Of a DNA stretch of 64,000 nt, positions 1-64,000 are shown one piece after another; position 1 is the first letter of the stretch, and each line of letters starts with the position of its first letter. Origin of the DNA: Mycobacterium sp. (GTDB lineage: Bacteria > Actinomycetota > Actinomycetes > Mycobacteriales > Mycobacteriaceae); the NCBI GenBank assembly GCA_049647605.1, contig JBARXZ010000161.1. One strand, 5' to 3'. The notes under the pieces are model-generated. The model saw nothing but the letters and a program-made list of their open reading frames with translations. It did not search any database and had not been told where the DNA came from. A program made the position numbers and the translations under genes.

Positions 1-834
1 GTACGGCCGTGGCTAGATGTTGATGGCGCACCCTTTGGGCCACTCGATACCGCCGCGCACCCGCCTGTCGTGCCGCCCGATGCCGAGGGTATCGCTGTGG
101 ATACCCGCCGACAGCGGCTGTATTGGTCAAGCGAAGGTGAACGTCTCGTCGAAGACGGGGGCGCACCCGTGCTGGCCGATCCGTGGATTCGGATAGCCGA
201 TTTTGACGGCCGCTACCTCGGTCAGTTCACTCTTCCGGACCATTTGACGACAAGTGCCGAGAACAGGGGGCCGCGGCAGAACCTCTCGTTGGAGGGGTTG
301 ACGCTGACCCCGAGTGGGCGATGGTTGTGGGCGGCGATGGAGGCGCCTCTCTACCAGGACGGTGAGCTTGCGTCGGAGGCGCAGGGGGCGCTGACCCGGT
401 TGACCCGTTTCGACGCGGAGACCGGACTGGCGACGGGTCAGTACGCCTATCCAGTGGATCCGGTGTCGGCCGGGCCCGGCGGTGATAACGGTGTCTCGGA
501 TCTTGCCGCGCTAGGGGACTCTTCGTTCTTGGTGATCGAGCGGGGATTCAGCACCCACAACACCGTCCGAATCTATCAAGCTGACATCGGAGACGCCGAG
601 GACGTATTGCATCGCAACAGCTTTAGCGGTCAACCCGTTCGTGCGGTGACCAAAAGGCTGGTTGCCGATCTCACTGGAACGGACGATGTCGCCCGGATCG
701 ACAACATCGAAGGAATCACGTTGGGACCCAGGCTTTACGATGGCCGACAAACTGTTCTACTGGTCAGCGATGACAACTTCTCGCCGAGGCAGGTCACGCA
801 GGTGTTGGCGTATGCCTTGGCGTTTCGCTGGTAG
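1..834 (+). CDS. Phytase-like esterase family protein (5' end cut by window edge)
   Basis: Frame 1 is open from nt 1 to TAG 832-834. Motifs DAEGIAVD, SLEGLTLTPSG, NGVSDLAALGD..FLVIERGF and IEGITLG..LVSDDNF are typical of the esterase-like-activity-of-phytase family. Confidence 0.6.
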   Translation, partial: VRPWLDVDGAPFGPLDTAAHPPVVPPDAEGIAVDTRRQRLYWSSEGERLVEDGGAPVLADPWIRIADFDGRYLGQFTLPDHLTTSAENRGPRQNLSLEGLTLTPSGRWLWAAMEAPLYQDGELASEAQGALTRLTRFDAETGLATGQYAYPVDPVSAGPGGDNGVSDLAALGDSSFLVIERGFSTHNTVRIYQADIGDAEDVLHRNSFSGQPVRAVTKRLVADLTGTDDVARIDNIEGITLGPRLYDGRQTVLLVSDDNFSPRQVTQVLAYALAFRW

Positions 835-1082
835 TCGCGCAGCGGGGCTCGTCAGCGTCGTTCGCCCATGGCGCCTGGCGAAGGCCACGACGGGCGCTGC
901 TCAAAGCGGGTACGAACAGAGTCTCGACCGCAGTGGGCGAGGGTTTTTGATACAGGTCGAAGCAACTCGTGGACGCCGATCCACCAGGCGGCGAGCCGGA
1001 TCGCAGCAGAGCGCAGCAGTTTCATCGTTCTCCAATCGAGTACCACACTGCCGGAGGTGTGGCGGTGTCAGGGGGTTTTGCT

Positions 1083-1559
1083 TCAGAGCATGGCCAGGGC
1101 GGCACGCAGCTGGTCATCCAGATTGTGGCCATCACGTGTATAGAGAGGCCCGCACCCGTTGGTGAGTACTTGTCGCAGGCGGGCCATTCCTCTGGCATTC
1201 ACGGGGTGTGGCGAGTGCAGTCGGAGCGTGATCGCGTCGATCGTTTCCTCGGCTTCGGCGACATTGCGCCGGTGGACCGGGACAGTTGCAGCCGTTGTGG
1301 CGCGGCCCTCACGCGCTTCGATCACAGCGCGCCGAAGTGCTCGCGCCGTCACCTGACGTTCATTGACGGACTCGAGGTGGGTGGCGCGGAGGCCGATCGC
1401 GCTGTCAGGTGGGCCGATGATGCCCATGGCCAGTTGTCCGTCGAGGTGCCCCGCGAACAGGCGAGCCGCCAGTCGGACGCGTAACGGGAGCCGGCCGAGG
1501 GGGCCGCTGGGGATGTCTACACAGCAGTGAGGGGAGACGAAGGGCGGGTAGTAGGTCAC
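1083..1559 (-). CDS. Conserved actinobacterial hypothetical protein
   Basis: 158-aa ORF with a GTG start preceded by GGAGGAG on the minus strand. Ala/Arg-rich helical sequence. No recognisable catalytic motif. Confidence 0.5.
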   Translation of the reverse strand: MTYYPPFVSPHCCVDIPSGPLGRLPLRVRLAARLFAGHLDGQLAMGIIGPPDSAIGLRATHLESVNERQVTARALRRAVIEAREGRATTAATVPVHRRNVAEAEETIDAITLRLHSPHPVNARGMARLRQVLTNGCGPLYTRDGHNLDDQLRAALAML

Positions 1560-1782
1560 AGAGACTCCTCCGGTGGATGGTCGTTAAATCGGTGTTACAT
1601 ACGTTGAGACGTGTCGGAGGCGCCATTCTCTTCACCGGGAGACTGACATCACCGACAGCGGCCGGCGACTTCTCATGTGCCAGGGATTGTGTGAGTGCAC
1701 CAATTCGCCAGGGGCAGAGCGGTTCACGACGGAGCCGATGCGCACTTGTATTTACAAGTCGTTGACAGTTCACCTGCGACAT

Positions 1783-1795
1783 GCAATATATTAGC
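1783..1795 (+). promoter_or_regulatory. AT-rich palindrome-like element GCAATATATT(A)GC, 15 nt downstream of the TTGACA at 1762-1767 (site 1 of 4)
   Basis: The 16-mer CGACATGCAATATATT (1777-1792) is identical to 22849-22864. A TTGACA -35-like hexamer lies upstream. Confidence 0.5.
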
Positions 1796-1858
1796 GATCG
1801 GGAACCACTCGGGTCGATTCGGGCCCGCAGGGTGCACCGCGATTCGGGGAGGGGACAG

Positions 1859-1891
1859 ATGATGATCAAGACCGTTCTGACGACAATGACG
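1859..1891 (+). repeat. Remnant copy of the first 11 codons (MMIKTVLTTMT) of the lipoprotein hydrolase gene at 22921
   Basis: 29/33 nt identical to 22921-22953. Similarity is lost after codon 11 and no signal peptide or lipobox follows. Confidence 0.55.
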
Positions 1892-1928
1892 AACCCTCGG
1901 CGTAAGTCTGGCCATTGGCTCGCAGACC

Positions 1929-2159
1929 ATGCAGATACTGGGTATGGCTCAAATCGCAGCGCAGAAACCGCAGTTGCTGCCCGAGACCTTGCTGGTGTCA
2001 GCACAGTCGGTCTTGGATCAGAGTAACGGTCACATCGCCCAGGAGACGGTTGACCGGATAGGGGTGGCTGTCAGGGGAAGGCCCACTGCAGAGCGCTGGC
2101 GATCGACGATATCGACGGATTCGTCGCCTCGGCTGGTCATCGGGGTGACACCGGGGTGA
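1929..2159 (+). CDS. Possible small ORF (76 aa), function unknown
   Basis: Third-codon positions are mostly G/C when read by eye. Its TGA overlaps the GTG of the next ORF (GTGA at 2156-2159). No recognisable motif. Confidence 0.25.
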   Translation: MQILGMAQIAAQKPQLLPETLLVSAQSVLDQSNGHIAQETVDRIGVAVRGRPTAERWRSTISTDSSPRLVIGVTPG

Positions 2160-2732
2160 TTGGTACAGCACGGCGTTGTACACGTCGCTTGATGATCCGG
2201 CGGCGATGTGGCGCGATCTGCGAGGAGGCATCCGCCCATCGAGCAACGCTTCTGTCAGCGGGCAGCGGATTGGCGGTCTACGACGACGCGAACTGGCGTA
2301 CGGCTGCTGCCGCCGGGATCACCCGCTTCTTCGAACCTTTCACGGCCGCCGGATACGTGGTGATGTCGGCGGCAGGACTCAGCGTCCTGAATGTCTTTGT
2401 ACTCGGATTGGTGCAGCGCCGGGCGCGAGCGCGCGGTTCTACGCGCAATCGAGGCTACGCAGCGGCTCGAACAAGCCGTTCTGCTCACGCACGCGAGCCT
2501 GCTGCTGATCGTGGTTTCGGTGGCAGGCGGATTGGGCGGGATCGGACTCACCTACCTTCAGTCCCTGGGATCTCCAGCCAACTACGGCATCAAGATCGAG
2601 TGGGGACTGTCGGCGACGTCCCTCAGCACAGGCGTCTCGACACTCGCGGTGTTGATCCTGACTTCAGCCGCCCTTCCAATGGTCCACGCTGGACGACTGG
2701 AGATCGGTGACCAGTTACGAACCACCGCATGA
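2156..2732 (+). pseudogene. Possible frameshifted small membrane protein
   Basis: Frame of 2156 looks coding up to about 2400 (..FFEPFTAAGYVVMSAAGLSVLNVFVLGLV). Frame of 2391-2732 looks coding afterwards, with two hydrophobic segments. One frame switch near 2390-2420 would join them. Confidence 0.3.
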
Positions 2733-3062
2733 TCGTTATTCACCTTCGGAGAGACTCACATCGGAGGCCCACTGCGTGATGTGGACATGCTGACGACCAT
2801 CAGTTCTCAGTGAGGGGCGGGATTCGGCTCCGATGCCGGGGGCGCGGATTCTCCCCACAATCTCCCGACTGTCGCCAAGTAGATGCCAGTGCTTGCCGCC
2901 AGTATTGCTGTCGGGGCCGCCGGTGAGACGTCGCGGGTGAGAAACATTGGGACGGTGCATTGTTCGAACGGGGGGTCTTGCCCCGGCGGCCGGGCCCTTC
3001 AGCGTGATGACGAGCTGGGATCGGCGCCCACGCTGGGGCCAGAGCATGACCACAACGCGACG

Positions 3063-3095
3063 ATGCGGGCGGTGCACCAACCAACAACGAGTTGA
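3063..3095 (+). CDS. Conserved 10-codon upstream ORF (MRAVHQPTTS) preceding sigma paralogue 1
   Basis: ATG 3063 to TGA 3093-3095, 12 nt before the sigma ATG at 3108. The paralogous locus has MREVHRPTTS at the same spacing. Confidence 0.35.
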   Translation: MRAVHQPTTS

Positions 3096-3107
3096 ACGAG
3101 AGCTGAC

Positions 3108-3719
3108 ATGACAACCAGAGTGAGCTGTGACCAAGCACCGGGCGGCCAGACTTGTCTCGACTTCGAACAGGAGGTGATGCCTTTGGTGGACGATCTGCTT
3201 CGACGTGCCACGGCCTACACGCAGAATGTGGCCGATGCCGAGGATCTCGTTCAAGAGACGCTACTCAAGGCCTACCGGGGTTTCGAGACATTCGGCCAGG
3301 ACCGCCACCTCAGAGCCTGGCTGCTGCGCATAATGCGGAATGCTTGGATCAACAACTACCGCGCCGGCCAGTGCCGGCCCGCGGAATCACTCATCGGTGA
3401 TCTGGCCGATGGATACCTCGACACCGCATCGCGGTGGTCACTCCATGAGCGCTCCGCCGAACACCTCGCGTTGCGCGGGGTACCTGATCCGGGCATTGTC
3501 GCGGCTCTGTCAGAGCTCCCTGAGAACCTCCGGATGACAATGTATTACATTGCCATTGTTGGGCTTTCCTATCGTGAGGTCTCCGAAGCGATGAAAGTTC
3601 CGCCGGGCACTGTCATGTCGCGGATGCACCGGGGTCGGATTCTGTTGCGTCGATCTCTCGGCACGCACCGGGGCGAGTCCGGCAGCAGCGCACACATCAC
3701 ACCGTGTCCTGCGCACTGA
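3108..3719 (+). CDS. Sigma-70 family (ECF/SigE-like) RNA polymerase sigma factor, paralogue 1
   Basis: Region 2 motif DAEDLVQETLLKAYRGF..RAWLLRIMRNAWINNYR. Region 4 HTH LSYREVSEAMKVPPGTVMSRMHRGR. Confidence 0.85.
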   Translation: MTTRVSCDQAPGGQTCLDFEQEVMPLVDDLLRRATAYTQNVADAEDLVQETLLKAYRGFETFGQDRHLRAWLLRIMRNAWINNYRAGQCRPAESLIGDLADGYLDTASRWSLHERSAEHLALRGVPDPGIVAALSELPENLRMTMYYIAIVGLSYREVSEAMKVPPGTVMSRMHRGRILLRRSLGTHRGESGSSAHITPCPAH

Positions 3720-3760
3720 GGGGGCAGAGCAGTTCTCGGCTGAAGGCGTCTCTTGCCTCT

Positions 3761-4324
3761 TCAGTGCGCGGCGAGCTGGATTACTCTGAGGTCGGTGAGA
3801 GCGCTGACGTATCGAGCGCCGGTCAGATCGTCAGGCAGAACGAGGCGGGCTTCGGAAAGTGGGACCTCATCCTCCGACCAGGCAACAAGTGCCGGGCGGG
3901 GTGCCAGGGCCGGTGATACTTCTGCCCAGGAAAGCGTGACCGAGTATCCGTCGGCGCCGGTGGCGAGAACGGCGAGGGTGATGTCCGGATGTTTCGCCCC
4001 CGGGATGAGGAGTGGCTGCGCGGCGGCCAGCAGTGTGTCGACCGGGGCCCCCAGGTACGAGTGTGATTGCATCCCCGATGCGGTGTGGAATGTCACGGAC
4101 TCGGTGCGGCTGGTCAACGCGCGCAATGAATCTGGTGTGAAAGCCAGAGGGTTGTGCACGTCACCGGAGATGTTGACGTCGCCGGCGTTGTGCACCGCTT
4201 CTGGTGAAGGCTGTGCCTGCGATGTGCCTGCTTGACCGAGTAGCAGGGTGAGGATCGTGGTCAGGACAGCGACGACGCGCTTCAGCACTGAGGTGCATTC
4301 GGTGGTGGTTTTGGCGTCGGCCAT
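3761..4324 (-). CDS. Secreted small molybdopterin-oxidoreductase-domain-like protein
   Basis: N-terminal signal peptide (..LLLGQAGTSQAQP). Pattern FTPDSLRAL..GAPVDTLL..ATGADGYSVTLSWAEV..ARLVLPDD..GARYV matches the Moco-binding oxidoreductase fold family. RBS AGGGGGA lies before the ATG. Confidence 0.6.
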   Translation of the reverse strand: MADAKTTTECTSVLKRVVAVLTTILTLLLGQAGTSQAQPSPEAVHNAGDVNISGDVHNPLAFTPDSLRALTSRTESVTFHTASGMQSHSYLGAPVDTLLAAAQPLLIPGAKHPDITLAVLATGADGYSVTLSWAEVSPALAPRPALVAWSEDEVPLSEARLVLPDDLTGARYVSALTDLRVIQLAAH

Positions 4325-4346
4325 GTGATGATCCCCCTATTTCGGA

Positions 4347-4357
4347 ATGCAATATAT
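4347..4357 (+). promoter_or_regulatory. ATGCAATATAT element (site 2 of 4), 23-33 nt upstream of the minus-strand gene starting at 4324
   Basis: Same 11-mer as at 1781-1791 and 22853-22863. On the minus strand it reads TATATT, a -10-like hexamer. Confidence 0.45.
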
Positions 4358-4470
4358 CAGTCTTGGCTGCGCCTGGGCGCGGCAGGATTTTCGGTCCCGC
4401 TGGCGCGTGCGCAGCGCCCGGTCCTCGACGGATTCACCATGTCAGGAATCGGAGAGGGAAATCCCTGGCC

Positions 4471-6402
4471 TCACAGGGCGTTGCGCTGGATTTCGGTGAG
4501 CGGGCGCTGCTTGTCTTCGTGGCCCACCGGTGTGGTTCCGGGTCTTGCCTGGTGTACCTTCAACGCGAGCTGTAGAGGAAACCACTCCGAAGCGGCGAGA
4601 ATGTCGAACCCGCTGAGTTGGGTGGCGCGACCAAGCCTCTGGTTCAGGGTATTCCGGTGAACATAGAGACTGCGCGCCGCGGCGGTTTGGCTCCGGAAGT
4701 GAAGGAACGCCGCCAGGGTGTCCAGTAATTCGGTCCCTTTCACCCGGTCGTATTCGGCAATTCTCGCGATGGCAGTCGCATAGCGATCACGAACCGAACT
4801 GGCACCCGAGACCCGGCTCAACAACAGGTGATGGCCGACGTCGTCCAATGTGAACACTCCGTTGGGGCTGGTCAGCGAACTCCCGATCGCCATGGCCTCC
4901 CGTGCTTCGGCCAACGCGTGGTTGAACTCCTCGATCGCCGAGACCGGACGGGAAATGCCGAAGGTGAGGGCGGTACCGGTACTGGAGCGGAGGTGGGAGC
5001 ACACTCGCAACAGCGGCGTGCGGAGGTTATCGACGGCGTCCGCTTCACCGTTCCACGGGACAAGCGCCACGGTTTGATGTGATGTCACCGAAAAGTGGGT
5101 GGTTGCAGGGATTTCGGGCACCTCGGCCATCAGCTTTTCGAGTCGGGGATTGATCTTGACCGAACTGACATCCACACCGGGCAACGGTTGTGCGGCGACG
5201 CTGCCCACGACAAAGATGTAGCCGTAGGCGTTGTCGAGCCCGAGTGCGGACGCTCGTCGTCGTAACTCGTCGGCATTGGTCCGCCCGGCGGACAGATCTC
5301 GTAGGAACCAGGTCAGGCCGTGGCGCTGGGTCAGTTCTTCGGAGACTACCGCCAGTTTCAAGGCCACAGCGGCATGGTTGGCGATCGTCGCCACGGTGGC
5401 GACGTCGCCGCTGGCGAAGGGTGCGTTCCTGAGGCGGTAGCAACCCAGGATTCCGAGTTCGTCGGCACCGACTCGGATTGCGGCCACCGTCACTGAATGG
5501 GAGATCCCAGTCAACACTTGGCCCACTTGTTCACCGGCGGCTCGCCAACTCAACCTGCCGTGTCGGATGTCCTGATCGATGTTGAGCAGGTTGTGCCGAA
5601 CGGACTCGAACACCTCGCGTGACGTTCGATCAGCCGACGGTGCGACGGCCTTGATGTGCATTCGGTCAGCGCCCGAGGGGTCGGTGACGACACAGACGGC
5701 GAAATCGGAATGGGTGGTGTCTCGGGCCAGTTCGGTGGCGCAGTCGAGGGCGCGCGCAATCGGCGCCCCCGAGGCAACTGTTGCGGCCAACTCGGCAACG
5801 CCGTCCGCCACGAGGGTGAGGCGGCGCGTGGCTTCGACGAGCCGAGCAGTCTCGAAGGTGCCGGCGACCAGCGACGCGACGCGTTCGACGAACGGCACCT
5901 CGTCAGGGTCGAAGGGGTGACCATTCGTGGCCCAGACCGTGACACACCCCAGCAGTTCTTCCTTGGAGGACACTATGGGAACGGAGAAAATCGCGCCGTA
6001 CTGTTCTTCCCCGATGCCCGGGTAGGCCAGGAAGTGCGGGTCTTGCGACAACTCGTCATGGATCAGATAGCTCTGGCGTGACGCGGCGACCCACCCCGTC
6101 ACTCCCTCTCCGTAGGCGACGCGAAGGGTGCCGACCTGACTGGCTGCCGGGCTCTCTGTCGCCCCGGCCAGCACCAGCTCGTTGGTTTCTGGATCGAAGA
6201 CATAGAGGTAAACGTCGCGATTTCTGCGACCCCCGGCGATAGCTGCGGCAATCTTCTGGAGCACCGTGGACAGCTCATCGGGGGAGCGAAGCGCGTGTGC
6301 GATCTCCTGCACCGCCCTCAACTCGGCGTCAGCCATCCCGGTGTCGGCCATGGCTAAGGGTAAGCCGCGGCCCCCGTATCGCACAGTGCAAGCCGCAGAC
6401 AT
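4471..6402 (-). CDS. PucR-family transcriptional regulator with GAF-like sensor domains
   Basis: C-terminal PucR HTH (..TAAARSLYVHRNTLNQRLGRATQLSGFDI). N-terminal GAF-like repeats (..YGEGVTGWVAASRQSYLI..). Start uncertain; in-frame ATGs also at 6351 and 6336. Confidence 0.8.
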   Translation of the reverse strand: MSAACTVRYGGRGLPLAMADTGMADAELRAVQEIAHALRSPDELSTVLQKIAAAIAGGRRNRDVYLYVFDPETNELVLAGATESPAASQVGTLRVAYGEGVTGWVAASRQSYLIHDELSQDPHFLAYPGIGEEQYGAIFSVPIVSSKEELLGCVTVWATNGHPFDPDEVPFVERVASLVAGTFETARLVEATRRLTLVADGVAELAATVASGAPIARALDCATELARDTTHSDFAVCVVTDPSGADRMHIKAVAPSADRTSREVFESVRHNLLNIDQDIRHGRLSWRAAGEQVGQVLTGISHSVTVAAIRVGADELGILGCYRLRNAPFASGDVATVATIANHAAVALKLAVVSEELTQRHGLTWFLRDLSAGRTNADELRRRASALGLDNAYGYIFVVGSVAAQPLPGVDVSSVKINPRLEKLMAEVPEIPATTHFSVTSHQTVALVPWNGEADAVDNLRTPLLRVCSHLRSSTGTALTFGISRPVSAIEEFNHALAEAREAMAIGSSLTSPNGVFTLDDVGHHLLLSRVSGASSVRDRYATAIARIAEYDRVKGTELLDTLAAFLHFRSQTAAARSLYVHRNTLNQRLGRATQLSGFDILAASEWFPLQLALKVHQARPGTTPVGHEDKQRPLTEIQRNAL

Positions 6403-6406
6403 GTGG

Positions 6407-7804
6407 CTAGATTCGATCGAAGTACCGCTTCACTTCCCAGTCGCCTACGGCTTCGCGATGACGATCTCGCTCCCAGATACGAGTGGCGAGGTAGTGGTCT
6501 ACGAACGTGTCACCGAAAGCTCTGCGGGCGAGCTGGCTGGTCTCGAATGTGGCAACGGCCTCTGCCAGGGAGAATGGCAGCTCGGTGCCGGGCTTGTCGT
6601 ATGCGTTACCCGCTACCGGTGCCGGGGGTTCGAGCTCGTTCTCGATCCCGTGCAATGCGCTGGCGATACACGCAGACAAGGCCAGGTAGGGGTTTGCGTC
6701 GGCTCCCGGGAGCCGATTCTCCATCCGGCACGACCGCTCGTCGTTTGCGATGACGCGCAGTGCTGTGGTGCGGTTGTCTTCGCCCCATGCTGCCGAGACC
6801 GGTGACCACGATCCTGGAACACGCCGTTTGTAGGAATTCACCGTCGGGCAATAGAGAATGGTGAACTCACGCATCGTCTCCAACTGCCCCGCCAGGATGT
6901 GTCGCATCGTGGGTGATGGACCGTTGTCGTGCCACATCGCGTTTCGCCCCGATTCGCCGGTCCGGACCACGCTTTGGTGGATGTGGGCACTGGAGCCAGC
7001 CGAATCGGTGTTGACCTTGGCCATGAACGAGGCCAGTAGACCGTGCTGCTCGGCGATGCGGCGAACGCCGTTTTTGTAGATCGCTACGCGGTCGGCTGTC
7101 TTGAGGGCGTCATCATGTTCGATATTGATTTCGATCTGACCGGCGCCATACTCGGTGTTCGACGCGAGTATCGGGATGTCGCACGCGCGCATGCCTTCTC
7201 GGATGGCACCGATGACGTCCTCGAGCGCCGCGGCACGGTGCAGACTGAACGTTGCGATCCCCGGCGTCGCTGGCGTGAGGTTGCGGAATCCTTTTGCTGC
7301 TGCCGATTCCGATGTCTCCCGGTAGAGATAGAACTCGATTTCGTAACCGGCCGTGAAGCGCAGACCCATGGCGGCAGCCCGCTCGACCTGCCGTTTGAGG
7401 ACGGTACGAGGCGCGACCTCTACCGGTGTCCCAACGGCATCAGTGACATCACAGAGCACCATTGCCTGACCCGGGTCCCACGGAATCGGCCGGATGGTCG
7501 ACATGTCGGGTCTGAGCACGACGTCGGAATAGCCGGTTTGCCAGCCGGAGAAGCTCAGGCAATCCATCAACGTGTCTTCGATGTCCCAGCCGAAGACGAT
7601 GTTGGGCACCGTCGACCCGTGGCCGGCGATGGATTCGAGGAAGAAGTCGGCGGGAACAAATTTGCCCCGCAGCACGCCGTCGATATCGGGCATCCCGAAC
7701 TGGACCGTACGAATCTGGTGCCGGGCGAACAGTGCGCGTACCTCGGCGACAACAGCCTCGTCGGCGCTCAGGGGGTTGGCAGCGTGCGCCTGTGTATCTG
7801 TCAT
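6407..7804 (-). CDS. Glutamine synthetase family protein (gamma-glutamyl ligase type, GlnA3/GlnA4/PuuA-like)
   Basis: GS catalytic-domain motifs (..SFMAKVNTDSAGSSAHIHQS.., NRTTALRV.., ENRLPGADANPYLA). ATG at 7804 is preceded by GGAAAG. Confidence 0.85.
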   Translation of the reverse strand: MTDTQAHAANPLSADEAVVAEVRALFARHQIRTVQFGMPDIDGVLRGKFVPADFFLESIAGHGSTVPNIVFGWDIEDTLMDCLSFSGWQTGYSDVVLRPDMSTIRPIPWDPGQAMVLCDVTDAVGTPVEVAPRTVLKRQVERAAAMGLRFTAGYEIEFYLYRETSESAAAKGFRNLTPATPGIATFSLHRAAALEDVIGAIREGMRACDIPILASNTEYGAGQIEINIEHDDALKTADRVAIYKNGVRRIAEQHGLLASFMAKVNTDSAGSSAHIHQSVVRTGESGRNAMWHDNGPSPTMRHILAGQLETMREFTILYCPTVNSYKRRVPGSWSPVSAAWGEDNRTTALRVIANDERSCRMENRLPGADANPYLALSACIASALHGIENELEPPAPVAGNAYDKPGTELPFSLAEAVATFETSQLARRAFGDTFVDHYLATRIWERDRHREAVGDWEVKRYFDRI

Positions 7805-8066
7805 CGTGTTAGCTTTCCGGACCAGCCGGCCCATTGCGGCACGGCGCCTCATCCCGTCTCATTGCTGATGAGTCGACCTGCCGACAGCGCCGTAGCCCGC
7901 CGGTGTCTGTCATTTGCCCAACCTAACCGCCCGACAGTCATCAGGCAGCGTGCAGGTTGCCCACATTTTCGTGGCATCCCTGTTCGGCACTGACGGTGCG
8001 CCGTACTTTCGGACAGTGCAAGGCCAGGTGGCGAGGGTCGAAAACCATTCTCTGAGAGGAATCAGC

Positions 8067-8801
8067 GTGTCGAACTGGTCGGATCTGACTCGCGAGGAGG
8101 TCGGTATGGCAGCGCGCTCAGGTGCGGTGGCCGTGTTGCCCATCGGTGCGGTTGAACAACATGGGGATCATCTGCCGACCGGCACCGACGCGTTGTTGGT
8201 CGCGCAAGCAGTCGAAGACGCAGTGGCGCGGACCCGAGATATCGCTTTGCCCGTTCTCGCGTACGGCTGCTCGTTGGGGCATACCGAACACTGGCCCGGC
8301 ACACTGTCACTGAACGTCGCGACGATGACTGCGGTGCTGAGCGACATCGGCCGATGGGTACACGCCTCGGGTTTCCGTAAGCTCGTGGTGCTCAACTCCC
8401 ATGCCACCAACGGACCTCCGTGCCAAAGTGCGCTGCTGACTTTACGGTACGAGTTACCCGCGCTGCGAACGTTGTTCGCTTCGCTCTACGACATCACACC
8501 TGCAGCCAGAGCCGGATATCACGCCGATGCGGAGGACCCCCACGCAAACGAAGCCGAGACATCGATGCTCTTGCACATCGCCCCGGAGCTTGTGCAGGGT
8601 GACCGTGCAGTCGACGAGGTCGATCGGACGGTGGGTCGCGTGCTGACCTACCCGATGCCCGAGGTGACCCTGAGCGGGGTCGTGGGCGCTCCGAGCGAAG
8701 CGAGTGCGGTCGCTGGAGATGCGCTGTTCAGTGCCATCGTTGACGGGATTGCCGACCTGCTTGCCCGCGTTCGAGCTGAAACCGACCCGCTGTCCGAGTA
8801 G
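8067..8801 (+). CDS. Creatininase-family amidohydrolase
   Basis: Motif AVLPIGAVEQHGDHLPTGTD. GTG 8067 is preceded by GAGAGGA. Confidence 0.8.
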   Translation: MSNWSDLTREEVGMAARSGAVAVLPIGAVEQHGDHLPTGTDALLVAQAVEDAVARTRDIALPVLAYGCSLGHTEHWPGTLSLNVATMTAVLSDIGRWVHASGFRKLVVLNSHATNGPPCQSALLTLRYELPALRTLFASLYDITPAARAGYHADAEDPHANEAETSMLLHIAPELVQGDRAVDEVDRTVGRVLTYPMPEVTLSGVVGAPSEASAVAGDALFSAIVDGIADLLARVRAETDPLSE

Positions 8802-8952
8802 CCCGGTACCAGCGCGGTATCGCACGTCCTTGTCTAACAACGCGATCGTCGAGAATCGTCGTGATCGACGGGGCTTGTGACGAACATCGCTCTCCCTCAG
8901 CGATTTTTGGCCAGAACTGAACGTTTTTCCGATCGGCTACGTCGATACATGT

Positions 8953-10647
8953 GTGATCATCGAATACCTTTCGTCGATCGGTGTCCGGCATGTGTTTGGC
9001 GTGGGTGGAGCCAACATCGAGGACCTGTACGACGCCGCGCACTTCCGCGACGACATCACCGCGGTCCTTGCCAAGCACGAGTTCGCCGCTGCCGCTATGG
9101 CTGATGGGTACAGCAGATCCGGTGCCGGGCTCGGGGTGGTGATGGCAACCTCGGGCGGGGCCTCGTTGAACTTGGTGCCGGGCCTGGGCGAGTCCTTGGC
9201 CAGTGGGGTCCCGGTCCTGGCATTGGTCGGTCAACCTCCCAGTGGCCAGGATGGGCACGGAAGCTTTCAGGACACCAGCGGTCGCAACGGTTCTCTGGAC
9301 GCGCATGCGCTCTTCTCGGCGGTGTCGCTGCACTGTGAGCGGGTGATCGATCCGGCTGACACCTTTGGTGCGCTGTCCCGGGCGGTTGCTGCCGCTCGTA
9401 CCGGCGGCCCGGCGGTTGTCCTGCTCCCCAAAGACATCCAGCAGAGCCGCCTGCGGCTCGATGACATGCTTGTCGACAGATCCGGCCACGCCACGGTCGA
9501 TCACGGTGCAGATCTCACGTTGCTCGCCGGAGAACTGGCCCGCGCTGTCGGCCGGGTGACGATCATCGCCGGTGAACAAGTGGGTCGAGACGACGCACGC
9601 GAGGACCTGGAGCGGCTTCGCGTTGCACTCGGCGCCGAACTCGCCACGGTTCCTGACGCCAAGGACGTCAGCAGATCCGCGACGCTCGGGGTCACTGGGG
9701 TCATGGGGCATCTGGGTGTGGCAGACGCGGTGCGACGAAGTCAGGTGTGCCTAGTGATCGGCACCCGGCTGGGGGCAACCGCGCGAGCAGGCCTCGATGA
9801 TGCGCTGGCAAGCGTGACCACCCTGTCGATAGGTGCCGAGGCGCCTTACATTTCCTGCCGCCACGCTCGATCGACCGATTTGCGGGTGTCGCTGAGCACA
9901 CTGACGGCTGCCCTGAGTGCCGCAGGTTCGGACCCACTGCCTGAGTTGTGGTCGTCCGTGCATCGCGGACCGGGCATCCGCTTGCCTGAGCTACGGCCGC
10001 CCGCGCATCGGGGGCCGGGCATCCGCTATCGGGAGGCGATGGCTGTCCTGGATCAGATGCTGCCCGACGACGTCGACATCGTTGTCGACGCGGGCAATAC
10101 CGGAGCCTCGGCAATCCACTATCTACCTGCCCGGCCGGACGGTCGATTTGTCGTCGCGCTGGGGATGGGTGGGATGGGGTACAGCTTCGGGGCTGCCATC
10201 GGCGTAGCGTTCGCCAGAGGCAGGAGAACCGTGGTGATCGCCGGCGACGGCTCGTTCTTCATGCACGGCATGGAGATTCATACAGCGTGTGAGTACCGGC
10301 TTCCGATCACCTTCGTGCTGTTCAACAACAACGCGCATGCCATGTGTGTCACCCGTGAACAGATCTTCTACGCCGATCAATACAGCTACAACAGGTTTCG
10401 GCCCAGCCGTCTCGGTGGTGGGCTCGCGGCGATGTTCCCCGGTCTGTCCGCCTTGGACATCTCTGAGATCAACCACCTGCCCGTCGCGCTCGAGGCTGCC
10501 TTGGATGTCGACGGACCTGCCGTGATCAGCGTCGAATGCTCGGCCGACGAGATCCCACCGTTCGCCCCGTTTCTGACCGAAACGAAACCCGCTGCACCTC
10601 AACGACAGAACAAGGAGAACCAGCACCATGTCACTGCCGGCGCTTGA
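8953..10647 (+). CDS. Thiamine-diphosphate-dependent enzyme (acetolactate-synthase-like carboligase/decarboxylase family)
   Basis: N-terminal Pyr domain (GVRHVFGVGGANIEDL.., MATSGGASLNLVPGL). C-terminal ThDP motif GDGSFFMHG..x..NNNAHAM. Confidence 0.85.
   Translation: MIIEYLSSIGVRHVFGVGGANIEDLYDAAHFRDDITAVLAKHEFAAAAMADGYSRSGAGLGVVMATSGGASLNLVPGLGESLASGVPVLALVGQPPSGQDGHGSFQDTSGRNGSLDAHALFSAVSLHCERVIDPADTFGALSRAVAAARTGGPAVVLLPKDIQQSRLRLDDMLVDRSGHATVDHGADLTLLAGELARAVGRVTIIAGEQVGRDDAREDLERLRVALGAELATVPDAKDVSRSATLGVTGVMGHLGVADAVRRSQVCLVIGTRLGATARAGLDDALASVTTLSIGAEAPYISCRHARSTDLRVSLSTLTAALSAAGSDPLPELWSSVHRGPGIRLPELRPPAHRGPGIRYREAMAVLDQMLPDDVDIVVDAGNTGASAIHYLPARPDGRFVVALGMGGMGYSFGAAIGVAFARGRRTVVIAGDGSFFMHGMEIHTACEYRLPITFVLFNNNAHAMCVTREQIFYADQYSYNRFRPSRLGGGLAAMFPGLSALDISEINHLPVALEAALDVDGPAVISVECSADEIPPFAPFLTETKPAAPQRQNKENQHHVTAGA
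9961..10027 (+). repeat. In-frame 22-nt direct repeat (20/22 identical), copies 45 nt apart, inside the ThDP enzyme gene
   Basis: catcgcggaccgggcatccgct (9961-9982) versus catcgggggccgggcatccgct (10006-10027). This encodes HRGPGIR twice. Confidence 0.7.
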
Positions 10648-11287
10648 CGATATCGTCCGACCCCTGGACGGGGTGACCAGAATCGAGACCAGCCCGCGAG
10701 AGCAGGCGACCCCGATCATCATGGAGATGATGCGGTCGGTGTACCCACACGAACAGGTGTACGGCGACTATTGCACCGTCAACGACTACATCGACTGCCC
10801 GCCCGATGAGCTCTTCGAATATCTATCGGACACCAGAAGTCTGGAGGAGTGGACCTACAGTCTGCGTGGATTCACCCCGACGGAGCAGCCGGGCCTCTGG
10901 CTGGCATATGACAGGCTGGGCACCGAGACGGAGATCTACACCCGCACGGTGGCCAACGCCGCTGCCCGCACCGTGGACTACCACTGTGCCTGGGATCAGG
11001 GCACCCATCTCTGGATGATCTACCTGATGCGCGTCGTCGACGCGCAGACGGTGCTCAACAAACCGGGCTCGGTGGTGTTGTGGACCAACTGCCGCCACCC
11101 GTTCTACGACCAAAACCCGTACCCGGAGACCGCGCCTGCCGGGCGGCCCGTGTGGGTCGGCGACTTCTGGGACATGTTCGGACCCGGGCATCTGTTGGAG
11201 TTGCAGAACCTCAAGGCCATTGCCGAGTACCGCCACCGCACCGGACTGCCGATCACGCCGGACTGGATGAAGAAGGATCCCGAATGA
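10628..11287 (+). CDS. Hypothetical protein, possibly SRPBCC/START-like fold
   Basis: RBS AAGGAG before ATG 10628. Overlaps the upstream stop by 20 nt. Its TGA overlaps the next ATG (ATGA at 11284). The fold assignment is only a guess from the sequence pattern. Confidence 0.6.
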   Translation: MSLPALDDIVRPLDGVTRIETSPREQATPIIMEMMRSVYPHEQVYGDYCTVNDYIDCPPDELFEYLSDTRSLEEWTYSLRGFTPTEQPGLWLAYDRLGTETEIYTRTVANAAARTVDYHCAWDQGTHLWMIYLMRVVDAQTVLNKPGSVVLWTNCRHPFYDQNPYPETAPAGRPVWVGDFWDMFGPGHLLELQNLKAIAEYRHRTGLPITPDWMKKDPE

Positions 11288-12297
11288 CCGCCGTCAGCCT
11301 CATGGACGTATCCACCTACCTACCCGCAAACAGGGTTCCCGCCCAGTACTACGCCGATTTCGCTGGAACCGACGACCTCCGGGAGAACCTGATGTTTCGG
11401 GCGCCGGAGTATCGCCATCACGTCGAGAAGGACTGGACCAACGTCGACATGGTGGAGCAGGCCGCCGCGGGTCTCCTGGGCCGCCACGGCGCAGACGTGT
11501 TGGCTGACGTAGACGTGTTACTCACGCATTCTCAGCTTCCGGATCTGCCCATCGTGGGTGCCGGCGGCGAAGTCGCCCACCGCCTTGGCATGCACCCCGA
11601 GTGGATCATCGATGTGCACAACGGCGGGTGCGCGGCATTTGTGTTGATGCTCAAACTTGCCCGGCAGATGCTTGCCGCCGGGGCAGGACGGACTGCACTG
11701 ATCGCTGTGGCGCAAACCTGTGCGGGGAAGGTGTTCGATCAATCGGAGGTTCGCAAGAAAGCGCAGTCCTCGGTGCCCGGCGACGGCGCGGCCGTGGGAT
11801 TGCTCAGAGTGTCCGACGAGTCGCCGATCCTGGATGTGGAGTGCCGATACTACGGTGAGTACGCGGGGGACATGACGCTGGCATCCGACCCGCCGCGGCA
11901 ATGGTGGCAGGCCGGCGCGGGCCAGGGGTACGTCAGTTTCAACGAAGCCAAGATCACCAAGGTGCTGTCGCGGGGAAACCGTTTGGTTCCCGAGGTCGCG
12001 CTGGCGGTCTGCGATCGCATCGGCGTCAAATCCAAAGACCTGGATCTGCTGGTGACCAACCAGCCCAACCGAGTCTTCCTGCGGAACTGGAATGAGGCGC
12101 TGGAACTTCCACGAGAGCGCCACCGTGACACGTTCCATGAATGTGGCAATCTCTTCGGCGTTGGCATCCCGGTGAACTTCGAGGCCGCTATCAACGACGG
12201 CCAGATCAAAGCCGGTGACACCGTGATGATGGCCGGATTCGCTCACGCCGGTGACTTCGCTGGGGCTGCCGCGATCCGTTGGGGTGGCCGACCATGA
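11284..12297 (+). CDS. KASIII (FabH)-like 3-oxoacyl-ACP synthase family protein, atypical active-site motif
   Basis: Thiolase-fold motifs HNGGCAAF (Cys codon 11629-11631) and ECGNLFGVGIP. The usual HQAN box reads TNQPN (12052-12066). Confidence 0.8.
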   Translation: MTAVSLMDVSTYLPANRVPAQYYADFAGTDDLRENLMFRAPEYRHHVEKDWTNVDMVEQAAAGLLGRHGADVLADVDVLLTHSQLPDLPIVGAGGEVAHRLGMHPEWIIDVHNGGCAAFVLMLKLARQMLAAGAGRTALIAVAQTCAGKVFDQSEVRKKAQSSVPGDGAAVGLLRVSDESPILDVECRYYGEYAGDMTLASDPPRQWWQAGAGQGYVSFNEAKITKVLSRGNRLVPEVALAVCDRIGVKSKDLDLLVTNQPNRVFLRNWNEALELPRERHRDTFHECGNLFGVGIPVNFEAAINDGQIKAGDTVMMAGFAHAGDFAGAAAIRWGGRP

Positions 12298-13325
12298 CGG
12301 GAGCGCTACACGCCATCAGCGACGCCGTTCCATCTCCTCAGCCGGTAGACCCGATGGCGTTGTCGCTCAACGAGAATCCGTACCCTCCACTTCCGTCGGT
12401 GCGCGCCGCCATCGTCGAGAGCATCGGTGCAGTCAACCGCTACCCGGAATTCCTTCCCGAACGGTTGCGTCGGGTCATCGCAGGACACGTCGGGGTCCGC
12501 AACGAGCAGGTGGTGATCGGCGCCGGTGCCACCGGTGTCGCCATGCAGGTACTGAACGCGGTGACCACCCCAGGTGACCGGATAGTCTTGGCGGAACCGA
12601 CATTTGATGGATATCCGATTCTCGCGCGGATGGCCCACCTGACATCTGTCGCGGTGCCGCTTGACCGTTGCGGTCACCATGACCTGGACATGATGGCCGA
12701 CGCCGCCACTCAGGCCAGGGTGCTGGTGTTGTGCCGGCCGCACAATCCGACTGGCACCATGGAGTCAGCCGCCAGCGTCCACCAATTCCTGTCGCGGGTG
12801 CCGAGAGACACCATTGTGTTGCTCGACGAAGCCTATATCGAGTTCGCTGCTCCGCAGCGCCGGCTGGAGACCCGGTACCTGATCAAGAAGTTCCCGAACG
12901 TCGTTGTCGTACGGACATTTTCGAAAGCCTACGGACTGGCGGGGATCCGCACCGGCTACGGCTTTTGCGGACTCGATCTGGCCCGGACCTTGTGGACGAT
13001 GCAGATGCCGTTCGGCGCGGCGATCACCAGTCTGGCGGCGGTGACAGCCTCGTACGAAGCCGAGAACCAACTGCAACGACGGGTTCGGGCGATTGCGGAT
13101 GAGCGGAGCTACCTGCGCTCTCGTCTGAGCGCACTCGGTGTCGTCAGCAGCGACTCACATGCCAACTTCGTCTATCTGCCCCAGCGCGGCCGGCCGTGGT
13201 CGGACGCTTTTGTCGACACGGATCTGCGCATCCGGTCCTACGCTGACGGTGGGGTCCGTATCACTGTCGGCGAACGCACTTCCAGCCGTGCGGTTCTACG
13301 GGCGATCACTGCTTCGTCGCGCTGA
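12294..13325 (+). CDS. Class I/II PLP-dependent aminotransferase (histidinol-phosphate aminotransferase-like)
   Basis: LSLNENPYPPLPSV, NRYPEF, HNPTG, DEAYIEF and TFSKAYGLAGIRTGY (PLP lysine motif). ATGA overlap with the upstream gene. Confidence 0.85.
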   Translation: MTGALHAISDAVPSPQPVDPMALSLNENPYPPLPSVRAAIVESIGAVNRYPEFLPERLRRVIAGHVGVRNEQVVIGAGATGVAMQVLNAVTTPGDRIVLAEPTFDGYPILARMAHLTSVAVPLDRCGHHDLDMMADAATQARVLVLCRPHNPTGTMESAASVHQFLSRVPRDTIVLLDEAYIEFAAPQRRLETRYLIKKFPNVVVVRTFSKAYGLAGIRTGYGFCGLDLARTLWTMQMPFGAAITSLAAVTASYEAENQLQRRVRAIADERSYLRSRLSALGVVSSDSHANFVYLPQRGRPWSDAFVDTDLRIRSYADGGVRITVGERTSSRAVLRAITASSR

Positions 13326-13337
13326 GTCCGCCATGCC

Positions 13338-13392
13338 ATCCCGCATCCGGTGGATTCCGGCGGACGGGCTACTTGTCCTCCGGATGCGGGAT
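13338..13392. terminator. Inverted repeat between convergent genes (13-bp stem, 29-nt loop)
   Basis: ATCCCGCATCCGG (13338-13350) pairs perfectly with CCGGATGCGGGAT (13380-13392). The large loop makes terminator function uncertain. Confidence 0.3.
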
Positions 13393-13456
13393 AGAGCATC
13401 GCCTCCTTCGCGGGAAGAGAGCCGCTGGACAAAGTCGGGGCGCCGACGTTTGTTGT

Positions 13457-14614
13457 CTAGCGCAGAACAGCTTCGATGATCGACAGGTGACTCGCCGTCG
13501 GAATCGCCCGGTTCACCCGGAATCCTGCTGTGTCCAGGAGCGTGTCGTACTGCGGCCGGGTGCGTTCATGCCCGCCGGCGAAGATCAGCATGTCGAGATC
13601 GAGGAACTTCGACAGGTGCGGCTTGTTGTTGGACGGTAGTACGGCTTCGATCAACAGAAGTGTCGCCGTGGGCGCCATGGTTTCCCGGATACGGCCCAGG
13701 ATCATCCGGGCATGGTCGTCATCCCAGTCATGGATGATGTGTTTGAGAACATAGAGATCCCCGCTCGGCGGCACTGTGTCGAAGAACGAACCGACTTCGA
13801 CATCACTCCGGTGACCGACCCCTGCTGCAACAAGATGCTCGCGGCTCTTCGCTTCCGTTGAGGGGATGTCGAAGAGCACACCGCGCGCTTCGGGCGCCGC
13901 TTTCAGTATCGCGGAAAGGAGCCGGCCATTTCCGCCGCCGACGTCCACTATCGAGCGTGCTCGCGAAAAGTCGTACGCGGCCAGTATCGGGGGGATGACC
14001 AGCGAACTGGTGCAGGACATCGCGTCATTGAATACCTTGGCCACCTCGGGCTCGTGACCGAGGCATTCGAACAACGTCATGCCATAGCTTGTTTCGATGC
14101 TGGACCGCCCCGTGCGTACAGAATCAGTGAGCCGACCCCAGTGTTCCCAGTACAGCGGGTGGCTGAGCAACAGGAGAAGCGGTCGCACCGACATCGGCGT
14201 GTCACTGCGCAGCGTCTGGGCGGTTGCGGTCAACTCGAACGTTCCGTCGGTCCTATGGACGAATATCGACTGCATGGCCAGTGCGCGCAGCAGTCGATGA
14301 GTTGCCGCGGGGTCGGCGCCGACACGGGCGGCAATCACCTCGGCGGTAAGTGGACCGTCTGAGAGAACGTCGGCAATTCCCAGCCTCGCGGCCGCATAGA
14401 TGGTCTGTGCGGTGGCGACTCCACCCATTGCCGCGTCGAGAATGCCGACTGGCGGCGGCACCATCTTGAAACTTGCTTTCCGGAGCCCGTTGCGGAGTGT
14501 TTCGACAGATCGCGCCAACCATACGGGCGGCACTCGCCCCGCAACCCCGGCCCCGAACTCGCGATGTGATGAAGGGGCGGAGTGGGGTCGAGAACGACTG
14601 TTGGGAAATGGCAT
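13457..14614 (-). CDS. Class I SAM-dependent O-methyltransferase (plant/bacterial small-molecule OMT family with dimerisation domain)
   Basis: SAM motif VDVGGGNGRLL and the tail LKHIIHDWDDD. ATG 14614 is preceded by GGAGGA at 7-nt spacing. Confidence 0.8.
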   Translation of the reverse strand: MPFPNSRSRPHSAPSSHREFGAGVAGRVPPVWLARSVETLRNGLRKASFKMVPPPVGILDAAMGGVATAQTIYAAARLGIADVLSDGPLTAEVIAARVGADPAATHRLLRALAMQSIFVHRTDGTFELTATAQTLRSDTPMSVRPLLLLLSHPLYWEHWGRLTDSVRTGRSSIETSYGMTLFECLGHEPEVAKVFNDAMSCTSSLVIPPILAAYDFSRARSIVDVGGGNGRLLSAILKAAPEARGVLFDIPSTEAKSREHLVAAGVGHRSDVEVGSFFDTVPPSGDLYVLKHIIHDWDDDHARMILGRIRETMAPTATLLLIEAVLPSNNKPHLSKFLDLDMLIFAGGHERTRPQYDTLLDTAGFRVNRAIPTASHLSIIEAVLR

Positions 14615-14728
14615 TCGTACATCCTCCGCTGGCGCTATGGTCTGAACTGCTGGCATAGGAGATAACACGCGCCACCTTGATTCCCTTCGCCACATGCTGA
14701 CGTCGCCACGACTGAAGGTTCGGGAAAC

Positions 14729-16990
14729 CTACCCGCGATTGCCGGTGGGTATTGCAGCGATGTCACCGCATTCGTTGAACCCGAACCTGTCATGGAGCCG
14801 AACCAAGATTCGAGGCGCCCACCAATTCCATGGGCCGAGCGCATGAATGAAGGCGGGCACCAGAATCATCCGCACCAAGGTGGCGTCGACGAGCACGGCC
14901 AACGTGAGGCCAACACCGAACATCCGCATGAAGGACACCTCCGCGGTGATCAACGCTGCGAACGAAATCGACATCACCAACGCTGCTGCAGTGATCACCC
15001 GGGCAGTGCGAGCCAATCCAACAGCAACGCTGTCGTCGTTGTCGTCACGGGTGCGACCGCTCTTGAGCCAGTGTTCGCGGATTCGCGACACGAGAAACAC
15101 CTCGTAGTCCATCGACAGGCCGAACGCGATGCAGAACAACAGCACCGGCACGTTGGCGACGAGGGTGCCGGTTGGCGTAGTGCCGAGGGCCCCCAGATGG
15201 CCATCCTGGAAGATCCACACCAGAGCCCCGAATGTGGCTGTCAGTGAGAGCGCATTCATCACAAGTGCTTTCAGAGGAAGCACGACGCTTCCGGTCAGCA
15301 TGAACAACAATGCGAACGTGACCATCCCGATGAACCCCAGCACCATGGGCAATCGTGACGTGATCGCTTTGACGCTGTCTCGGTTCACCCGCGCCACACC
15401 GGACATCTCGACATCACGACCGCCGGGGCCCGGCACGGCCTCGAGCCTGTCCAACTGGGCCTCGGAGGCATCGGAGAACAACGGAGCCGTGCTGCTCACG
15501 GTGAGGAAGACGCTGCCTCCAGCGGCACCCGTCGGTGCCGCTGGAGGACCCGACCAGTGCCCCCCGACAAACGTCCCAGACGGGGCTGCAACCATGGAAA
15601 CATCTGGCACCTGAGATAGTGCGACAGCGTAGCTATCAATGATCGTCGCCGGCAGCCCGTTGGCGTCGGGGACGACGACGGTCACCGAAGTGTCGGTATT
15701 GGCGGCGAACGAGGAGCGCAGATCGTTACCGACTTCGTGGGCGGACGCCGACGGTGGAAGCACCCGTTCGTCCGGGAAGCCCCATCTCACGCCGACAAAC
15801 GGCATTCCCAGCAGCACCAGCAACGTGGCTACGGCCAGACCGAGCGGAATCGCGCGGCGCATCACGAATCGCGCTGACCGGTGCCAGAACTGTTCATCGA
15901 GAGCCGTGGTCGCGGGCGCTGGCCGACGCAGCATTCGCCGCGCAAACATGCGTACGTCGAGCGAATCGACCCGGGTGCCCAGCAGCACCAGGGCTGCCGG
16001 TGTGACCACAATCGCCGCACCAGCAGAGAATGCCACCGTGGCGAGGCCGGCAAACGCGAACGATTTCAGAACGTACATCGGGAACAGCACCAAGGCGGCC
16101 ATCGACAACGCCACTGTTGTCGCGGAGAACACCACGGTGCGACCGGCGGTGATCATGGTCTGAACGAGCGCGCGCTCCGTGGTTCCACCATCGGCCAACT
16201 CGTCACGATACCTGCTGATGATCAGCAATGTGTAGTCGATTGCCAGTGCCAAACCCATTGCCGCGGAGAGGTTCAGCGCAAGTACCGAGACGTCGGTAAC
16301 GACAGTGATCAGTCGCAGTACCGACATCGATCCGACGATGGCCAGTGCGCCCACCACCATCGGCACAGCCGCGGCCAGCAGCCCGCCGAATATCCAGACC
16401 AGCACCAGAAAGCTCAATGGCACAGCGATGACTTCCATCAGCAACAGGTCACTCTGAGTCTGCTGATTGATCTGCGCGTACGTCATCGCTGAACCGCCGG
16501 CACGTACCTGGACGCCTTGGTATTCGGGAACAATGTCATCCGCAACGGTGTCGGACAGCGTTTGCGCATATCTCGGCGCGTCAGTCACGCCCCCGGCCAG
16601 CTCGGCGACAATCAATCCCGTGCCACCGTCCCTGCTGAACAGGTTGACCGCGGACGCCGGAGGGGACGTCCACGGCGACATCACGCTGGTCACATTTGGA
16701 TCGTTCTCCAGGAGGTCGACGATGTCCCGACCCGCGTTGCGAGCCACCGTGCCATCTGCACCGTTGTCCACGGTGAGGGTGAACATCAGTTGCATGTCGC
16801 TTCGGGAGAACTTGTCCTGGAGTAGCTGCTCAGCCCGCGCCGACTCCGAATTGGGATCTTGAAAGCCGCCTGAGGAGAGACTTTTCGCGACGGGCAGGCC
16901 AAAGATGGCCGCACCGATCATCACCGCAACCGAGAGGGCGACGACGCGCCGGGGAGCGGCGAGCGCCAGCAGCGCGATCCGGTGTAGCAC
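14729..16990 (-). CDS. MMPL-family (RND superfamily) transporter, short about 750-aa type
   Basis: Two blocks of multiple hydrophobic helices. MMPL motifs (..GLALAIDYTLLIISRY.., ..FGLSMDYEVFLVSRIRE..). Confidence 0.85.
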   Translation of the reverse strand: MLHRIALLALAAPRRVVALSVAVMIGAAIFGLPVAKSLSSGGFQDPNSESARAEQLLQDKFSRSDMQLMFTLTVDNGADGTVARNAGRDIVDLLENDPNVTSVMSPWTSPPASAVNLFSRDGGTGLIVAELAGGVTDAPRYAQTLSDTVADDIVPEYQGVQVRAGGSAMTYAQINQQTQSDLLLMEVIAVPLSFLVLVWIFGGLLAAAVPMVVGALAIVGSMSVLRLITVVTDVSVLALNLSAAMGLALAIDYTLLIISRYRDELADGGTTERALVQTMITAGRTVVFSATTVALSMAALVLFPMYVLKSFAFAGLATVAFSAGAAIVVTPAALVLLGTRVDSLDVRMFARRMLRRPAPATTALDEQFWHRSARFVMRRAIPLGLAVATLLVLLGMPFVGVRWGFPDERVLPPSASAHEVGNDLRSSFAANTDTSVTVVVPDANGLPATIIDSYAVALSQVPDVSMVAAPSGTFVGGHWSGPPAAPTGAAGGSVFLTVSSTAPLFSDASEAQLDRLEAVPGPGGRDVEMSGVARVNRDSVKAITSRLPMVLGFIGMVTFALLFMLTGSVVLPLKALVMNALSLTATFGALVWIFQDGHLGALGTTPTGTLVANVPVLLFCIAFGLSMDYEVFLVSRIREHWLKSGRTRDDNDDSVAVGLARTARVITAAALVMSISFAALITAEVSFMRMFGVGLTLAVLVDATLVRMILVPAFIHALGPWNWWAPRILVRLHDRFGFNECGDIAAIPTGNRG

Positions 16991-17290
16991 GATCCATCCC
17001 CTCCGCCCCTCGAGAACACCACAAAAAGCAGCGTGTAAGCGGTCCCGACCGAGTGGCGGCGGGGAGCAGCCTCGCCGCCGTCACTTAGGACAACAAGGCG
17101 AGGACCAGAAAGCTTCGGTTCCACAGCGGCGATGTGGGTGTCGCCATGTGATCACCAGCTGATCTGATTCAACAGGAGTTGGCACGCGCTGCCGACGTCA
17201 TCGCGATCCCTGGAGGAGGAAGTGCGGAATTGTCTGTCTCCGTGATTGTTACAGAACAAGACGATGACGGAGACTGCCGAACGCCATTGC

Positions 17291-17749
17291 TCAGCAGTCT
17301 CGGCCTCCTCTCAGCCGACCATTGCCCTGACACTCGTCCATGGTGCCGACGAACCGATAGCCACGGCCGCGAATCGTTCGGATGTAACGTTGCGATTCGC
17401 CGTCGTCGCCGAGGACTCGGCGCGCCATTTTGATGCGGCTGGTGAGAGCGGCCTCGCCCACGAAGCGACCTCCCCAGACACTGTCGAAGAGTTCAGTCTT
17501 GGTGACCAGGCGGTGGTGGTTGATCACCAAATGTGTCATGACATCGAATACCTGGGGCTCCATCGGAATCACGACCCCGTCGCTGCGCAGTTCGTAGCGC
17601 GCCACATCGAGGACAAACTCATCAAAATGCCACGCGCCCAGGTCAGTTGTGGACATTCCGGCCAAGAGCACAGTCACGTTGTTCCTTTCGAAGAGCTCGC
17701 TGTCGAGCCGGTCGACCGGTACGACGATCGCGGCCGCCGAAAGGTTCAT
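17291..17749 (-). CDS. Stand-alone OmpR/PhoB-type winged-helix DNA-binding protein (SARP/EmbR N-terminus-like)
   Basis: FDEFVLDVARYELRSDG..PMEPQVFDVMTHLV..VTKTELFDSVWG....LTSRIKMARRVLGDD..IRTIRGRGYRF. No receiver domain. Start uncertain. Confidence 0.65.
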   Translation of the reverse strand: MNLSAAAIVVPVDRLDSELFERNNVTVLLAGMSTTDLGAWHFDEFVLDVARYELRSDGVVIPMEPQVFDVMTHLVINHHRLVTKTELFDSVWGGRFVGEAALTSRIKMARRVLGDDGESQRYIRTIRGRGYRFVGTMDECQGNGRLRGGRDC

Positions 17750-18018
17750 TGAGGGTCAGATCCACGGGTGAGGCAGGAGTTACAGCCAGTGGGTGAGGGC
17801 TTATCGGACGCGTCGACCTGCCCGGGTGTAACACTCGATCGTGGCCATCACAAAGGCTCCGCTGCCACGGCCGGAGATGCCCCGGACCGAAGAGTTGAAC
17901 CGTTCTGCGTGTTTGACGATCTGATACATCATCACTCCATGCAACAAGGGGGGCGGTCCTTCTCAGCCATGAACGCAGCCGAGACCCGTGCACACGCACA
18001 ACACCACGTGTCAGTCCG

Positions 18019-18567
18019 GTGTGGATGACTCGTCGCGATGCGGAATCACCGCGAGGCGGCGGGCATGTCGACGAACTCCTCATCAGGATTCATGAAGAGC
18101 ACTCCCAGGCGCTTCTTCGGTATGTGCTGCGGCTGACTCGAGGAGACCGGGAACTCGCCGAGGATGTCGTTCAGGAAGCCCTGCTGCGCTTGTGGCAGAA
18201 ACCCAGCCTCCTGACCACACAGTCCAGCGAGTCCGTGCGGGCATGGCTCCACACCGTGGCCCGCAACCTGGTGATCGATGACCGACGCAGCTCGCGCTAC
18301 AAGCGTGAGCTACAGACCGACAGCGTCCCCGAACAGCACGCGCCAGACAGTCTCGGGCCGGCAGTCGACAAGTGGGTGGTGGCCGAGGCGCTTCGCGCGT
18401 TGAGCCCGGAACATCGCGCAGTGCTGGTACGGGTGCACTACCTGGGTCAAACCGCGGTCGAGGTCGCTCGGCAGGAACACATTCCGCCAGGCACCGTGAA
18501 ATCTCGTCTGCACTATGCACTTCGGGCGCTGCGCGTCGCCCTGGAAGAAAGGGGAGTGGCCCAATGA
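18019..18567 (+). CDS. ECF-type RNA polymerase sigma factor
   Basis: AEDVVQEALLRLWQ, WLHTVARNLVIDDRR and region 4 TAVEVARQEHIPPGTVKSRLHYALRAL. Its stop overlaps the next ATG (ATGA at 18564). Confidence 0.85.
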   Translation: MWMTRRDAESPRGGGHVDELLIRIHEEHSQALLRYVLRLTRGDRELAEDVVQEALLRLWQKPSLLTTQSSESVRAWLHTVARNLVIDDRRSSRYKRELQTDSVPEQHAPDSLGPAVDKWVVAEALRALSPEHRAVLVRVHYLGQTAVEVARQEHIPPGTVKSRLHYALRALRVALEERGVAQ

Positions 18568-19265
18568 ACTCCGATGGCAACATGTCGGACTGGGATGCTG
18601 CCTACGTTCTCGGCGCACTTACTCCGGAGGAGAGGTCGGAGTACGAGCAGCTTCGCGCGGCCGAGCCGACGAACATCGCGGCGCTGACAGACTTCGCGGA
18701 CACAGCTGCTCTGCTCGACCTGCTGTCACCGCAAGAAGCGCTGGCATTGCTCGACGAGGCTGTTGAGGGTGCGCCAATTCCCGAGGTGGCACCCGCAATC
18801 CTGCTGCCGGCATTGGCGGCGGCGGCCGAAAAGCGCCGGGTCCGGTCCCGTCGTGCCGTCATCGCCAGCGTCTTGGCGTCGGCAGCGGCGTTCCTCCTCA
18901 TCGGAGGAATCATCGGATACAACTCGATCGGCGCTTCCCCGTCTACCGGCGTCACATTGCAGGCGATGGCACCCGGGCAGCGCAAGGGAGTCAGCGCATC
19001 CTTGGCCGTGACAGGCGAACGGTGGGGAACGAGGCTGGACTGGCAATGCCAGTACACCAAAGACTGGGCTTCGACTGTGACCAGTTACGGCCTCGTTGTG
19101 ACCACCATCGGCGGAGCAGAATCGACGGTGGCCACCTGGAGCCCGTCCGGGCACGAGGCCTCGGGCCTGGCGGCGGCCACCGTCATCCCTACCTCCGAGA
19201 TCCGCAGCATCGAAATCCGGGAAACAGGCACAACCACACCACTTGCGGTCACCACGCTCAACTAG
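18564..19265 (+). CDS. Anti-sigma factor, RskA-like single-pass membrane protein
   Basis: N-terminus WDAAYVLGALTPEERSEYEQ, one central TM segment (VIASVLASAAAFLLIGGII) and an extracytoplasmic C-domain. Translationally coupled to the sigma gene. Confidence 0.7.
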   Translation: MNSDGNMSDWDAAYVLGALTPEERSEYEQLRAAEPTNIAALTDFADTAALLDLLSPQEALALLDEAVEGAPIPEVAPAILLPALAAAAEKRRVRSRRAVIASVLASAAAFLLIGGIIGYNSIGASPSTGVTLQAMAPGQRKGVSASLAVTGERWGTRLDWQCQYTKDWASTVTSYGLVVTTIGGAESTVATWSPSGHEASGLAAATVIPTSEIRSIEIRETGTTTPLAVTTLN

Positions 19266-19426
19266 CGCAGCGTCCAGAGCCGAGAACAGGTTTCGAAGAG
19301 CAAGGCGAATGAGCGTCGGGCAGCCATCAGGGCTAGTCGCCAGGGGAAGGTGCTCGGAGACAACGAACCGGGAGCCGAGTGCGTTTTGACTGCCGCGCTG
19401 AGGTCCCCCTGAAGTGTGGGAGTTGC

Positions 19427-20431
19427 TCAGAAGATGCCACTGTAGGCATTGAGGGCCTGCTGGCCGCCCAGATGCGCGTAGAGAACCTTCGAATGGGGTT
19501 CGATCTGCCCAGACTGAACCAGGTCCACCAGGCCGGCCATGGACTTACCTTCGTAGACGGGATCGAGGATGACTCCTTCGAGGCGTCCGACCAACTTGAT
19601 CGCATCGATTGTTGATTCGACCGGTACGCCGTAGCGATCGCCCGCCCACCCTTCGAGAACTGTCATCTCGTCATCACGAAGGTCACGGCCGAGTCCGATG
19701 AGCTCTGCAGTGCTGCGGGCGATGCGCGCAACCTGTGCGTGGGTCTTCGTCAAGGTCGCCGAAGCGTCGATGCCGATGACGCGGCGTGGCCGGTCCTGGC
19801 CGGCGAAACCGGCGATCATCCCTGCCTGAGTCGATCCTGTCACTGTGCAGACCACAATGGTGTCGAAGAAGACCCCGAGTGTTTGTTCCTGTTGCTGGAC
19901 TTCGTATGCCCAGTTGGCGAAGCCGAGGCCGCCCAACCGGTGATCGGATGCACCTGCAGGGATGGCGTATGGGATACCACCTGCACGCTCGACATCCTCG
20001 ATGGCCTTCTGCCAGCTGTCTTTGAACTCGATGCCGAAACCGGAGGGATCGAGACGGACGTCGGCGCCCATGATCCGTGACAGAAGGATATTGCCGACTT
20101 TGTCGTTGACCGAATCGGGCCAGTCAACCCATTTCTCCTGGACAAGGACCGCCTTGAGGCCCAGGTGGGCGGCGACGGCAGCCACCTGACGGGTGTGGTT
20201 GGACTGAACACCCCCGATCGAGACCAGGGTGTCGGCTCCCAGCTCGAGCGCTTCGGGGATCAAGTACTCCAGCTTTCGGGTCTTGTTGCCGCCATACGCG
20301 AGTCCGGAGTTCACATCCTCGCGTTTGGCCCAGATGTCAGCGCCACCGAGAAAGTCACTCAGCCTGGGAAGCGGATGGACCGGGCTCGGGCCGAAGGTCA
20401 GCGGGTAGCGCTCGAAATCTGAAATAGCCAT
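19427..20431 (-). CDS. acdS: 1-aminocyclopropane-1-carboxylate deaminase
   Basis: [35 protein letters not shown] (PLP Lys), [20 protein letters not shown] and AHLGG. RBS CCAGGAG before ATG 20431. Confidence 0.8.
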
Positions 20432-20532
20432 GGGTTGTCTCCTGGAGTACGGACATAGCCGCGGTAGCTGAGTACGACTCGCAGAGCGATCCGCAGCGGA
20501 TGGGATGGGTCTACGGTCAGCAACATCCAACG

Positions 20533-20546
20533 CGCAATATATTGCG
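20533..20546. promoter_or_regulatory. Perfect 14-bp AT-rich palindrome CGCAATATATTGCG (site 3 of 4) in the acdS / MmyB-like regulator intergenic region
   Basis: Self-complementary when checked base by base. On the acdS strand a TTGACA (complement of 20563-20568) lies 16 nt upstream of the 14-bp palindrome. Confidence 0.55.
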
Positions 20547-20717
20547 ATGCGCAAAGGTTTCTTGTCAACCGTCGATGGGCGCTTTCAACCACTTGACTCT
20601 CCCGCTGGGGGAGGTGGCACCGTGTCGCTATGACACTTGACAAGGACGTCGGTCCTGGTATCCCCATCTGGGGAACCGAAAGTGAATCAGATTCGGTCCA
20701 CATACGTGTAATACGGT

Positions 20718-21545
20718 GTGCCATCAGCAGCCGATATCGGCCCTCTTGCGGAGTTCCTGAGAAGTCACCGTGAGCGACTTTCGCCGGAGCTGGTTGGTAT
20801 CCAAACACGGGGAGTTCGCCGTGTGCCTGGACTGCGGCGCGAGGAGGTGGCCATTCGGGCCGGAATCAGTATCGAGTACTACACCCGTCTTGAACAGGGT
20901 CGCGAGCGCAATCCTTCTGGAGCCGTGTGCGATGCGCTCGCGGACGCGCTCACTCTAGATCGCTATGAAGCCGGGCACCTGCATGCGCTTGCCAGTCCTC
21001 GCAAGTCAAATGTCGATGTCCGTTCGCCCAGACCGGAAGTCCCCGAGGGATGTCGGGTACTCGTACGGACGCTCGGAACACCGGCAATCATCCAGACCCG
21101 GTACACGGATGTACTCGTCTCAAATCCCATGGCGGAAGCGCTGTCGCCGGCCTTACACCGCGGTGTGAACCGTATTCGGTCTCTGTTCATCGACCCATCG
21201 GAGCGGGCCATGCATCTCGACTGGAACCGGGCAACGGCCAATTGCGTCGCACAGCTGCGCTTTGCGGTTGGTGGGGAGCTCACGATGTCGCCTGCCCGGG
21301 AACTGATCGCCGATCTGTTGCAGCGTAGCGCCACCTTCCGGGGACTATGGTCACGCCACGAGGTCAACCACGCTCCCCTCAGTCCGATCCGTCTCCGCCA
21401 CCCAACCCTGGGGCGCCTCAAGCTGTTCCGAGAGAAGCTCATCCTCGCGGGCACCGACGATCTCGCCATGGTGGTCTTCCACGCCGAACCCTCATCGCAT
21501 TCCTGGTCGGCGCTGCAGCGGTTGGCTCAGCATTCGGCTATCTAG
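20718..21545 (+). CDS. MmyB-like XRE-family helix-turn-helix transcriptional regulator
   Basis: LAEFLRSHRERLSPE..GLRREEVAIRAGISIEYYTRLEQGRERNPS, followed by an MmyB-type C-terminal ligand domain. Confidence 0.8.
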   Translation: MPSAADIGPLAEFLRSHRERLSPELVGIQTRGVRRVPGLRREEVAIRAGISIEYYTRLEQGRERNPSGAVCDALADALTLDRYEAGHLHALASPRKSNVDVRSPRPEVPEGCRVLVRTLGTPAIIQTRYTDVLVSNPMAEALSPALHRGVNRIRSLFIDPSERAMHLDWNRATANCVAQLRFAVGGELTMSPARELIADLLQRSATFRGLWSRHEVNHAPLSPIRLRHPTLGRLKLFREKLILAGTDDLAMVVFHAEPSSHSWSALQRLAQHSAI

Positions 21546-21676
21546 GCACAAGGATTGGCGAACTGGTGATTCACGAGTTGAGAGCTGATGCACGGAGCAG
21601 GTCGACGGCGACAAGCCGGCCGCAGGTTGGTCCATTCTCACCCACGTTATGACCTGAGTGTGGCCATATCGCAACG

Positions 21677-21709
21677 ATGCGGGAGGTTCACCGACCGACA
21701 ACTAGTTGA
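21677..21709 (+). CDS. Conserved 10-codon upstream ORF (MREVHRPTTS) preceding sigma paralogue 2
   Basis: Same length as 3063-3095, the same TGA, and the same 12-nt gap to the sigma ATG. 3 of the 5 nucleotide differences are synonymous. Confidence 0.35.
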   Translation: MREVHRPTTS

Positions 21710-21721
21710 ACGAAAGCTGAC

Positions 21722-22378
21722 ATGACGTCCATATCGAGTTTTGATCAAGTACGGGCCGGCCAGGTCCGTCCCGACTTCGAGCGGGAGGTGATGCCTTTGT
21801 TGGCAGACCTTCGTAGGCGTGCCTTGGCGTACACCCACAATGCGGCCGACGCGGAGGACCTTGTTCAAGAAACGCTGCTGAAGGCCTACCGGGCATTCGC
21901 TACGCTCGGCCGCGACCGTTACCTCAAAGCCTGGCTACTGCGCATCATGCGAAACACCTGGATCAACAACTATCGGGCGGGCCTGTGCCGGCCGACTGAG
22001 GCACTTGTCGGGGATCTCACCGATGGCAATCTCGATATCGTGTCGCAGTGGTCGCGCCACGAGTGCTCGGCTGAGCACATCGCCTTGCGTGGAATGGCAG
22101 ATCCGGGAACCGTCGCGGCGCTGTCAAGCCTCCCTGAGAAGGTCCTCCTCACTGTGTATTACATCGCGATTGTTGGATTGTCGTATCGCGAGGTATCCAC
22201 AGCGATGAACGTTCCGCCAGGTACTGTGATGTCCCGGATGCATCGCGGTCGGCTCCTACTGCGTCGCTCACTCGCGGCGCACCGGGGCGGGCTCGTCACG
22301 ATTGGGTGCGTTACCGAGAACGCGACGGCTGAAGGTACTGAGGGGGCTGCCCGCTGCAGAGGCAACTCATTGGCCTGA
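21722..22378 (+). CDS. Sigma-70 family (ECF/SigE-like) sigma factor, paralogue 2
   Basis: Collinear with 3108-3719 across regions 2 and 4 (DAEDLVQETLLKAYRAF.., LSYREVSTAMNVPPGTVMSRMHRGR). Many synonymous differences. Confidence 0.85.
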   Translation: MTSISSFDQVRAGQVRPDFEREVMPLLADLRRRALAYTHNAADAEDLVQETLLKAYRAFATLGRDRYLKAWLLRIMRNTWINNYRAGLCRPTEALVGDLTDGNLDIVSQWSRHECSAEHIALRGMADPGTVAALSSLPEKVLLTVYYIAIVGLSYREVSTAMNVPPGTVMSRMHRGRLLLRRSLAAHRGGLVTIGCVTENATAEGTEGAARCRGNSLA

Positions 22379-22854
22379 GGACTACGACTCCGCCGACGGT
22401 CTTTTGAGGTGATGTGGCGCCACCGATGGCATCGGTTTTGTTTAAAAGTGCTCCGAGGCAGAATTTTTGGATCGAAATGCCAGTCGGTGCTCCGGGCTGG
22501 AACCAGGGTGGGTCTGTCACTACTAGGACTGGCAGAGATCTGGTGATCGGCAGGGCTTCGTTGGAGACTCGCTCTGGTGATGATTGCGAATTATGGCAAG
22601 GCGGGACGAAACCCGGCGGAGCCTCTCGACGAGATAGATTCATTCCCCAACGCTGGCGGTTGAAGCCGAATTGACTCTCCCCGGGGAGAAGGTGCATCGG
22701 CAATTGTTGTTCGCGTGAACGTAGGTCCACGGCAATGTGATTCGAAACGCTTGAGCGTGGGGGTCGCGCGACGGGACCGCCGATCGGCACTTCTCTGTCA
22801 GGTGCTGTCTGCATATTTTCGGCGACCCCCTTGACAAATATCGCTGTCCGACAT

Positions 22855-22866
22855 GCAATATATTGC
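22855..22866. promoter_or_regulatory. Perfect 12-bp palindrome GCAATATATTGC (site 4 of 4) downstream of TTGACA 22831-22836
   Basis: Lies 55-66 nt upstream of ATG 22921 of the lipoprotein hydrolase gene. Confidence 0.55.
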
Positions 22867-22920
22867 GAAGAAAAAATCGATGCGATGGTCCCAGGGCTGT
22901 CCAGACCTCAGGAGACACAG

Positions 22921-23736
22921 ATGATGATCAAGTCTGTTCTGACGACGATGACGGTGGGTGTTGCGGTGGCGATGCTCGCGGCCGGCTGTGGTGGGGCGGA
23001 TGCTGAGCCGCCGGTGCCCGCCAATCAGCCGACGGTGGTGTTGGTTCATGGCGCTTTTGCTGACTCCTCGAGTTGGAATGGGGTGATCAGCAAGCTCGTG
23101 GCGGATGGCTATCCGGTGATTGCGGTGGCTAATCCGTTGCGGGGACTGGCATCTGATGCTGAGTATGTGCGCAGTGTGGTCGATGGTGTTGCGGGGCCGG
23201 TGGTGTTGGCGGGCCATTCGTATGGGGGGTCGGTGATGAGTCAGGCAGCTGAGGGGTTGTCGAACGTGAAGGCGTTGGTGTTCATCGCGAGTTTCCTTTT
23301 GGAGCCGGGGGAGAGTACGGGCGAGTTGGCGGCGAAGTTCCCTGGTGGCGAGCTGGGTCCTGCGTTGGATTCGGTGCCGTTCCCGTTGGCTGGTGGTGGG
23401 GAAGGTAGTGATTTGTACATCAAGCAGGATGAGTTCCGGAGGGTCTTCGCTGCCGATGTCGGCGAGGATGTCACGGCGTTGATGGCTGCTACTCAGCGGC
23501 CCATTGCTGCGGCAGCGTTGGAGGAGCCGGCTTCGAAGGCTGCGTGGAAGGCGATTCCGTCGTGGAATCTGGTGACCACCGAAGATCTTGCGATTCCGGC
23601 CGAGTCAATGCGCTTCATGGGGGCCCGCGCGAACGCTCACACCTTGGAGGTCAAGGCGTCTCACGCGGTGACAGTGTCGGTGCCTGAGGTTGTGGCGGAC
23701 TTGATCGCTCAGGCAGCCGATTCCACGCGCAGCTAG
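22921..23736 (+). CDS. Alpha/beta-hydrolase lipoprotein
   Basis: Signal peptide with lipobox (..AMLAAGCGG), VVLVHGAF and the nucleophile elbow GHSYGG. RBS GGAGA before the ATG. Confidence 0.8.
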   Translation: MMIKSVLTTMTVGVAVAMLAAGCGGADAEPPVPANQPTVVLVHGAFADSSSWNGVISKLVADGYPVIAVANPLRGLASDAEYVRSVVDGVAGPVVLAGHSYGGSVMSQAAEGLSNVKALVFIASFLLEPGESTGELAAKFPGGELGPALDSVPFPLAGGGEGSDLYIKQDEFRRVFAADVGEDVTALMAATQRPIAAAALEEPASKAAWKAIPSWNLVTTEDLAIPAESMRFMGARANAHTLEVKASHAVTVSVPEVVADLIAQAADSTRS

Positions 23737-23759
23737 TCAAGCCGAGCCGAGCCGTGAAG

Positions 23760-23791
23760 CGGTCGCACGATCCGTTGAGTATGTGCGACCG
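23760..23791 (+). terminator. Hairpin (9-bp stem, 14-nt loop) downstream of the hydrolase gene
   Basis: CGGTCGCAC (23760-23768) pairs with GTGCGACCG (23783-23791) and is followed by GTTTG. Confidence 0.4.
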
Positions 23792-23891
23792 GTTTGATCC
23801 TGGGCGTCCCACAGAACTTCTGACGTCAGGAGGAAGCCGACACGGGCGCCGGGGGACGTAACGGCGTGCGCGATAGAAGGGGGAGACAGAT

Positions 23892-24773
23892 ATGCAACCG
23901 ATCACTGAGGAAAACATCACCGATCTTGCTGCGGCGCGGTGGGCCACCGCCCACAATCCGCGGCTGGCGCAGATCATGCAGCAGATGGTGCGATACTTAC
24001 ACGACTTTGCTCGAACCGTGGGGCTGACGGAGCAGGAGTGGGCGGCCGCCGTCCAATGGCTTCGCCGCGCGGGTCACATCAGCGACGACAAGCGTGACGA
24101 GTTCATTCTCGCGGCGGATGTATTGGGGTTGTCGACGCTGCTCGTCGAGCTGAATCACCACCTGGACGCGGACGCTACACCGGCGACGGTTCTTGGTCCG
24201 TTCCATGTGGATGGCTCACCAGAGCTGGAGTTCGGCGCGGACATGTCCCAAGGTGTGCAGGGCACGCCCCTCTTCATCGTGGGCAGAGTCCACGATGTGG
24301 ACGGCGCAGCTGTTGGGGGAGCGGTCCTCGACGTGTGGCAGGCCGACGCGGACGGCGCCTACGAGGCCCAGCTGCAGGTTGATGGGGCACGCCTGCGCGG
24401 CAAATACACCTCGACGCCAGGCGGCGCCTTCTGCGTGCGGACAATCGCACCGCTTGGCTACAGCATTCCGATGGACGGCCCAGTGGGCGAGCTCATGGCG
24501 CGAACCGACATCAGCCACTACCGGCCGGCGCACATCCATTTCCTCATAGACGTGCCGGGATACGAGCCGCTGATCACTCATCTGTTCGAGAAGGGGACGC
24601 AGTACCTCGACAGCGATGTCGTATTCGGCACAAAGGCCGAGCTGGTGGTCGAGTTCGCACGTCGCGATCCGGGTCCGACGCCCGACGGCCGCATGTGCGA
24701 GGTTCCTTGGCTGCTAACGAGTTACGACTTCGTACTCCAGCCAAAGAGTGAAGCACACCCCCCGGCACCCTAA
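23892..24773 (+). CDS. Intradiol ring-cleavage dioxygenase (hydroxyquinol/catechol 1,2-dioxygenase family)
   Basis: N-terminal helical domain (..DKRDEFILAADVLGLS..), GPFH, DVWQADADGAYE and YRPAHIHF. Confidence 0.85.
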   Translation: MQPITEENITDLAAARWATAHNPRLAQIMQQMVRYLHDFARTVGLTEQEWAAAVQWLRRAGHISDDKRDEFILAADVLGLSTLLVELNHHLDADATPATVLGPFHVDGSPELEFGADMSQGVQGTPLFIVGRVHDVDGAAVGGAVLDVWQADADGAYEAQLQVDGARLRGKYTSTPGGAFCVRTIAPLGYSIPMDGPVGELMARTDISHYRPAHIHFLIDVPGYEPLITHLFEKGTQYLDSDVVFGTKAELVVEFARRDPGPTPDGRMCEVPWLLTSYDFVLQPKSEAHPPAP

Positions 24774-24830
24774 GCCATTGTGCAAATACGCAGGAGCTGT
24801 CGCAAGCTCTGGAAACAAGTGAGGACGAAC

Positions 24831-26435
24831 ATGCGAGACGGTATTGCCAGTCGCGGAAGACTGGAGCAGAACATCGGCGGCCCGCCCAGCGAACTGGCGC
24901 CGGACGTCCCGTCGGGACACTACGACTATGTGGTGATCGGCGCCGGATCGGCCGGTTGTGTGCTCGCTGCCCGGCTGTCCGAGGATCCGGCCGTTCGAGT
25001 GTTGCTGCTCGAGTCCGGCGCGGCTGACACAAGACCCGAGATTGCGGCTCCGCCGGCATGGCCGACGTTGTGGGGTAGCACAGTTGACTACGCCTATGAC
25101 ACCGTCCCGCAAGCGGGCACAGACGGGATTGCCCACAACTGGCCACGTGGCCATACTCTCGGCGGCAGCAGCAGCATCAACGCGATGGTGTTCCTGCGAG
25201 GCCACCGCAGTGACTTCGACATCTGGGCCAAGTCCGGCTGTACGGGTTGGGACTACGAAGCAGTTCTGCCCTACTTTCAGCGCAGCGAAACCGTAAGCGG
25301 TGGGGATCGACGTTATCGAGGTACCGAGGGGCCGGTAGCACCTGCGCCTGTCTCGGCCGATGTCGCCAACCCGCTGTCTCAGGCCTTTGTCGATGCGGCC
25401 GTCGCCGCGGGCTACTCGATGACCGATGATTTCAACGGGGCCTGCGCCGAGGGAGCGGGCTGGCATGACCTTTCGATCTCAATGGGGGCTCGCCAGAGCG
25501 CCGCCGCTGCCTACTTGAACCCGATAGGCGGTCTGCGACCCAACCTCACCATCTCGACCGAATCCCGCGCGCGCAAACTGCGCATCAAAGGAAAACGCTG
25601 CGTAGGAGTCGACTTCGAGCGTCGCGGTGAGCTGATCACTGTGTACGCCGACTCTGAGGTGGTGCTCAGCGCGGGTGCTGTGGACTCGCCACGGTTGCTG
25701 CTGTTGTCCGGCATCGGGCCGGCGTCCGAGCTTGAAGCCGCCGACGTGACTGTGGTGCACGACCTGCCCGGGGTAGGCCGTAACCTCCATGACCACCCGT
25801 TCTGCGGGGTCGTCTACGAGGCCACCCAACCGATACCAGTCGGCCGTGCCAACCACGCCGAAGTGTCGTTGTCATGGCGCAGCGACGAATCCCTTTCGGG
25901 CCCCGACATGCAGCTCATGTTCATTCACGTTCCGTTCCACGCGCCTCACCTGGTTGCCCCCGCGAACAGCTTCACACTCGCGATAGCCACCGTGCCCGAG
26001 GCCCGAGGCTCGATCCGCCTCGCCGGACCGGAGCCGGAGACTCCGCCACTGATCGACCCGAATTACCTCGGCGTGGAGTCGGACATCCAGCGGATGATGT
26101 ACGGCTTGACCGTGGCCCGGGACATCGCGGCGACTGAGCCGTTCGCACCATGGCGCGGCCGCGAGGTGCTCCCCGGGCCGGACATCACCGATGAGAAGGG
26201 GCTGCGCTCCTTTCTGGCGCGCGGCACCGGAACCTACTACCACCCTGTTGGCAGCTGCGCTATGGGCAACGGGCCGGATGCGGTCGTCGACCCAGAGCTG
26301 CGTGTATACGGCCTTGGTGGCTTGCGAGTGGCTGACGCATCCATCATGCCCAGAATCGTGTCCGTCAACACCAACGCCGCAACGATCATGATCGGCGAAA
26401 AGGCCGCCGACCTGATTCGCCGGCAAACGGCCTGA
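24831..26435 (+). CDS. GMC-family FAD oxidoreductase (choline-dehydrogenase-like)
   Basis: YDYVVIGAGSAGCVLAARLSED, GKTLGGSS-type motif (GHTLGGSSSINAM) and the C-terminal YHPVGSCAMG. RBS GAGGA before ATG 24831. Confidence 0.85.
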   Translation: MRDGIASRGRLEQNIGGPPSELAPDVPSGHYDYVVIGAGSAGCVLAARLSEDPAVRVLLLESGAADTRPEIAAPPAWPTLWGSTVDYAYDTVPQAGTDGIAHNWPRGHTLGGSSSINAMVFLRGHRSDFDIWAKSGCTGWDYEAVLPYFQRSETVSGGDRRYRGTEGPVAPAPVSADVANPLSQAFVDAAVAAGYSMTDDFNGACAEGAGWHDLSISMGARQSAAAAYLNPIGGLRPNLTISTESRARKLRIKGKRCVGVDFERRGELITVYADSEVVLSAGAVDSPRLLLLSGIGPASELEAADVTVVHDLPGVGRNLHDHPFCGVVYEATQPIPVGRANHAEVSLSWRSDESLSGPDMQLMFIHVPFHAPHLVAPANSFTLAIATVPEARGSIRLAGPEPETPPLIDPNYLGVESDIQRMMYGLTVARDIAATEPFAPWRGREVLPGPDITDEKGLRSFLARGTGTYYHPVGSCAMGNGPDAVVDPELRVYGLGGLRVADASIMPRIVSVNTNAATIMIGEKAADLIRRQTA

Positions 26436-26501
26436 CCGAACTGGCGGCGGGTTGCTGCACCCTGGCCGAACTTGGCGGACATCTATCCGACGGAAGGCAA
26501 T

Positions 26502-27260
26502 ATGAGATTCGGTGAGCTCGGTGCGGATGTGACGGGAACCGGTGACCACAGGCCGCCGGTGGTGCTCCTACACGGGCTGACTTTCGATCGTCATATGTGG
26601 GCTCCGATGGTCAGGGAGCTATCGGGGCGCAGAGTGTTGGCGCTCGACTTGCCCGGACACGGTGATTCACTCCGGCGAAACTCCTACGACCTGAACGAGG
26701 TTGTCGAGGTTCTCCACGATGCGCTCCGGATCGCCGATGTGGAAAGGCCGGTGATGGTAGGGCACTCTGTCGGCGGTCTGTTGGCCACGATGTACGCAGG
26801 CAACCACCCGACCCGGGCGGTGCTGAACATCGATCAGCCGTTGCTCCCCGGCCCTTTTGGGGAGTACCTGCGATCAGTCGAGGCTGTCCTGCGTGGACCG
26901 GACCACCTGAGCATCTGGGTCAAACTGCTCGCCGGGATGGGCACTGAGCAGTTGGCGCCTCAACATCGGCGACTGTTGCGCACCAAACCTCGTCAGGACA
27001 TTCTGCTCGGCTATTGGAAGGAGATTCTGGAGACATCCCCGGCGATACTTCGGGAACGGCGGGCACAGCAGCTGACTGCGGTGCGCGGGGCCGGGACGGC
27101 CTACCACTACGTCAGCCGAAGCGTCGTGGCCGCCGATTACGCGGAATGGTTCTTGGAGATGCTGCCCGAGGCTGGGATCACGGTGTTGCCGGGTAACGGC
27201 CACTTCCCTCATGTTGCCCAGCCGGCAGCCCTGGCGGCGATTCTATCCGGCTGGGAGTGA
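26502..27260 (+). CDS. Alpha/beta hydrolase
   Basis: VVLLHGLTFD, GHSVGG and the C-terminal GHFPH. Start chosen at the ATG after GGAAGG. Confidence 0.75.
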   Translation: MRFGELGADVTGTGDHRPPVVLLHGLTFDRHMWAPMVRELSGRRVLALDLPGHGDSLRRNSYDLNEVVEVLHDALRIADVERPVMVGHSVGGLLATMYAGNHPTRAVLNIDQPLLPGPFGEYLRSVEAVLRGPDHLSIWVKLLAGMGTEQLAPQHRRLLRTKPRQDILLGYWKEILETSPAILRERRAQQLTAVRGAGTAYHYVSRSVVAADYAEWFLEMLPEAGITVLPGNGHFPHVAQPAALAAILSGWE

Positions 27261-27509
27261 CAGAAAGTAATTGCGGCATCGGCGCCAGTAGTGCGGCGAA
27301 AAGTATCGAAAATGATGATGATCGACTCATCGTACAAACGCTGATAGTGGTGTGGGGCAACGTAGCCCGGTGAGTTGACGCAACCAGTGCTGCTTTCCAG
27401 ATCGTTGAATCGCGATGTTTTCGACCAACTTCGCCGGTACAGCTCAGCGACCTTGGCAGCGATACGACGATAGCTAACTGTCTTATCTGAAGCGTGGCCA
27501 CTTGCGGTT

Positions 27510-28253
27510 GTGCTTCCGAAAGGCGCCAGAGAAGGAATCGCGTTGAAAAACCCACACCTGGAGGAATGCACCTCAGCTGCAAGCCAAGGACTGGATCGCT
27601 CGGCTCGCGCCGGGTTGGAAGAACGTTTCGCTTGCGAGGCCTTTCCGTTGCGGGGCGAGCTCATACGCATCGCACACCGATACACGCCCAGTATCCATGA
27701 TGCTGAAGACCTTGTGCAGGAGACATTTGTCAAGGCCTGGCTCGGCTTCGAGTCCTGCACACCCAGCTCCAATCTTCGGGCGTGGATGGTGCGCATCATG
27801 ATCAACACCTGGATCGACAATCACCGCAAGACTCAACGTCGCCCAAGGGAAGTGCTCGCCGGTTCCGCCACCGATGCCCAAATCTCGATCGATCGACAAC
27901 AGCGCACCCATGTGCAGTCGGCTGAGGAGACGGCCTTGACACATCTGCCCAATGATCGGCTGCGGCAGAGTATCCGCGCACTGCCCATCGCACTGCAAGC
28001 TGCTCTGTTCTATGCCGACGTATGCCAATTCTCGGTGAGACAAATCGCCGAGATCGAAAGCATTCCCATGGGCACCGTAATGTCCCGTCTCCACCGAGCG
28101 CGTCGCGGGCTGCGGTCGGCTATGTCGGAAGAAGGGACGCCAGATCCGGTCCAGCAGCCGCGACCGGGAATGCGCGGGGATCGAAGTCCGGCAATTGATT
28201 CCGGGAATCATAGCTCGAACTGCGATCTGCCTGCGGCGATGGCCTGCTCTTGA
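27510..28253 (+). CDS. Sigma-70 family (ECF/SigE-like) sigma factor, paralogue 3 (more divergent)
   Basis: DAEDLVQETFVKAWLGF, RAWMVRIMINTWIDNHRK and SVRQIAEIESIPMGTVMSRLHRARRGL. Start uncertain. Confidence 0.8.
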   Translation: MLPKGAREGIALKNPHLEECTSAASQGLDRSARAGLEERFACEAFPLRGELIRIAHRYTPSIHDAEDLVQETFVKAWLGFESCTPSSNLRAWMVRIMINTWIDNHRKTQRRPREVLAGSATDAQISIDRQQRTHVQSAEETALTHLPNDRLRQSIRALPIALQAALFYADVCQFSVRQIAEIESIPMGTVMSRLHRARRGLRSAMSEEGTPDPVQQPRPGMRGDRSPAIDSGNHSSNCDLPAAMACS

Positions 28254-28411
28254 GCCGACAGGCGCACTCTGCCGTATCGGGTGAGTTGGAGAACCGGCAT
28301 CGGATTTCTGGTTCTGGTACCGGGGCGTGTCGGGACCGCATGTACGAGTCAACCGGAGTCACGGCGCGCCTCAGCTGCGGTTGCAAGCACCTTTCCCCGT
28401 GAGATATCGCA

Positions 28412-28417
28412 TAGAAT
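28412..28417 (+). promoter_or_regulatory. -10-like TAGAAT 7 nt upstream of the GntR ATG (candidate leaderless transcript)
   Basis: TAGAAT at 28412-28417 and ATG at 28425. No Shine-Dalgarno sequence in between. Confidence 0.35.
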
Positions 28418-28424
28418 ATTCCGC

Positions 28425-29090
28425 ATGCCAGTCCCAGATGAGCATGGAAGACACAGACGATCGCTGCTGCGAGAGCAGGCGTACGTTTCGATCAGGGATG
28501 CAATCGTCAACGGCACGTTCGCGCCCGGAGAGAAGCTACGCGACCCCGAACTCGAGCAATGGTTGGGCATCAGCCGCACTCCGATCCGCGAGGCCATCGC
28601 CCGGTTGGAAACGGCTGGGTTGGTTCATACGATGCCGGGGCGTTCGACTGTGGTGTCGACCATCGAACGTGTGGCGGTGCTCGATGCGCAGGCTGTTGCA
28701 GCCGCCATGCACGCGCTCGCCGTCCGTATCGCGGTGCCGCTGATGGGGAAAAAGGAATTTGCTGCCATGGTGGCGGCCAACAAGGAGTTTGCCGCCGCCC
28801 TCGCGTCGGGAGATCCGGAAGCGGCGATGCAGGCTGACGATCTCTTTCACGGTGTTGCCGTCGACGCCAGCGGGAACCAGGCAATTCCGGTGGCTCTCGA
28901 GAATGTGACCCCAGTGCTCCGCCGACTGGAATTTCGGCGCTTCTCCTCCCTGTCCGGTCGCCAGTCGATAGCGCAACACAAGCGCATCATCGAACTCTGT
29001 CGCCAAGGTGATGCCGATGCGGCGGCGGAAGCCACCCAACAGAATTGGGAGACCCTGTCGCTCCTGCTGAACGGAGCTGATGAGGAGTAG
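28425..29090 (+). CDS. GntR-family (FadR/FCD subfamily) transcriptional regulator
   Basis: LREQAYVSIRDAIVNGTFAPGEKLRDPELEQWLGISRTPIREAIARLETAGLV, followed by an FCD-like helical domain. Confidence 0.85.
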   Translation: MPVPDEHGRHRRSLLREQAYVSIRDAIVNGTFAPGEKLRDPELEQWLGISRTPIREAIARLETAGLVHTMPGRSTVVSTIERVAVLDAQAVAAAMHALAVRIAVPLMGKKEFAAMVAANKEFAAALASGDPEAAMQADDLFHGVAVDASGNQAIPVALENVTPVLRRLEFRRFSSLSGRQSIAQHKRIIELCRQGDADAAAEATQQNWETLSLLLNGADEE

Positions 29091-29134
29091 CCAGGTGGCA
29101 GAAGCTGCTGCGGCCGTTGGTAATCGCACCTGGT

Positions 29135-30148
29135 CTAGCGGCGAATGGTCTCGGACGGCGATTCGCCGAATCTTTCCTTGTATTGCTGGGCAAACCGCCC
29201 CAGGTGAAAGAAGCCCCACCGCGTCGCCACATCGGTGACACGGAGTTCGCCTTCGGCACCACCTTTGAGTAGTTCTTCCCGGACGTGTTCGAGACGGATC
29301 TTGCGTACATACGCCATTGGTGACATACCGAAGCATTTCTGGAACGACGCATGCAGTGTCCGCACACTCATTGATCCGGCGCGGGCGAGTTCGTTGGGTG
29401 TGAGCGGTTCATCGGCGTTCATCTCGATGAAGTCGACGACGGGTTTGAGTCGACCGAGCCGGACCTGGGGTGGCGGTGCCAACAGGTCATCTTTGTAAGG
29501 GTGATCGCCGGCGTTGAGTAGCTGGCTCATGATGAAGGATTCGAGTTGATCTCGAGCCATGGGCATTTCAGCGATCCCGCCGGGACGGTCGAGCTCGCGA
29601 ACGAAGAACTCGACCGATGCCAGCAGGCTGGCCCCCGCGGCTGTCGAGAGGTCGAGCCCGAATTCGAAGTCGATGGCAGAGTTCACCTGGCGCCCTAACA
29701 ATTCCGACAGATGCGACTCCAGGCTGACGCGCGGCACCTTCAGGATGATTTGTTCCGCATCCGGTGTCCAGTGCACGGTGTTGGTCTGCTCAGGATGCAA
29801 GATTGCCCCGCTGTGACGGGCCTCGGTGACCACCTTCTGGCCGTCGGCGCGATCAGCGTGGGTGCTGCCGGCGGTGGTGAGGTTGACGTGGTAGCAGTCA
29901 TCGGTTGCCGGCATTCGTAGAGTCGTGTTGGTTCCGTAGGTGAGAAATCCCGCGGTGAAATGCCGTTGCTCAACAGCATTGAGCGTCATGTCCAGTGCGC
30001 CTGGGTCTTCGGCGTAGAGCTGGTGGGCCAAGTACACGTCGGTGACTGCTTGGCGCGCTTCTTCCAGGTTGCGAGTGTGCAGCACAGGAAATGCGTCAAG
30101 CGGCTGTTCGCGGGTGTCTCTCACGGTCTGCTCCTTAACCTCCGTCAT
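29135..30148 (-). CDS. AraC-family transcriptional regulator
   Basis: C-terminal double HTH (..LTPNELARAGSMSVRTLHASFQKCFGMSPMAYVRKIRLEHVREEL..VTDVATRWGFFHLGRFAQQYKERFGESP). Confidence 0.85.
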   Translation of the reverse strand: MTEVKEQTVRDTREQPLDAFPVLHTRNLEEARQAVTDVYLAHQLYAEDPGALDMTLNAVEQRHFTAGFLTYGTNTTLRMPATDDCYHVNLTTAGSTHADRADGQKVVTEARHSGAILHPEQTNTVHWTPDAEQIILKVPRVSLESHLSELLGRQVNSAIDFEFGLDLSTAAGASLLASVEFFVRELDRPGGIAEMPMARDQLESFIMSQLLNAGDHPYKDDLLAPPPQVRLGRLKPVVDFIEMNADEPLTPNELARAGSMSVRTLHASFQKCFGMSPMAYVRKIRLEHVREELLKGGAEGELRVTDVATRWGFFHLGRFAQQYKERFGESPSETIRR

Positions 30149-30208
30149 GACCCCAGACCGTGGCCGGGTTGCAGCGAGTTGGGCGCTACAACCCGGCCAC
30201 GATAGTCG

Positions 30209-31372
30209 TCAGTGGCGTAGACCAGCTTGCTTGAGAAGCGGCATTACGGCGTCGCCGAAGTATTTCATCTCCTCGTTGTAGTCGATCATCCCCATGATGA
30301 TGCCGTTCATGCCGGCGTCGTTGAGCTTGCCGATCTCCTCGACACACTGCTCGGGGGTTCCGACAATCGGGTATCCGCCCCAGCCGGCGATGAACCGCTC
30401 CTTGAACTCACGGGCGTGATCGAACGATTGGCTTGCGCCGGAGAGCGCCATGTTGATCACATTGCCGGCGGCGCCCCAGTCGCCATCGTCGATGACACGC
30501 TGGAAGTCGGCTTTGGCCTCTTTCTCGGTGTCGCGGCACACCACCAGCCCGTACGTCATCGGGGTGATGGTGCGCTGGTACTCGTCGCGGGCCTTGGCCA
30601 CGATCGCCGTGGTGTAGGCCTTCATGTTCTCCAAGGTGTCCAGGGAGGCGAAGTTGAAGTCGACATTGCGGGCCGAGAATTCGATGCCGCTCTTGGAGTT
30701 GCCCGCGTTGATCAGGGCCGGGCGTGGTGCCTGGTGGGGCTTGGGGTAGGACTCGAGATTGTCGCCGTCGAAAAACTCGCCGTGAAAGCTGAATGAACCA
30801 GGCTCAGTCCACAGCTTGTTGACGTAGTCGATCCACTCCTGGCCGAAGGCATAGCGCTGGTCATGCTGGCGTTGTGCACCGCCGAACATCTCCATTTCCG
30901 GTGTCACCCATCCCATCACCAGATTGAGGCCGAAACGGCCGCCGGAGATGTGATCGATGGTCGTGGCCGCTTTGGCTGCGACAATTGGATGGACTGTCGG
31001 CAGATGGGACGTGGCGAAGATCGCGATGTTTTCGGTGGCTTGAGCCAATCCCGCTGCCCAGGTGTAGGTTTCGAAACAGTTGCCGTTGAAGTTCGTGGTG
31101 CCGCCGAACCCCTTCCAGCGTGCCACGGGTACCAAGGCTTCGAAGCCCAGAGAGTCGGCGCGCTGGGCGACTTCCAGTGTGTGCTTCCATGTCGCCTCAT
31201 AGGTCGTCGGGGCATGCGACATGATGAGGCCGTACGAGCAGTTGGTACCGAACAATCCGAGTTTCATCTTTTGGTCGTTGAACATCGGATTGGTCGAAAC
31301 CCGGTCCACCAACGGGGCGGTTTCCGCGATCGGTCGCGGTGCGGTCGGATGATATTCGAGTGTGTCGGTCAT
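30209..31372 (-). CDS. LLM-class (luciferase-like) flavin-dependent monooxygenase
   Basis: KLGLFGTN.., GFEALVPVARWKGFGG and ATIDHISGGRFGLNLVMGW. RBS AAGGAG before ATG 31372. Confidence 0.85.
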   Translation of the reverse strand: MTDTLEYHPTAPRPIAETAPLVDRVSTNPMFNDQKMKLGLFGTNCSYGLIMSHAPTTYEATWKHTLEVAQRADSLGFEALVPVARWKGFGGTTNFNGNCFETYTWAAGLAQATENIAIFATSHLPTVHPIVAAKAATTIDHISGGRFGLNLVMGWVTPEMEMFGGAQRQHDQRYAFGQEWIDYVNKLWTEPGSFSFHGEFFDGDNLESYPKPHQAPRPALINAGNSKSGIEFSARNVDFNFASLDTLENMKAYTTAIVAKARDEYQRTITPMTYGLVVCRDTEKEAKADFQRVIDDGDWGAAGNVINMALSGASQSFDHAREFKERFIAGWGGYPIVGTPEQCVEEIGKLNDAGMNGIIMGMIDYNEEMKYFGDAVMPLLKQAGLRH

Positions 31373-31386
31373 CGTGAATCTCCTTG

Positions 31387-32898
31387 TCAGCCGAGCTTGA
31401 ACGGATCGCGGGTAGCGCCGGTGAGTTCGACCCACACGGACTTGTTCTCGGTGTACTCGTTGATGGCGTCGAGCCCGTTCTCGCGACCGAGGCCGCTGTC
31501 ACCGAACCCGCCGAAGGGCACGTTGGGAGCAAGTACCCGGTAGGCATTGACCCAGACTGTGCCGGCCCGCAGCTTGGCGGCGACGCGGTGGGCACGGTGG
31601 ACGTCTTTGGTCCACACCGAACCGGCCAACCCGAACTGGGTGTCGTTTGCCAGTTTCAGGGCCTGTTCCTCGGTGGAGAACTTGTAGGCGGCCAGAACCG
31701 GACCGAACACCTCTTCCCGAACGATGGTCGAGTCGGGGGTGACATCGGTGAAAACGGTCGGTTCGATGAACAGCCCGCCGTGTTCGACGCTGGCGCGGCC
31801 GCCGCTGGCCACGGTGGCACCTTCGTCGATCGCCGTGCGCAGGTAGCCCAACACCTTGTCGTACTGCGGGCGGTTGGCGACCGGACCCATCTCGGTGGCA
31901 GCATCGTTGGGGTCGCCGAGCTTGATCGCACTGGCCCGTTTCGCGACCAGTTCGATCAGTTCGTCGTGGACGCTTTCGTGGACTATCAACCGGGAGCCCG
32001 CCATACAGGTCTGGCCGGTGGCGGCAAAAACCCCCGCGACCAAACCATTTGCGGCAGCTTCCAGATCAGCATCGGGAAAGACGATTTGCGGTGACTTGCC
32101 GCCCAGCTCGAGGGTGACTCTGTTGAGATTGGCCGCGGCCGCTTGAGCCACCGCACGTCCGGTGTTCGTGGAACCGGTGAACGCAACCTTGTCGACACCG
32201 GTGTGGCTGGCCAGATGCTCCCCGATACCGCGGCTGGACCCGGTGACAATATTGACTGTGCCGGCGGGGAACCCTGCTTTGTCGATCATTTCGGCGAACG
32301 CCAAGGTGGAAGCCGGCGCATGTTCGGACGGCTTGATGACAAATGTGCAACCCGCGGCCAACCCCACCGCAAGCTTGAAGGTCATCAACAGCAACGGAGA
32401 GTTCCACGGCGTGATGGCCGCGACCACGCCGACGGGATGGCGCTGGGTGTAGACGAAGTAGTTGGGTTTATCCGACGGAATGGCCCTACCTTCGAGCTTG
32501 TCGGCCAGACCTGCGTAGTAGTAGTACCACTGCGGTAGGTACTGCAGTTGGCCGATCATCTCTCGGTACAACTTGCCGGAGTCGGAAACCTCCAGTCGAG
32601 CAAGACGTTCGGCGTTCTCGCCGATGAGGTCGCCAAGTCTGCGCAGCAGCCGTGCACGCTCGAACCCGTTCGTGGCACCCCATTCGCCGTCAAGGGCTGA
32701 CCGCGCACTGGCCACTGCCAAGTCGACATCCTCGGTGGAACCATCCGGTATCGATGCCCAGGCCTGGCCCAGATAAGGGTTCTCGGACTCGAACGTCTTT
32801 CCTGACCGGGCGTCGACGAATTCACCCCCGACGTACATCTTGAACTGTTCCAGATCCCGCTCCGCCTGCGGCGGGGATCCGAGCTGGGTAGATGTCAT
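31387..32898 (-). CDS. NAD(P)-dependent aldehyde dehydrogenase
   Basis: VGVVAAITPWNSPL, FTGSTNTGR, ELGGKSP (catalytic Glu) and GQTCMAGSR (catalytic Cys). Confidence 0.9.
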   Translation of the reverse strand: MTSTQLGSPPQAERDLEQFKMYVGGEFVDARSGKTFESENPYLGQAWASIPDGSTEDVDLAVASARSALDGEWGATNGFERARLLRRLGDLIGENAERLARLEVSDSGKLYREMIGQLQYLPQWYYYYAGLADKLEGRAIPSDKPNYFVYTQRHPVGVVAAITPWNSPLLLMTFKLAVGLAAGCTFVIKPSEHAPASTLAFAEMIDKAGFPAGTVNIVTGSSRGIGEHLASHTGVDKVAFTGSTNTGRAVAQAAAANLNRVTLELGGKSPQIVFPDADLEAAANGLVAGVFAATGQTCMAGSRLIVHESVHDELIELVAKRASAIKLGDPNDAATEMGPVANRPQYDKVLGYLRTAIDEGATVASGGRASVEHGGLFIEPTVFTDVTPDSTIVREEVFGPVLAAYKFSTEEQALKLANDTQFGLAGSVWTKDVHRAHRVAAKLRAGTVWVNAYRVLAPNVPFGGFGDSGLGRENGLDAINEYTENKSVWVELTGATRDPFKLG

Positions 32899-33139
32899 GG
32901 CTCACTTCCTCGAAAAATTCCTGTGGTGCATATCACCCTTTCCAGACCCTAGGCAGCGTGCCGGGTGGGTCGATAGCCACAGAGTGCGCGTGACTATCCG
33001 TTGCGTGCAGACCCGGTGCGCACCGGCGAAGTGAGTTCACTGGGCGGATAGTGGCGGCACTGGGCGGATAGTGACACCAGTCACAAGGTGCCTATGGTTC
33101 GGCGAAGACGACCACCACCGAGGCTGCAGGGGATAGACG

Positions 33140-33649
33140 ATGGAACTCTCGATGATCACCGCCGATCGCATGCGGGAAGTGCTCGGCTCCTTCTGCTCGG
33201 GTATCACTGTCATCTCCGCGCAGACCGAACACGGCCCTGTCGGCTTCACCTGCCAGTCCTTCAGCTCGTTGTCACTGGACCCGCCGCTTGTATCCTTCAG
33301 CCCAGCAAGGACATCCACGACGTGGCCGAAGATCCGAGACATCGGGACCTTCGCCGTCAACGTCCTGGCCGACGACCACCACACCATCAGTAACGGCTTC
33401 GCCCGTTCCGGTGCCGACAAATTCGCCGGGGTGCGCTGGGAAGCTGGGCCGCACGGTGCACCGATCCTCGACGGTGTGGTGGCGTGGGCGGAATGCGACC
33501 TCTGGGCCGAGTACGACGGGGGCGATCACACTGTGGTCGCCGCCCGGGTACTGGAACTGCACGGCACGCCAGACAGGAGCCCGCTGCTGTACTACCGGGG
33601 CGGCTACCACTTGGCTCGGCCACACCACCACGGCACCACGAGTCGATGA
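33140..33649 (+). CDS. Flavin reductase family protein (HpaC/NtaB-like)
   Basis: FCSGITVISA..GPVGFTCQSFSSLSLDPPLVSF and GAPILDG..AWAECD. Confidence 0.85.
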   Translation: MELSMITADRMREVLGSFCSGITVISAQTEHGPVGFTCQSFSSLSLDPPLVSFSPARTSTTWPKIRDIGTFAVNVLADDHHTISNGFARSGADKFAGVRWEAGPHGAPILDGVVAWAECDLWAEYDGGDHTVVAARVLELHGTPDRSPLLYYRGGYHLARPHHHGTTSR

Positions 33650-33735
33650 CATCTGCGATTCGCCGAACGTGAGCGTCGTTTCAGCTGAGCGAACGTCGCC
33701 GACGATCTACCCCATTCCTTGACGGAGGTCCAATC

Positions 33736-34959
33736 ATGCACGAGTTCAACGCACTTGGTGAGGCGGTCCGCCGTATCGCCCGCGGCGGGATGGTTCTGGT
33801 CGCTGACAACGAAGATCGTGAGAATGAAGGTGACCTCGTGATGGCCGCCGAGTTCACCACGGCGGCCGACATGGTATTTCTGCTGCGCCATGGCAGCGGG
33901 ATCGTGTGCACACCCATGAGTGAGGCCATCGCCGATGAACTCGACCTCACCCCGATGGTGTCCGCCAACACAGACAACCATCAAACCGCATTCACTGTGA
34001 CAGTCGATGCTGTCGAGGTGGGCACCGGAATTTCTGCCGCAGACCGGGCCGCCACCATCAGGGCGCTGGCCCGTCCGACGACTCGACCTGCCGATCTGCG
34101 TCGGCCCGGACATGTCTTCCCGCTACGGGCGCGTAACGGCGGCGTCCTGGTCCGGGACGGGCACACCGAAGCGTCGCTGGACTTGATACGGCTGGCCGGA
34201 TGCCGCGAGGTGGCTGTGATCACCGAACTGGTCGACGACGACGGTGTTCCGATGTCCGGCACGACGCTCACCGATTTTGCTGCCATGCACGGTATTCCGA
34301 TGATCACCGTCGCTGACCTCGTTACACATCGGCTACGCACGCAGGCCGCCTCCGTGCTGGGGGCCAGTGCATCGATACCCACCCGGCACGGCTTGTTCAG
34401 CGCGCAGACCCACATCGGGGATGGCGGCGCCGAACACCTCGTGCTGTCCTACGGCGACGTGCGTGCCGCGTCCACCACATCCGTCGGGGTATTGGTCCGG
34501 GTGCACAGCGAATGCCTGACCGGCGACGTCTTTGGTTCTCAGCGCTGCGACTGCGGCAGTCAACTCGACGCCGCACTCGGACAGATCGCCGCCGAAGGTG
34601 CAGGTCTGGTGATCTACTTGCGCGGCCACGAAGGCCGGGGGATAGGACTCGGACACAAGCTGGCCGCCTACATCTTGCAGGACGGCGGGCACGACACCGT
34701 TGACGCCAACACCGTTCTCGGACTGCCCGTCGACTGCCGCGACTACACCGATTCGGCTGCCATACTTCGTGATCTGGGAATCCTTCGCGTCCGTCTGATC
34801 ACCAACAACCCGCAGAAAATCGAGGCCATCGCCGGCGGCGGTGTCCTCGTCACCGAACGGATCCCGTCACCGACGGCCGTGACCGACGACAACATCACCT
34901 ACCTGCGAACCAAACGTGACCGGATGGGCCATGCCCTCGATCTGCCGGCGGCCCAGTAG
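33736..34959 (+). CDS. ribBA: Bifunctional 3,4-dihydroxy-2-butanone-4-phosphate synthase / GTP cyclohydrolase II
   Basis: DHBP synthase motifs (DNEDRENEGDLVMAAE, RPGHVFPL). GCHII zinc motif (HSECLTGDVFGSQRCDCG). Confidence 0.9.
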   Translation: MHEFNALGEAVRRIARGGMVLVADNEDRENEGDLVMAAEFTTAADMVFLLRHGSGIVCTPMSEAIADELDLTPMVSANTDNHQTAFTVTVDAVEVGTGISAADRAATIRALARPTTRPADLRRPGHVFPLRARNGGVLVRDGHTEASLDLIRLAGCREVAVITELVDDDGVPMSGTTLTDFAAMHGIPMITVADLVTHRLRTQAASVLGASASIPTRHGLFSAQTHIGDGGAEHLVLSYGDVRAASTTSVGVLVRVHSECLTGDVFGSQRCDCGSQLDAALGQIAAEGAGLVIYLRGHEGRGIGLGHKLAAYILQDGGHDTVDANTVLGLPVDCRDYTDSAAILRDLGILRVRLITNNPQKIEAIAGGGVLVTERIPSPTAVTDDNITYLRTKRDRMGHALDLPAAQ

Positions 34960-35038
34960 CTGGCCCCGTGACCAGCGATTGGCGTAGCGCCCGCCGCACC
35001 TGAACCGCACACATGACACCGAAATGCTGAAGGACGGT

Positions 35039-36250
35039 ATGGACAACATCTCGCACGGACCGTTGACCGGTTTCCGAGTGCTGGAACTGGGCAACTTCAT
35101 TGCCGCACCCACCGCTGGACGACTTCTCGCCGACTTCGGCGCCGACGTCATCAAGGTCGAGCGACCCGGAACCGGTGATGAATTGCGCACCTGGCGACTC
35201 CATGGAGGAACCACCAGCCTGTTGTTTCGAACCCTCGGACGAAACAAGCGCAGCATCACCCTCGACATGAAGAGCGAGCGAGGACGCAACATCGCTCTCG
35301 CACTGATCGCAAAATCCGACGTCATTCTGGAGAACTTCCGTCCAGGCACCCTCGAACGCATGGGCCTGGGCCCTGAGGCCATCCACGCTGCCAATCCGGA
35401 AGCGGTGCTCGTGCGAATCTCCGGGTACGGCCAGACCGGGCCGTACCGAGATCGTCCCGGTTTCGGTGGGGTAGCCGAAGCCGTCGGGGGACTACGTCAT
35501 ATCGTCGGATATCCCGACCGTCCTCCAGTTCGGGTCGGAATCAGTCTGGCTGACACCGTTTCTGGACTGTACGCCGTCATCGGGGCGCTGATGGGGCTGT
35601 TGCGCCGCACCACCAAATCCGGTGGTGAGGTCGTTGACGTGGCGCTCTACGAGGCGGTCTACTCGCTGATGGAATCGCTGATTCCCGATCACGATGCCTT
35701 CGGAATCCAGAGGATCCCGGCGGGATCCGGGTTGCCCGGAATTGTCCCGTCCAACACCTTCGAGTGCGCCGACGGTAAGTACGTTGTCATCAGCGGCAAC
35801 GGCGACGCCATCTACAAGCGGCTCATGCACGCGGTGGGCCGGGCCGACCTTGCCGAGGACCCGGCATTGGGCGACAACTCCGGACGAGTCGAGCGCCAGG
35901 AAGACATCGAAACGGCCATCGCCGCATGGACTCTGACGCTCGGCAACGACAGAGTCCTCGAGATCCTCGAAGACGCCGGGGTGCCCAGCGGTCCGATCTT
36001 CGAGGCCGCCGACATCCTTGCCGATCCGCATTTCCAGCACCGCAACATGCTCCAAACGCACCCGGTCGATATCGGCGAAGCGCAACAGCAACCGGTGCAG
36101 TTTCCGGGGATTGTCCCGACTTTGGCCAACGAACCGGGCCAGACCCGCTGGCTCGGCCCCGAGCTCGGTGAGCACACCGAGGAAGTTCTCGCCGAAGTCG
36201 GCATCGGGCCGAACGAGCTCAGTGATCTGCGCGCAGAAGGAGTGATCTGA
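35039..36250 (+). CDS. CaiB/BaiF family (type III) CoA-transferase
   Basis: GFRVLELGNFIAAPTAGRLLADFGADVIKVERP and ENFRPG. Start may instead be ATG 35024. Confidence 0.85.
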   Translation: MDNISHGPLTGFRVLELGNFIAAPTAGRLLADFGADVIKVERPGTGDELRTWRLHGGTTSLLFRTLGRNKRSITLDMKSERGRNIALALIAKSDVILENFRPGTLERMGLGPEAIHAANPEAVLVRISGYGQTGPYRDRPGFGGVAEAVGGLRHIVGYPDRPPVRVGISLADTVSGLYAVIGALMGLLRRTTKSGGEVVDVALYEAVYSLMESLIPDHDAFGIQRIPAGSGLPGIVPSNTFECADGKYVVISGNGDAIYKRLMHAVGRADLAEDPALGDNSGRVERQEDIETAIAAWTLTLGNDRVLEILEDAGVPSGPIFEAADILADPHFQHRNMLQTHPVDIGEAQQQPVQFPGIVPTLANEPGQTRWLGPELGEHTEEVLAEVGIGPNELSDLRAEGVI

Positions 36251-36252
36251 CG

Positions 36253-37176
36253 ATGGACAGCACGGCGATCATCACGGAAGTCTCGCTGCGTGACGGGTTG
36301 CAGATCGAACCCGTGACGGTTCCCACGGCCGACAAACTTCGTCTCGGGAGCGCGCTCATCGATGCAGGATTCACAAATCTGGAGGTGGGCGCGTTCGTCA
36401 ACCCTGCCAAGGTGCCCACCATGGCCGACTCCGAAGACGTGATGCGCGGGCTCGACGGCTCGTCGGCTGCCCTACACGCCCTGGTGTTCAACCTGCGTGG
36501 CGCCCACCGGGCCGTTTCCTGCGGAACCACCCACGTCCGGTTTGTGGTCTCCGCCAGCGATGGACACAGCCTTGCAAATGCCGGTGCAACCACGCTCGAG
36601 GCGATGGATCGTATCGAAGAGGCGGCGAATTGGTTGGCCGATCAGCAGGTTTCGACCGAAGCGACAATCGCCACCGCGTTCGTCTGCCCTTTTGACGGAG
36701 ACACCCCCATCGAACGAGTTCTGACCGTCGCCCAGAGATTCATCGACTGCGGTATCGGCGTGCTGCATCTCGCGGACACCATCGGCGCGGCCACTCCTGG
36801 GGACATCCGCCGCACCGTCAGCGCAGTCCAGAAGTCCTTTCCCGAAACGGAGTTGGGGCTGCACCTGCACAACACCTACGGGATGGCTTCGGCAAGCGTC
36901 TGGGAGGCATTGGAACTGGGCGTACGACGATTCGATGCAGCCCTGGGTGGTCTGGGAGGGTGTCCCTTCGCACCGGGTGCCGCCGGCAACATCGCCGCCG
37001 ACGACCTGGTGCATCTGCTACACCGTGAAGGAATCCAGACCGGAATCGACACCGAGCGACTCACCGCCGCCAGGGATCTGCTGCGCGGCATTGTCGGGCA
37101 TCCCCTTCACTCGTCGCTCGCCGCAGTGGGGACCGCACCGGCTGAGCTCAGAACGTCGCTGGTGCCGAGCTTGTAG
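36253..37176 (+). CDS. Hydroxymethylglutaryl-CoA lyase-like (HMGL family) enzyme
   Basis: EVSLRDGLQ, LHLADTIG, HLHNTYGM and GGLGGCPFAPGAAGN. Confidence 0.85.
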   Translation: MDSTAIITEVSLRDGLQIEPVTVPTADKLRLGSALIDAGFTNLEVGAFVNPAKVPTMADSEDVMRGLDGSSAALHALVFNLRGAHRAVSCGTTHVRFVVSASDGHSLANAGATTLEAMDRIEEAANWLADQQVSTEATIATAFVCPFDGDTPIERVLTVAQRFIDCGIGVLHLADTIGAATPGDIRRTVSAVQKSFPETELGLHLHNTYGMASASVWEALELGVRRFDAALGGLGGCPFAPGAAGNIAADDLVHLLHREGIQTGIDTERLTAARDLLRGIVGHPLHSSLAAVGTAPAELRTSLVPSL

Positions 37177-37405
37177 GGGCGAAACTCCTGGCAGTCCGGG
37201 CTGCCCGCCGCGTGTCAGCCAAACAATGTCGGGGCTTCATCCCAGCGGCTGATGGGCAACGTCTTGAGCTCCGCCACGGCTTCGGCCATGCCCATCCGGG
37301 TGGCGAGAACCCGGTCGAATGCTGTCGGTACTGCGCCTCGTTGGATCTACCCCAAGGTCGCCAGCGCTGTTCAGTATGCCCAGTCGCATGAGTTGGGGTC
37401 TCCGG

Positions 37406-38080
37406 TCAGAAGATCCGCAGCGCGGTGGATGCGGGCGCATCCAACAGCGCCGAGATCTCATCGTCGAGTTCGAGCACGGTCACAGAAGCACTCGCCATGT
37501 CCAGGGAGGTGCAGTAGTTACCCACATAGGACCGTCGCACCTGAATTCCCTTGCTCAGCAGCCGGTCGTGGGCATGGCCGTACAAGATGTAGAGCTCGCT
37601 GATCGGGGTGGCACCGAGACCGTTGATCATCAGCGCAACCTGCGCCCCGGATTCGAAGGGCTTGTCGGCGCGACTCCGAATTCGATCTCGTCGTCAGCCA
37701 GCTCGAACAGCGGGGCGCCCTTGGCCGGAGGTGAGCAGGCTGTGAGTGCGACTCCGAGTGAGCGGGTGTTGGCGTTGACTCGCTCGCCGATGGCGCGGAC
37801 GGCATCGAGGCTGAGGCCTTGCTCGGCGGCAGCGCCGACGGCCTTGATGACAAAGAAGTTGCCCGCGACGCCACGGCGCCCGACCGTGTAGGTCGAATCC
37901 TCGACGGCGACATCGTCGTTGATGAACAGCAGTTGCGCCTCGATGCCCTCGTCGGTGGCCACTTCCTGGGCCATCTCGAAGGCCATTCTGTCGCCGGTGT
38001 AGTTGTTGACCAGCAGGAGCACTCCGGCGGCCGTTGTCGCGATGTCGTCGACCCGCTTGAGCGCCCCGGTAGGCTCACCC
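37406..38080 (-). pseudogene. dhaK: Decayed dihydroxyacetone kinase DhaK-subunit remnant
   Basis: Two minus-strand frames carry DhaK blocks (VLLLVNNYTGD.., DDVAVEDS..GRRGVAG.., EFGV.. then INGLGATPISELY..YCTSLDM). About the first 100 residues and an internal segment are missing, and there is a frame change near 37630-37670. Confidence 0.7.
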
Positions 38081-38081
38081 C

Positions 38082-38942
38082 GTGACTCAGGCCGATGCGG
38101 TGGCAGAACAGGGCGTGGATTTCTTTGCTCACAATCGGGCGAACTGGGACCAGCGAGCTGTTCTACACGCCGCGCGGGACGGCTCCGGCTATGGTGTTCA
38201 GACGCTCATCAACGACCCCGGCGCACTGTCAGAAGTCGTCAGATTTGATCTGCCGCTACTTGGAGACATCACAGGCATGCGTGCGGTGCATCTGCAGTGC
38301 CACATCGGTACCGACACCATCTCCCTTGCCCGACTTGGTGCTGAGGTCACCGGCCTCGACTTTTCCGAGCAGTCTCTCGAGGAAGCGCGACGTATTGCCT
38401 CAGACGCTGGGCAGAACGTCAACTTTGTTCACGCAGACGTGCGGCAAGCGGTCGAGGCTCTGGGGCCTGGCGGTTTCGATCTCGTGTACACCGGCATCGG
38501 CGCACTGTGCTGGTTACCCAGCATCGAAGAGTGGGCAATGGTGGTAGCCGGACTCCTGGCTCCTGGCGGGTCGCTGTTCATTCGGGAGGGGCACCCCATC
38601 CTCTGGGCGATGGACGAGTCTCTCGATGATGATCTACACCTGCGTTTTCCGTACTTCGAGCATTCGGCACCTCTCGAATGGGATGACGACCAAACCTACG
38701 TAGAGACCCCGGGAACGCTGACCGCAACCAAAACCTATGAGTGGAACCACTCGCTCGGCGAAATCGTCACCGCGTTGCTGGTCAACGGTCTGCGTCTTGA
38801 CGCAATGGTTGAGCATGACAGCGTTCCGTGGGAAGCGCTCCCCGGTCAAATGACTCGACGACCCAACGGCGAATGGGAGCTGACCAATAGATCAGGCGTC
38901 GCACCCTTGAGCTACACCCTCCGAGCTACAAAAATCGTCTGA
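38082..38942 (+). CDS. Class I SAM-dependent methyltransferase
   Basis: VHLQCHIGTDTISLARLGAEVTGLDFSEQSLEEAR and LVYTGIGALCWL. Confidence 0.8.
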   Translation: MTQADAVAEQGVDFFAHNRANWDQRAVLHAARDGSGYGVQTLINDPGALSEVVRFDLPLLGDITGMRAVHLQCHIGTDTISLARLGAEVTGLDFSEQSLEEARRIASDAGQNVNFVHADVRQAVEALGPGGFDLVYTGIGALCWLPSIEEWAMVVAGLLAPGGSLFIREGHPILWAMDESLDDDLHLRFPYFEHSAPLEWDDDQTYVETPGTLTATKTYEWNHSLGEIVTALLVNGLRLDAMVEHDSVPWEALPGQMTRRPNGEWELTNRSGVAPLSYTLRATKIV

Positions 38943-39033
38943 CCGACCGAAGGTATTGCTGCGCAATGCGTGTCGCGGATCTGGATTTGTCCGCATGCCT
39001 TGGGTCGGTGACCGGTAGCCGCCGCGGCACAGC

Positions 39034-39471
39034 TCAGTCCAGGTCGGCGAGAACCCTGCGGGCCGCTTCCAATTCGCTCTCGAGGGCGGCGACTCTGGCG
39101 GCCTGCTGAGAGCGGGCCTCGCCGATGATCTCGTCGATCGGCGTGGAAAGGTCCTCGTGCAGTTCCTTGGCCGCCCGCGAGACGGCTGCTGCTGCAACCG
39201 CGATGTTGCGGGCCAGATAGCTCGAGCCCTGCTTCAGATCGGCGCGCCAATCGCCATCGGCGGTACCGGTCACCGTGAGGGTGAGCTCGAGGGTCTTGGT
39301 CTTCCTGCCGGAAGTCTTCTTGGCCGGAGCCTTCTTGGGCTGTTCCTCGGCCGGAGCATCGGCGCCGGGAAACACCACGCTCTCAGACGAGATGTTTTCG
39401 TCGGGAAGGGTTGAGACGTCCGGAGTGTCGGTGGGGGCGGACGGCGCTTCTGGCAGAGTGGTTACAGTCAT
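39034..39471 (-). CDS. Hypothetical protein (Pro/Ala/Lys-rich N-terminal half, helical C-terminus)
   Basis: 145-aa ORF. No recognisable motif. Confidence 0.55.
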   Translation of the reverse strand: MTVTTLPEAPSAPTDTPDVSTLPDENISSESVVFPGADAPAEEQPKKAPAKKTSGRKTKTLELTLTVTGTADGDWRADLKQGSSYLARNIAVAAAAVSRAAKELHEDLSTPIDEIIGEARSQQAARVAALESELEAARRVLADLD

Positions 39472-39694
39472 CGGTGCGGCGAACTCCTTCTGAACATCGC
39501 CCGTGGTGTCCGGGCCGGATGCCAGCCATTAGAACACATGTTCGACCATCTGGCCCAATCTCACCCCCCGGTTGGTGTACGGCGGTGCGATGTGCGCGAG
39601 GACCGGGCGGGGGACCGCATGTGATGGCGCACGCCTCCCGAAGTAGGGTCGTGGCAATTTGGTTGCGACAGACCTTTCGAAGGAGAGTGGGGCA

Positions 39695-40477
39695 GTGGTG
39701 AGCCTGACCGGCGAGCTCGACCCGGCCGAGTTGGTGACGGCCTGGGATGACCAGCAAGCGGCGTACATCGCCGACCGTGAATCCCGGTTCCGCATCATGG
39801 TCGAGGTGGTGAGGCTGTCCTGCGGTGAGGCGCCGGTGGTGGTCGATCTTGCGTGCGGACCCGGATCGTTGAGCGCCCGTGTCCTGCAGGATATTCCGCA
39901 GGCGCGGGTATTGGCTGTCGATTTCGATCCGCTGCTGCTCGATCTTGCGAAGCGGACACTCACCACCGCGTACGGGGACCGGGTGACCACGGTCGAGGCC
40001 GACCTGGCCGACACGAGCTGGGCTGAAGTTGTGGCCGAGATTCTCGATGGCGCGTCGGTGTCGGCGTTCGTGTCCACCACAGCGCTGCACTGGCTTCGGC
40101 CCGAGGACCTGATCGGCGTGTACCGCGCGGCCGCCGCGATGTTGCCCAAGGGGGGAATCCTGTTGAACGGAGACCACTTCCGATTCGACAGCCGCTCACC
40201 GATGCTGAAAAAGCTTGCCGCCGCGCATGATGACGCTACTCAGGCTCGCAGCCACGCGGCGGGTGCTCTGACCTGGGACCAGTGGTGGGCCGCGGCGTCG
40301 GCGCGGCCCGGCGGTGAAGCCCTGGCGGCGCTGCGTGCCGAACGGTTTCTGCACCGCGAGTCGCCACCGAGTACGGCGGTCGACTTCCACCTGGCCGCAT
40401 TGGCGCAAGCGGGGTTTTCCGAAGTCGGCACGGTCTGGCAGTTGCTGGACGACTACGTGGCTTTCGGGGTCAAGTGA
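39695..40477 (+). CDS. Class I SAM-dependent methyltransferase
   Basis: VVVDLACGPGSLS..VLAVDFDPLLLD. GTG 39695 lies 9 nt after AAGGAG. The ORF is open from 39659. Confidence 0.75.
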   Translation: MVSLTGELDPAELVTAWDDQQAAYIADRESRFRIMVEVVRLSCGEAPVVVDLACGPGSLSARVLQDIPQARVLAVDFDPLLLDLAKRTLTTAYGDRVTTVEADLADTSWAEVVAEILDGASVSAFVSTTALHWLRPEDLIGVYRAAAAMLPKGGILLNGDHFRFDSRSPMLKKLAAAHDDATQARSHAAGALTWDQWWAAASARPGGEALAALRAERFLHRESPPSTAVDFHLAALAQAGFSEVGTVWQLLDDYVAFGVK

Positions 40478-41490
40478 AGACCGCGCTGGCTGCCGCAGCC
40501 ATGGCACTCGCGGCGACAGTGGTCGCCGGATGCGGAGCGGACTCTGCCACCGGCGACGCCGCGATCACCACCGAGGTTCGCGGCACCGATGGTTTTCCGG
40601 TGTCGCTCCAGAATTGTGGGATGACCGTCGAGGTGCCGGCCGCCCCGACGCGGGCCATCTCGGTAAATCAGCCGGCCACCGAGTTGCTGCTGACGTTGGG
40701 GCTGGCCGACCGGATGGTGGGCACTGCCTCGTGGAACGATCCGGTGGCACCTGAACTGGCGGCTGCCAACGCCCAAGTGCCCGAGTTGAGTGCCGACTTC
40801 CCGTCGTTGGAGACTGTTCTGGAGCAGGAACCCGACTTCATCTACGCCACGTTCGCTTACACCTTTTCCGGTGAGGGAATAGCACCGCGGGACCGCTTCG
40901 CGAAACTCGGAATACCGACCTATCAGTCGTCGAGCGAGTGCACCGGCCAGGATGCGGTTCAGGAGAAGGCGTTGACGTTCGACGACATGTACGCCGAGAT
41001 TACCGACATCTCACGGGTATTCGGGATCGAGGAAACCGGTGAGGCCCTGGTGGATTCGTTGAAGGAGCGAGTGGCCGGCGCAACGGGCGGGTTGAATGCC
41101 TCCGACGCCACCCTGATGTACTGGTACTCGAACACGCGCACACCGTACATCGCGGGTTGTTGTGGGGCGCCGGGGTTGATCACGGAAAGCGTTGGCGCAC
41201 AAAATGCGTTTGCCGATAGCCGTCAGCTGTGGCCGGAAACCTCCTGGGAGGCGATCTTGGATCGCGACCCTGATGTTCTGGTGCTGGCCGATTTGACCCG
41301 AGGCGACGACGGCGACAGCGCAGCTGCCAAAATTCAATTCCTGGAAAATGATCCGCTGGCAAAACAGCTGACGGCCGTGCGCGAAAAGCGCTACGTGATC
41401 CTCTCGGGAACAGCGCTGGATCCGTCGCTGCGCAATGTCGATGCCGTCGAAACCCTGTCCTCGGCATTGCGCGACATGGGGGTTGGCTGA
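40474..41490 (+). CDS. ABC-transporter periplasmic binding lipoprotein, iron-siderophore/cobalamin (FecB/BtuF-like) class
   Basis: Lipobox (..ATVVAGCGADS). Pattern RAISVNQPATELLLTLGLADRMVG .. PDFIY .. PDVLVLAD. GTGA overlap with the upstream methyltransferase. Confidence 0.8.
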   Translation: MKTALAAAAMALAATVVAGCGADSATGDAAITTEVRGTDGFPVSLQNCGMTVEVPAAPTRAISVNQPATELLLTLGLADRMVGTASWNDPVAPELAAANAQVPELSADFPSLETVLEQEPDFIYATFAYTFSGEGIAPRDRFAKLGIPTYQSSSECTGQDAVQEKALTFDDMYAEITDISRVFGIEETGEALVDSLKERVAGATGGLNASDATLMYWYSNTRTPYIAGCCGAPGLITESVGAQNAFADSRQLWPETSWEAILDRDPDVLVLADLTRGDDGDSAAAKIQFLENDPLAKQLTAVREKRYVILSGTALDPSLRNVDAVETLSSALRDMGVG

Positions 41491-41506
41491 CTCCAGGGCC
41501 GTTTTG

Positions 41507-42949
41507 CTATCGGCCGGCGGCCTCGTGCATCCGGCGGGTTTCCCCCCGAACGTAATCGGCAAGGCTCGTGTCGGAATCGACGCAGCGGAACCCGGTGGCC
41601 TCGATTTTTGCCAGGTCCAGAACACTGTTTGCCGGACGTGGCGCCACCGGGGCCGCGGCCTCGCCGAAGTACTCTGCGGCGGGTACGCCGCGCACTCGAG
41701 CCGGATTGTGGCCGGCCAGGGAGAACGCGCGTTGGGCTACGTCAGCCCATGAGGTCACCGACCCGGAGCCGGTCACGTTGTAGGTGCCGTACGGCGCAGC
41801 CGTCTCGGTGAGGTGCCGGATGGCTTGCGCCAGTTCCGAGGTGAATGTCAAACGTCCGAACTGATCGTTGACCACCGATGGATCGACGCCTCGATCGGCC
41901 AGAGACAGCATGGTGCGCACAAAATTTCGTCCGTCGCCGATCACCCACGAAGTGCGCAGGATGTAGTGGCGTGGCACCATGGCCACGACCTGATCGCCGG
42001 CAGCCTTTGTCTGTCCGTAGACACCGAGCGGGGCCACTGCGTCGTCCTCGCGGTATGGCCGTGTCGTGACACCGTCGAAGACGTAGTCGCTGGAAATGTG
42101 CACGACCGTCATACCGTGCGCGGTGGCGACACGCGCCAGTTCGGCGACGCCGGTCACGTTGGCGGCCCACGCCGCGAGGCGACCTTCTTCGCTCTCGGCA
42201 GCATCAACAGCGGTGAACGCCGCAGCGTTGATGATCGTGTCGTAGTCCCGCCAAGCGCGTGCGGAACCCAGGGTGCCGGAGGTGAGATCGAGGTCGGCAC
42301 GCTCGGCGAACTCGACGTGTGGTGCGTCGGCATACACGGTGCGCAACGCCCGACCCAACTGACCGGAAGCGCCGAGGACCAACGTTCGTCGCGGTGCGAC
42401 GGGGGTGACGTCGGCCAGGCCCGGCTGGGCGCGATCCTTCGCGGAAAGCTGGGCGTGCTCCAACGGTATCGGCCAGCTGATACCCACGGTCTGGTCGGCA
42501 GGATTCACCGACGGGTAATCGACCTCCGGCGAATAGTGATCGTTGACCAGGTAGGCATAAGCGGTATTCGGTTCCAACGTCTGGAATGAATTCCCCACTC
42601 CGCGAGGCACAAAGACTGCGCGTGACGGATCGAGTTCGGTTGTGAACACGGTTCCGAACGTCGGACCGGCGCGCAGGTCGATCCATGCTCCAAAGATTCG
42701 TCCGGTCGCCACCGAGACGAACTTGTCCCAGGGCTCGGCATGGATGCCCCGCGTTGTGCCCACCGCATCGTTGAACGAGATGTTGTTCTGCACGGGGCCG
42801 AAGTCCGGAAGCCCGGCGGCAACCATCTTCGCGCGTTGCCAGTTCTCCTTGAACCACCCGCGGTTGTCGCCGTGCACCGGCAGCTCCCACACCGTGAGTC
42901 CCGGAATTGGGGTTTCGGTGGCGCTCAGGACCTTGCCGTACTCTGTCAA
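41507..42949 (-). CDS. rmlCD: Fused dTDP-4-dehydrorhamnose 3,5-epimerase / dTDP-4-dehydrorhamnose reductase
   Basis: N-terminal cupin (..HGDNRGWFKENW.., RGIHAEPWDKFV). C-terminal Rossmann reductase (LVLGASGQLG.., YGQTKAAGD). Confidence 0.85.
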   Translation of the reverse strand: MTEYGKVLSATETPIPGLTVWELPVHGDNRGWFKENWQRAKMVAAGLPDFGPVQNNISFNDAVGTTRGIHAEPWDKFVSVATGRIFGAWIDLRAGPTFGTVFTTELDPSRAVFVPRGVGNSFQTLEPNTAYAYLVNDHYSPEVDYPSVNPADQTVGISWPIPLEHAQLSAKDRAQPGLADVTPVAPRRTLVLGASGQLGRALRTVYADAPHVEFAERADLDLTSGTLGSARAWRDYDTIINAAAFTAVDAAESEEGRLAAWAANVTGVAELARVATAHGMTVVHISSDYVFDGVTTRPYREDDAVAPLGVYGQTKAAGDQVVAMVPRHYILRTSWVIGDGRNFVRTMLSLADRGVDPSVVNDQFGRLTFTSELAQAIRHLTETAAPYGTYNVTGSGSVTSWADVAQRAFSLAGHNPARVRGVPAAEYFGEAAAPVAPRPANSVLDLAKIEATGFRCVDSDTSLADYVRGETRRMHEAAGR

Positions 42950-42968
42950 AGCTGCTCCGCCACTGTAG

Positions 42969-44836
<1,868 letters not shown>

Positions 44837-45010
44837 GGCACCATCGTGGCATGGACCAGTTCGTCCGGACCGGCCCTTCGGCTGTCGGTTCCCGCCGAGA
44901 TTCTGCGGACTTCGCTTGATCATGTGGCTGGCACCATTCGGGATGTCCGGAGGCTTCACTTCTTGAGGACCAAGAACTTCCTGGAGAGTTGCGGCAGCGA
45001 CCTGCCGTAC

Positions 45011-46834
45011 CTACTGCTGGCGGTCACTACGGGACGGGCGAGCCTCGGATCGGGTGCGCTCCCTGGCGGCTGGACCGGAGGCACTGCCCTCGGATTTCTC
45101 CCGGACACCGGCCTTGGTGGCTCGGTTGACCTTCGTTTCGACAGCCTCCGTTTCGGCAGCCTCAGTGCTGGTAGCTTTCGTGTCGTCAGCTTTTGTGTCG
45201 TCGGAACCGGTGTCGTCAACGGTGGAGAGCCCGGTCTCCGAGGCGTCGGTGTCGGTCTCTTCGGCAACCGAGCCGGAAGTGCCGGTGATGTCGCCGGTTT
45301 CGGTGACGGTACTCGTTTCCGGGGTGGAGCCGTTGTTGCCGGCGAGGACATCAGCAGCCGCCGCGGTCTCGGGGACGGCGCCGTCGTCGGGAGAGTTCGC
45401 GGAGTCGAGAGCCGGTATCACCGTGGTGTGGCCCGGATCGATCGAGGCCGGCGAGATCGACGCTGAGGTGGCGGCGTCGTCCTCCGGGTACCCGCCGGCG
45501 TCGGCAAGGCTGCCTGGCTGCGCCGAAGTGGCGTCGGTGATGACGGCGACCGCATTGGCGATAGCAGTCTGGATTCCGGTGACGAGTTGGAAGAGGGGCC
45601 CCCCGTCATGGCATTCGCCCACACAATCCGGGTCCTTCACCGACAGCAGGCCGGCCCACGGATTGGCTGGGCCACCGGGTCCATCGGGGTCGTGGCCGAA
45701 GAGAAAGGCGTCCACGACTGCGCCGGGCATGACAGCCAGCGCAGTGAGTGCTGCGATGAGGTCCCCGGATGACATCTTGGACATCGCGGCGCCGAGGGAC
45801 TGCGAAGCTGCATTTGTTGCGCTGCTGAGCGGCGACAGCATGACCTGGATCGCGTGGCCCAGGCCGGCATGGGCCACGTTCGCACCGTTCTGGAAGATCG
45901 ACAGCGCCAGCGCAAGGGCACCGGGACCGGCAGTCACGGAGTTGTTGTTGCCGAAGAGGTTGAAGGCCGCGGCCAGCAGCGCCGCGCCGGCATCTGCCCG
46001 CACAAAATTGTTGCTGCCGAATGCGTTTACGGCGGTGGCGAGGATCCCTGCCATTTCCACGGTGCTGTTGCCGACGAAGTTGAGCGCGCTTCCGATGAAT
46101 CCCTGCGCCAGCACCTGACCGTCGCCGAAGAGATTGAGGGCGAGGGTGCCGAGGAGTCCGGCGGTGGTGGATTGCGTCCCGCTGCCCCCGGGTGCCAAGC
46201 CGAGGGCGAGATTGAGAAGCCCGATCGCTGAACTCATGCCCGGACCCAGTTGCAGGACCAAGTTGCCCACACCGGTGGCCCCGGTGGCCTCAGTGGCTGG
46301 TGAACCGCTGCCGTTCGCGAAACCGATGACCAGATTGAGTCCGCCGAAGGCGGCGCTGGTTCCCGGCCCTAGTTGAATGATCGTGTTGCCGCCGCCGATG
46401 ACGCTGGTGGCTTGTGGTCCGCTGCCGTCCGAGATACCGATGACGAGGTTGGCGCCACCCATCGCCGAGGCGGTACCCGGCCCGAGTTGACCGAGGAACC
46501 CGAACACCGAAGAAAGCGCCGATGCCACCGCGTCGACGCCGGCCGCCGCAGCGAGGGTGAAGGCGCTGGCCGCGGCGGTGGCACTGGCATTGGGGCCGAT
46601 CGCAAATGCGCCACTGAAGAGGCCAGTGGCGGCATTCGCTTGTGCCCCTTCGCCGATCCCGATCGCGAAACTTGTCAGGTTGCTGGTGCAGCCGTTGCCG
46701 TTTCCGAGCCCGAAGATCGATATACATGAGGCGTTGGCGACCGGGGCTCCATGGAGGGTCCCCGCCACGAGCGCGCCGGAGACCAACGCGGCGGCTAACG
46801 CACTTCCTTTACCCCGAACCGGATTCATCGACAT
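45011..46834 (-). CDS. Secreted Gly/Ala/Asn-rich repeat protein with acidic Thr/Asp/Glu-rich C-terminal tail
   Basis: Signal peptide (..GAPVANA/S). About three copies of an approximately 38-aa unit QLGPGTSA.GG.NLVIG...GSG..AT. A further set of N.FG(N/S/D)N repeats. RBS GAGGAA before ATG 46834. Confidence 0.7.
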   Translation of the reverse strand: MSMNPVRGKGSALAAALVSGALVAGTLHGAPVANASCISIFGLGNGNGCTSNLTSFAIGIGEGAQANAATGLFSGAFAIGPNASATAAASAFTLAAAAGVDAVASALSSVFGFLGQLGPGTASAMGGANLVIGISDGSGPQATSVIGGGNTIIQLGPGTSAAFGGLNLVIGFANGSGSPATEATGATGVGNLVLQLGPGMSSAIGLLNLALGLAPGGSGTQSTTAGLLGTLALNLFGDGQVLAQGFIGSALNFVGNSTVEMAGILATAVNAFGSNNFVRADAGAALLAAAFNLFGNNNSVTAGPGALALALSIFQNGANVAHAGLGHAIQVMLSPLSSATNAASQSLGAAMSKMSSGDLIAALTALAVMPGAVVDAFLFGHDPDGPGGPANPWAGLLSVKDPDCVGECHDGGPLFQLVTGIQTAIANAVAVITDATSAQPGSLADAGGYPEDDAATSASISPASIDPGHTTVIPALDSANSPDDGAVPETAAAADVLAGNNGSTPETSTVTETGDITGTSGSVAEETDTDASETGLSTVDDTGSDDTKADDTKATSTEAAETEAVETKVNRATKAGVREKSEGSASGPAARERTRSEARPSRSDRQQ

Positions 46835-47171
46835 CCTTGTTCCTCGCAGGTGATTCCGAACGCGCATGCTACGCCAATGGCCTTGCACCACTGACCGTTT
46901 TGCGGCAGAAACTCACGCCACTGCAAGGTTATTGCGGTGCGGCGGGGGCTACAGCGGTACAGCCAGTAAGTGAAGTGGAGTGCAACCTACCGCACAATGT
47001 GGTGCAATCAGGTTTCGGGTCGCCCTAAAACAGTGTGTGGCTGCATGTCTGACGACGAGTGTTGAAACGCCTTAACTCCGAACGTTATTGCATTCTTTTC
47101 GTGAGCGCACGATGACGCGACCCGGCTGGATCCATTCTCAACGGAGATCTCGACCGAGGAAAGGTGCGTTC

Positions 47172-47531
47172 ATGATTTCTGCACGGTGGCTACGAGGCGT
47201 TGTTGTGGCCGGGGGTTTGATCGCGGTGGGTTGTCCGACCTTCGCAGGTCCGGCATCGGCCGACCCGATCTTGGACGCGTTGGCCACCACAACCTGTAGT
47301 TACACACAGGTGACGGATGCGATGAATGCAGAGACACCGGCCCTCGCCGCCCAGCTGAGACTGCGGCCCGACATGCAGGCCAATTTGCGGGAGTTCTTGG
47401 CGATGCCGGTGGAGCAGCGCCGGCAGCAGATCACTCAGGTGCAAGCCGCCAATTCGCAGCTTCAGGAGATCCTCGCCGCGGCGATCGGCCCGCAGGTCGC
47501 ACAGGTGGCCAACTCCTGCGCGGCCTACTGA
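47172..47531 (+). CDS. Hemophore-related protein (Rv0203 family)
   Basis: Signal peptide, then ..TTCSYTQVTDAMNAE.PALAAQL...P..QANLREFLA.P..QR.. and C-terminal ..VANSCAAY, with the family's conserved Cys pair. Confidence 0.75.
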   Translation: MISARWLRGVVVAGGLIAVGCPTFAGPASADPILDALATTTCSYTQVTDAMNAETPALAAQLRLRPDMQANLREFLAMPVEQRRQQITQVQAANSQLQEILAAAIGPQVAQVANSCAAY

Positions 47532-47852
47532 CGGCGGGCCCTCCGGCGGGGCCTGGGGACGACCCGGGCGCGTCACAGTCACGCATACATCCGTAACGCC
47601 TCCGGTTCCGCGTCGAACCGCCGTGCTCGGCTGGATCGGTGTAGCCAACAGCTATCGTCCATCATCGTTTTCGTTTGCATTTAATGGCTCTGAACTGCGG
47701 ATATCGACCCCCGTCTTGATCGGCCTCAAGGGTCTCGCGATGTTTGCTGACAGCGAATTCGGCCGGTGTCGTTCCTCGATGATCACGTCGGGGGAGTGGT
47801 CGCTTTCGTTGCTCGTTTGGGTCGAGTCGCACGAAACCGTCCCCGCCGTCAA

Positions 47853-47865
47853 TTAAACGGTTTAA
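47853..47865. promoter_or_regulatory. AT-rich palindrome TTAAAC-G-GTTTAA overlapping a TAAAGT -10-like hexamer just upstream of pfaD
   Basis: The 6-bp arms are exact reverse complements. TAAAGT (47863-47868) lies 8 nt before GTG 47877. Confidence 0.35.
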
Positions 47866-47876
47866 AGTCCCACACC

Positions 47877-49487
47877 GTGCGGGGTGCTCAGACTCAGTCT
47901 CATTGTGTGAACGCCGGCCCGGCGGGATTGCTCGATCCTTCCGACGTCGGTGCGGCGATAGCGGCGATACGCCGACCGATAGCGGTTGTGGAATCGCCGT
48001 ATGGACCCCGTCCCGTCCCTCTCGACGGGTCGGGACGGCTCACCCCGGAGATCCTCGGCCAGGGCTTGCTGGCGGTTCTGCCACCGATCTACCCCGAATG
48101 GCTGGGGGACCGGGACTTCACCGCCGCTCACGGGGTGCGATTTCCGTATGTGATCGGCGAGATGGCCCGCGGAATCGCCACCGCAAGGATGACGATCGAG
48201 GCTGTGCGAGCTGGTGTGATGGGGTTCTTCGGCAGTGCTGGACTCGACCTCGGTGCGGTTGAAGCCGGAGTTCGGGAGATCCAGGGTGCCCTTGGTCGCG
48301 ACACCGGCGGGTGGGGCGCCAACCTGATTCACAATGTCCAAGACGACGACCTGGAACTGGCGACGGTTGATCTCTTTCACCGCCTCGGTGTGCGCTGTGT
48401 TTCGGCGTCTGCTTTCATGCGCTTGACGCCCGCGGTCGTGTTTTACGCTGCAAAAGGGTTGCGCCGCAGCGCCGACGGGCAGATCATCCGGTCCGGGCGT
48501 ATCTTCGCCAAGGTGTCGCGTGACGAGGTTGCGCGGCAGTTCCTGTCGCCCGCGCCAGAAGCAATGCTGCGCGCACTGGTTGTCGAGGGGCGACTCACCG
48601 CAGAGGAAGCCGCCTTGGCCGGCGAGATCCCCATTGCGGAAGACATTACCGCCGAGGCGGATTCGGGCGGTCACACCGACAATCGCGCGTTGACTGTGCT
48701 GCTTCCGCGTCTCATCGGCCTGCGCGACGCGATGGCCGCCACCTACGGTTATGCGGTGCGGCCGCGGGTCGGCGCGGCAGGAGGGCTCGGTACGCCCGCC
48801 GCCGTGGCTGCCGCCTTCGCGGCGGGCGCATCGTATGTGCTGACCGGCTCGATCAATCAGTCGGCGGTGGAAAGCGGTCTGTCCGAGGACGGCCGAAATC
48901 TGCTTGCCGTGGCCGAATCGACCGATGTGGCAATGGCACCGGCCGCCGATATGTTCGAGATGGGGGTGACCGTGCAGGTGCTCAAGCGCGGCACCATGTT
49001 CGCCCAACGCGGCCAGCGACTATCCGACTTCTACCGCCGCTATTCCTCTTTCGAAGAAGCCCCAGCAGACGAGTTGACGAACCTCGAGACAACCGTCCTC
49101 GGCCGAAGCGTGCAAGATATCTGGGCCGACACCGAGTCGTACTTCTCCGAGAACGACCCTCGGCAGGTGGCGCGCGCGGGTGCGGATCCGCGCCATCGCA
49201 TGGCACTGGTGTTCCGCTGGTATCTGTTCAACGGCGCGCAGTGGGCGCGCGAAGGCCATGTCGCCCGGCGCGCCGACTACCAAATCTGGTGCGGCCCGGC
49301 AATGGGCGCCTTCAACGAATGGGTGCGGGGAAGTTTCCTCGAGCCGGTTCAGGGGCGCACGGTTCGCCAGATCGCACTGAATCTCCTCGAAGGAGCCGCC
49401 ACCGTGACGCGTGCCGGACAGCTACGTGCTGCCGGTGTCGCGATGCCGGCCGCCGCCTTCGATTTTTGTCCACGTCCCCTCGGATGA
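47877..49487 (+). CDS. pfaD: PfaD-family enoyl reductase (nitronate-monooxygenase/FMN TIM-barrel type) of a PUFA-like synthase
   Basis: ..YPEWLGDRDFTAAHGVRFPYVIGEMARGIAT..MGFFGSAGL.., ..ADSGGHTDN.. and ..ADYQIWCGPAMGAFNEW.. are typical of PfaD/Pfa1. Start uncertain; the alternative is GTG 47907. Confidence 0.85.
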   Translation: MRGAQTQSHCVNAGPAGLLDPSDVGAAIAAIRRPIAVVESPYGPRPVPLDGSGRLTPEILGQGLLAVLPPIYPEWLGDRDFTAAHGVRFPYVIGEMARGIATARMTIEAVRAGVMGFFGSAGLDLGAVEAGVREIQGALGRDTGGWGANLIHNVQDDDLELATVDLFHRLGVRCVSASAFMRLTPAVVFYAAKGLRRSADGQIIRSGRIFAKVSRDEVARQFLSPAPEAMLRALVVEGRLTAEEAALAGEIPIAEDITAEADSGGHTDNRALTVLLPRLIGLRDAMAATYGYAVRPRVGAAGGLGTPAAVAAAFAAGASYVLTGSINQSAVESGLSEDGRNLLAVAESTDVAMAPAADMFEMGVTVQVLKRGTMFAQRGQRLSDFYRRYSSFEEAPADELTNLETTVLGRSVQDIWADTESYFSENDPRQVARAGADPRHRMALVFRWYLFNGAQWAREGHVARRADYQIWCGPAMGAFNEWVRGSFLEPVQGRTVRQIALNLLEGAATVTRAGQLRAAGVAMPAAAFDFCPRPLG

Positions 49488-52400
49488 CTTCGTCCACATC
49501 CCGTCGGATCAGAGGTGCCATGACTGTCCAGAATCAGCACTCCATCGCCACCCCGGTTGCCGTTGTCGCCATGACTGCCCTCTATCCGGGGGAGTCGGGG
49601 CTCGACGGATACTGGCGCACCGTCTCCAGTGGTCGCGACGCCATCAGCGACGTGCCGCCGTCGCACTGGCTGATCGAGGACTATTTCGACCCCGATCCCA
49701 AGGCGGTGGACAAGACCTACTGCAAACGCGGCGGTTTCATCGACCCAGTGCACTTCGATCCGGTCAAATTCGGATTGCCGCCCAACGCGTTGCCCTCGAC
49801 AGATTCGGCCCAGATACTGGCGCTGATCGCCGCCAAGCAGCTGCTCGACCGGGTGACGCGCGGCGAAGCGGACGTCGACCTCGATCGGGTGGACATCGTG
49901 CTCGGGGTCGCCTCTACCACCGAGCTCGTCGTGCAGATGGGTTCGCGGTTGCAGCGGCCGATCTGGCGTAAAGCGATGCTGGAGAACGGTTTACCCGAGG
50001 ACGAGGCGGACGAGATCTGTCGCGATATCGCCGATCACTACCCGCCGTGGGTGGAGAGCACCTTCCCGGGTCTGCTCGGCAACGTCGTCGCCGGACGCGT
50101 TGCCAACCGCCTCAACCTCGGCGGCGCAAATTTTGTGACTGACGCCGCTTGTGCGAGTTCGCTTTCGGCGTTGCAGGCGGCGCTGCACCGGCTCTATCTG
50201 CACGAGGCCGATCTGGTGCTGACCGGCGGCGTCGACGCCCTCAACGACGTGATGATGTACATGTGCTTCTCCAAGACGCCGGCATTTTCGCAGACCGGGG
50301 ACTGCCGGCCGTTCTCCGACGGCGCCGACGGGACCATCATCGGTGAAGGCGTGGGCATGGTGGCGCTCAAGCGCCTCAGCGACGCCGAACGTGACGGGGA
50401 TCAGATCCATGCGGTCATCCGTGGTCTCGGTTCCTCCTCCGACGGACGGGCCTCCAGCGTCTATGCGCCGCGCTCCGAAGGACAAGCCAAGGCACTCCGC
50501 CTGGCCTACGAGCGGGCCGGATACGAGCCGTCGACCGTCGGCCTTCTCGAAGCACACGGCACCGCCACCAAGGCCGGCGACGTGGCCGAATTCGCCGCGC
50601 TCAAGTCGGTGTTCACCGATGTCGACTCCCGATGTGCAATCGGGTCGGTGAAATCCCAGATCGGCCACACCAAGGCTGCGGCCGGCGCCGCGGGTCTGAT
50701 CAAAGCGGTCCTCGCGTTGCAGCACTCGACCCTGCCCGGCACGTGCAAGGTGGAGAATCCCAACCCAGCACTCGGTATTGCCGAAACGCCCTTCTACGTC
50801 AACGCTCAGACCCGCCCGTGGGTACGAACAGGGGATCGGCCGCGGCGCGCCTCGGTCAGCTCTTTCGGCTTCGGCGGCAGCAACTTCCACGTGACGCTGG
50901 AGGAGTACCGCGGTGTGCAGCGCGCGAAGCGGCTGCGGACCCTGCCGACCGAACTCGTGGTACTCAGCGCGGGCAGTGAGGCTGAACTCAAGACGCGGGC
51001 CGCGGAGATCGCCGCCGCAGTGCGCACCGGAGAGAGCCTTGCACGCATCGCTTTCGAGTCCGCAGGCCGGTTCGATGTGTCGATGCCCGCACGCGCAGGC
51101 TTGGTGGCAGCGGATGCCGATGCGCTCGAGGCGCTGGCCGAGCGGCTGGCGAAGGCACTTGCCGACGGCACGGCCGGCCAGCTCACCGATCCCAATATCG
51201 CGGTCGGCTTCGGACCTGCCCGTGAAGGCAAGACGGCGTTCCTCTTTCCCGGTCAGGGCAGCCAGTACGTGGGGATGGGCGCCGATCTGGCGCTCGATTT
51301 TTCCGAAGCGCTTGCGGTGTGGGACGGGCTGGAGGGCGACCTTGCGGACCTTGCCGACGTGGTGTTCCCGGAGCCGGTGTTCGACGCGGCATCGGTGGAA
51401 GCGCAGAACGCCGAGCTGACCGCGATGGCCAACGCCCAGCCCGCGATCGCCGCGAGCAGCCTTGCGCAACTGCAGCTCCTCGACGTGCTCGGCGTATCCG
51501 CGGATGCCGCCGCCGGTCACAGCTTCGGCGAGGTCACCGCCCTTGCGGCCGCAGGGGTCCTGCCGACAGAGCGACTTGTGGAAACGGCGCGCACCCGCGG
51601 TGTCCTGATGACCGAGGCGGGACAGGGGCACGACGGTGCCATGCTGGCGATCGCTGCCAGCGCCGAGGACGTGCGGGCGCTGCTCGATTCGCGTCCGGAG
51701 TCTGCTGGTTCGCTGGTGATCGCCAACAACAATGCCCCGCTCCAGGTGGTGCTGGCCGGACATGGTTCCGAGATCGCGTGGGCGGAGACGGCTGCACAAT
51801 CGGCGGGGTGGACGTCGCGTCGGCTGCCGGTGGCATCGGCATTCCATTCGCCGATCGTGGCGGCCAGTTCCCCGGCGTTGACCAAGTATCTGAAGACGCT
51901 CAAGCTCGGGGAACCGCGGTTCCCGGTGTATGCCAACGCGACGGCACAAACCTACGGTGAACAGGTCGCAGAGCAGCTGGGCGACCAAGTGCGCCAGCCC
52001 GTGAAGTTCCGCGAAATGATCGAAACGATGGCGAGCGACGGGATCACGAGGTTCATCGAGGTCGGGCCGGGCCGGGTTCTGACCGGACTTGTCGGGAAGA
52101 TCCTCGAGACCACCCCTCATCTTGCGGTGGCACTGGACGATCCGAAGGCCGGCGGTCTACGCGGCTGGCATCGGGGTTTGGCGAGGTTGGCCGCCGACGG
52201 CGTGGCGCTGGACCTGGCTTCCCTGTTCGACCACTATGACGAGCCGGCCAAGCATGTTCCGGCGCCGCCCCACGCAGTCCTGGTCGGCGGCGCCAACGTG
52301 GGGAAGCCGTACCCGCCCGCTGACGGCAAGACCTCGATCACGCCGAAGCGCAGCCGCTCCACCTCGCCCGCCCCGTCGGTACCCGCAGAAGGGCCCCCGT

Positions 52401-55400
52401 TGACCGCAACAGCTCAGCGCATCACCGAACCAGCGCCGACCCCGGAGCTTGGGCACACTGCGATGCCGGCACCGACCGTGCACGTGGTCGCACCCGCTGT
52501 TGAGGCGGTGCAGACTCCGGTGACCGAAATGGCGGAACTCTCCGAAGATGCCTGGAGCATCATCGACCGCATCCAGAAGGAGACCGCCGAGCAGCACCAG
52601 CGCTATCTGGACGTGGTCACGCAGAGCCATCAGGCATTTCTCGATGTGTCAGCGCAGATGATGGCGGAAATCATGAGCGATCCTGCTCCCGTCCAGCACG
52701 CACCCAGACCGGTCCTCAACGGGGCCGTCCAGGCCCCCAGGTCGGTACCGAACGGGGTGCCGCTGATCTCGAACGTCTCTGACGTGGTGGCCATTCCGGC
52801 GCCCACTGCTGTGGCGCCGCCCGCAACGGTGCGGACGGCAACACCGCCACCGCCACCGCCGGCTCCGGTGCCGGTGTCGGTTCCGGTGGTTCCGGTGGAG
52901 TCGGCGGGTGAGGTTGTGTTGGCGATTGTGTCGGAGAAGACGGGTTATCCGGCGGAGATGCTTGGGCTCGGGATGGAGATGGAAGCCGAGCTGGGTATTG
53001 ATTCGATCAAGCAGGTGGAGATTTTGGCTGCGTTGCAGGGTCGGTTCCCTGGTGCGCCGGAGATTCCTGCTTCGGAGTTGGCTGGGTTGCGCACGTTGCA
53101 GGATGTGGTGGATTCCGTTGCCGGCTTCACTTCCGGAGGTCGCACTGAAAAGGTTGCACAGGAAAAACATTCGATTCCGGTTGGTGGAACCCGCGTCGGC
53201 CTGAGCTGTACCGAGGCGGAACTTCAACCCGTCCCGCCGGCGGGATTTGCCATGGCAGGTCTGCGTGACGGCGAAGTCTTCATCACTGGTGAACACCCGG
53301 TCTTCGCCGCCGCCCTGGAACGGGCGATGCAGGCCCACGGGATCAAGGCCAGAGCCGTCGACGACGTGCCGGACGAAGCGGGCGCGGTCATCTCACTTGC
53401 CGCCCTCGGAACCGTCGCCTCCCCAGAGGACAGCGTTGCGCTGCACGTGCGGGCGTTTCACGCCGCACGCAGCGTAGCCAAGGGCAGCTCCAAGACACGA
53501 CTCTTTGTCACTGTGCAGTCCACGGGCGCAAGCTTCGGTGGATCAGACGTGCCGATCGGTGTCGCGAGCCTGGTGAAAACCGCTGCGTGGGAATGGCCCA
53601 ACGCCTCCGTCCGGGCGATCGACCTGGAAACCCTCGACGCGGAGCGGTTGACGGCAGAGTTGCTCACCGGCGGTAGTGGTATCGAGGTGGCTCTGCGTGA
53701 CGACGGCAGCCGGATGGTTGTTGTCGATGACATCGAGGCCCTGCCCGCCGGTGAGACGATCAGCGTTGCCGACGGCGGTGTTGTGGTGGTCACCGGCGGA
53801 GCCCGCGGTGTGACGGCGGAGTCCGCGCTGGCCCTCGCTGCTCGCCACGGTCTGCGCCTGGCGCTTCTCGGCCGCACCTCACTGCGAGAGTCCGCACCGG
53901 ACGGACCCTCCGGAACCACTGCTGCCGAGATCGCTGCCGCATTGGTCGCATCGGCCCGTACCCGAGGCGAGACTGTTGGGCTGCCGCAAGCGCGTGCACA
54001 GGCGGAAGGCCTGCTCGCGGAGCGGGAAGTGCGGTCCACTCTGGCGAACGCGCAGCGGCAAGGTACTCCGGCGCGATACTTCGCCGCCGATATCACCGAT
54101 CGAGCTGAACTACGGCGCGTACTGGAGGAGATTCGGCAAACCTTCGGGCAGATCGTCGGTGTGGTCCACGGCGCGGGCGTGCTTGCCGACAAACGTCTGG
54201 AAGACCTCGGCGACGATCAGTTCGTCAAGGTGTTCAACACCAAAGTGGCTGGTGCGGAGGCGCTCCTGGACGCGACTTCAGCAGACGATCTGCGGTTCGT
54301 CTCGTTGTTCTCATCGATTGCGGCGCGGGCCGGCAACCCCGGGCAATCCGCATACGCCGCCGCGAACGCGGTGCTGGAGTCCATCGCGGCCCGGGAGGCC
54401 GGGCGCCGCGGCGACACGTGCGTCGTACGGGCATTCGGTTGGGGTCCGTGGGACGGTGGCATGGTCGATGCGACGCTGAGGAGCCGGTTCCTGGAAGCCG
54501 GGGTGGGTCTGATCCCGATCGACGAGGGGGCGGACTTCTTCGCCGAACACGCCTTGCGGCGATCGCCGGCGTCTGCGGTGGTCGTTGCGGCGCCCGCCGA
54601 ACGTCGCCTTCGGCCGGCGCTGCTGGATTGGGATGTGTCGATCGACAACCTGCCGGTGCTTGCCGATCATCAGGTCCGCGGGCGGGTTGTCGTTCCTGTG
54701 GTGATCGTGCTCGACGCCATGCTGCGCGCCGCACGAGGTCTCGTTCCGGATTGCAGTCCGGTGGTGCGCGACTTCCAGGTGTTGTCGGGTGTCACCTTCG
54801 CGGCATCCGAACAACAGGCTCTCACCATGGCATTCGAGCCGGTGGGCCCGTCCTACAGTGTGACGGTCCGGGATGGCGAGGGCCGCCCGCGTTACCGCGC
54901 GATGCTGGAAACAGAGAAGGCTCCGGAATCCGTTGTGCCCCGGGAGAGGCCGATTCCGCAGATATCGGGGTCACCTTGGCCGATGAGTGTGGCCGACGCG
55001 TATGCGGGTCCGTTGTTCCACGGGCCGTTGTTCGCCGCGATCGAAGAACTCGACGCGGTGGCATCCGGCGGTGGCAGTGCACACGTCAAGGGACTTGTCG
55101 ATCTCGGTTGGCCGGAAGACAACTGGGCGATCGATCCGGCTCTCGTCGATGGCGGGTTGCAGCTGGGGATCTTGTGGGCGAGTGCCCAAGGGCTTCCGCT
55201 GGTGCTACCAGTGCGCATCGGACGTGCTGTGTTCCACCGTCCCTTCACCGACGGCGGCGTCCTGCGCAGCCGCCTGGCCGCACACCCCGTCAGCGACAAA
55301 CGTGTTGACTTCGACATCGTTTTCGAAAGCCAGGCCGGCGTACTGGTCGCCGAGCTGGAAGGCGTCGAGTTCTACGCTGCAGGCCACGCAGCGGACGCGT

Positions 55401-55408
55401 CGGCGTGA
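49484..55408 (+). CDS. pfaA: PfaA-like polyketide/fatty-acid megasynthase: KS - AT - single ACP - KR - PKS-type DH
   Basis: KS DAACASS (Cys 50150-50152), EAHGTATKAGD and GHTKAAAG. AT GQGSQ and GHSFG (Ser 51521-51523). ACP LGIDSIKQVE (Ser 53003-53005). KR VVTGGARGVT (about 53775-53815). DH HQVRGRVVVP (His 54668-54670). ATG 49484 overlaps the pfaD stop (ATGA); the alternative is ATG 49520 with an AGAGG RBS. Confidence 0.9.
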   Translation: MTSSTSRRIRGAMTVQNQHSIATPVAVVAMTALYPGESGLDGYWRTVSSGRDAISDVPPSHWLIEDYFDPDPKAVDKTYCKRGGFIDPVHFDPVKFGLPPNALPSTDSAQILALIAAKQLLDRVTRGEADVDLDRVDIVLGVASTTELVVQMGSRLQRPIWRKAMLENGLPEDEADEICRDIADHYPPWVESTFPGLLGNVVAGRVANRLNLGGANFVTDAACASSLSALQAALHRLYLHEADLVLTGGVDALNDVMMYMCFSKTPAFSQTGDCRPFSDGADGTIIGEGVGMVALKRLSDAERDGDQIHAVIRGLGSSSDGRASSVYAPRSEGQAKALRLAYERAGYEPSTVGLLEAHGTATKAGDVAEFAALKSVFTDVDSRCAIGSVKSQIGHTKAAAGAAGLIKAVLALQHSTLPGTCKVENPNPALGIAETPFYVNAQTRPWVRTGDRPRRASVSSFGFGGSNFHVTLEEYRGVQRAKRLRTLPTELVVLSAGSEAELKTRAAEIAAAVRTGESLARIAFESAGRFDVSMPARAGLVAADADALEALAERLAKALADGTAGQLTDPNIAVGFGPAREGKTAFLFPGQGSQYVGMGADLALDFSEALAVWDGLEGDLADLADVVFPEPVFDAASVEAQNAELTAMANAQPAIAASSLAQLQLLDVLGVSADAAAGHSFGEVTALAAAGVLPTERLVETARTRGVLMTEAGQGHDGAMLAIAASAEDVRALLDSRPESAGSLVIANNNAPLQVVLAGHGSEIAWAETAAQSAGWTSRRLPVASAFHSPIVAASSPALTKYLKTLKLGEPRFPVYANATAQTYGEQVAEQLGDQVRQPVKFREMIETMASDGITRFIEVGPGRVLTGLVGKILETTPHLAVALDDPKAGGLRGWHRGLARLAADGVALDLASLFDHYDEPAKHVPAPPHAVLVGGANVGKPYPPADGKTSITPKRSRSTSPAPSVPAEGPPLTATAQRITEPAPTPELGHTAMPAPTVHVVAPAVEAVQTPVTEMAELSEDAWSIIDRIQKETAEQHQRYLDVVTQSHQAFLDVSAQMMAEIMSDPAPVQHAPRPVLNGAVQAPRSVPNGVPLISNVSDVVAIPAPTAVAPPATVRTATPPPPPPAPVPVSVPVVPVESAGEVVLAIVSEKTGYPAEMLGLGMEMEAELGIDSIKQVEILAALQGRFPGAPEIPASELAGLRTLQDVVDSVAGFTSGGRTEKVAQEKHSIPVGGTRVGLSCTEAELQPVPPAGFAMAGLRDGEVFITGEHPVFAAALERAMQAHGIKARAVDDVPDEAGAVISLAALGTVASPEDSVALHVRAFHAARSVAKGSSKTRLFVTVQSTGASFGGSDVPIGVASLVKTAAWEWPNASVRAIDLETLDAERLTAELLTGGSGIEVALRDDGSRMVVVDDIEALPAGETISVADGGVVVVTGGARGVTAESALALAARHGLRLALLGRTSLRESAPDGPSGTTAAEIAAALVASARTRGETVGLPQARAQAEGLLAEREVRSTLANAQRQGTPARYFAADITDRAELRRVLEEIRQTFGQIVGVVHGAGVLADKRLEDLGDDQFVKVFNTKVAGAEALLDATSADDLRFVSLFSSIAARAGNPGQSAYAAANAVLESIAAREAGRRGDTCVVRAFGWGPWDGGMVDATLRSRFLEAGVGLIPIDEGADFFAEHALRRSPASAVVVAAPAERRLRPALLDWDVSIDNLPVLADHQVRGRVVVPVVIVLDAMLRAARGLVPDCSPVVRDFQVLSGVTFAASEQQALTMAFEPVGPSYSVTVRDGEGRPRYRAMLETEKAPESVVPRERPIPQISGSPWPMSVADAYAGPLFHGPLFAAIEELDAVASGGGSAHVKGLVDLGWPEDNWAIDPALVDGGLQLGILWASAQGLPLVLPVRIGRAVFHRPFTDGGVLRSRLAAHPVSDKRVDFDIVFESQAGVLVAELEGVEFYAAGHAADASA

Positions 55409-58400
55409 GCGAATTCGACCCGGTCGCAATCGTCGGCCGTAGCTGCGTGCTGCCCGGAGCGATCACACCGGAAGCGCTTTTCGAGGCCACCCTGGCTGGG
55501 CGCAGCCTGCTCACTACGACTCCGCGGGATCACTGGCGGGGGGTGGATCCGGGGATGCTGCTGGCCAGCGACAAACCTGGCCTGCGGGTGGCCTCCACGA
55601 CCGGCGGCTACATCGACCCGACCGGACTGACCTCGCGCATCGGCGATTTCGAGCCACTGGACCCGATCGTTCATTGGCTTGCACGTTGCGCGGAAGAAGC
55701 CTTGACCGCTCCGGCGGCCCCACCCCGGACCGGCCTGATCGTCGGCAACCTCTCCTACCCGAGCACCCTGGGCACCGCCTACGTCGAGAGCTTCTGGAAC
55801 GGCGGCAGCGATGTCGATCCGCGCAACCGGTTCTCCTCGGGACTGCCGGTACAGCTGGTCGCGAAGGCCCTGGGCATCACCGGGCCGGTCTTTGCGCTCG
55901 ACGCGGCGTGCGCGTCGTCGTTGTACGCCATCAAGCTGGCCTGCGACGCCCTGCACGACGGCACGGCCGACATGATGCTTGCCGGCGGCGTCAACGCTGC
56001 CGACGATCTGTTTTTGCACCTGGGGTTCACTGCCCTGCAAGCGCTGAGCCCGTCCGGTAGGTCGCGCCCGTTCCACGCTCAGGCCGACGGTCTGGTTCCG
56101 TCGACGGGCGCCGCACTGGTCGCGCTCAAACGCCTTGACGACGCCGAACGTTCCGGTGACCACATCCTCGGAGTGATCGCCGGTGTCGGCCTTTCCAATG
56201 ACGGGCGGCAGAGCGGCCTGCTGGCACCCTCGGCTCTGGGCCAGGCCCGTGCCATGACAGCGGCGCTGGAACAAGCGGGGCTGGGACCCAAGGACATCGA
56301 TTTTGTGGACTGCCACGCCACGGGCACCACGCTGGGTGACGCGACGGAACTCGAGAGCATCGTCACCGCATACGGCGAAGTGCCACTGAAGTTGGGAGCG
56401 CTGAAGGGGAACCTCGGGCACACCATCACGGTGTCGGGGGCGGCGAGTCTGATCAATGTGTTGTCGGCGATGCAGGCTTCGGTGATCCCGCCGGCCCTGT
56501 GCGACCAGCCGACCGCGGCGCTGCTGCAGACCCCCTTCATCCTGTCGACCACCCCGACGCCGTGGCGAGAAACCATCAAGCGCGCAGCGGTCAGCAACTT
56601 CGGATTCGGCGGCAACAACGCGCATCTGATCGTCGAGAACTACGTCGGGCGGCACCCTGGCCGGGTCGGTTCGGCGTCTCGGCAGCCGCGGCCCTCGGAC
56701 GAGATCGTCATCTGTGGTCTGGGCGTGGTGACCGGCGATGCAGCCGATCTCGGGGCATTCCGTCGTCGCGCGCTCGGTCCGACGGCGGAGCCGACTCCGC
56801 TCGACAAAGTCGAACTCGACTTCGTGGGCCTCGGTTTCCCGCCCAGCGAACTCAAGACCAGCCTCGGTCAGCAGACCGCGATGTTGGCGGCGGCGGCGCA
56901 GGCGCTCGAGGGCGTCGACGTCGGCCCGGAGCGGACCGGCGTGATAGTCGGCATGGGCTGCGATGCAGGAGTCGCCCGTCATCGGTTGCGGGTACTGCAC
57001 AGCGCCGACGAGGACTGGCTGACCGCGAACGAGGACGCGGCCCCGCGGTTGACCGCCGACGGTGCGGTCGGTGCCATGCCGAACATTCCGGCCAACCGCA
57101 TCCATGCGCAGCGCGACTTCCGCGGGTTCGGCTTCACCGTCTCCAGCGAGGAGCTCTCGGGGATCACCGCGCTGCGGATCGCTGCGCGCGCATTGCGGAG
57201 CAGAGAACTCGATACCGTCGTTGCCGGTGCGGTCGACCTGTGCTGTGAGCCGGCCCACGCCCGGGCGGCGGACGCACTCACCGCGGACGACAGCGTGCCG
57301 CACGGCGATGCGGCGGTGGCATTTCTTCTCAAGCGGCGCGCAGACGCCGAAGCCGCGGGCGACGAGATCATCGCGATCGTCGATCCGGACGGCGTTTGCA
57401 GTGCCGTGGAGCCGAACTTCGCGGCGGGGCGGTTCGGCCGCACACACGCAGCCGGGGCCGCCACCGAGATCGCCGCGCGCGTGCTGGCGCTGCGTTCCCG
57501 GGTTCGGATGGACGCGAGTGGCGCACAGCCGGCACCGGGCGGGACCCGTGCAGCAGTGCAACTGGAATCCATCGGCGGAGACACCGACGGCGTCACGCTG
57601 GCTGCGATCAACGACTCACCGGAGCCGTTGGCCGTCGGGGTCGTCCCCATCTCGGAGCGCTATGCCGCGGCCAGCAGAAGTGAGCTGCTGGCCCGCATGG
57701 TGCGCCGCGAACCCGGTGGAAACGGGCCGGTGCGTTGCTCTTTGGTGGCCGACGGCGAACCCAGGCTGGACACCTTGCGAAGCCAGGCCGTGGACCGGCT
57801 GAACCGCGGCGAGGCTCCTGTCGGTCCCGGCGTCGCGTTCACCGACACTCCGATCACCGGAGAACTGGCCTTCATGTTCACCGGCGCAGCGGCCGCGTAC
57901 CCCGGTGCGGGTCGCGATCTGATGCTGGCGTGGCCGGAGCTCGGTGATGCGCTGGCGGTGCGGCTACCGCTGACGGGTGATCTGGCGCGCGGACTCTACG
58001 GGGCCGGCATCTCGGCACTGGATCCACGCACCCAGCTGACCGGTTGTGCGCTGGTATGTCAGGCGCACGCGGAGTTCTCCCGCACAATTCTCGGACTTGC
58101 GCCGAGCGCGGCCATCGGCCTCTCCTCGGGTGAGACGAATGCGATGCTGGCGTTCGGGGTGTGGCGCGATCTCGAGGCGATGCTCGACGAAATCGAAGCT
58201 TCTGGCCTCTATGGCGATGAGCTGACCGGCATCTGTCGGGCGGCGGCATCGGAATGGGGCCTTGCAGAGGATGTTCCGGCACCGTGGGAGTGCTGGCGAC
58301 TCACCGCGCCGCGGAAGTCGGTCGAGGCGGCGCTGGCGGTCGAGCCACGCGCCTACATGACGATCGTCCAAGCACCCGACGATTGTGTGATCGGCGGCGA

Positions 58401-64000: not shown

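Follow-up and report, generated by a model that had tools for sequence, protein, structure and literature searches.

Carquinostatin, neocarazostatin, carbazomycin and carazostatin are antioxidant and antimicrobial alkaloids of Streptomyces. The lipocarbazoles of Tsukamurella pseudospumae, reportedly described by Schneider et al. in 2009, carry a long lipid side chain, as their name also implies; like the DNA analyzed here, these carbazole alkaloids come from the order Mycobacteriales. Passages of two publications present them as antioxidative 3-oxygenated carbazoles (PMC7466098, PMC11387468). In the Streptomyces cqs and nzs clusters, the inferred logic leads from tryptophan to indole-3-pyruvate, followed by acyloin formation, acylation and ring closure, while a dedicated ACP and a classical KASIII, found only in these clusters, supply 3-hydroxybutyryl-ACP. 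The catalytic residues of the cyclase CqsB2 are Glu105, Tyr144, Tyr172, His206 and Glu209 (PMC7466098). The published carbazomycin (cbz) cluster has an O-methyltransferase and no ACP, and its acyl donor has been proposed to come from primary metabolism (PMC11610953).

The carbazole pathway is known from Streptomyces. The operon described below is widespread in related genomes, yet the searchable literature contains no report of the pathway from mycobacteria: it describes no carbazole of any Mycobacterium and gives the lipocarbazoles no gene cluster.

A probable carbazole-type operon in a mycobacterial genome

We analyzed a 64,000-nt stretch of DNA from Mycobacterium sp. (contig JBARXZ010000161.1), which we call the window. 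A first-pass annotation, made from the sequence alone, had described ten genes as a candidate small-molecule biosynthetic locus. All ten open reading frames are present, with the strands and domains it gave (Table 1), and its gene junctions were reproduced: the cyclase ATG, preceded by AAGGAGA, lies 20 nt before the stop codon of the ThDP gene (10645–10647), the next two junctions are ATGA overlaps, and the gap between the creatininase and ThDP genes, put at about 150 nt, is 151 nt. The creatininase product read from the corrected GTG is the one given in the protein database for the window's own contig.

Table 1. Coordinates of the genes and other sequence features considered in the window
Feature	Position	Strand	Basis or remark
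PucR/GAF regulator	4471–6402	-	domain match
GS-like ligase	6407–7852	-	domain match
Creatininase family	start GTG 8067 (not 7914)	+	244 aa
TGAAC-N17-CGT match, degenerate	8918–8942	+	11 nt 5′ of ThDP start codon
ThDP enzyme	8953–10647	+	three TPP_enzyme domains
Carbazole-synthase-like cyclase (CqsB2/NzsI family, Bet v1/SRPBCC fold)	10628–11287	+	219 aa, without Pfam match
KASIII-like condensing enzyme, CqsB1/NzsJ homologue	11284–12297	+	Cys-Asn-Asn instead of Cys-His-Asn
PLP aminotransferase (class I/II), CqsB7/NzsD homologue	12294–13325	+	Aminotran_1_2
Hairpin, aminotransferase/O-methyltransferase gap	13332–13400	.	inverted repeat and folding
O-methyltransferase	13457–14695	-	PF00891 and dimerisation domain; maximal ORF, real start may be internal
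MmpL (RND) transporter	14729–16990	-	MMPL domain
Winged-helix protein, OmpR/PhoB-type, stand-alone	17291–17749	-	Trans_reg_C

The annotation could match this gene set to no characterised cluster. We compared the window's proteins with the cqs cluster itself (L084) and with a carbazomycin-like cluster (L085), and all four core proteins found their best matches among the characterised carbazole enzymes and the proteins of the carbazomycin-like cluster. The Streptomyces counterparts are CqsB3/NzsH for the ThDP enzyme, CqsB2/NzsI for the START-like protein, CqsB1/NzsJ for the KASIII-like enzyme and CqsB7/NzsD for the aminotransferase. The window's proteins share a modest level of identity with the characterised enzymes (KAS 28%, ThDP enzyme 34–36%, cyclase 41%); the aminotransferase reaches 42–44%. 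Homology to carbazole enzymes, conserved synteny and the recurrence of methyltransferase and exporter genes nearby support the earlier view of these four genes as a biosynthetic operon, and we consider it probable that positions 8953–13325 form one translationally coupled operon for a bacterial carbazole-forming enzyme set.

The cyclase had been called START-like, which is right at the level of the fold and misses the family, that of the CqsB2/NzsI carbazole synthases (E = 1.4e-47 against the CqsB2 structure, PDB 6ipv). The window's equivalents of the five CqsB2 catalytic residues are D, Y, Y, H and E, four of them identical. Across 96 aligned family members, Y144, Y172, H206 and E209 are invariant, while position 105 holds Asp instead of Glu throughout the Mycobacteriales clade, the window included. 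The protein is 80–87% conserved among the mycobacterial loci examined and 74% conserved in Rhodococcus.

The ThDP enzyme aligns with CqsB3 and a CbzD-like protein over its full length (E = 1e-72 to 1e-82, 259 bits). Its best solved relatives are BbmA (E = 1e-52) and CsmA (1e-47), matches about 20 orders of magnitude above those to acetolactate synthases (1e-31), and it keeps both the cofactor-activating Glu (KHE) and the GDGSF...NN ThDP motif. By these similarities it belongs to the carbazole-pathway type, with a substrate choice that is predicted. The aminotransferase is closest to CqsB7 and a CbzB-like protein (E = 1e-80 to 1e-85, 250 bits).

The KASIII-like enzyme reaches 139 bits with CqsB1, whereas FabH structures give 68 bits and CqsB5, a classical KASIII, gives 63. 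These similarities place it in the CqsB1/NzsJ lineage rather than with the fatty-acid FabH enzymes. In the alignment, Cys116 and Asn289 are invariant and the His column holds Asn259, within the motif TNQPN, so that the window's enzyme does not have the Cys-His-Asn triad. TNQPN (VSNQPN in L078) occurs in every related locus where the region was recovered, including Rhodococcus, while HQPN or HQAN is kept by CqsB1, the CbzF-like protein, CqsB5 and distant KAS-cyclase fusions. As the KAS does without its catalytic His, its chemistry could therefore differ.

Comparison with the Streptomyces clusters

The Mycobacteriales form is a variant of the known system, with another gene order, no dedicated ACP and a KASIII-like enzyme whose catalytic His is replaced by Asn. 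It shares the four enzyme families and the inferred logic of cqs and nzs, but its order is ThDP-cyclase-KAS-aminotransferase whereas the cqs order is KAS-cyclase-ThDP...aminotransferase. Unlike cqs, the cluster lacks an ACP, a second KASIII (CqsB5/B6), a prenyltransferase and a P450, and it has adjacent exporter and O-methyltransferase genes. No ORF for a PP-binding protein or a second KASIII was found between 1 and 24 kb in the window, or among the flanking-gene families compared in related loci.

The closest overall gene content is that of the carbazomycin system and the carbazomycin-like cluster, in which the core also comes without a dedicated ACP/KASIII pair and has a PF00891 O-methyltransferase attached. 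Compared to cbz, the window has an MmpL exporter and does not have the SDR/NmrA reductase and FAD/BBE oxidase next to the core. The two O-methyltransferases are not orthologues (28% identity over 214 residues, a part of their length), and the KAS of cbz type (CbzF-like) keeps the His that is Asn in the window.

Conservation and gene neighbourhoods among relatives

We collected 83 related loci, which belong to Mycobacterium, Mycolicibacterium, Rhodococcus and uncultured (MAG) genomes. Wherever the genes were recovered, they follow the order ThDP-cyclase-KAS-aminotransferase, and every complete locus among the 80 best related genomes examined has the same four genes in this order. A relative of the cyclase is encoded in at least 578 species-level genomes. 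The operon mostly lies among housekeeping genes (secY-adk-mapA) and valine-catabolism genes (mmsB-fadE9-mmsA). In independent contexts, genes of tailoring or export type adjoin the core: a P450 and a catechol-type O-methyltransferase in L007 and L009, a catechol-type O-methyltransferase in L050 and L072, and a FAD monooxygenase, a methyltransferase and an ABC exporter in species resembling the M. avium complex. A link to sulfur metabolism, raised by the Rhodococcus neighbourhood, was rejected, as the mycobacterial loci show no such conservation.

The O-methyltransferase and the MmpL transporter

The best solved relatives of the O-methyltransferase are the natural-product enzymes of O-methyltransferase fold AlpH, CalO6, MmcR and DnrK, and it is probably a tailoring enzyme of the type acting on phenolic small molecules. 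The MmpL gene lies upstream of it in the same direction, and its product fits the MmpL3 model over residues 16–740, with the C-terminal domain absent; it is probably the exporter of the operon's product. The first-pass annotation counted this convergent pair as part of the locus, and its inclusion is plausible. In M. tokaiense (L002), a 74% identical O-methyltransferase orthologue is again convergent to the core, and a 65% identical MmpL orthologue overlaps the O-methyltransferase gene by 4 nt. On a metagenome contig (L089), a 72% identical O-methyltransferase adjoins a 72% identical aminotransferase. These occurrences are few: three loci (the window, L002 and L089) have the O-methyltransferase next to the core, and the MmpL gene accompanies it in only two of them, the window and L002. 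The metagenome scan with the O-methyltransferase returned one close relative, that on L089, and 79 distant paralogues, which are uninformative on linkage.

Proposed pathway and competing explanations

Extrapolating from the Streptomyces pathway, the aminotransferase would convert L-tryptophan to indole-3-pyruvate. The KASIII-like enzyme would hold an acyl group at its active-site cysteine and join it, by decarboxylative condensation, with the acid derived from the ThDP enzyme. The CqsB2-like cyclase would then form ring A, yielding a 1-alkyl-2-methyl-carbazole catechol or quinone. With neither an ACP nor a second KASIII encoded in the cluster, primary metabolism has to supply the acyl donor; a mycobacterium could use a long fatty acyl-CoA or acyl-AcpM for this, with a lipocarbazole-like product as the result. 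A long lipid chain would fit a cluster that combines the absence of a dedicated short-chain ACP with an MmpL-type lipid exporter. The phenolic O-methyltransferase would most likely methylate a ring hydroxyl and the MmpL transporter export the lipophilic product. The operon and its neighbours are thus likely to yield a carbazole that is O-methylated, may be lipophilic and leaves the cell through MmpL. The carbazomycin cluster, with its O-methyltransferase and without an ACP, and the lipocarbazoles of Tsukamurella are precedents for this reading.

The competing explanation that fares best retains the homologous enzymes and changes the scaffold: the KAS with its His-to-Asn exchange would serve as an acyltransferase instead of performing decarboxylative C-C condensation, or the aminotransferase and ThDP enzyme would act on another aromatic amino acid, and the cyclase would form a different ring. 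It draws on the clade-wide fixation of TNQPN where CqsB1, the CbzF-like protein and the KAS-cyclase fusions keep HQPN, on the Asp at cyclase position 105 throughout the clade, and on the 28–42% identity to characterised enzymes; in addition, the machinery for mono-oxygenated carbazoles is unknown according to a review (PMC7466098). Against it, an Asn at the exchanged position could still hydrogen-bond with an oxyanion. The strong conservation of the cyclase, with four of five catalytic residues invariant, points to a conserved and demanding reaction, and the recurrence of catechol-type and phenolic O-methyltransferases beside the core is what a catechol-forming cyclase would lead one to expect. 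The closest solved aminotransferase (4r2n) is annotated as a putative phenylalanine aminotransferase, but the window's enzyme is nearer to CqsB7 (182 versus 250 bits). On balance, we regard a different scaffold as unlikely and a carbazole as the better-supported product.

A second explanation extends the pathway over positions 6407–17749, as the first-pass annotation had done, and makes the creatininase, the GS-like ligase and the PucR regulator part of one large new route. It appeals to physical adjacency and to the creatininase gene, which has the orientation of the core and ends just before it. Against this, homologues of the three genes were found in 0 of the 83 related core loci. Instead, PucR-GS-(amino-acid permease)-creatininase(-PhyH) forms a unit of its own in three other mycobacterial genomes (L086, L087 and L088), at 60–85% identity, with unrelated flanks and without carbazole genes. 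M. tokaiense, the closest relative of the window's core (78% weighted identity), has DUF2277 and DUF1802 genes upstream of the core instead. For the left part of the block we find what the annotation itself had named as evidence against its proposal, a GS-like/PucR module with unrelated neighbours. We consider one large pathway highly improbable; by comparative sequence evidence, positions 4471–8801 are a separate nitrogen-compound module (GS-like/PucR, putatively for amine utilisation) outside the carbazole pathway.

Equally improbable is a purely catabolic operon for the degradation of tryptophan or indole-3-pyruvate: its wide distribution, its usual place among housekeeping and valine-catabolism genes and a protein conservation unusual for secondary metabolism would suit such a role, but all four proteins are specifically nearest to biosynthetic carbazole enzymes, ring-cleavage and beta-oxidation partners are not conserved while methyltransferases, oxygenases and exporters recur, and carbazole ring formation is the sole role of the CqsB2 family in the literature covered. 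A xenocyloin-type acylated acyloin pathway, made up of a ThDP enzyme and a KASIII acyltransferase, was dropped because the START-like protein is a CqsB2 homologue.

If the carbazole assignment is correct, several hundred species genomes or more carry a distinct form of the carbazole machinery (mycobacteria, Rhodococcus and Gordonia are the ones identified), and clinically and environmentally important organisms would share an unrecognised conserved small molecule. The operon would also provide a candidate gene cluster for the Tsukamurella lipocarbazoles, and the exchange of His for Asn over a whole clade would be a natural experiment on the KASIII catalytic triad.

A possible sigma-L connection in related genomes

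In most related genomes, the core lies directly 3′ of genes for an ECF sigma factor (NF007227, above cutoff) and a zf-HC2 anti-sigma factor. The motif TGAAC[CT]-N16-TCGTGT precedes the core in 68 of 73 loci and the sigma gene itself in 64 of 67. It agrees with the experimentally defined sigma-L -10 element CGTGTCAG, in which the G at -11 is the strongest determinant (PMC6372665). The sigma-L promoter type looked for was TGAACC at -35 with CGTGTCA(G) at -10.

The window's operon departs from this arrangement, as it is not adjacent to a sigL-type sigma gene. Its upstream site reads TGAACG...CGTCGATA and has a much lower flank-aware matrix score than any family site; the -10 sequence CGTG, present in 57 of 66 homologous sites, is CGTC here. 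The exact TGAAC-N17-CGT core occurs three times in the window, compared to 2.5 occurrences expected by chance. A second match lies upstream of the winged-helix gene, and neither it nor the site before the ThDP gene has the decisive G at -11 or scores as high as any family site. The window's top-scoring match (42212–42243) is antisense inside a rhamnose-synthesis gene. With chance-level matches, no G at -11 and scores below every family site, we refrain from assigning the window's own operon to sigma-L, and the sequence at 8918–8942 is probably not a working sigma-L promoter.

The listed sigma-L regulon of M. tuberculosis (sigL-rslA, mpt53, pks10-pks7, Rv1139c-Rv1138c) includes no carbazole-type operon, and the tubercle bacillus has presumably lost it. 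We put forward, tentatively, that the window's operon may be a relocated copy of an ancestral pathway, near-universal in non-tuberculous mycobacteria and relatives such as Rhodococcus, which elsewhere is a conserved SigL/RslA output and whose product would be an antioxidant, membrane-associated, lipocarbazole-like alkaloid. Should this be so, sigma-L would gain a concrete conserved target pathway.

Other features of the locus

Simple promoter and terminator scans gave nothing above chance in the window. The gap between the convergent aminotransferase and O-methyltransferase genes contains a near-perfect 13-bp inverted repeat, whose predicted folding energy of -64.5 kcal/mol (z-score -3.1) was equalled by none of 200 shuffled sequences; this strong hairpin is a possible bidirectional terminator.

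The stand-alone winged-helix protein had been called SARP-like, a label that its domain content does not support. Its 152-aa ORF has an OmpR/PhoB-type DNA-binding domain (Trans_reg_C) as its sole domain, with no BTAD found, and the protein accompanies the core in 0 of the 83 related loci; its membership in the cluster is uncertain. The likelier start of its gene is an in-frame GTG at 17677, with the ribosome-binding site AAAGGA upstream.

Identity of the core operon

The 219-aa protein encoded by the second gene of the operon, previously described as START-like, strongly matches a solved structure, CqsB2 (PDB 6ipv, E = 1.4e-47), the carbazole synthase of carquinostatin biosynthesis (PMC7466098). 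In the pathway reviewed by Kobayashi and Kuzuyama, tryptophan is converted to indole-3-pyruvate by the aminotransferase CqsB7/NzsD, indole-3-pyruvate and pyruvate are joined by the ThDP enzyme CqsB3/NzsH, and ring A is closed by CqsB2/NzsI (PMC7466098). By sequence comparison, the four enzyme families of the operon are exactly those of the characterised carbazole pathway. The first-pass annotation had flagged 6407–17749 as a candidate uncharacterised biosynthetic locus; this reading is partly supported, and the match of the four enzymes to the carbazole pathway gives it a specific identity.

We compared the proteins directly with two reference clusters from public genomes, the cqs cluster itself and a carbazomycin-like cluster (see table). 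Other relatives gave weaker matches: the ThDP enzyme reached only 1e-31 against acetolactate synthase structures, the KASIII-like enzyme (KAS) scored 63 bits against the classical KASIII CqsB5 and 68 bits against FabH structures, and the aminotransferase scored 182 bits against the closest solved aminotransferase. The CqsB2 catalytic residues Tyr144, Tyr172, His206 and Glu209 are invariant across 96 aligned members of the cyclase family. At the position of CqsB2 Glu105, the window's cyclase and its whole clade have Asp.

Features of the carbazole-type locus and its neighbors, with protein comparisons to reference carbazole enzymes
Feature	Coordinates	Strand	Basis	Reference comparison
PucR/GAF regulator	4471–6402	−	domain match	
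GS-like ligase	6407–7852	−	domain match	
Creatininase-family protein (244 aa)	start GTG 8067		same product in the protein database for the window's own contig	
ThDP enzyme	8953–10647	+	domain match	CqsB3, CbzD-like: 34–36% identity, E down to 1e-82
Cyclase (219 aa)	10628–11287	+	no Pfam match	CqsB2: 41% identity
KASIII-like enzyme (KAS)	11284–12297	+	domain match	CqsB1: 28% identity, 139 bits
Aminotransferase, class I/II	12294–13325	+	domain match	CqsB7, CbzB-like: 42–44% identity, 250 bits
O-methyltransferase, PF00891	13457–14695	−	domain match	
MMPL transporter	14729–16990	−	domain match	
Small winged-helix protein	17291–17749	−	domain match	

ORF and domain searches of the window recovered all ten previously listed ORFs as real, with correct domain calls. 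Inspection of the sequence bears out the 20-nt overlap at 10628, which an AAGGAGA ribosome-binding site accompanies, as well as the ATGA junctions at 11284 and 12294. The creatininase-to-ThDP gap, estimated at about 150 nt, is 151 nt, and the start of the creatininase gene is corrected to GTG 8067. The label that did not survive is that of the winged-helix protein: no BTAD domain was found, and it is therefore not SARP-like. The aminotransferase and methyltransferase genes converge on a stretch in which sequence and folding analysis placed a strong hairpin (z-score −3.1).

Conservation and limits of the cluster

When one genome per species was scanned, a relative of the cyclase turned up in at least 578 genomes. 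The 80 best loci and those of Mycolicibacterium tokaiense and Rhodococcus jostii all share the order ThDP–cyclase–KAS–aminotransferase on complete contigs. The cyclases of the mycobacterial loci examined are 80–87% identical, that of Rhodococcus 74%. Homologues of the creatininase, GS-like, PucR and winged-helix proteins were found at none of these 80 loci, nor in R. jostii or M. tokaiense.

The PucR regulator, GS-like ligase and creatininase co-occur in three other mycobacterial genomes, where the flanks are unrelated and carbazole genes were not found beside them; in two of the three, the module also has an amino-acid permease and a PhyH dioxygenase gene. Because these three genes are absent from the core loci and recur together elsewhere without carbazole genes, synteny identifies them as a separate module that by chance adjoins the operon in the window. 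The cluster should be redrawn to exclude the left-hand third of 6407–17749. The content of the module (4471–8801) suggests uptake and breakdown of some amine or lactam.

Probable tailoring and export partners

Among relatives, the core of M. tokaiense is the one closest to the window's; there the O-methyltransferase (74% identity) and MmpL (65%) are kept in the same convergent arrangement and the other flanks differ. On a metagenome contig, the O-methyltransferase again adjoins the aminotransferase. Its nearest solved relatives (AlpH, CalO6, MmcR and DnrK) are natural-product enzymes of the O-methyltransferase fold. Elsewhere, the core is accompanied by a P450 and a catechol-type O-methyltransferase (two loci), by a catechol-type O-methyltransferase alone (two loci) or, in M. 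avium-complex-like species, by an FAD monooxygenase, a class I methyltransferase, a DUF4389 protein and an ABC exporter. As judged from gene content, the partner genes differ between lineages yet are parallel in function. CqsB2, the characterised homologue of the cyclase, releases a catechol that oxidises to an ortho-quinone (PMC7466098); a hydroxylated aromatic product that is methylated and exported would fit such a cyclase.

Differences from known carbazole clusters

Compared to the Streptomyces clusters, the gene order of the window's operon is rearranged. Unlike cqs, the window's cluster has neither a dedicated ACP nor a second KASIII; the carbazomycin cluster likewise lacks both and contains an O-methyltransferase (PMC11610953; L085, the carbazomycin-like reference cluster). 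The window's KAS carries Asn at the catalytic His position of FabH, CqsB1, the CbzF-like protein and distant KAS–cyclase fusion proteins, and every clade member examined, Rhodococcus included, has TNQPN instead of HQPN (VSNQPN in one). The cyclase family is small (167 clusters at 50% identity); among its large groups, the Mycobacteriales branch diverges most. Taken at the sequence level, the operon is a distinct Mycobacteriales version of the known carbazole enzymology, widely conserved and changed in its KASIII active site, to which the window's copy adds an O-methyltransferase/MmpL pair for predicted tailoring and export.

In other bacteria, three proteins of 550–590 aa (P0140, P0235 and P0240) fuse a KASIII-like enzyme to a carbazole-synthase-like cyclase. 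Such fusions fit a published proposal that the intermediate is unstable and needs the two enzymes to work on it jointly (PMC7466098).

Lipocarbazoles exist in Tsukamurella (PMC7466098, PMC11387468). Together with the absent ACP and the MmpL exporter, they make it a reasonable guess, though only a guess, that the acyl donor would be long-chain and drawn from primary lipid metabolism. A full-text literature search, whose incomplete coverage makes it absence of evidence only, returned no description of this operon in mycobacteria, no link between carbazoles and sigma-L (the SigL/RslA system), and no gene cluster assigned to lipocarbazoles.

Regulation across the family and in the window

About 60 of 70 related loci share one setting: the core is placed between a housekeeping run (SecY, adenylate kinase and methionine aminopeptidase), an ECF sigma gene paired with a zf-HC2 anti-sigma gene, and a MarR gene, and mmsB–fadE9–mmsA then follow. 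We take this to be the sigL–rslA neighborhood of M. tuberculosis; M. colombiense and Mycolicibacterium llatzerense are examples of species with the sigL-linked operon. The sigma factors of these related loci exceed the cutoff of NF007227, presumably the SigL family model, and Rhodococcus likewise has this sigma/anti-sigma pair ahead of its core. Of 73 loci, 68 carry the motif TGAAC[CT]-N16-TCGTGT upstream of the ThDP gene; upstream of the ECF sigma gene it occurs in 64 of 67, and Rhodococcus is among the loci with it. In the related loci (L004–L083), its position is about 15–145 nt upstream of the aligned ThDP and ECF sigma gene starts. The motif agrees with the −10 element defined by experiment for sigma-L, CGTGTCAG (PMC6372665). 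On this basis, a sigma-L-type factor is predicted to control the operon family-wide; no such operon appears in the sigma-L regulon listed for M. tuberculosis.

The window's operon does not adjoin a sigL-type sigma gene. Two ECF sigma genes with similar domain matches flank the region (3108–3719 and 21722–22378, both +); their best NCBIfam match is a SigH-type model, below cutoff, and by these matches they are clearly of another family. An exact TGAAC-N17-CGT match is found 11 nt upstream of the ThDP start. It has no G at −11, its score is far lower than that of any family site, and exact matches in the window show no excess over chance expectation; it is probably not a working sigma-L promoter, and sigma-L control is not claimed for this copy. 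The neighboring winged-helix protein, whose homologues were found at none of the related core loci, is a candidate regulator.

The best sigma-L-like match in the window, GGTGAAC-N17-CGTGTC at 42212–42243 (+), is antisense inside a fused rmlC–rmlD gene (41507–42949, −) and could be a chance occurrence or an antisense promoter. A TGAAT-N17-CGTGTA site lies just upstream of an MmyB-like regulator gene (20718–21545) that precedes the second ECF sigma gene and is divergent to a PLP-dependent (PALP) enzyme gene (19427–20554).

Other loci in the window

Co-oriented genes for a catechol dioxygenase, a GMC oxidoreductase and an alpha/beta hydrolase (23892–27260, +) look like an aromatic-compound degradation block. 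The dTDP-rhamnose synthesis genes (41507–44959, −) encode a nucleotidyltransferase, a 4,6-dehydratase and a fused epimerase-reductase. At 47766–63977, a polyunsaturated-fatty-acid-synthase-like (Pfa-type) set is made up of a FabD-like protein, a 2055-aa protein of KS-AT-ACP-KR-DH architecture and a 2109-aa protein that carries KS domains along with three FabA-like dehydratase domains, followed by a second, convergent MMPL transporter gene (61788–63977); it looks like a separate locus for lipid biosynthesis and export.
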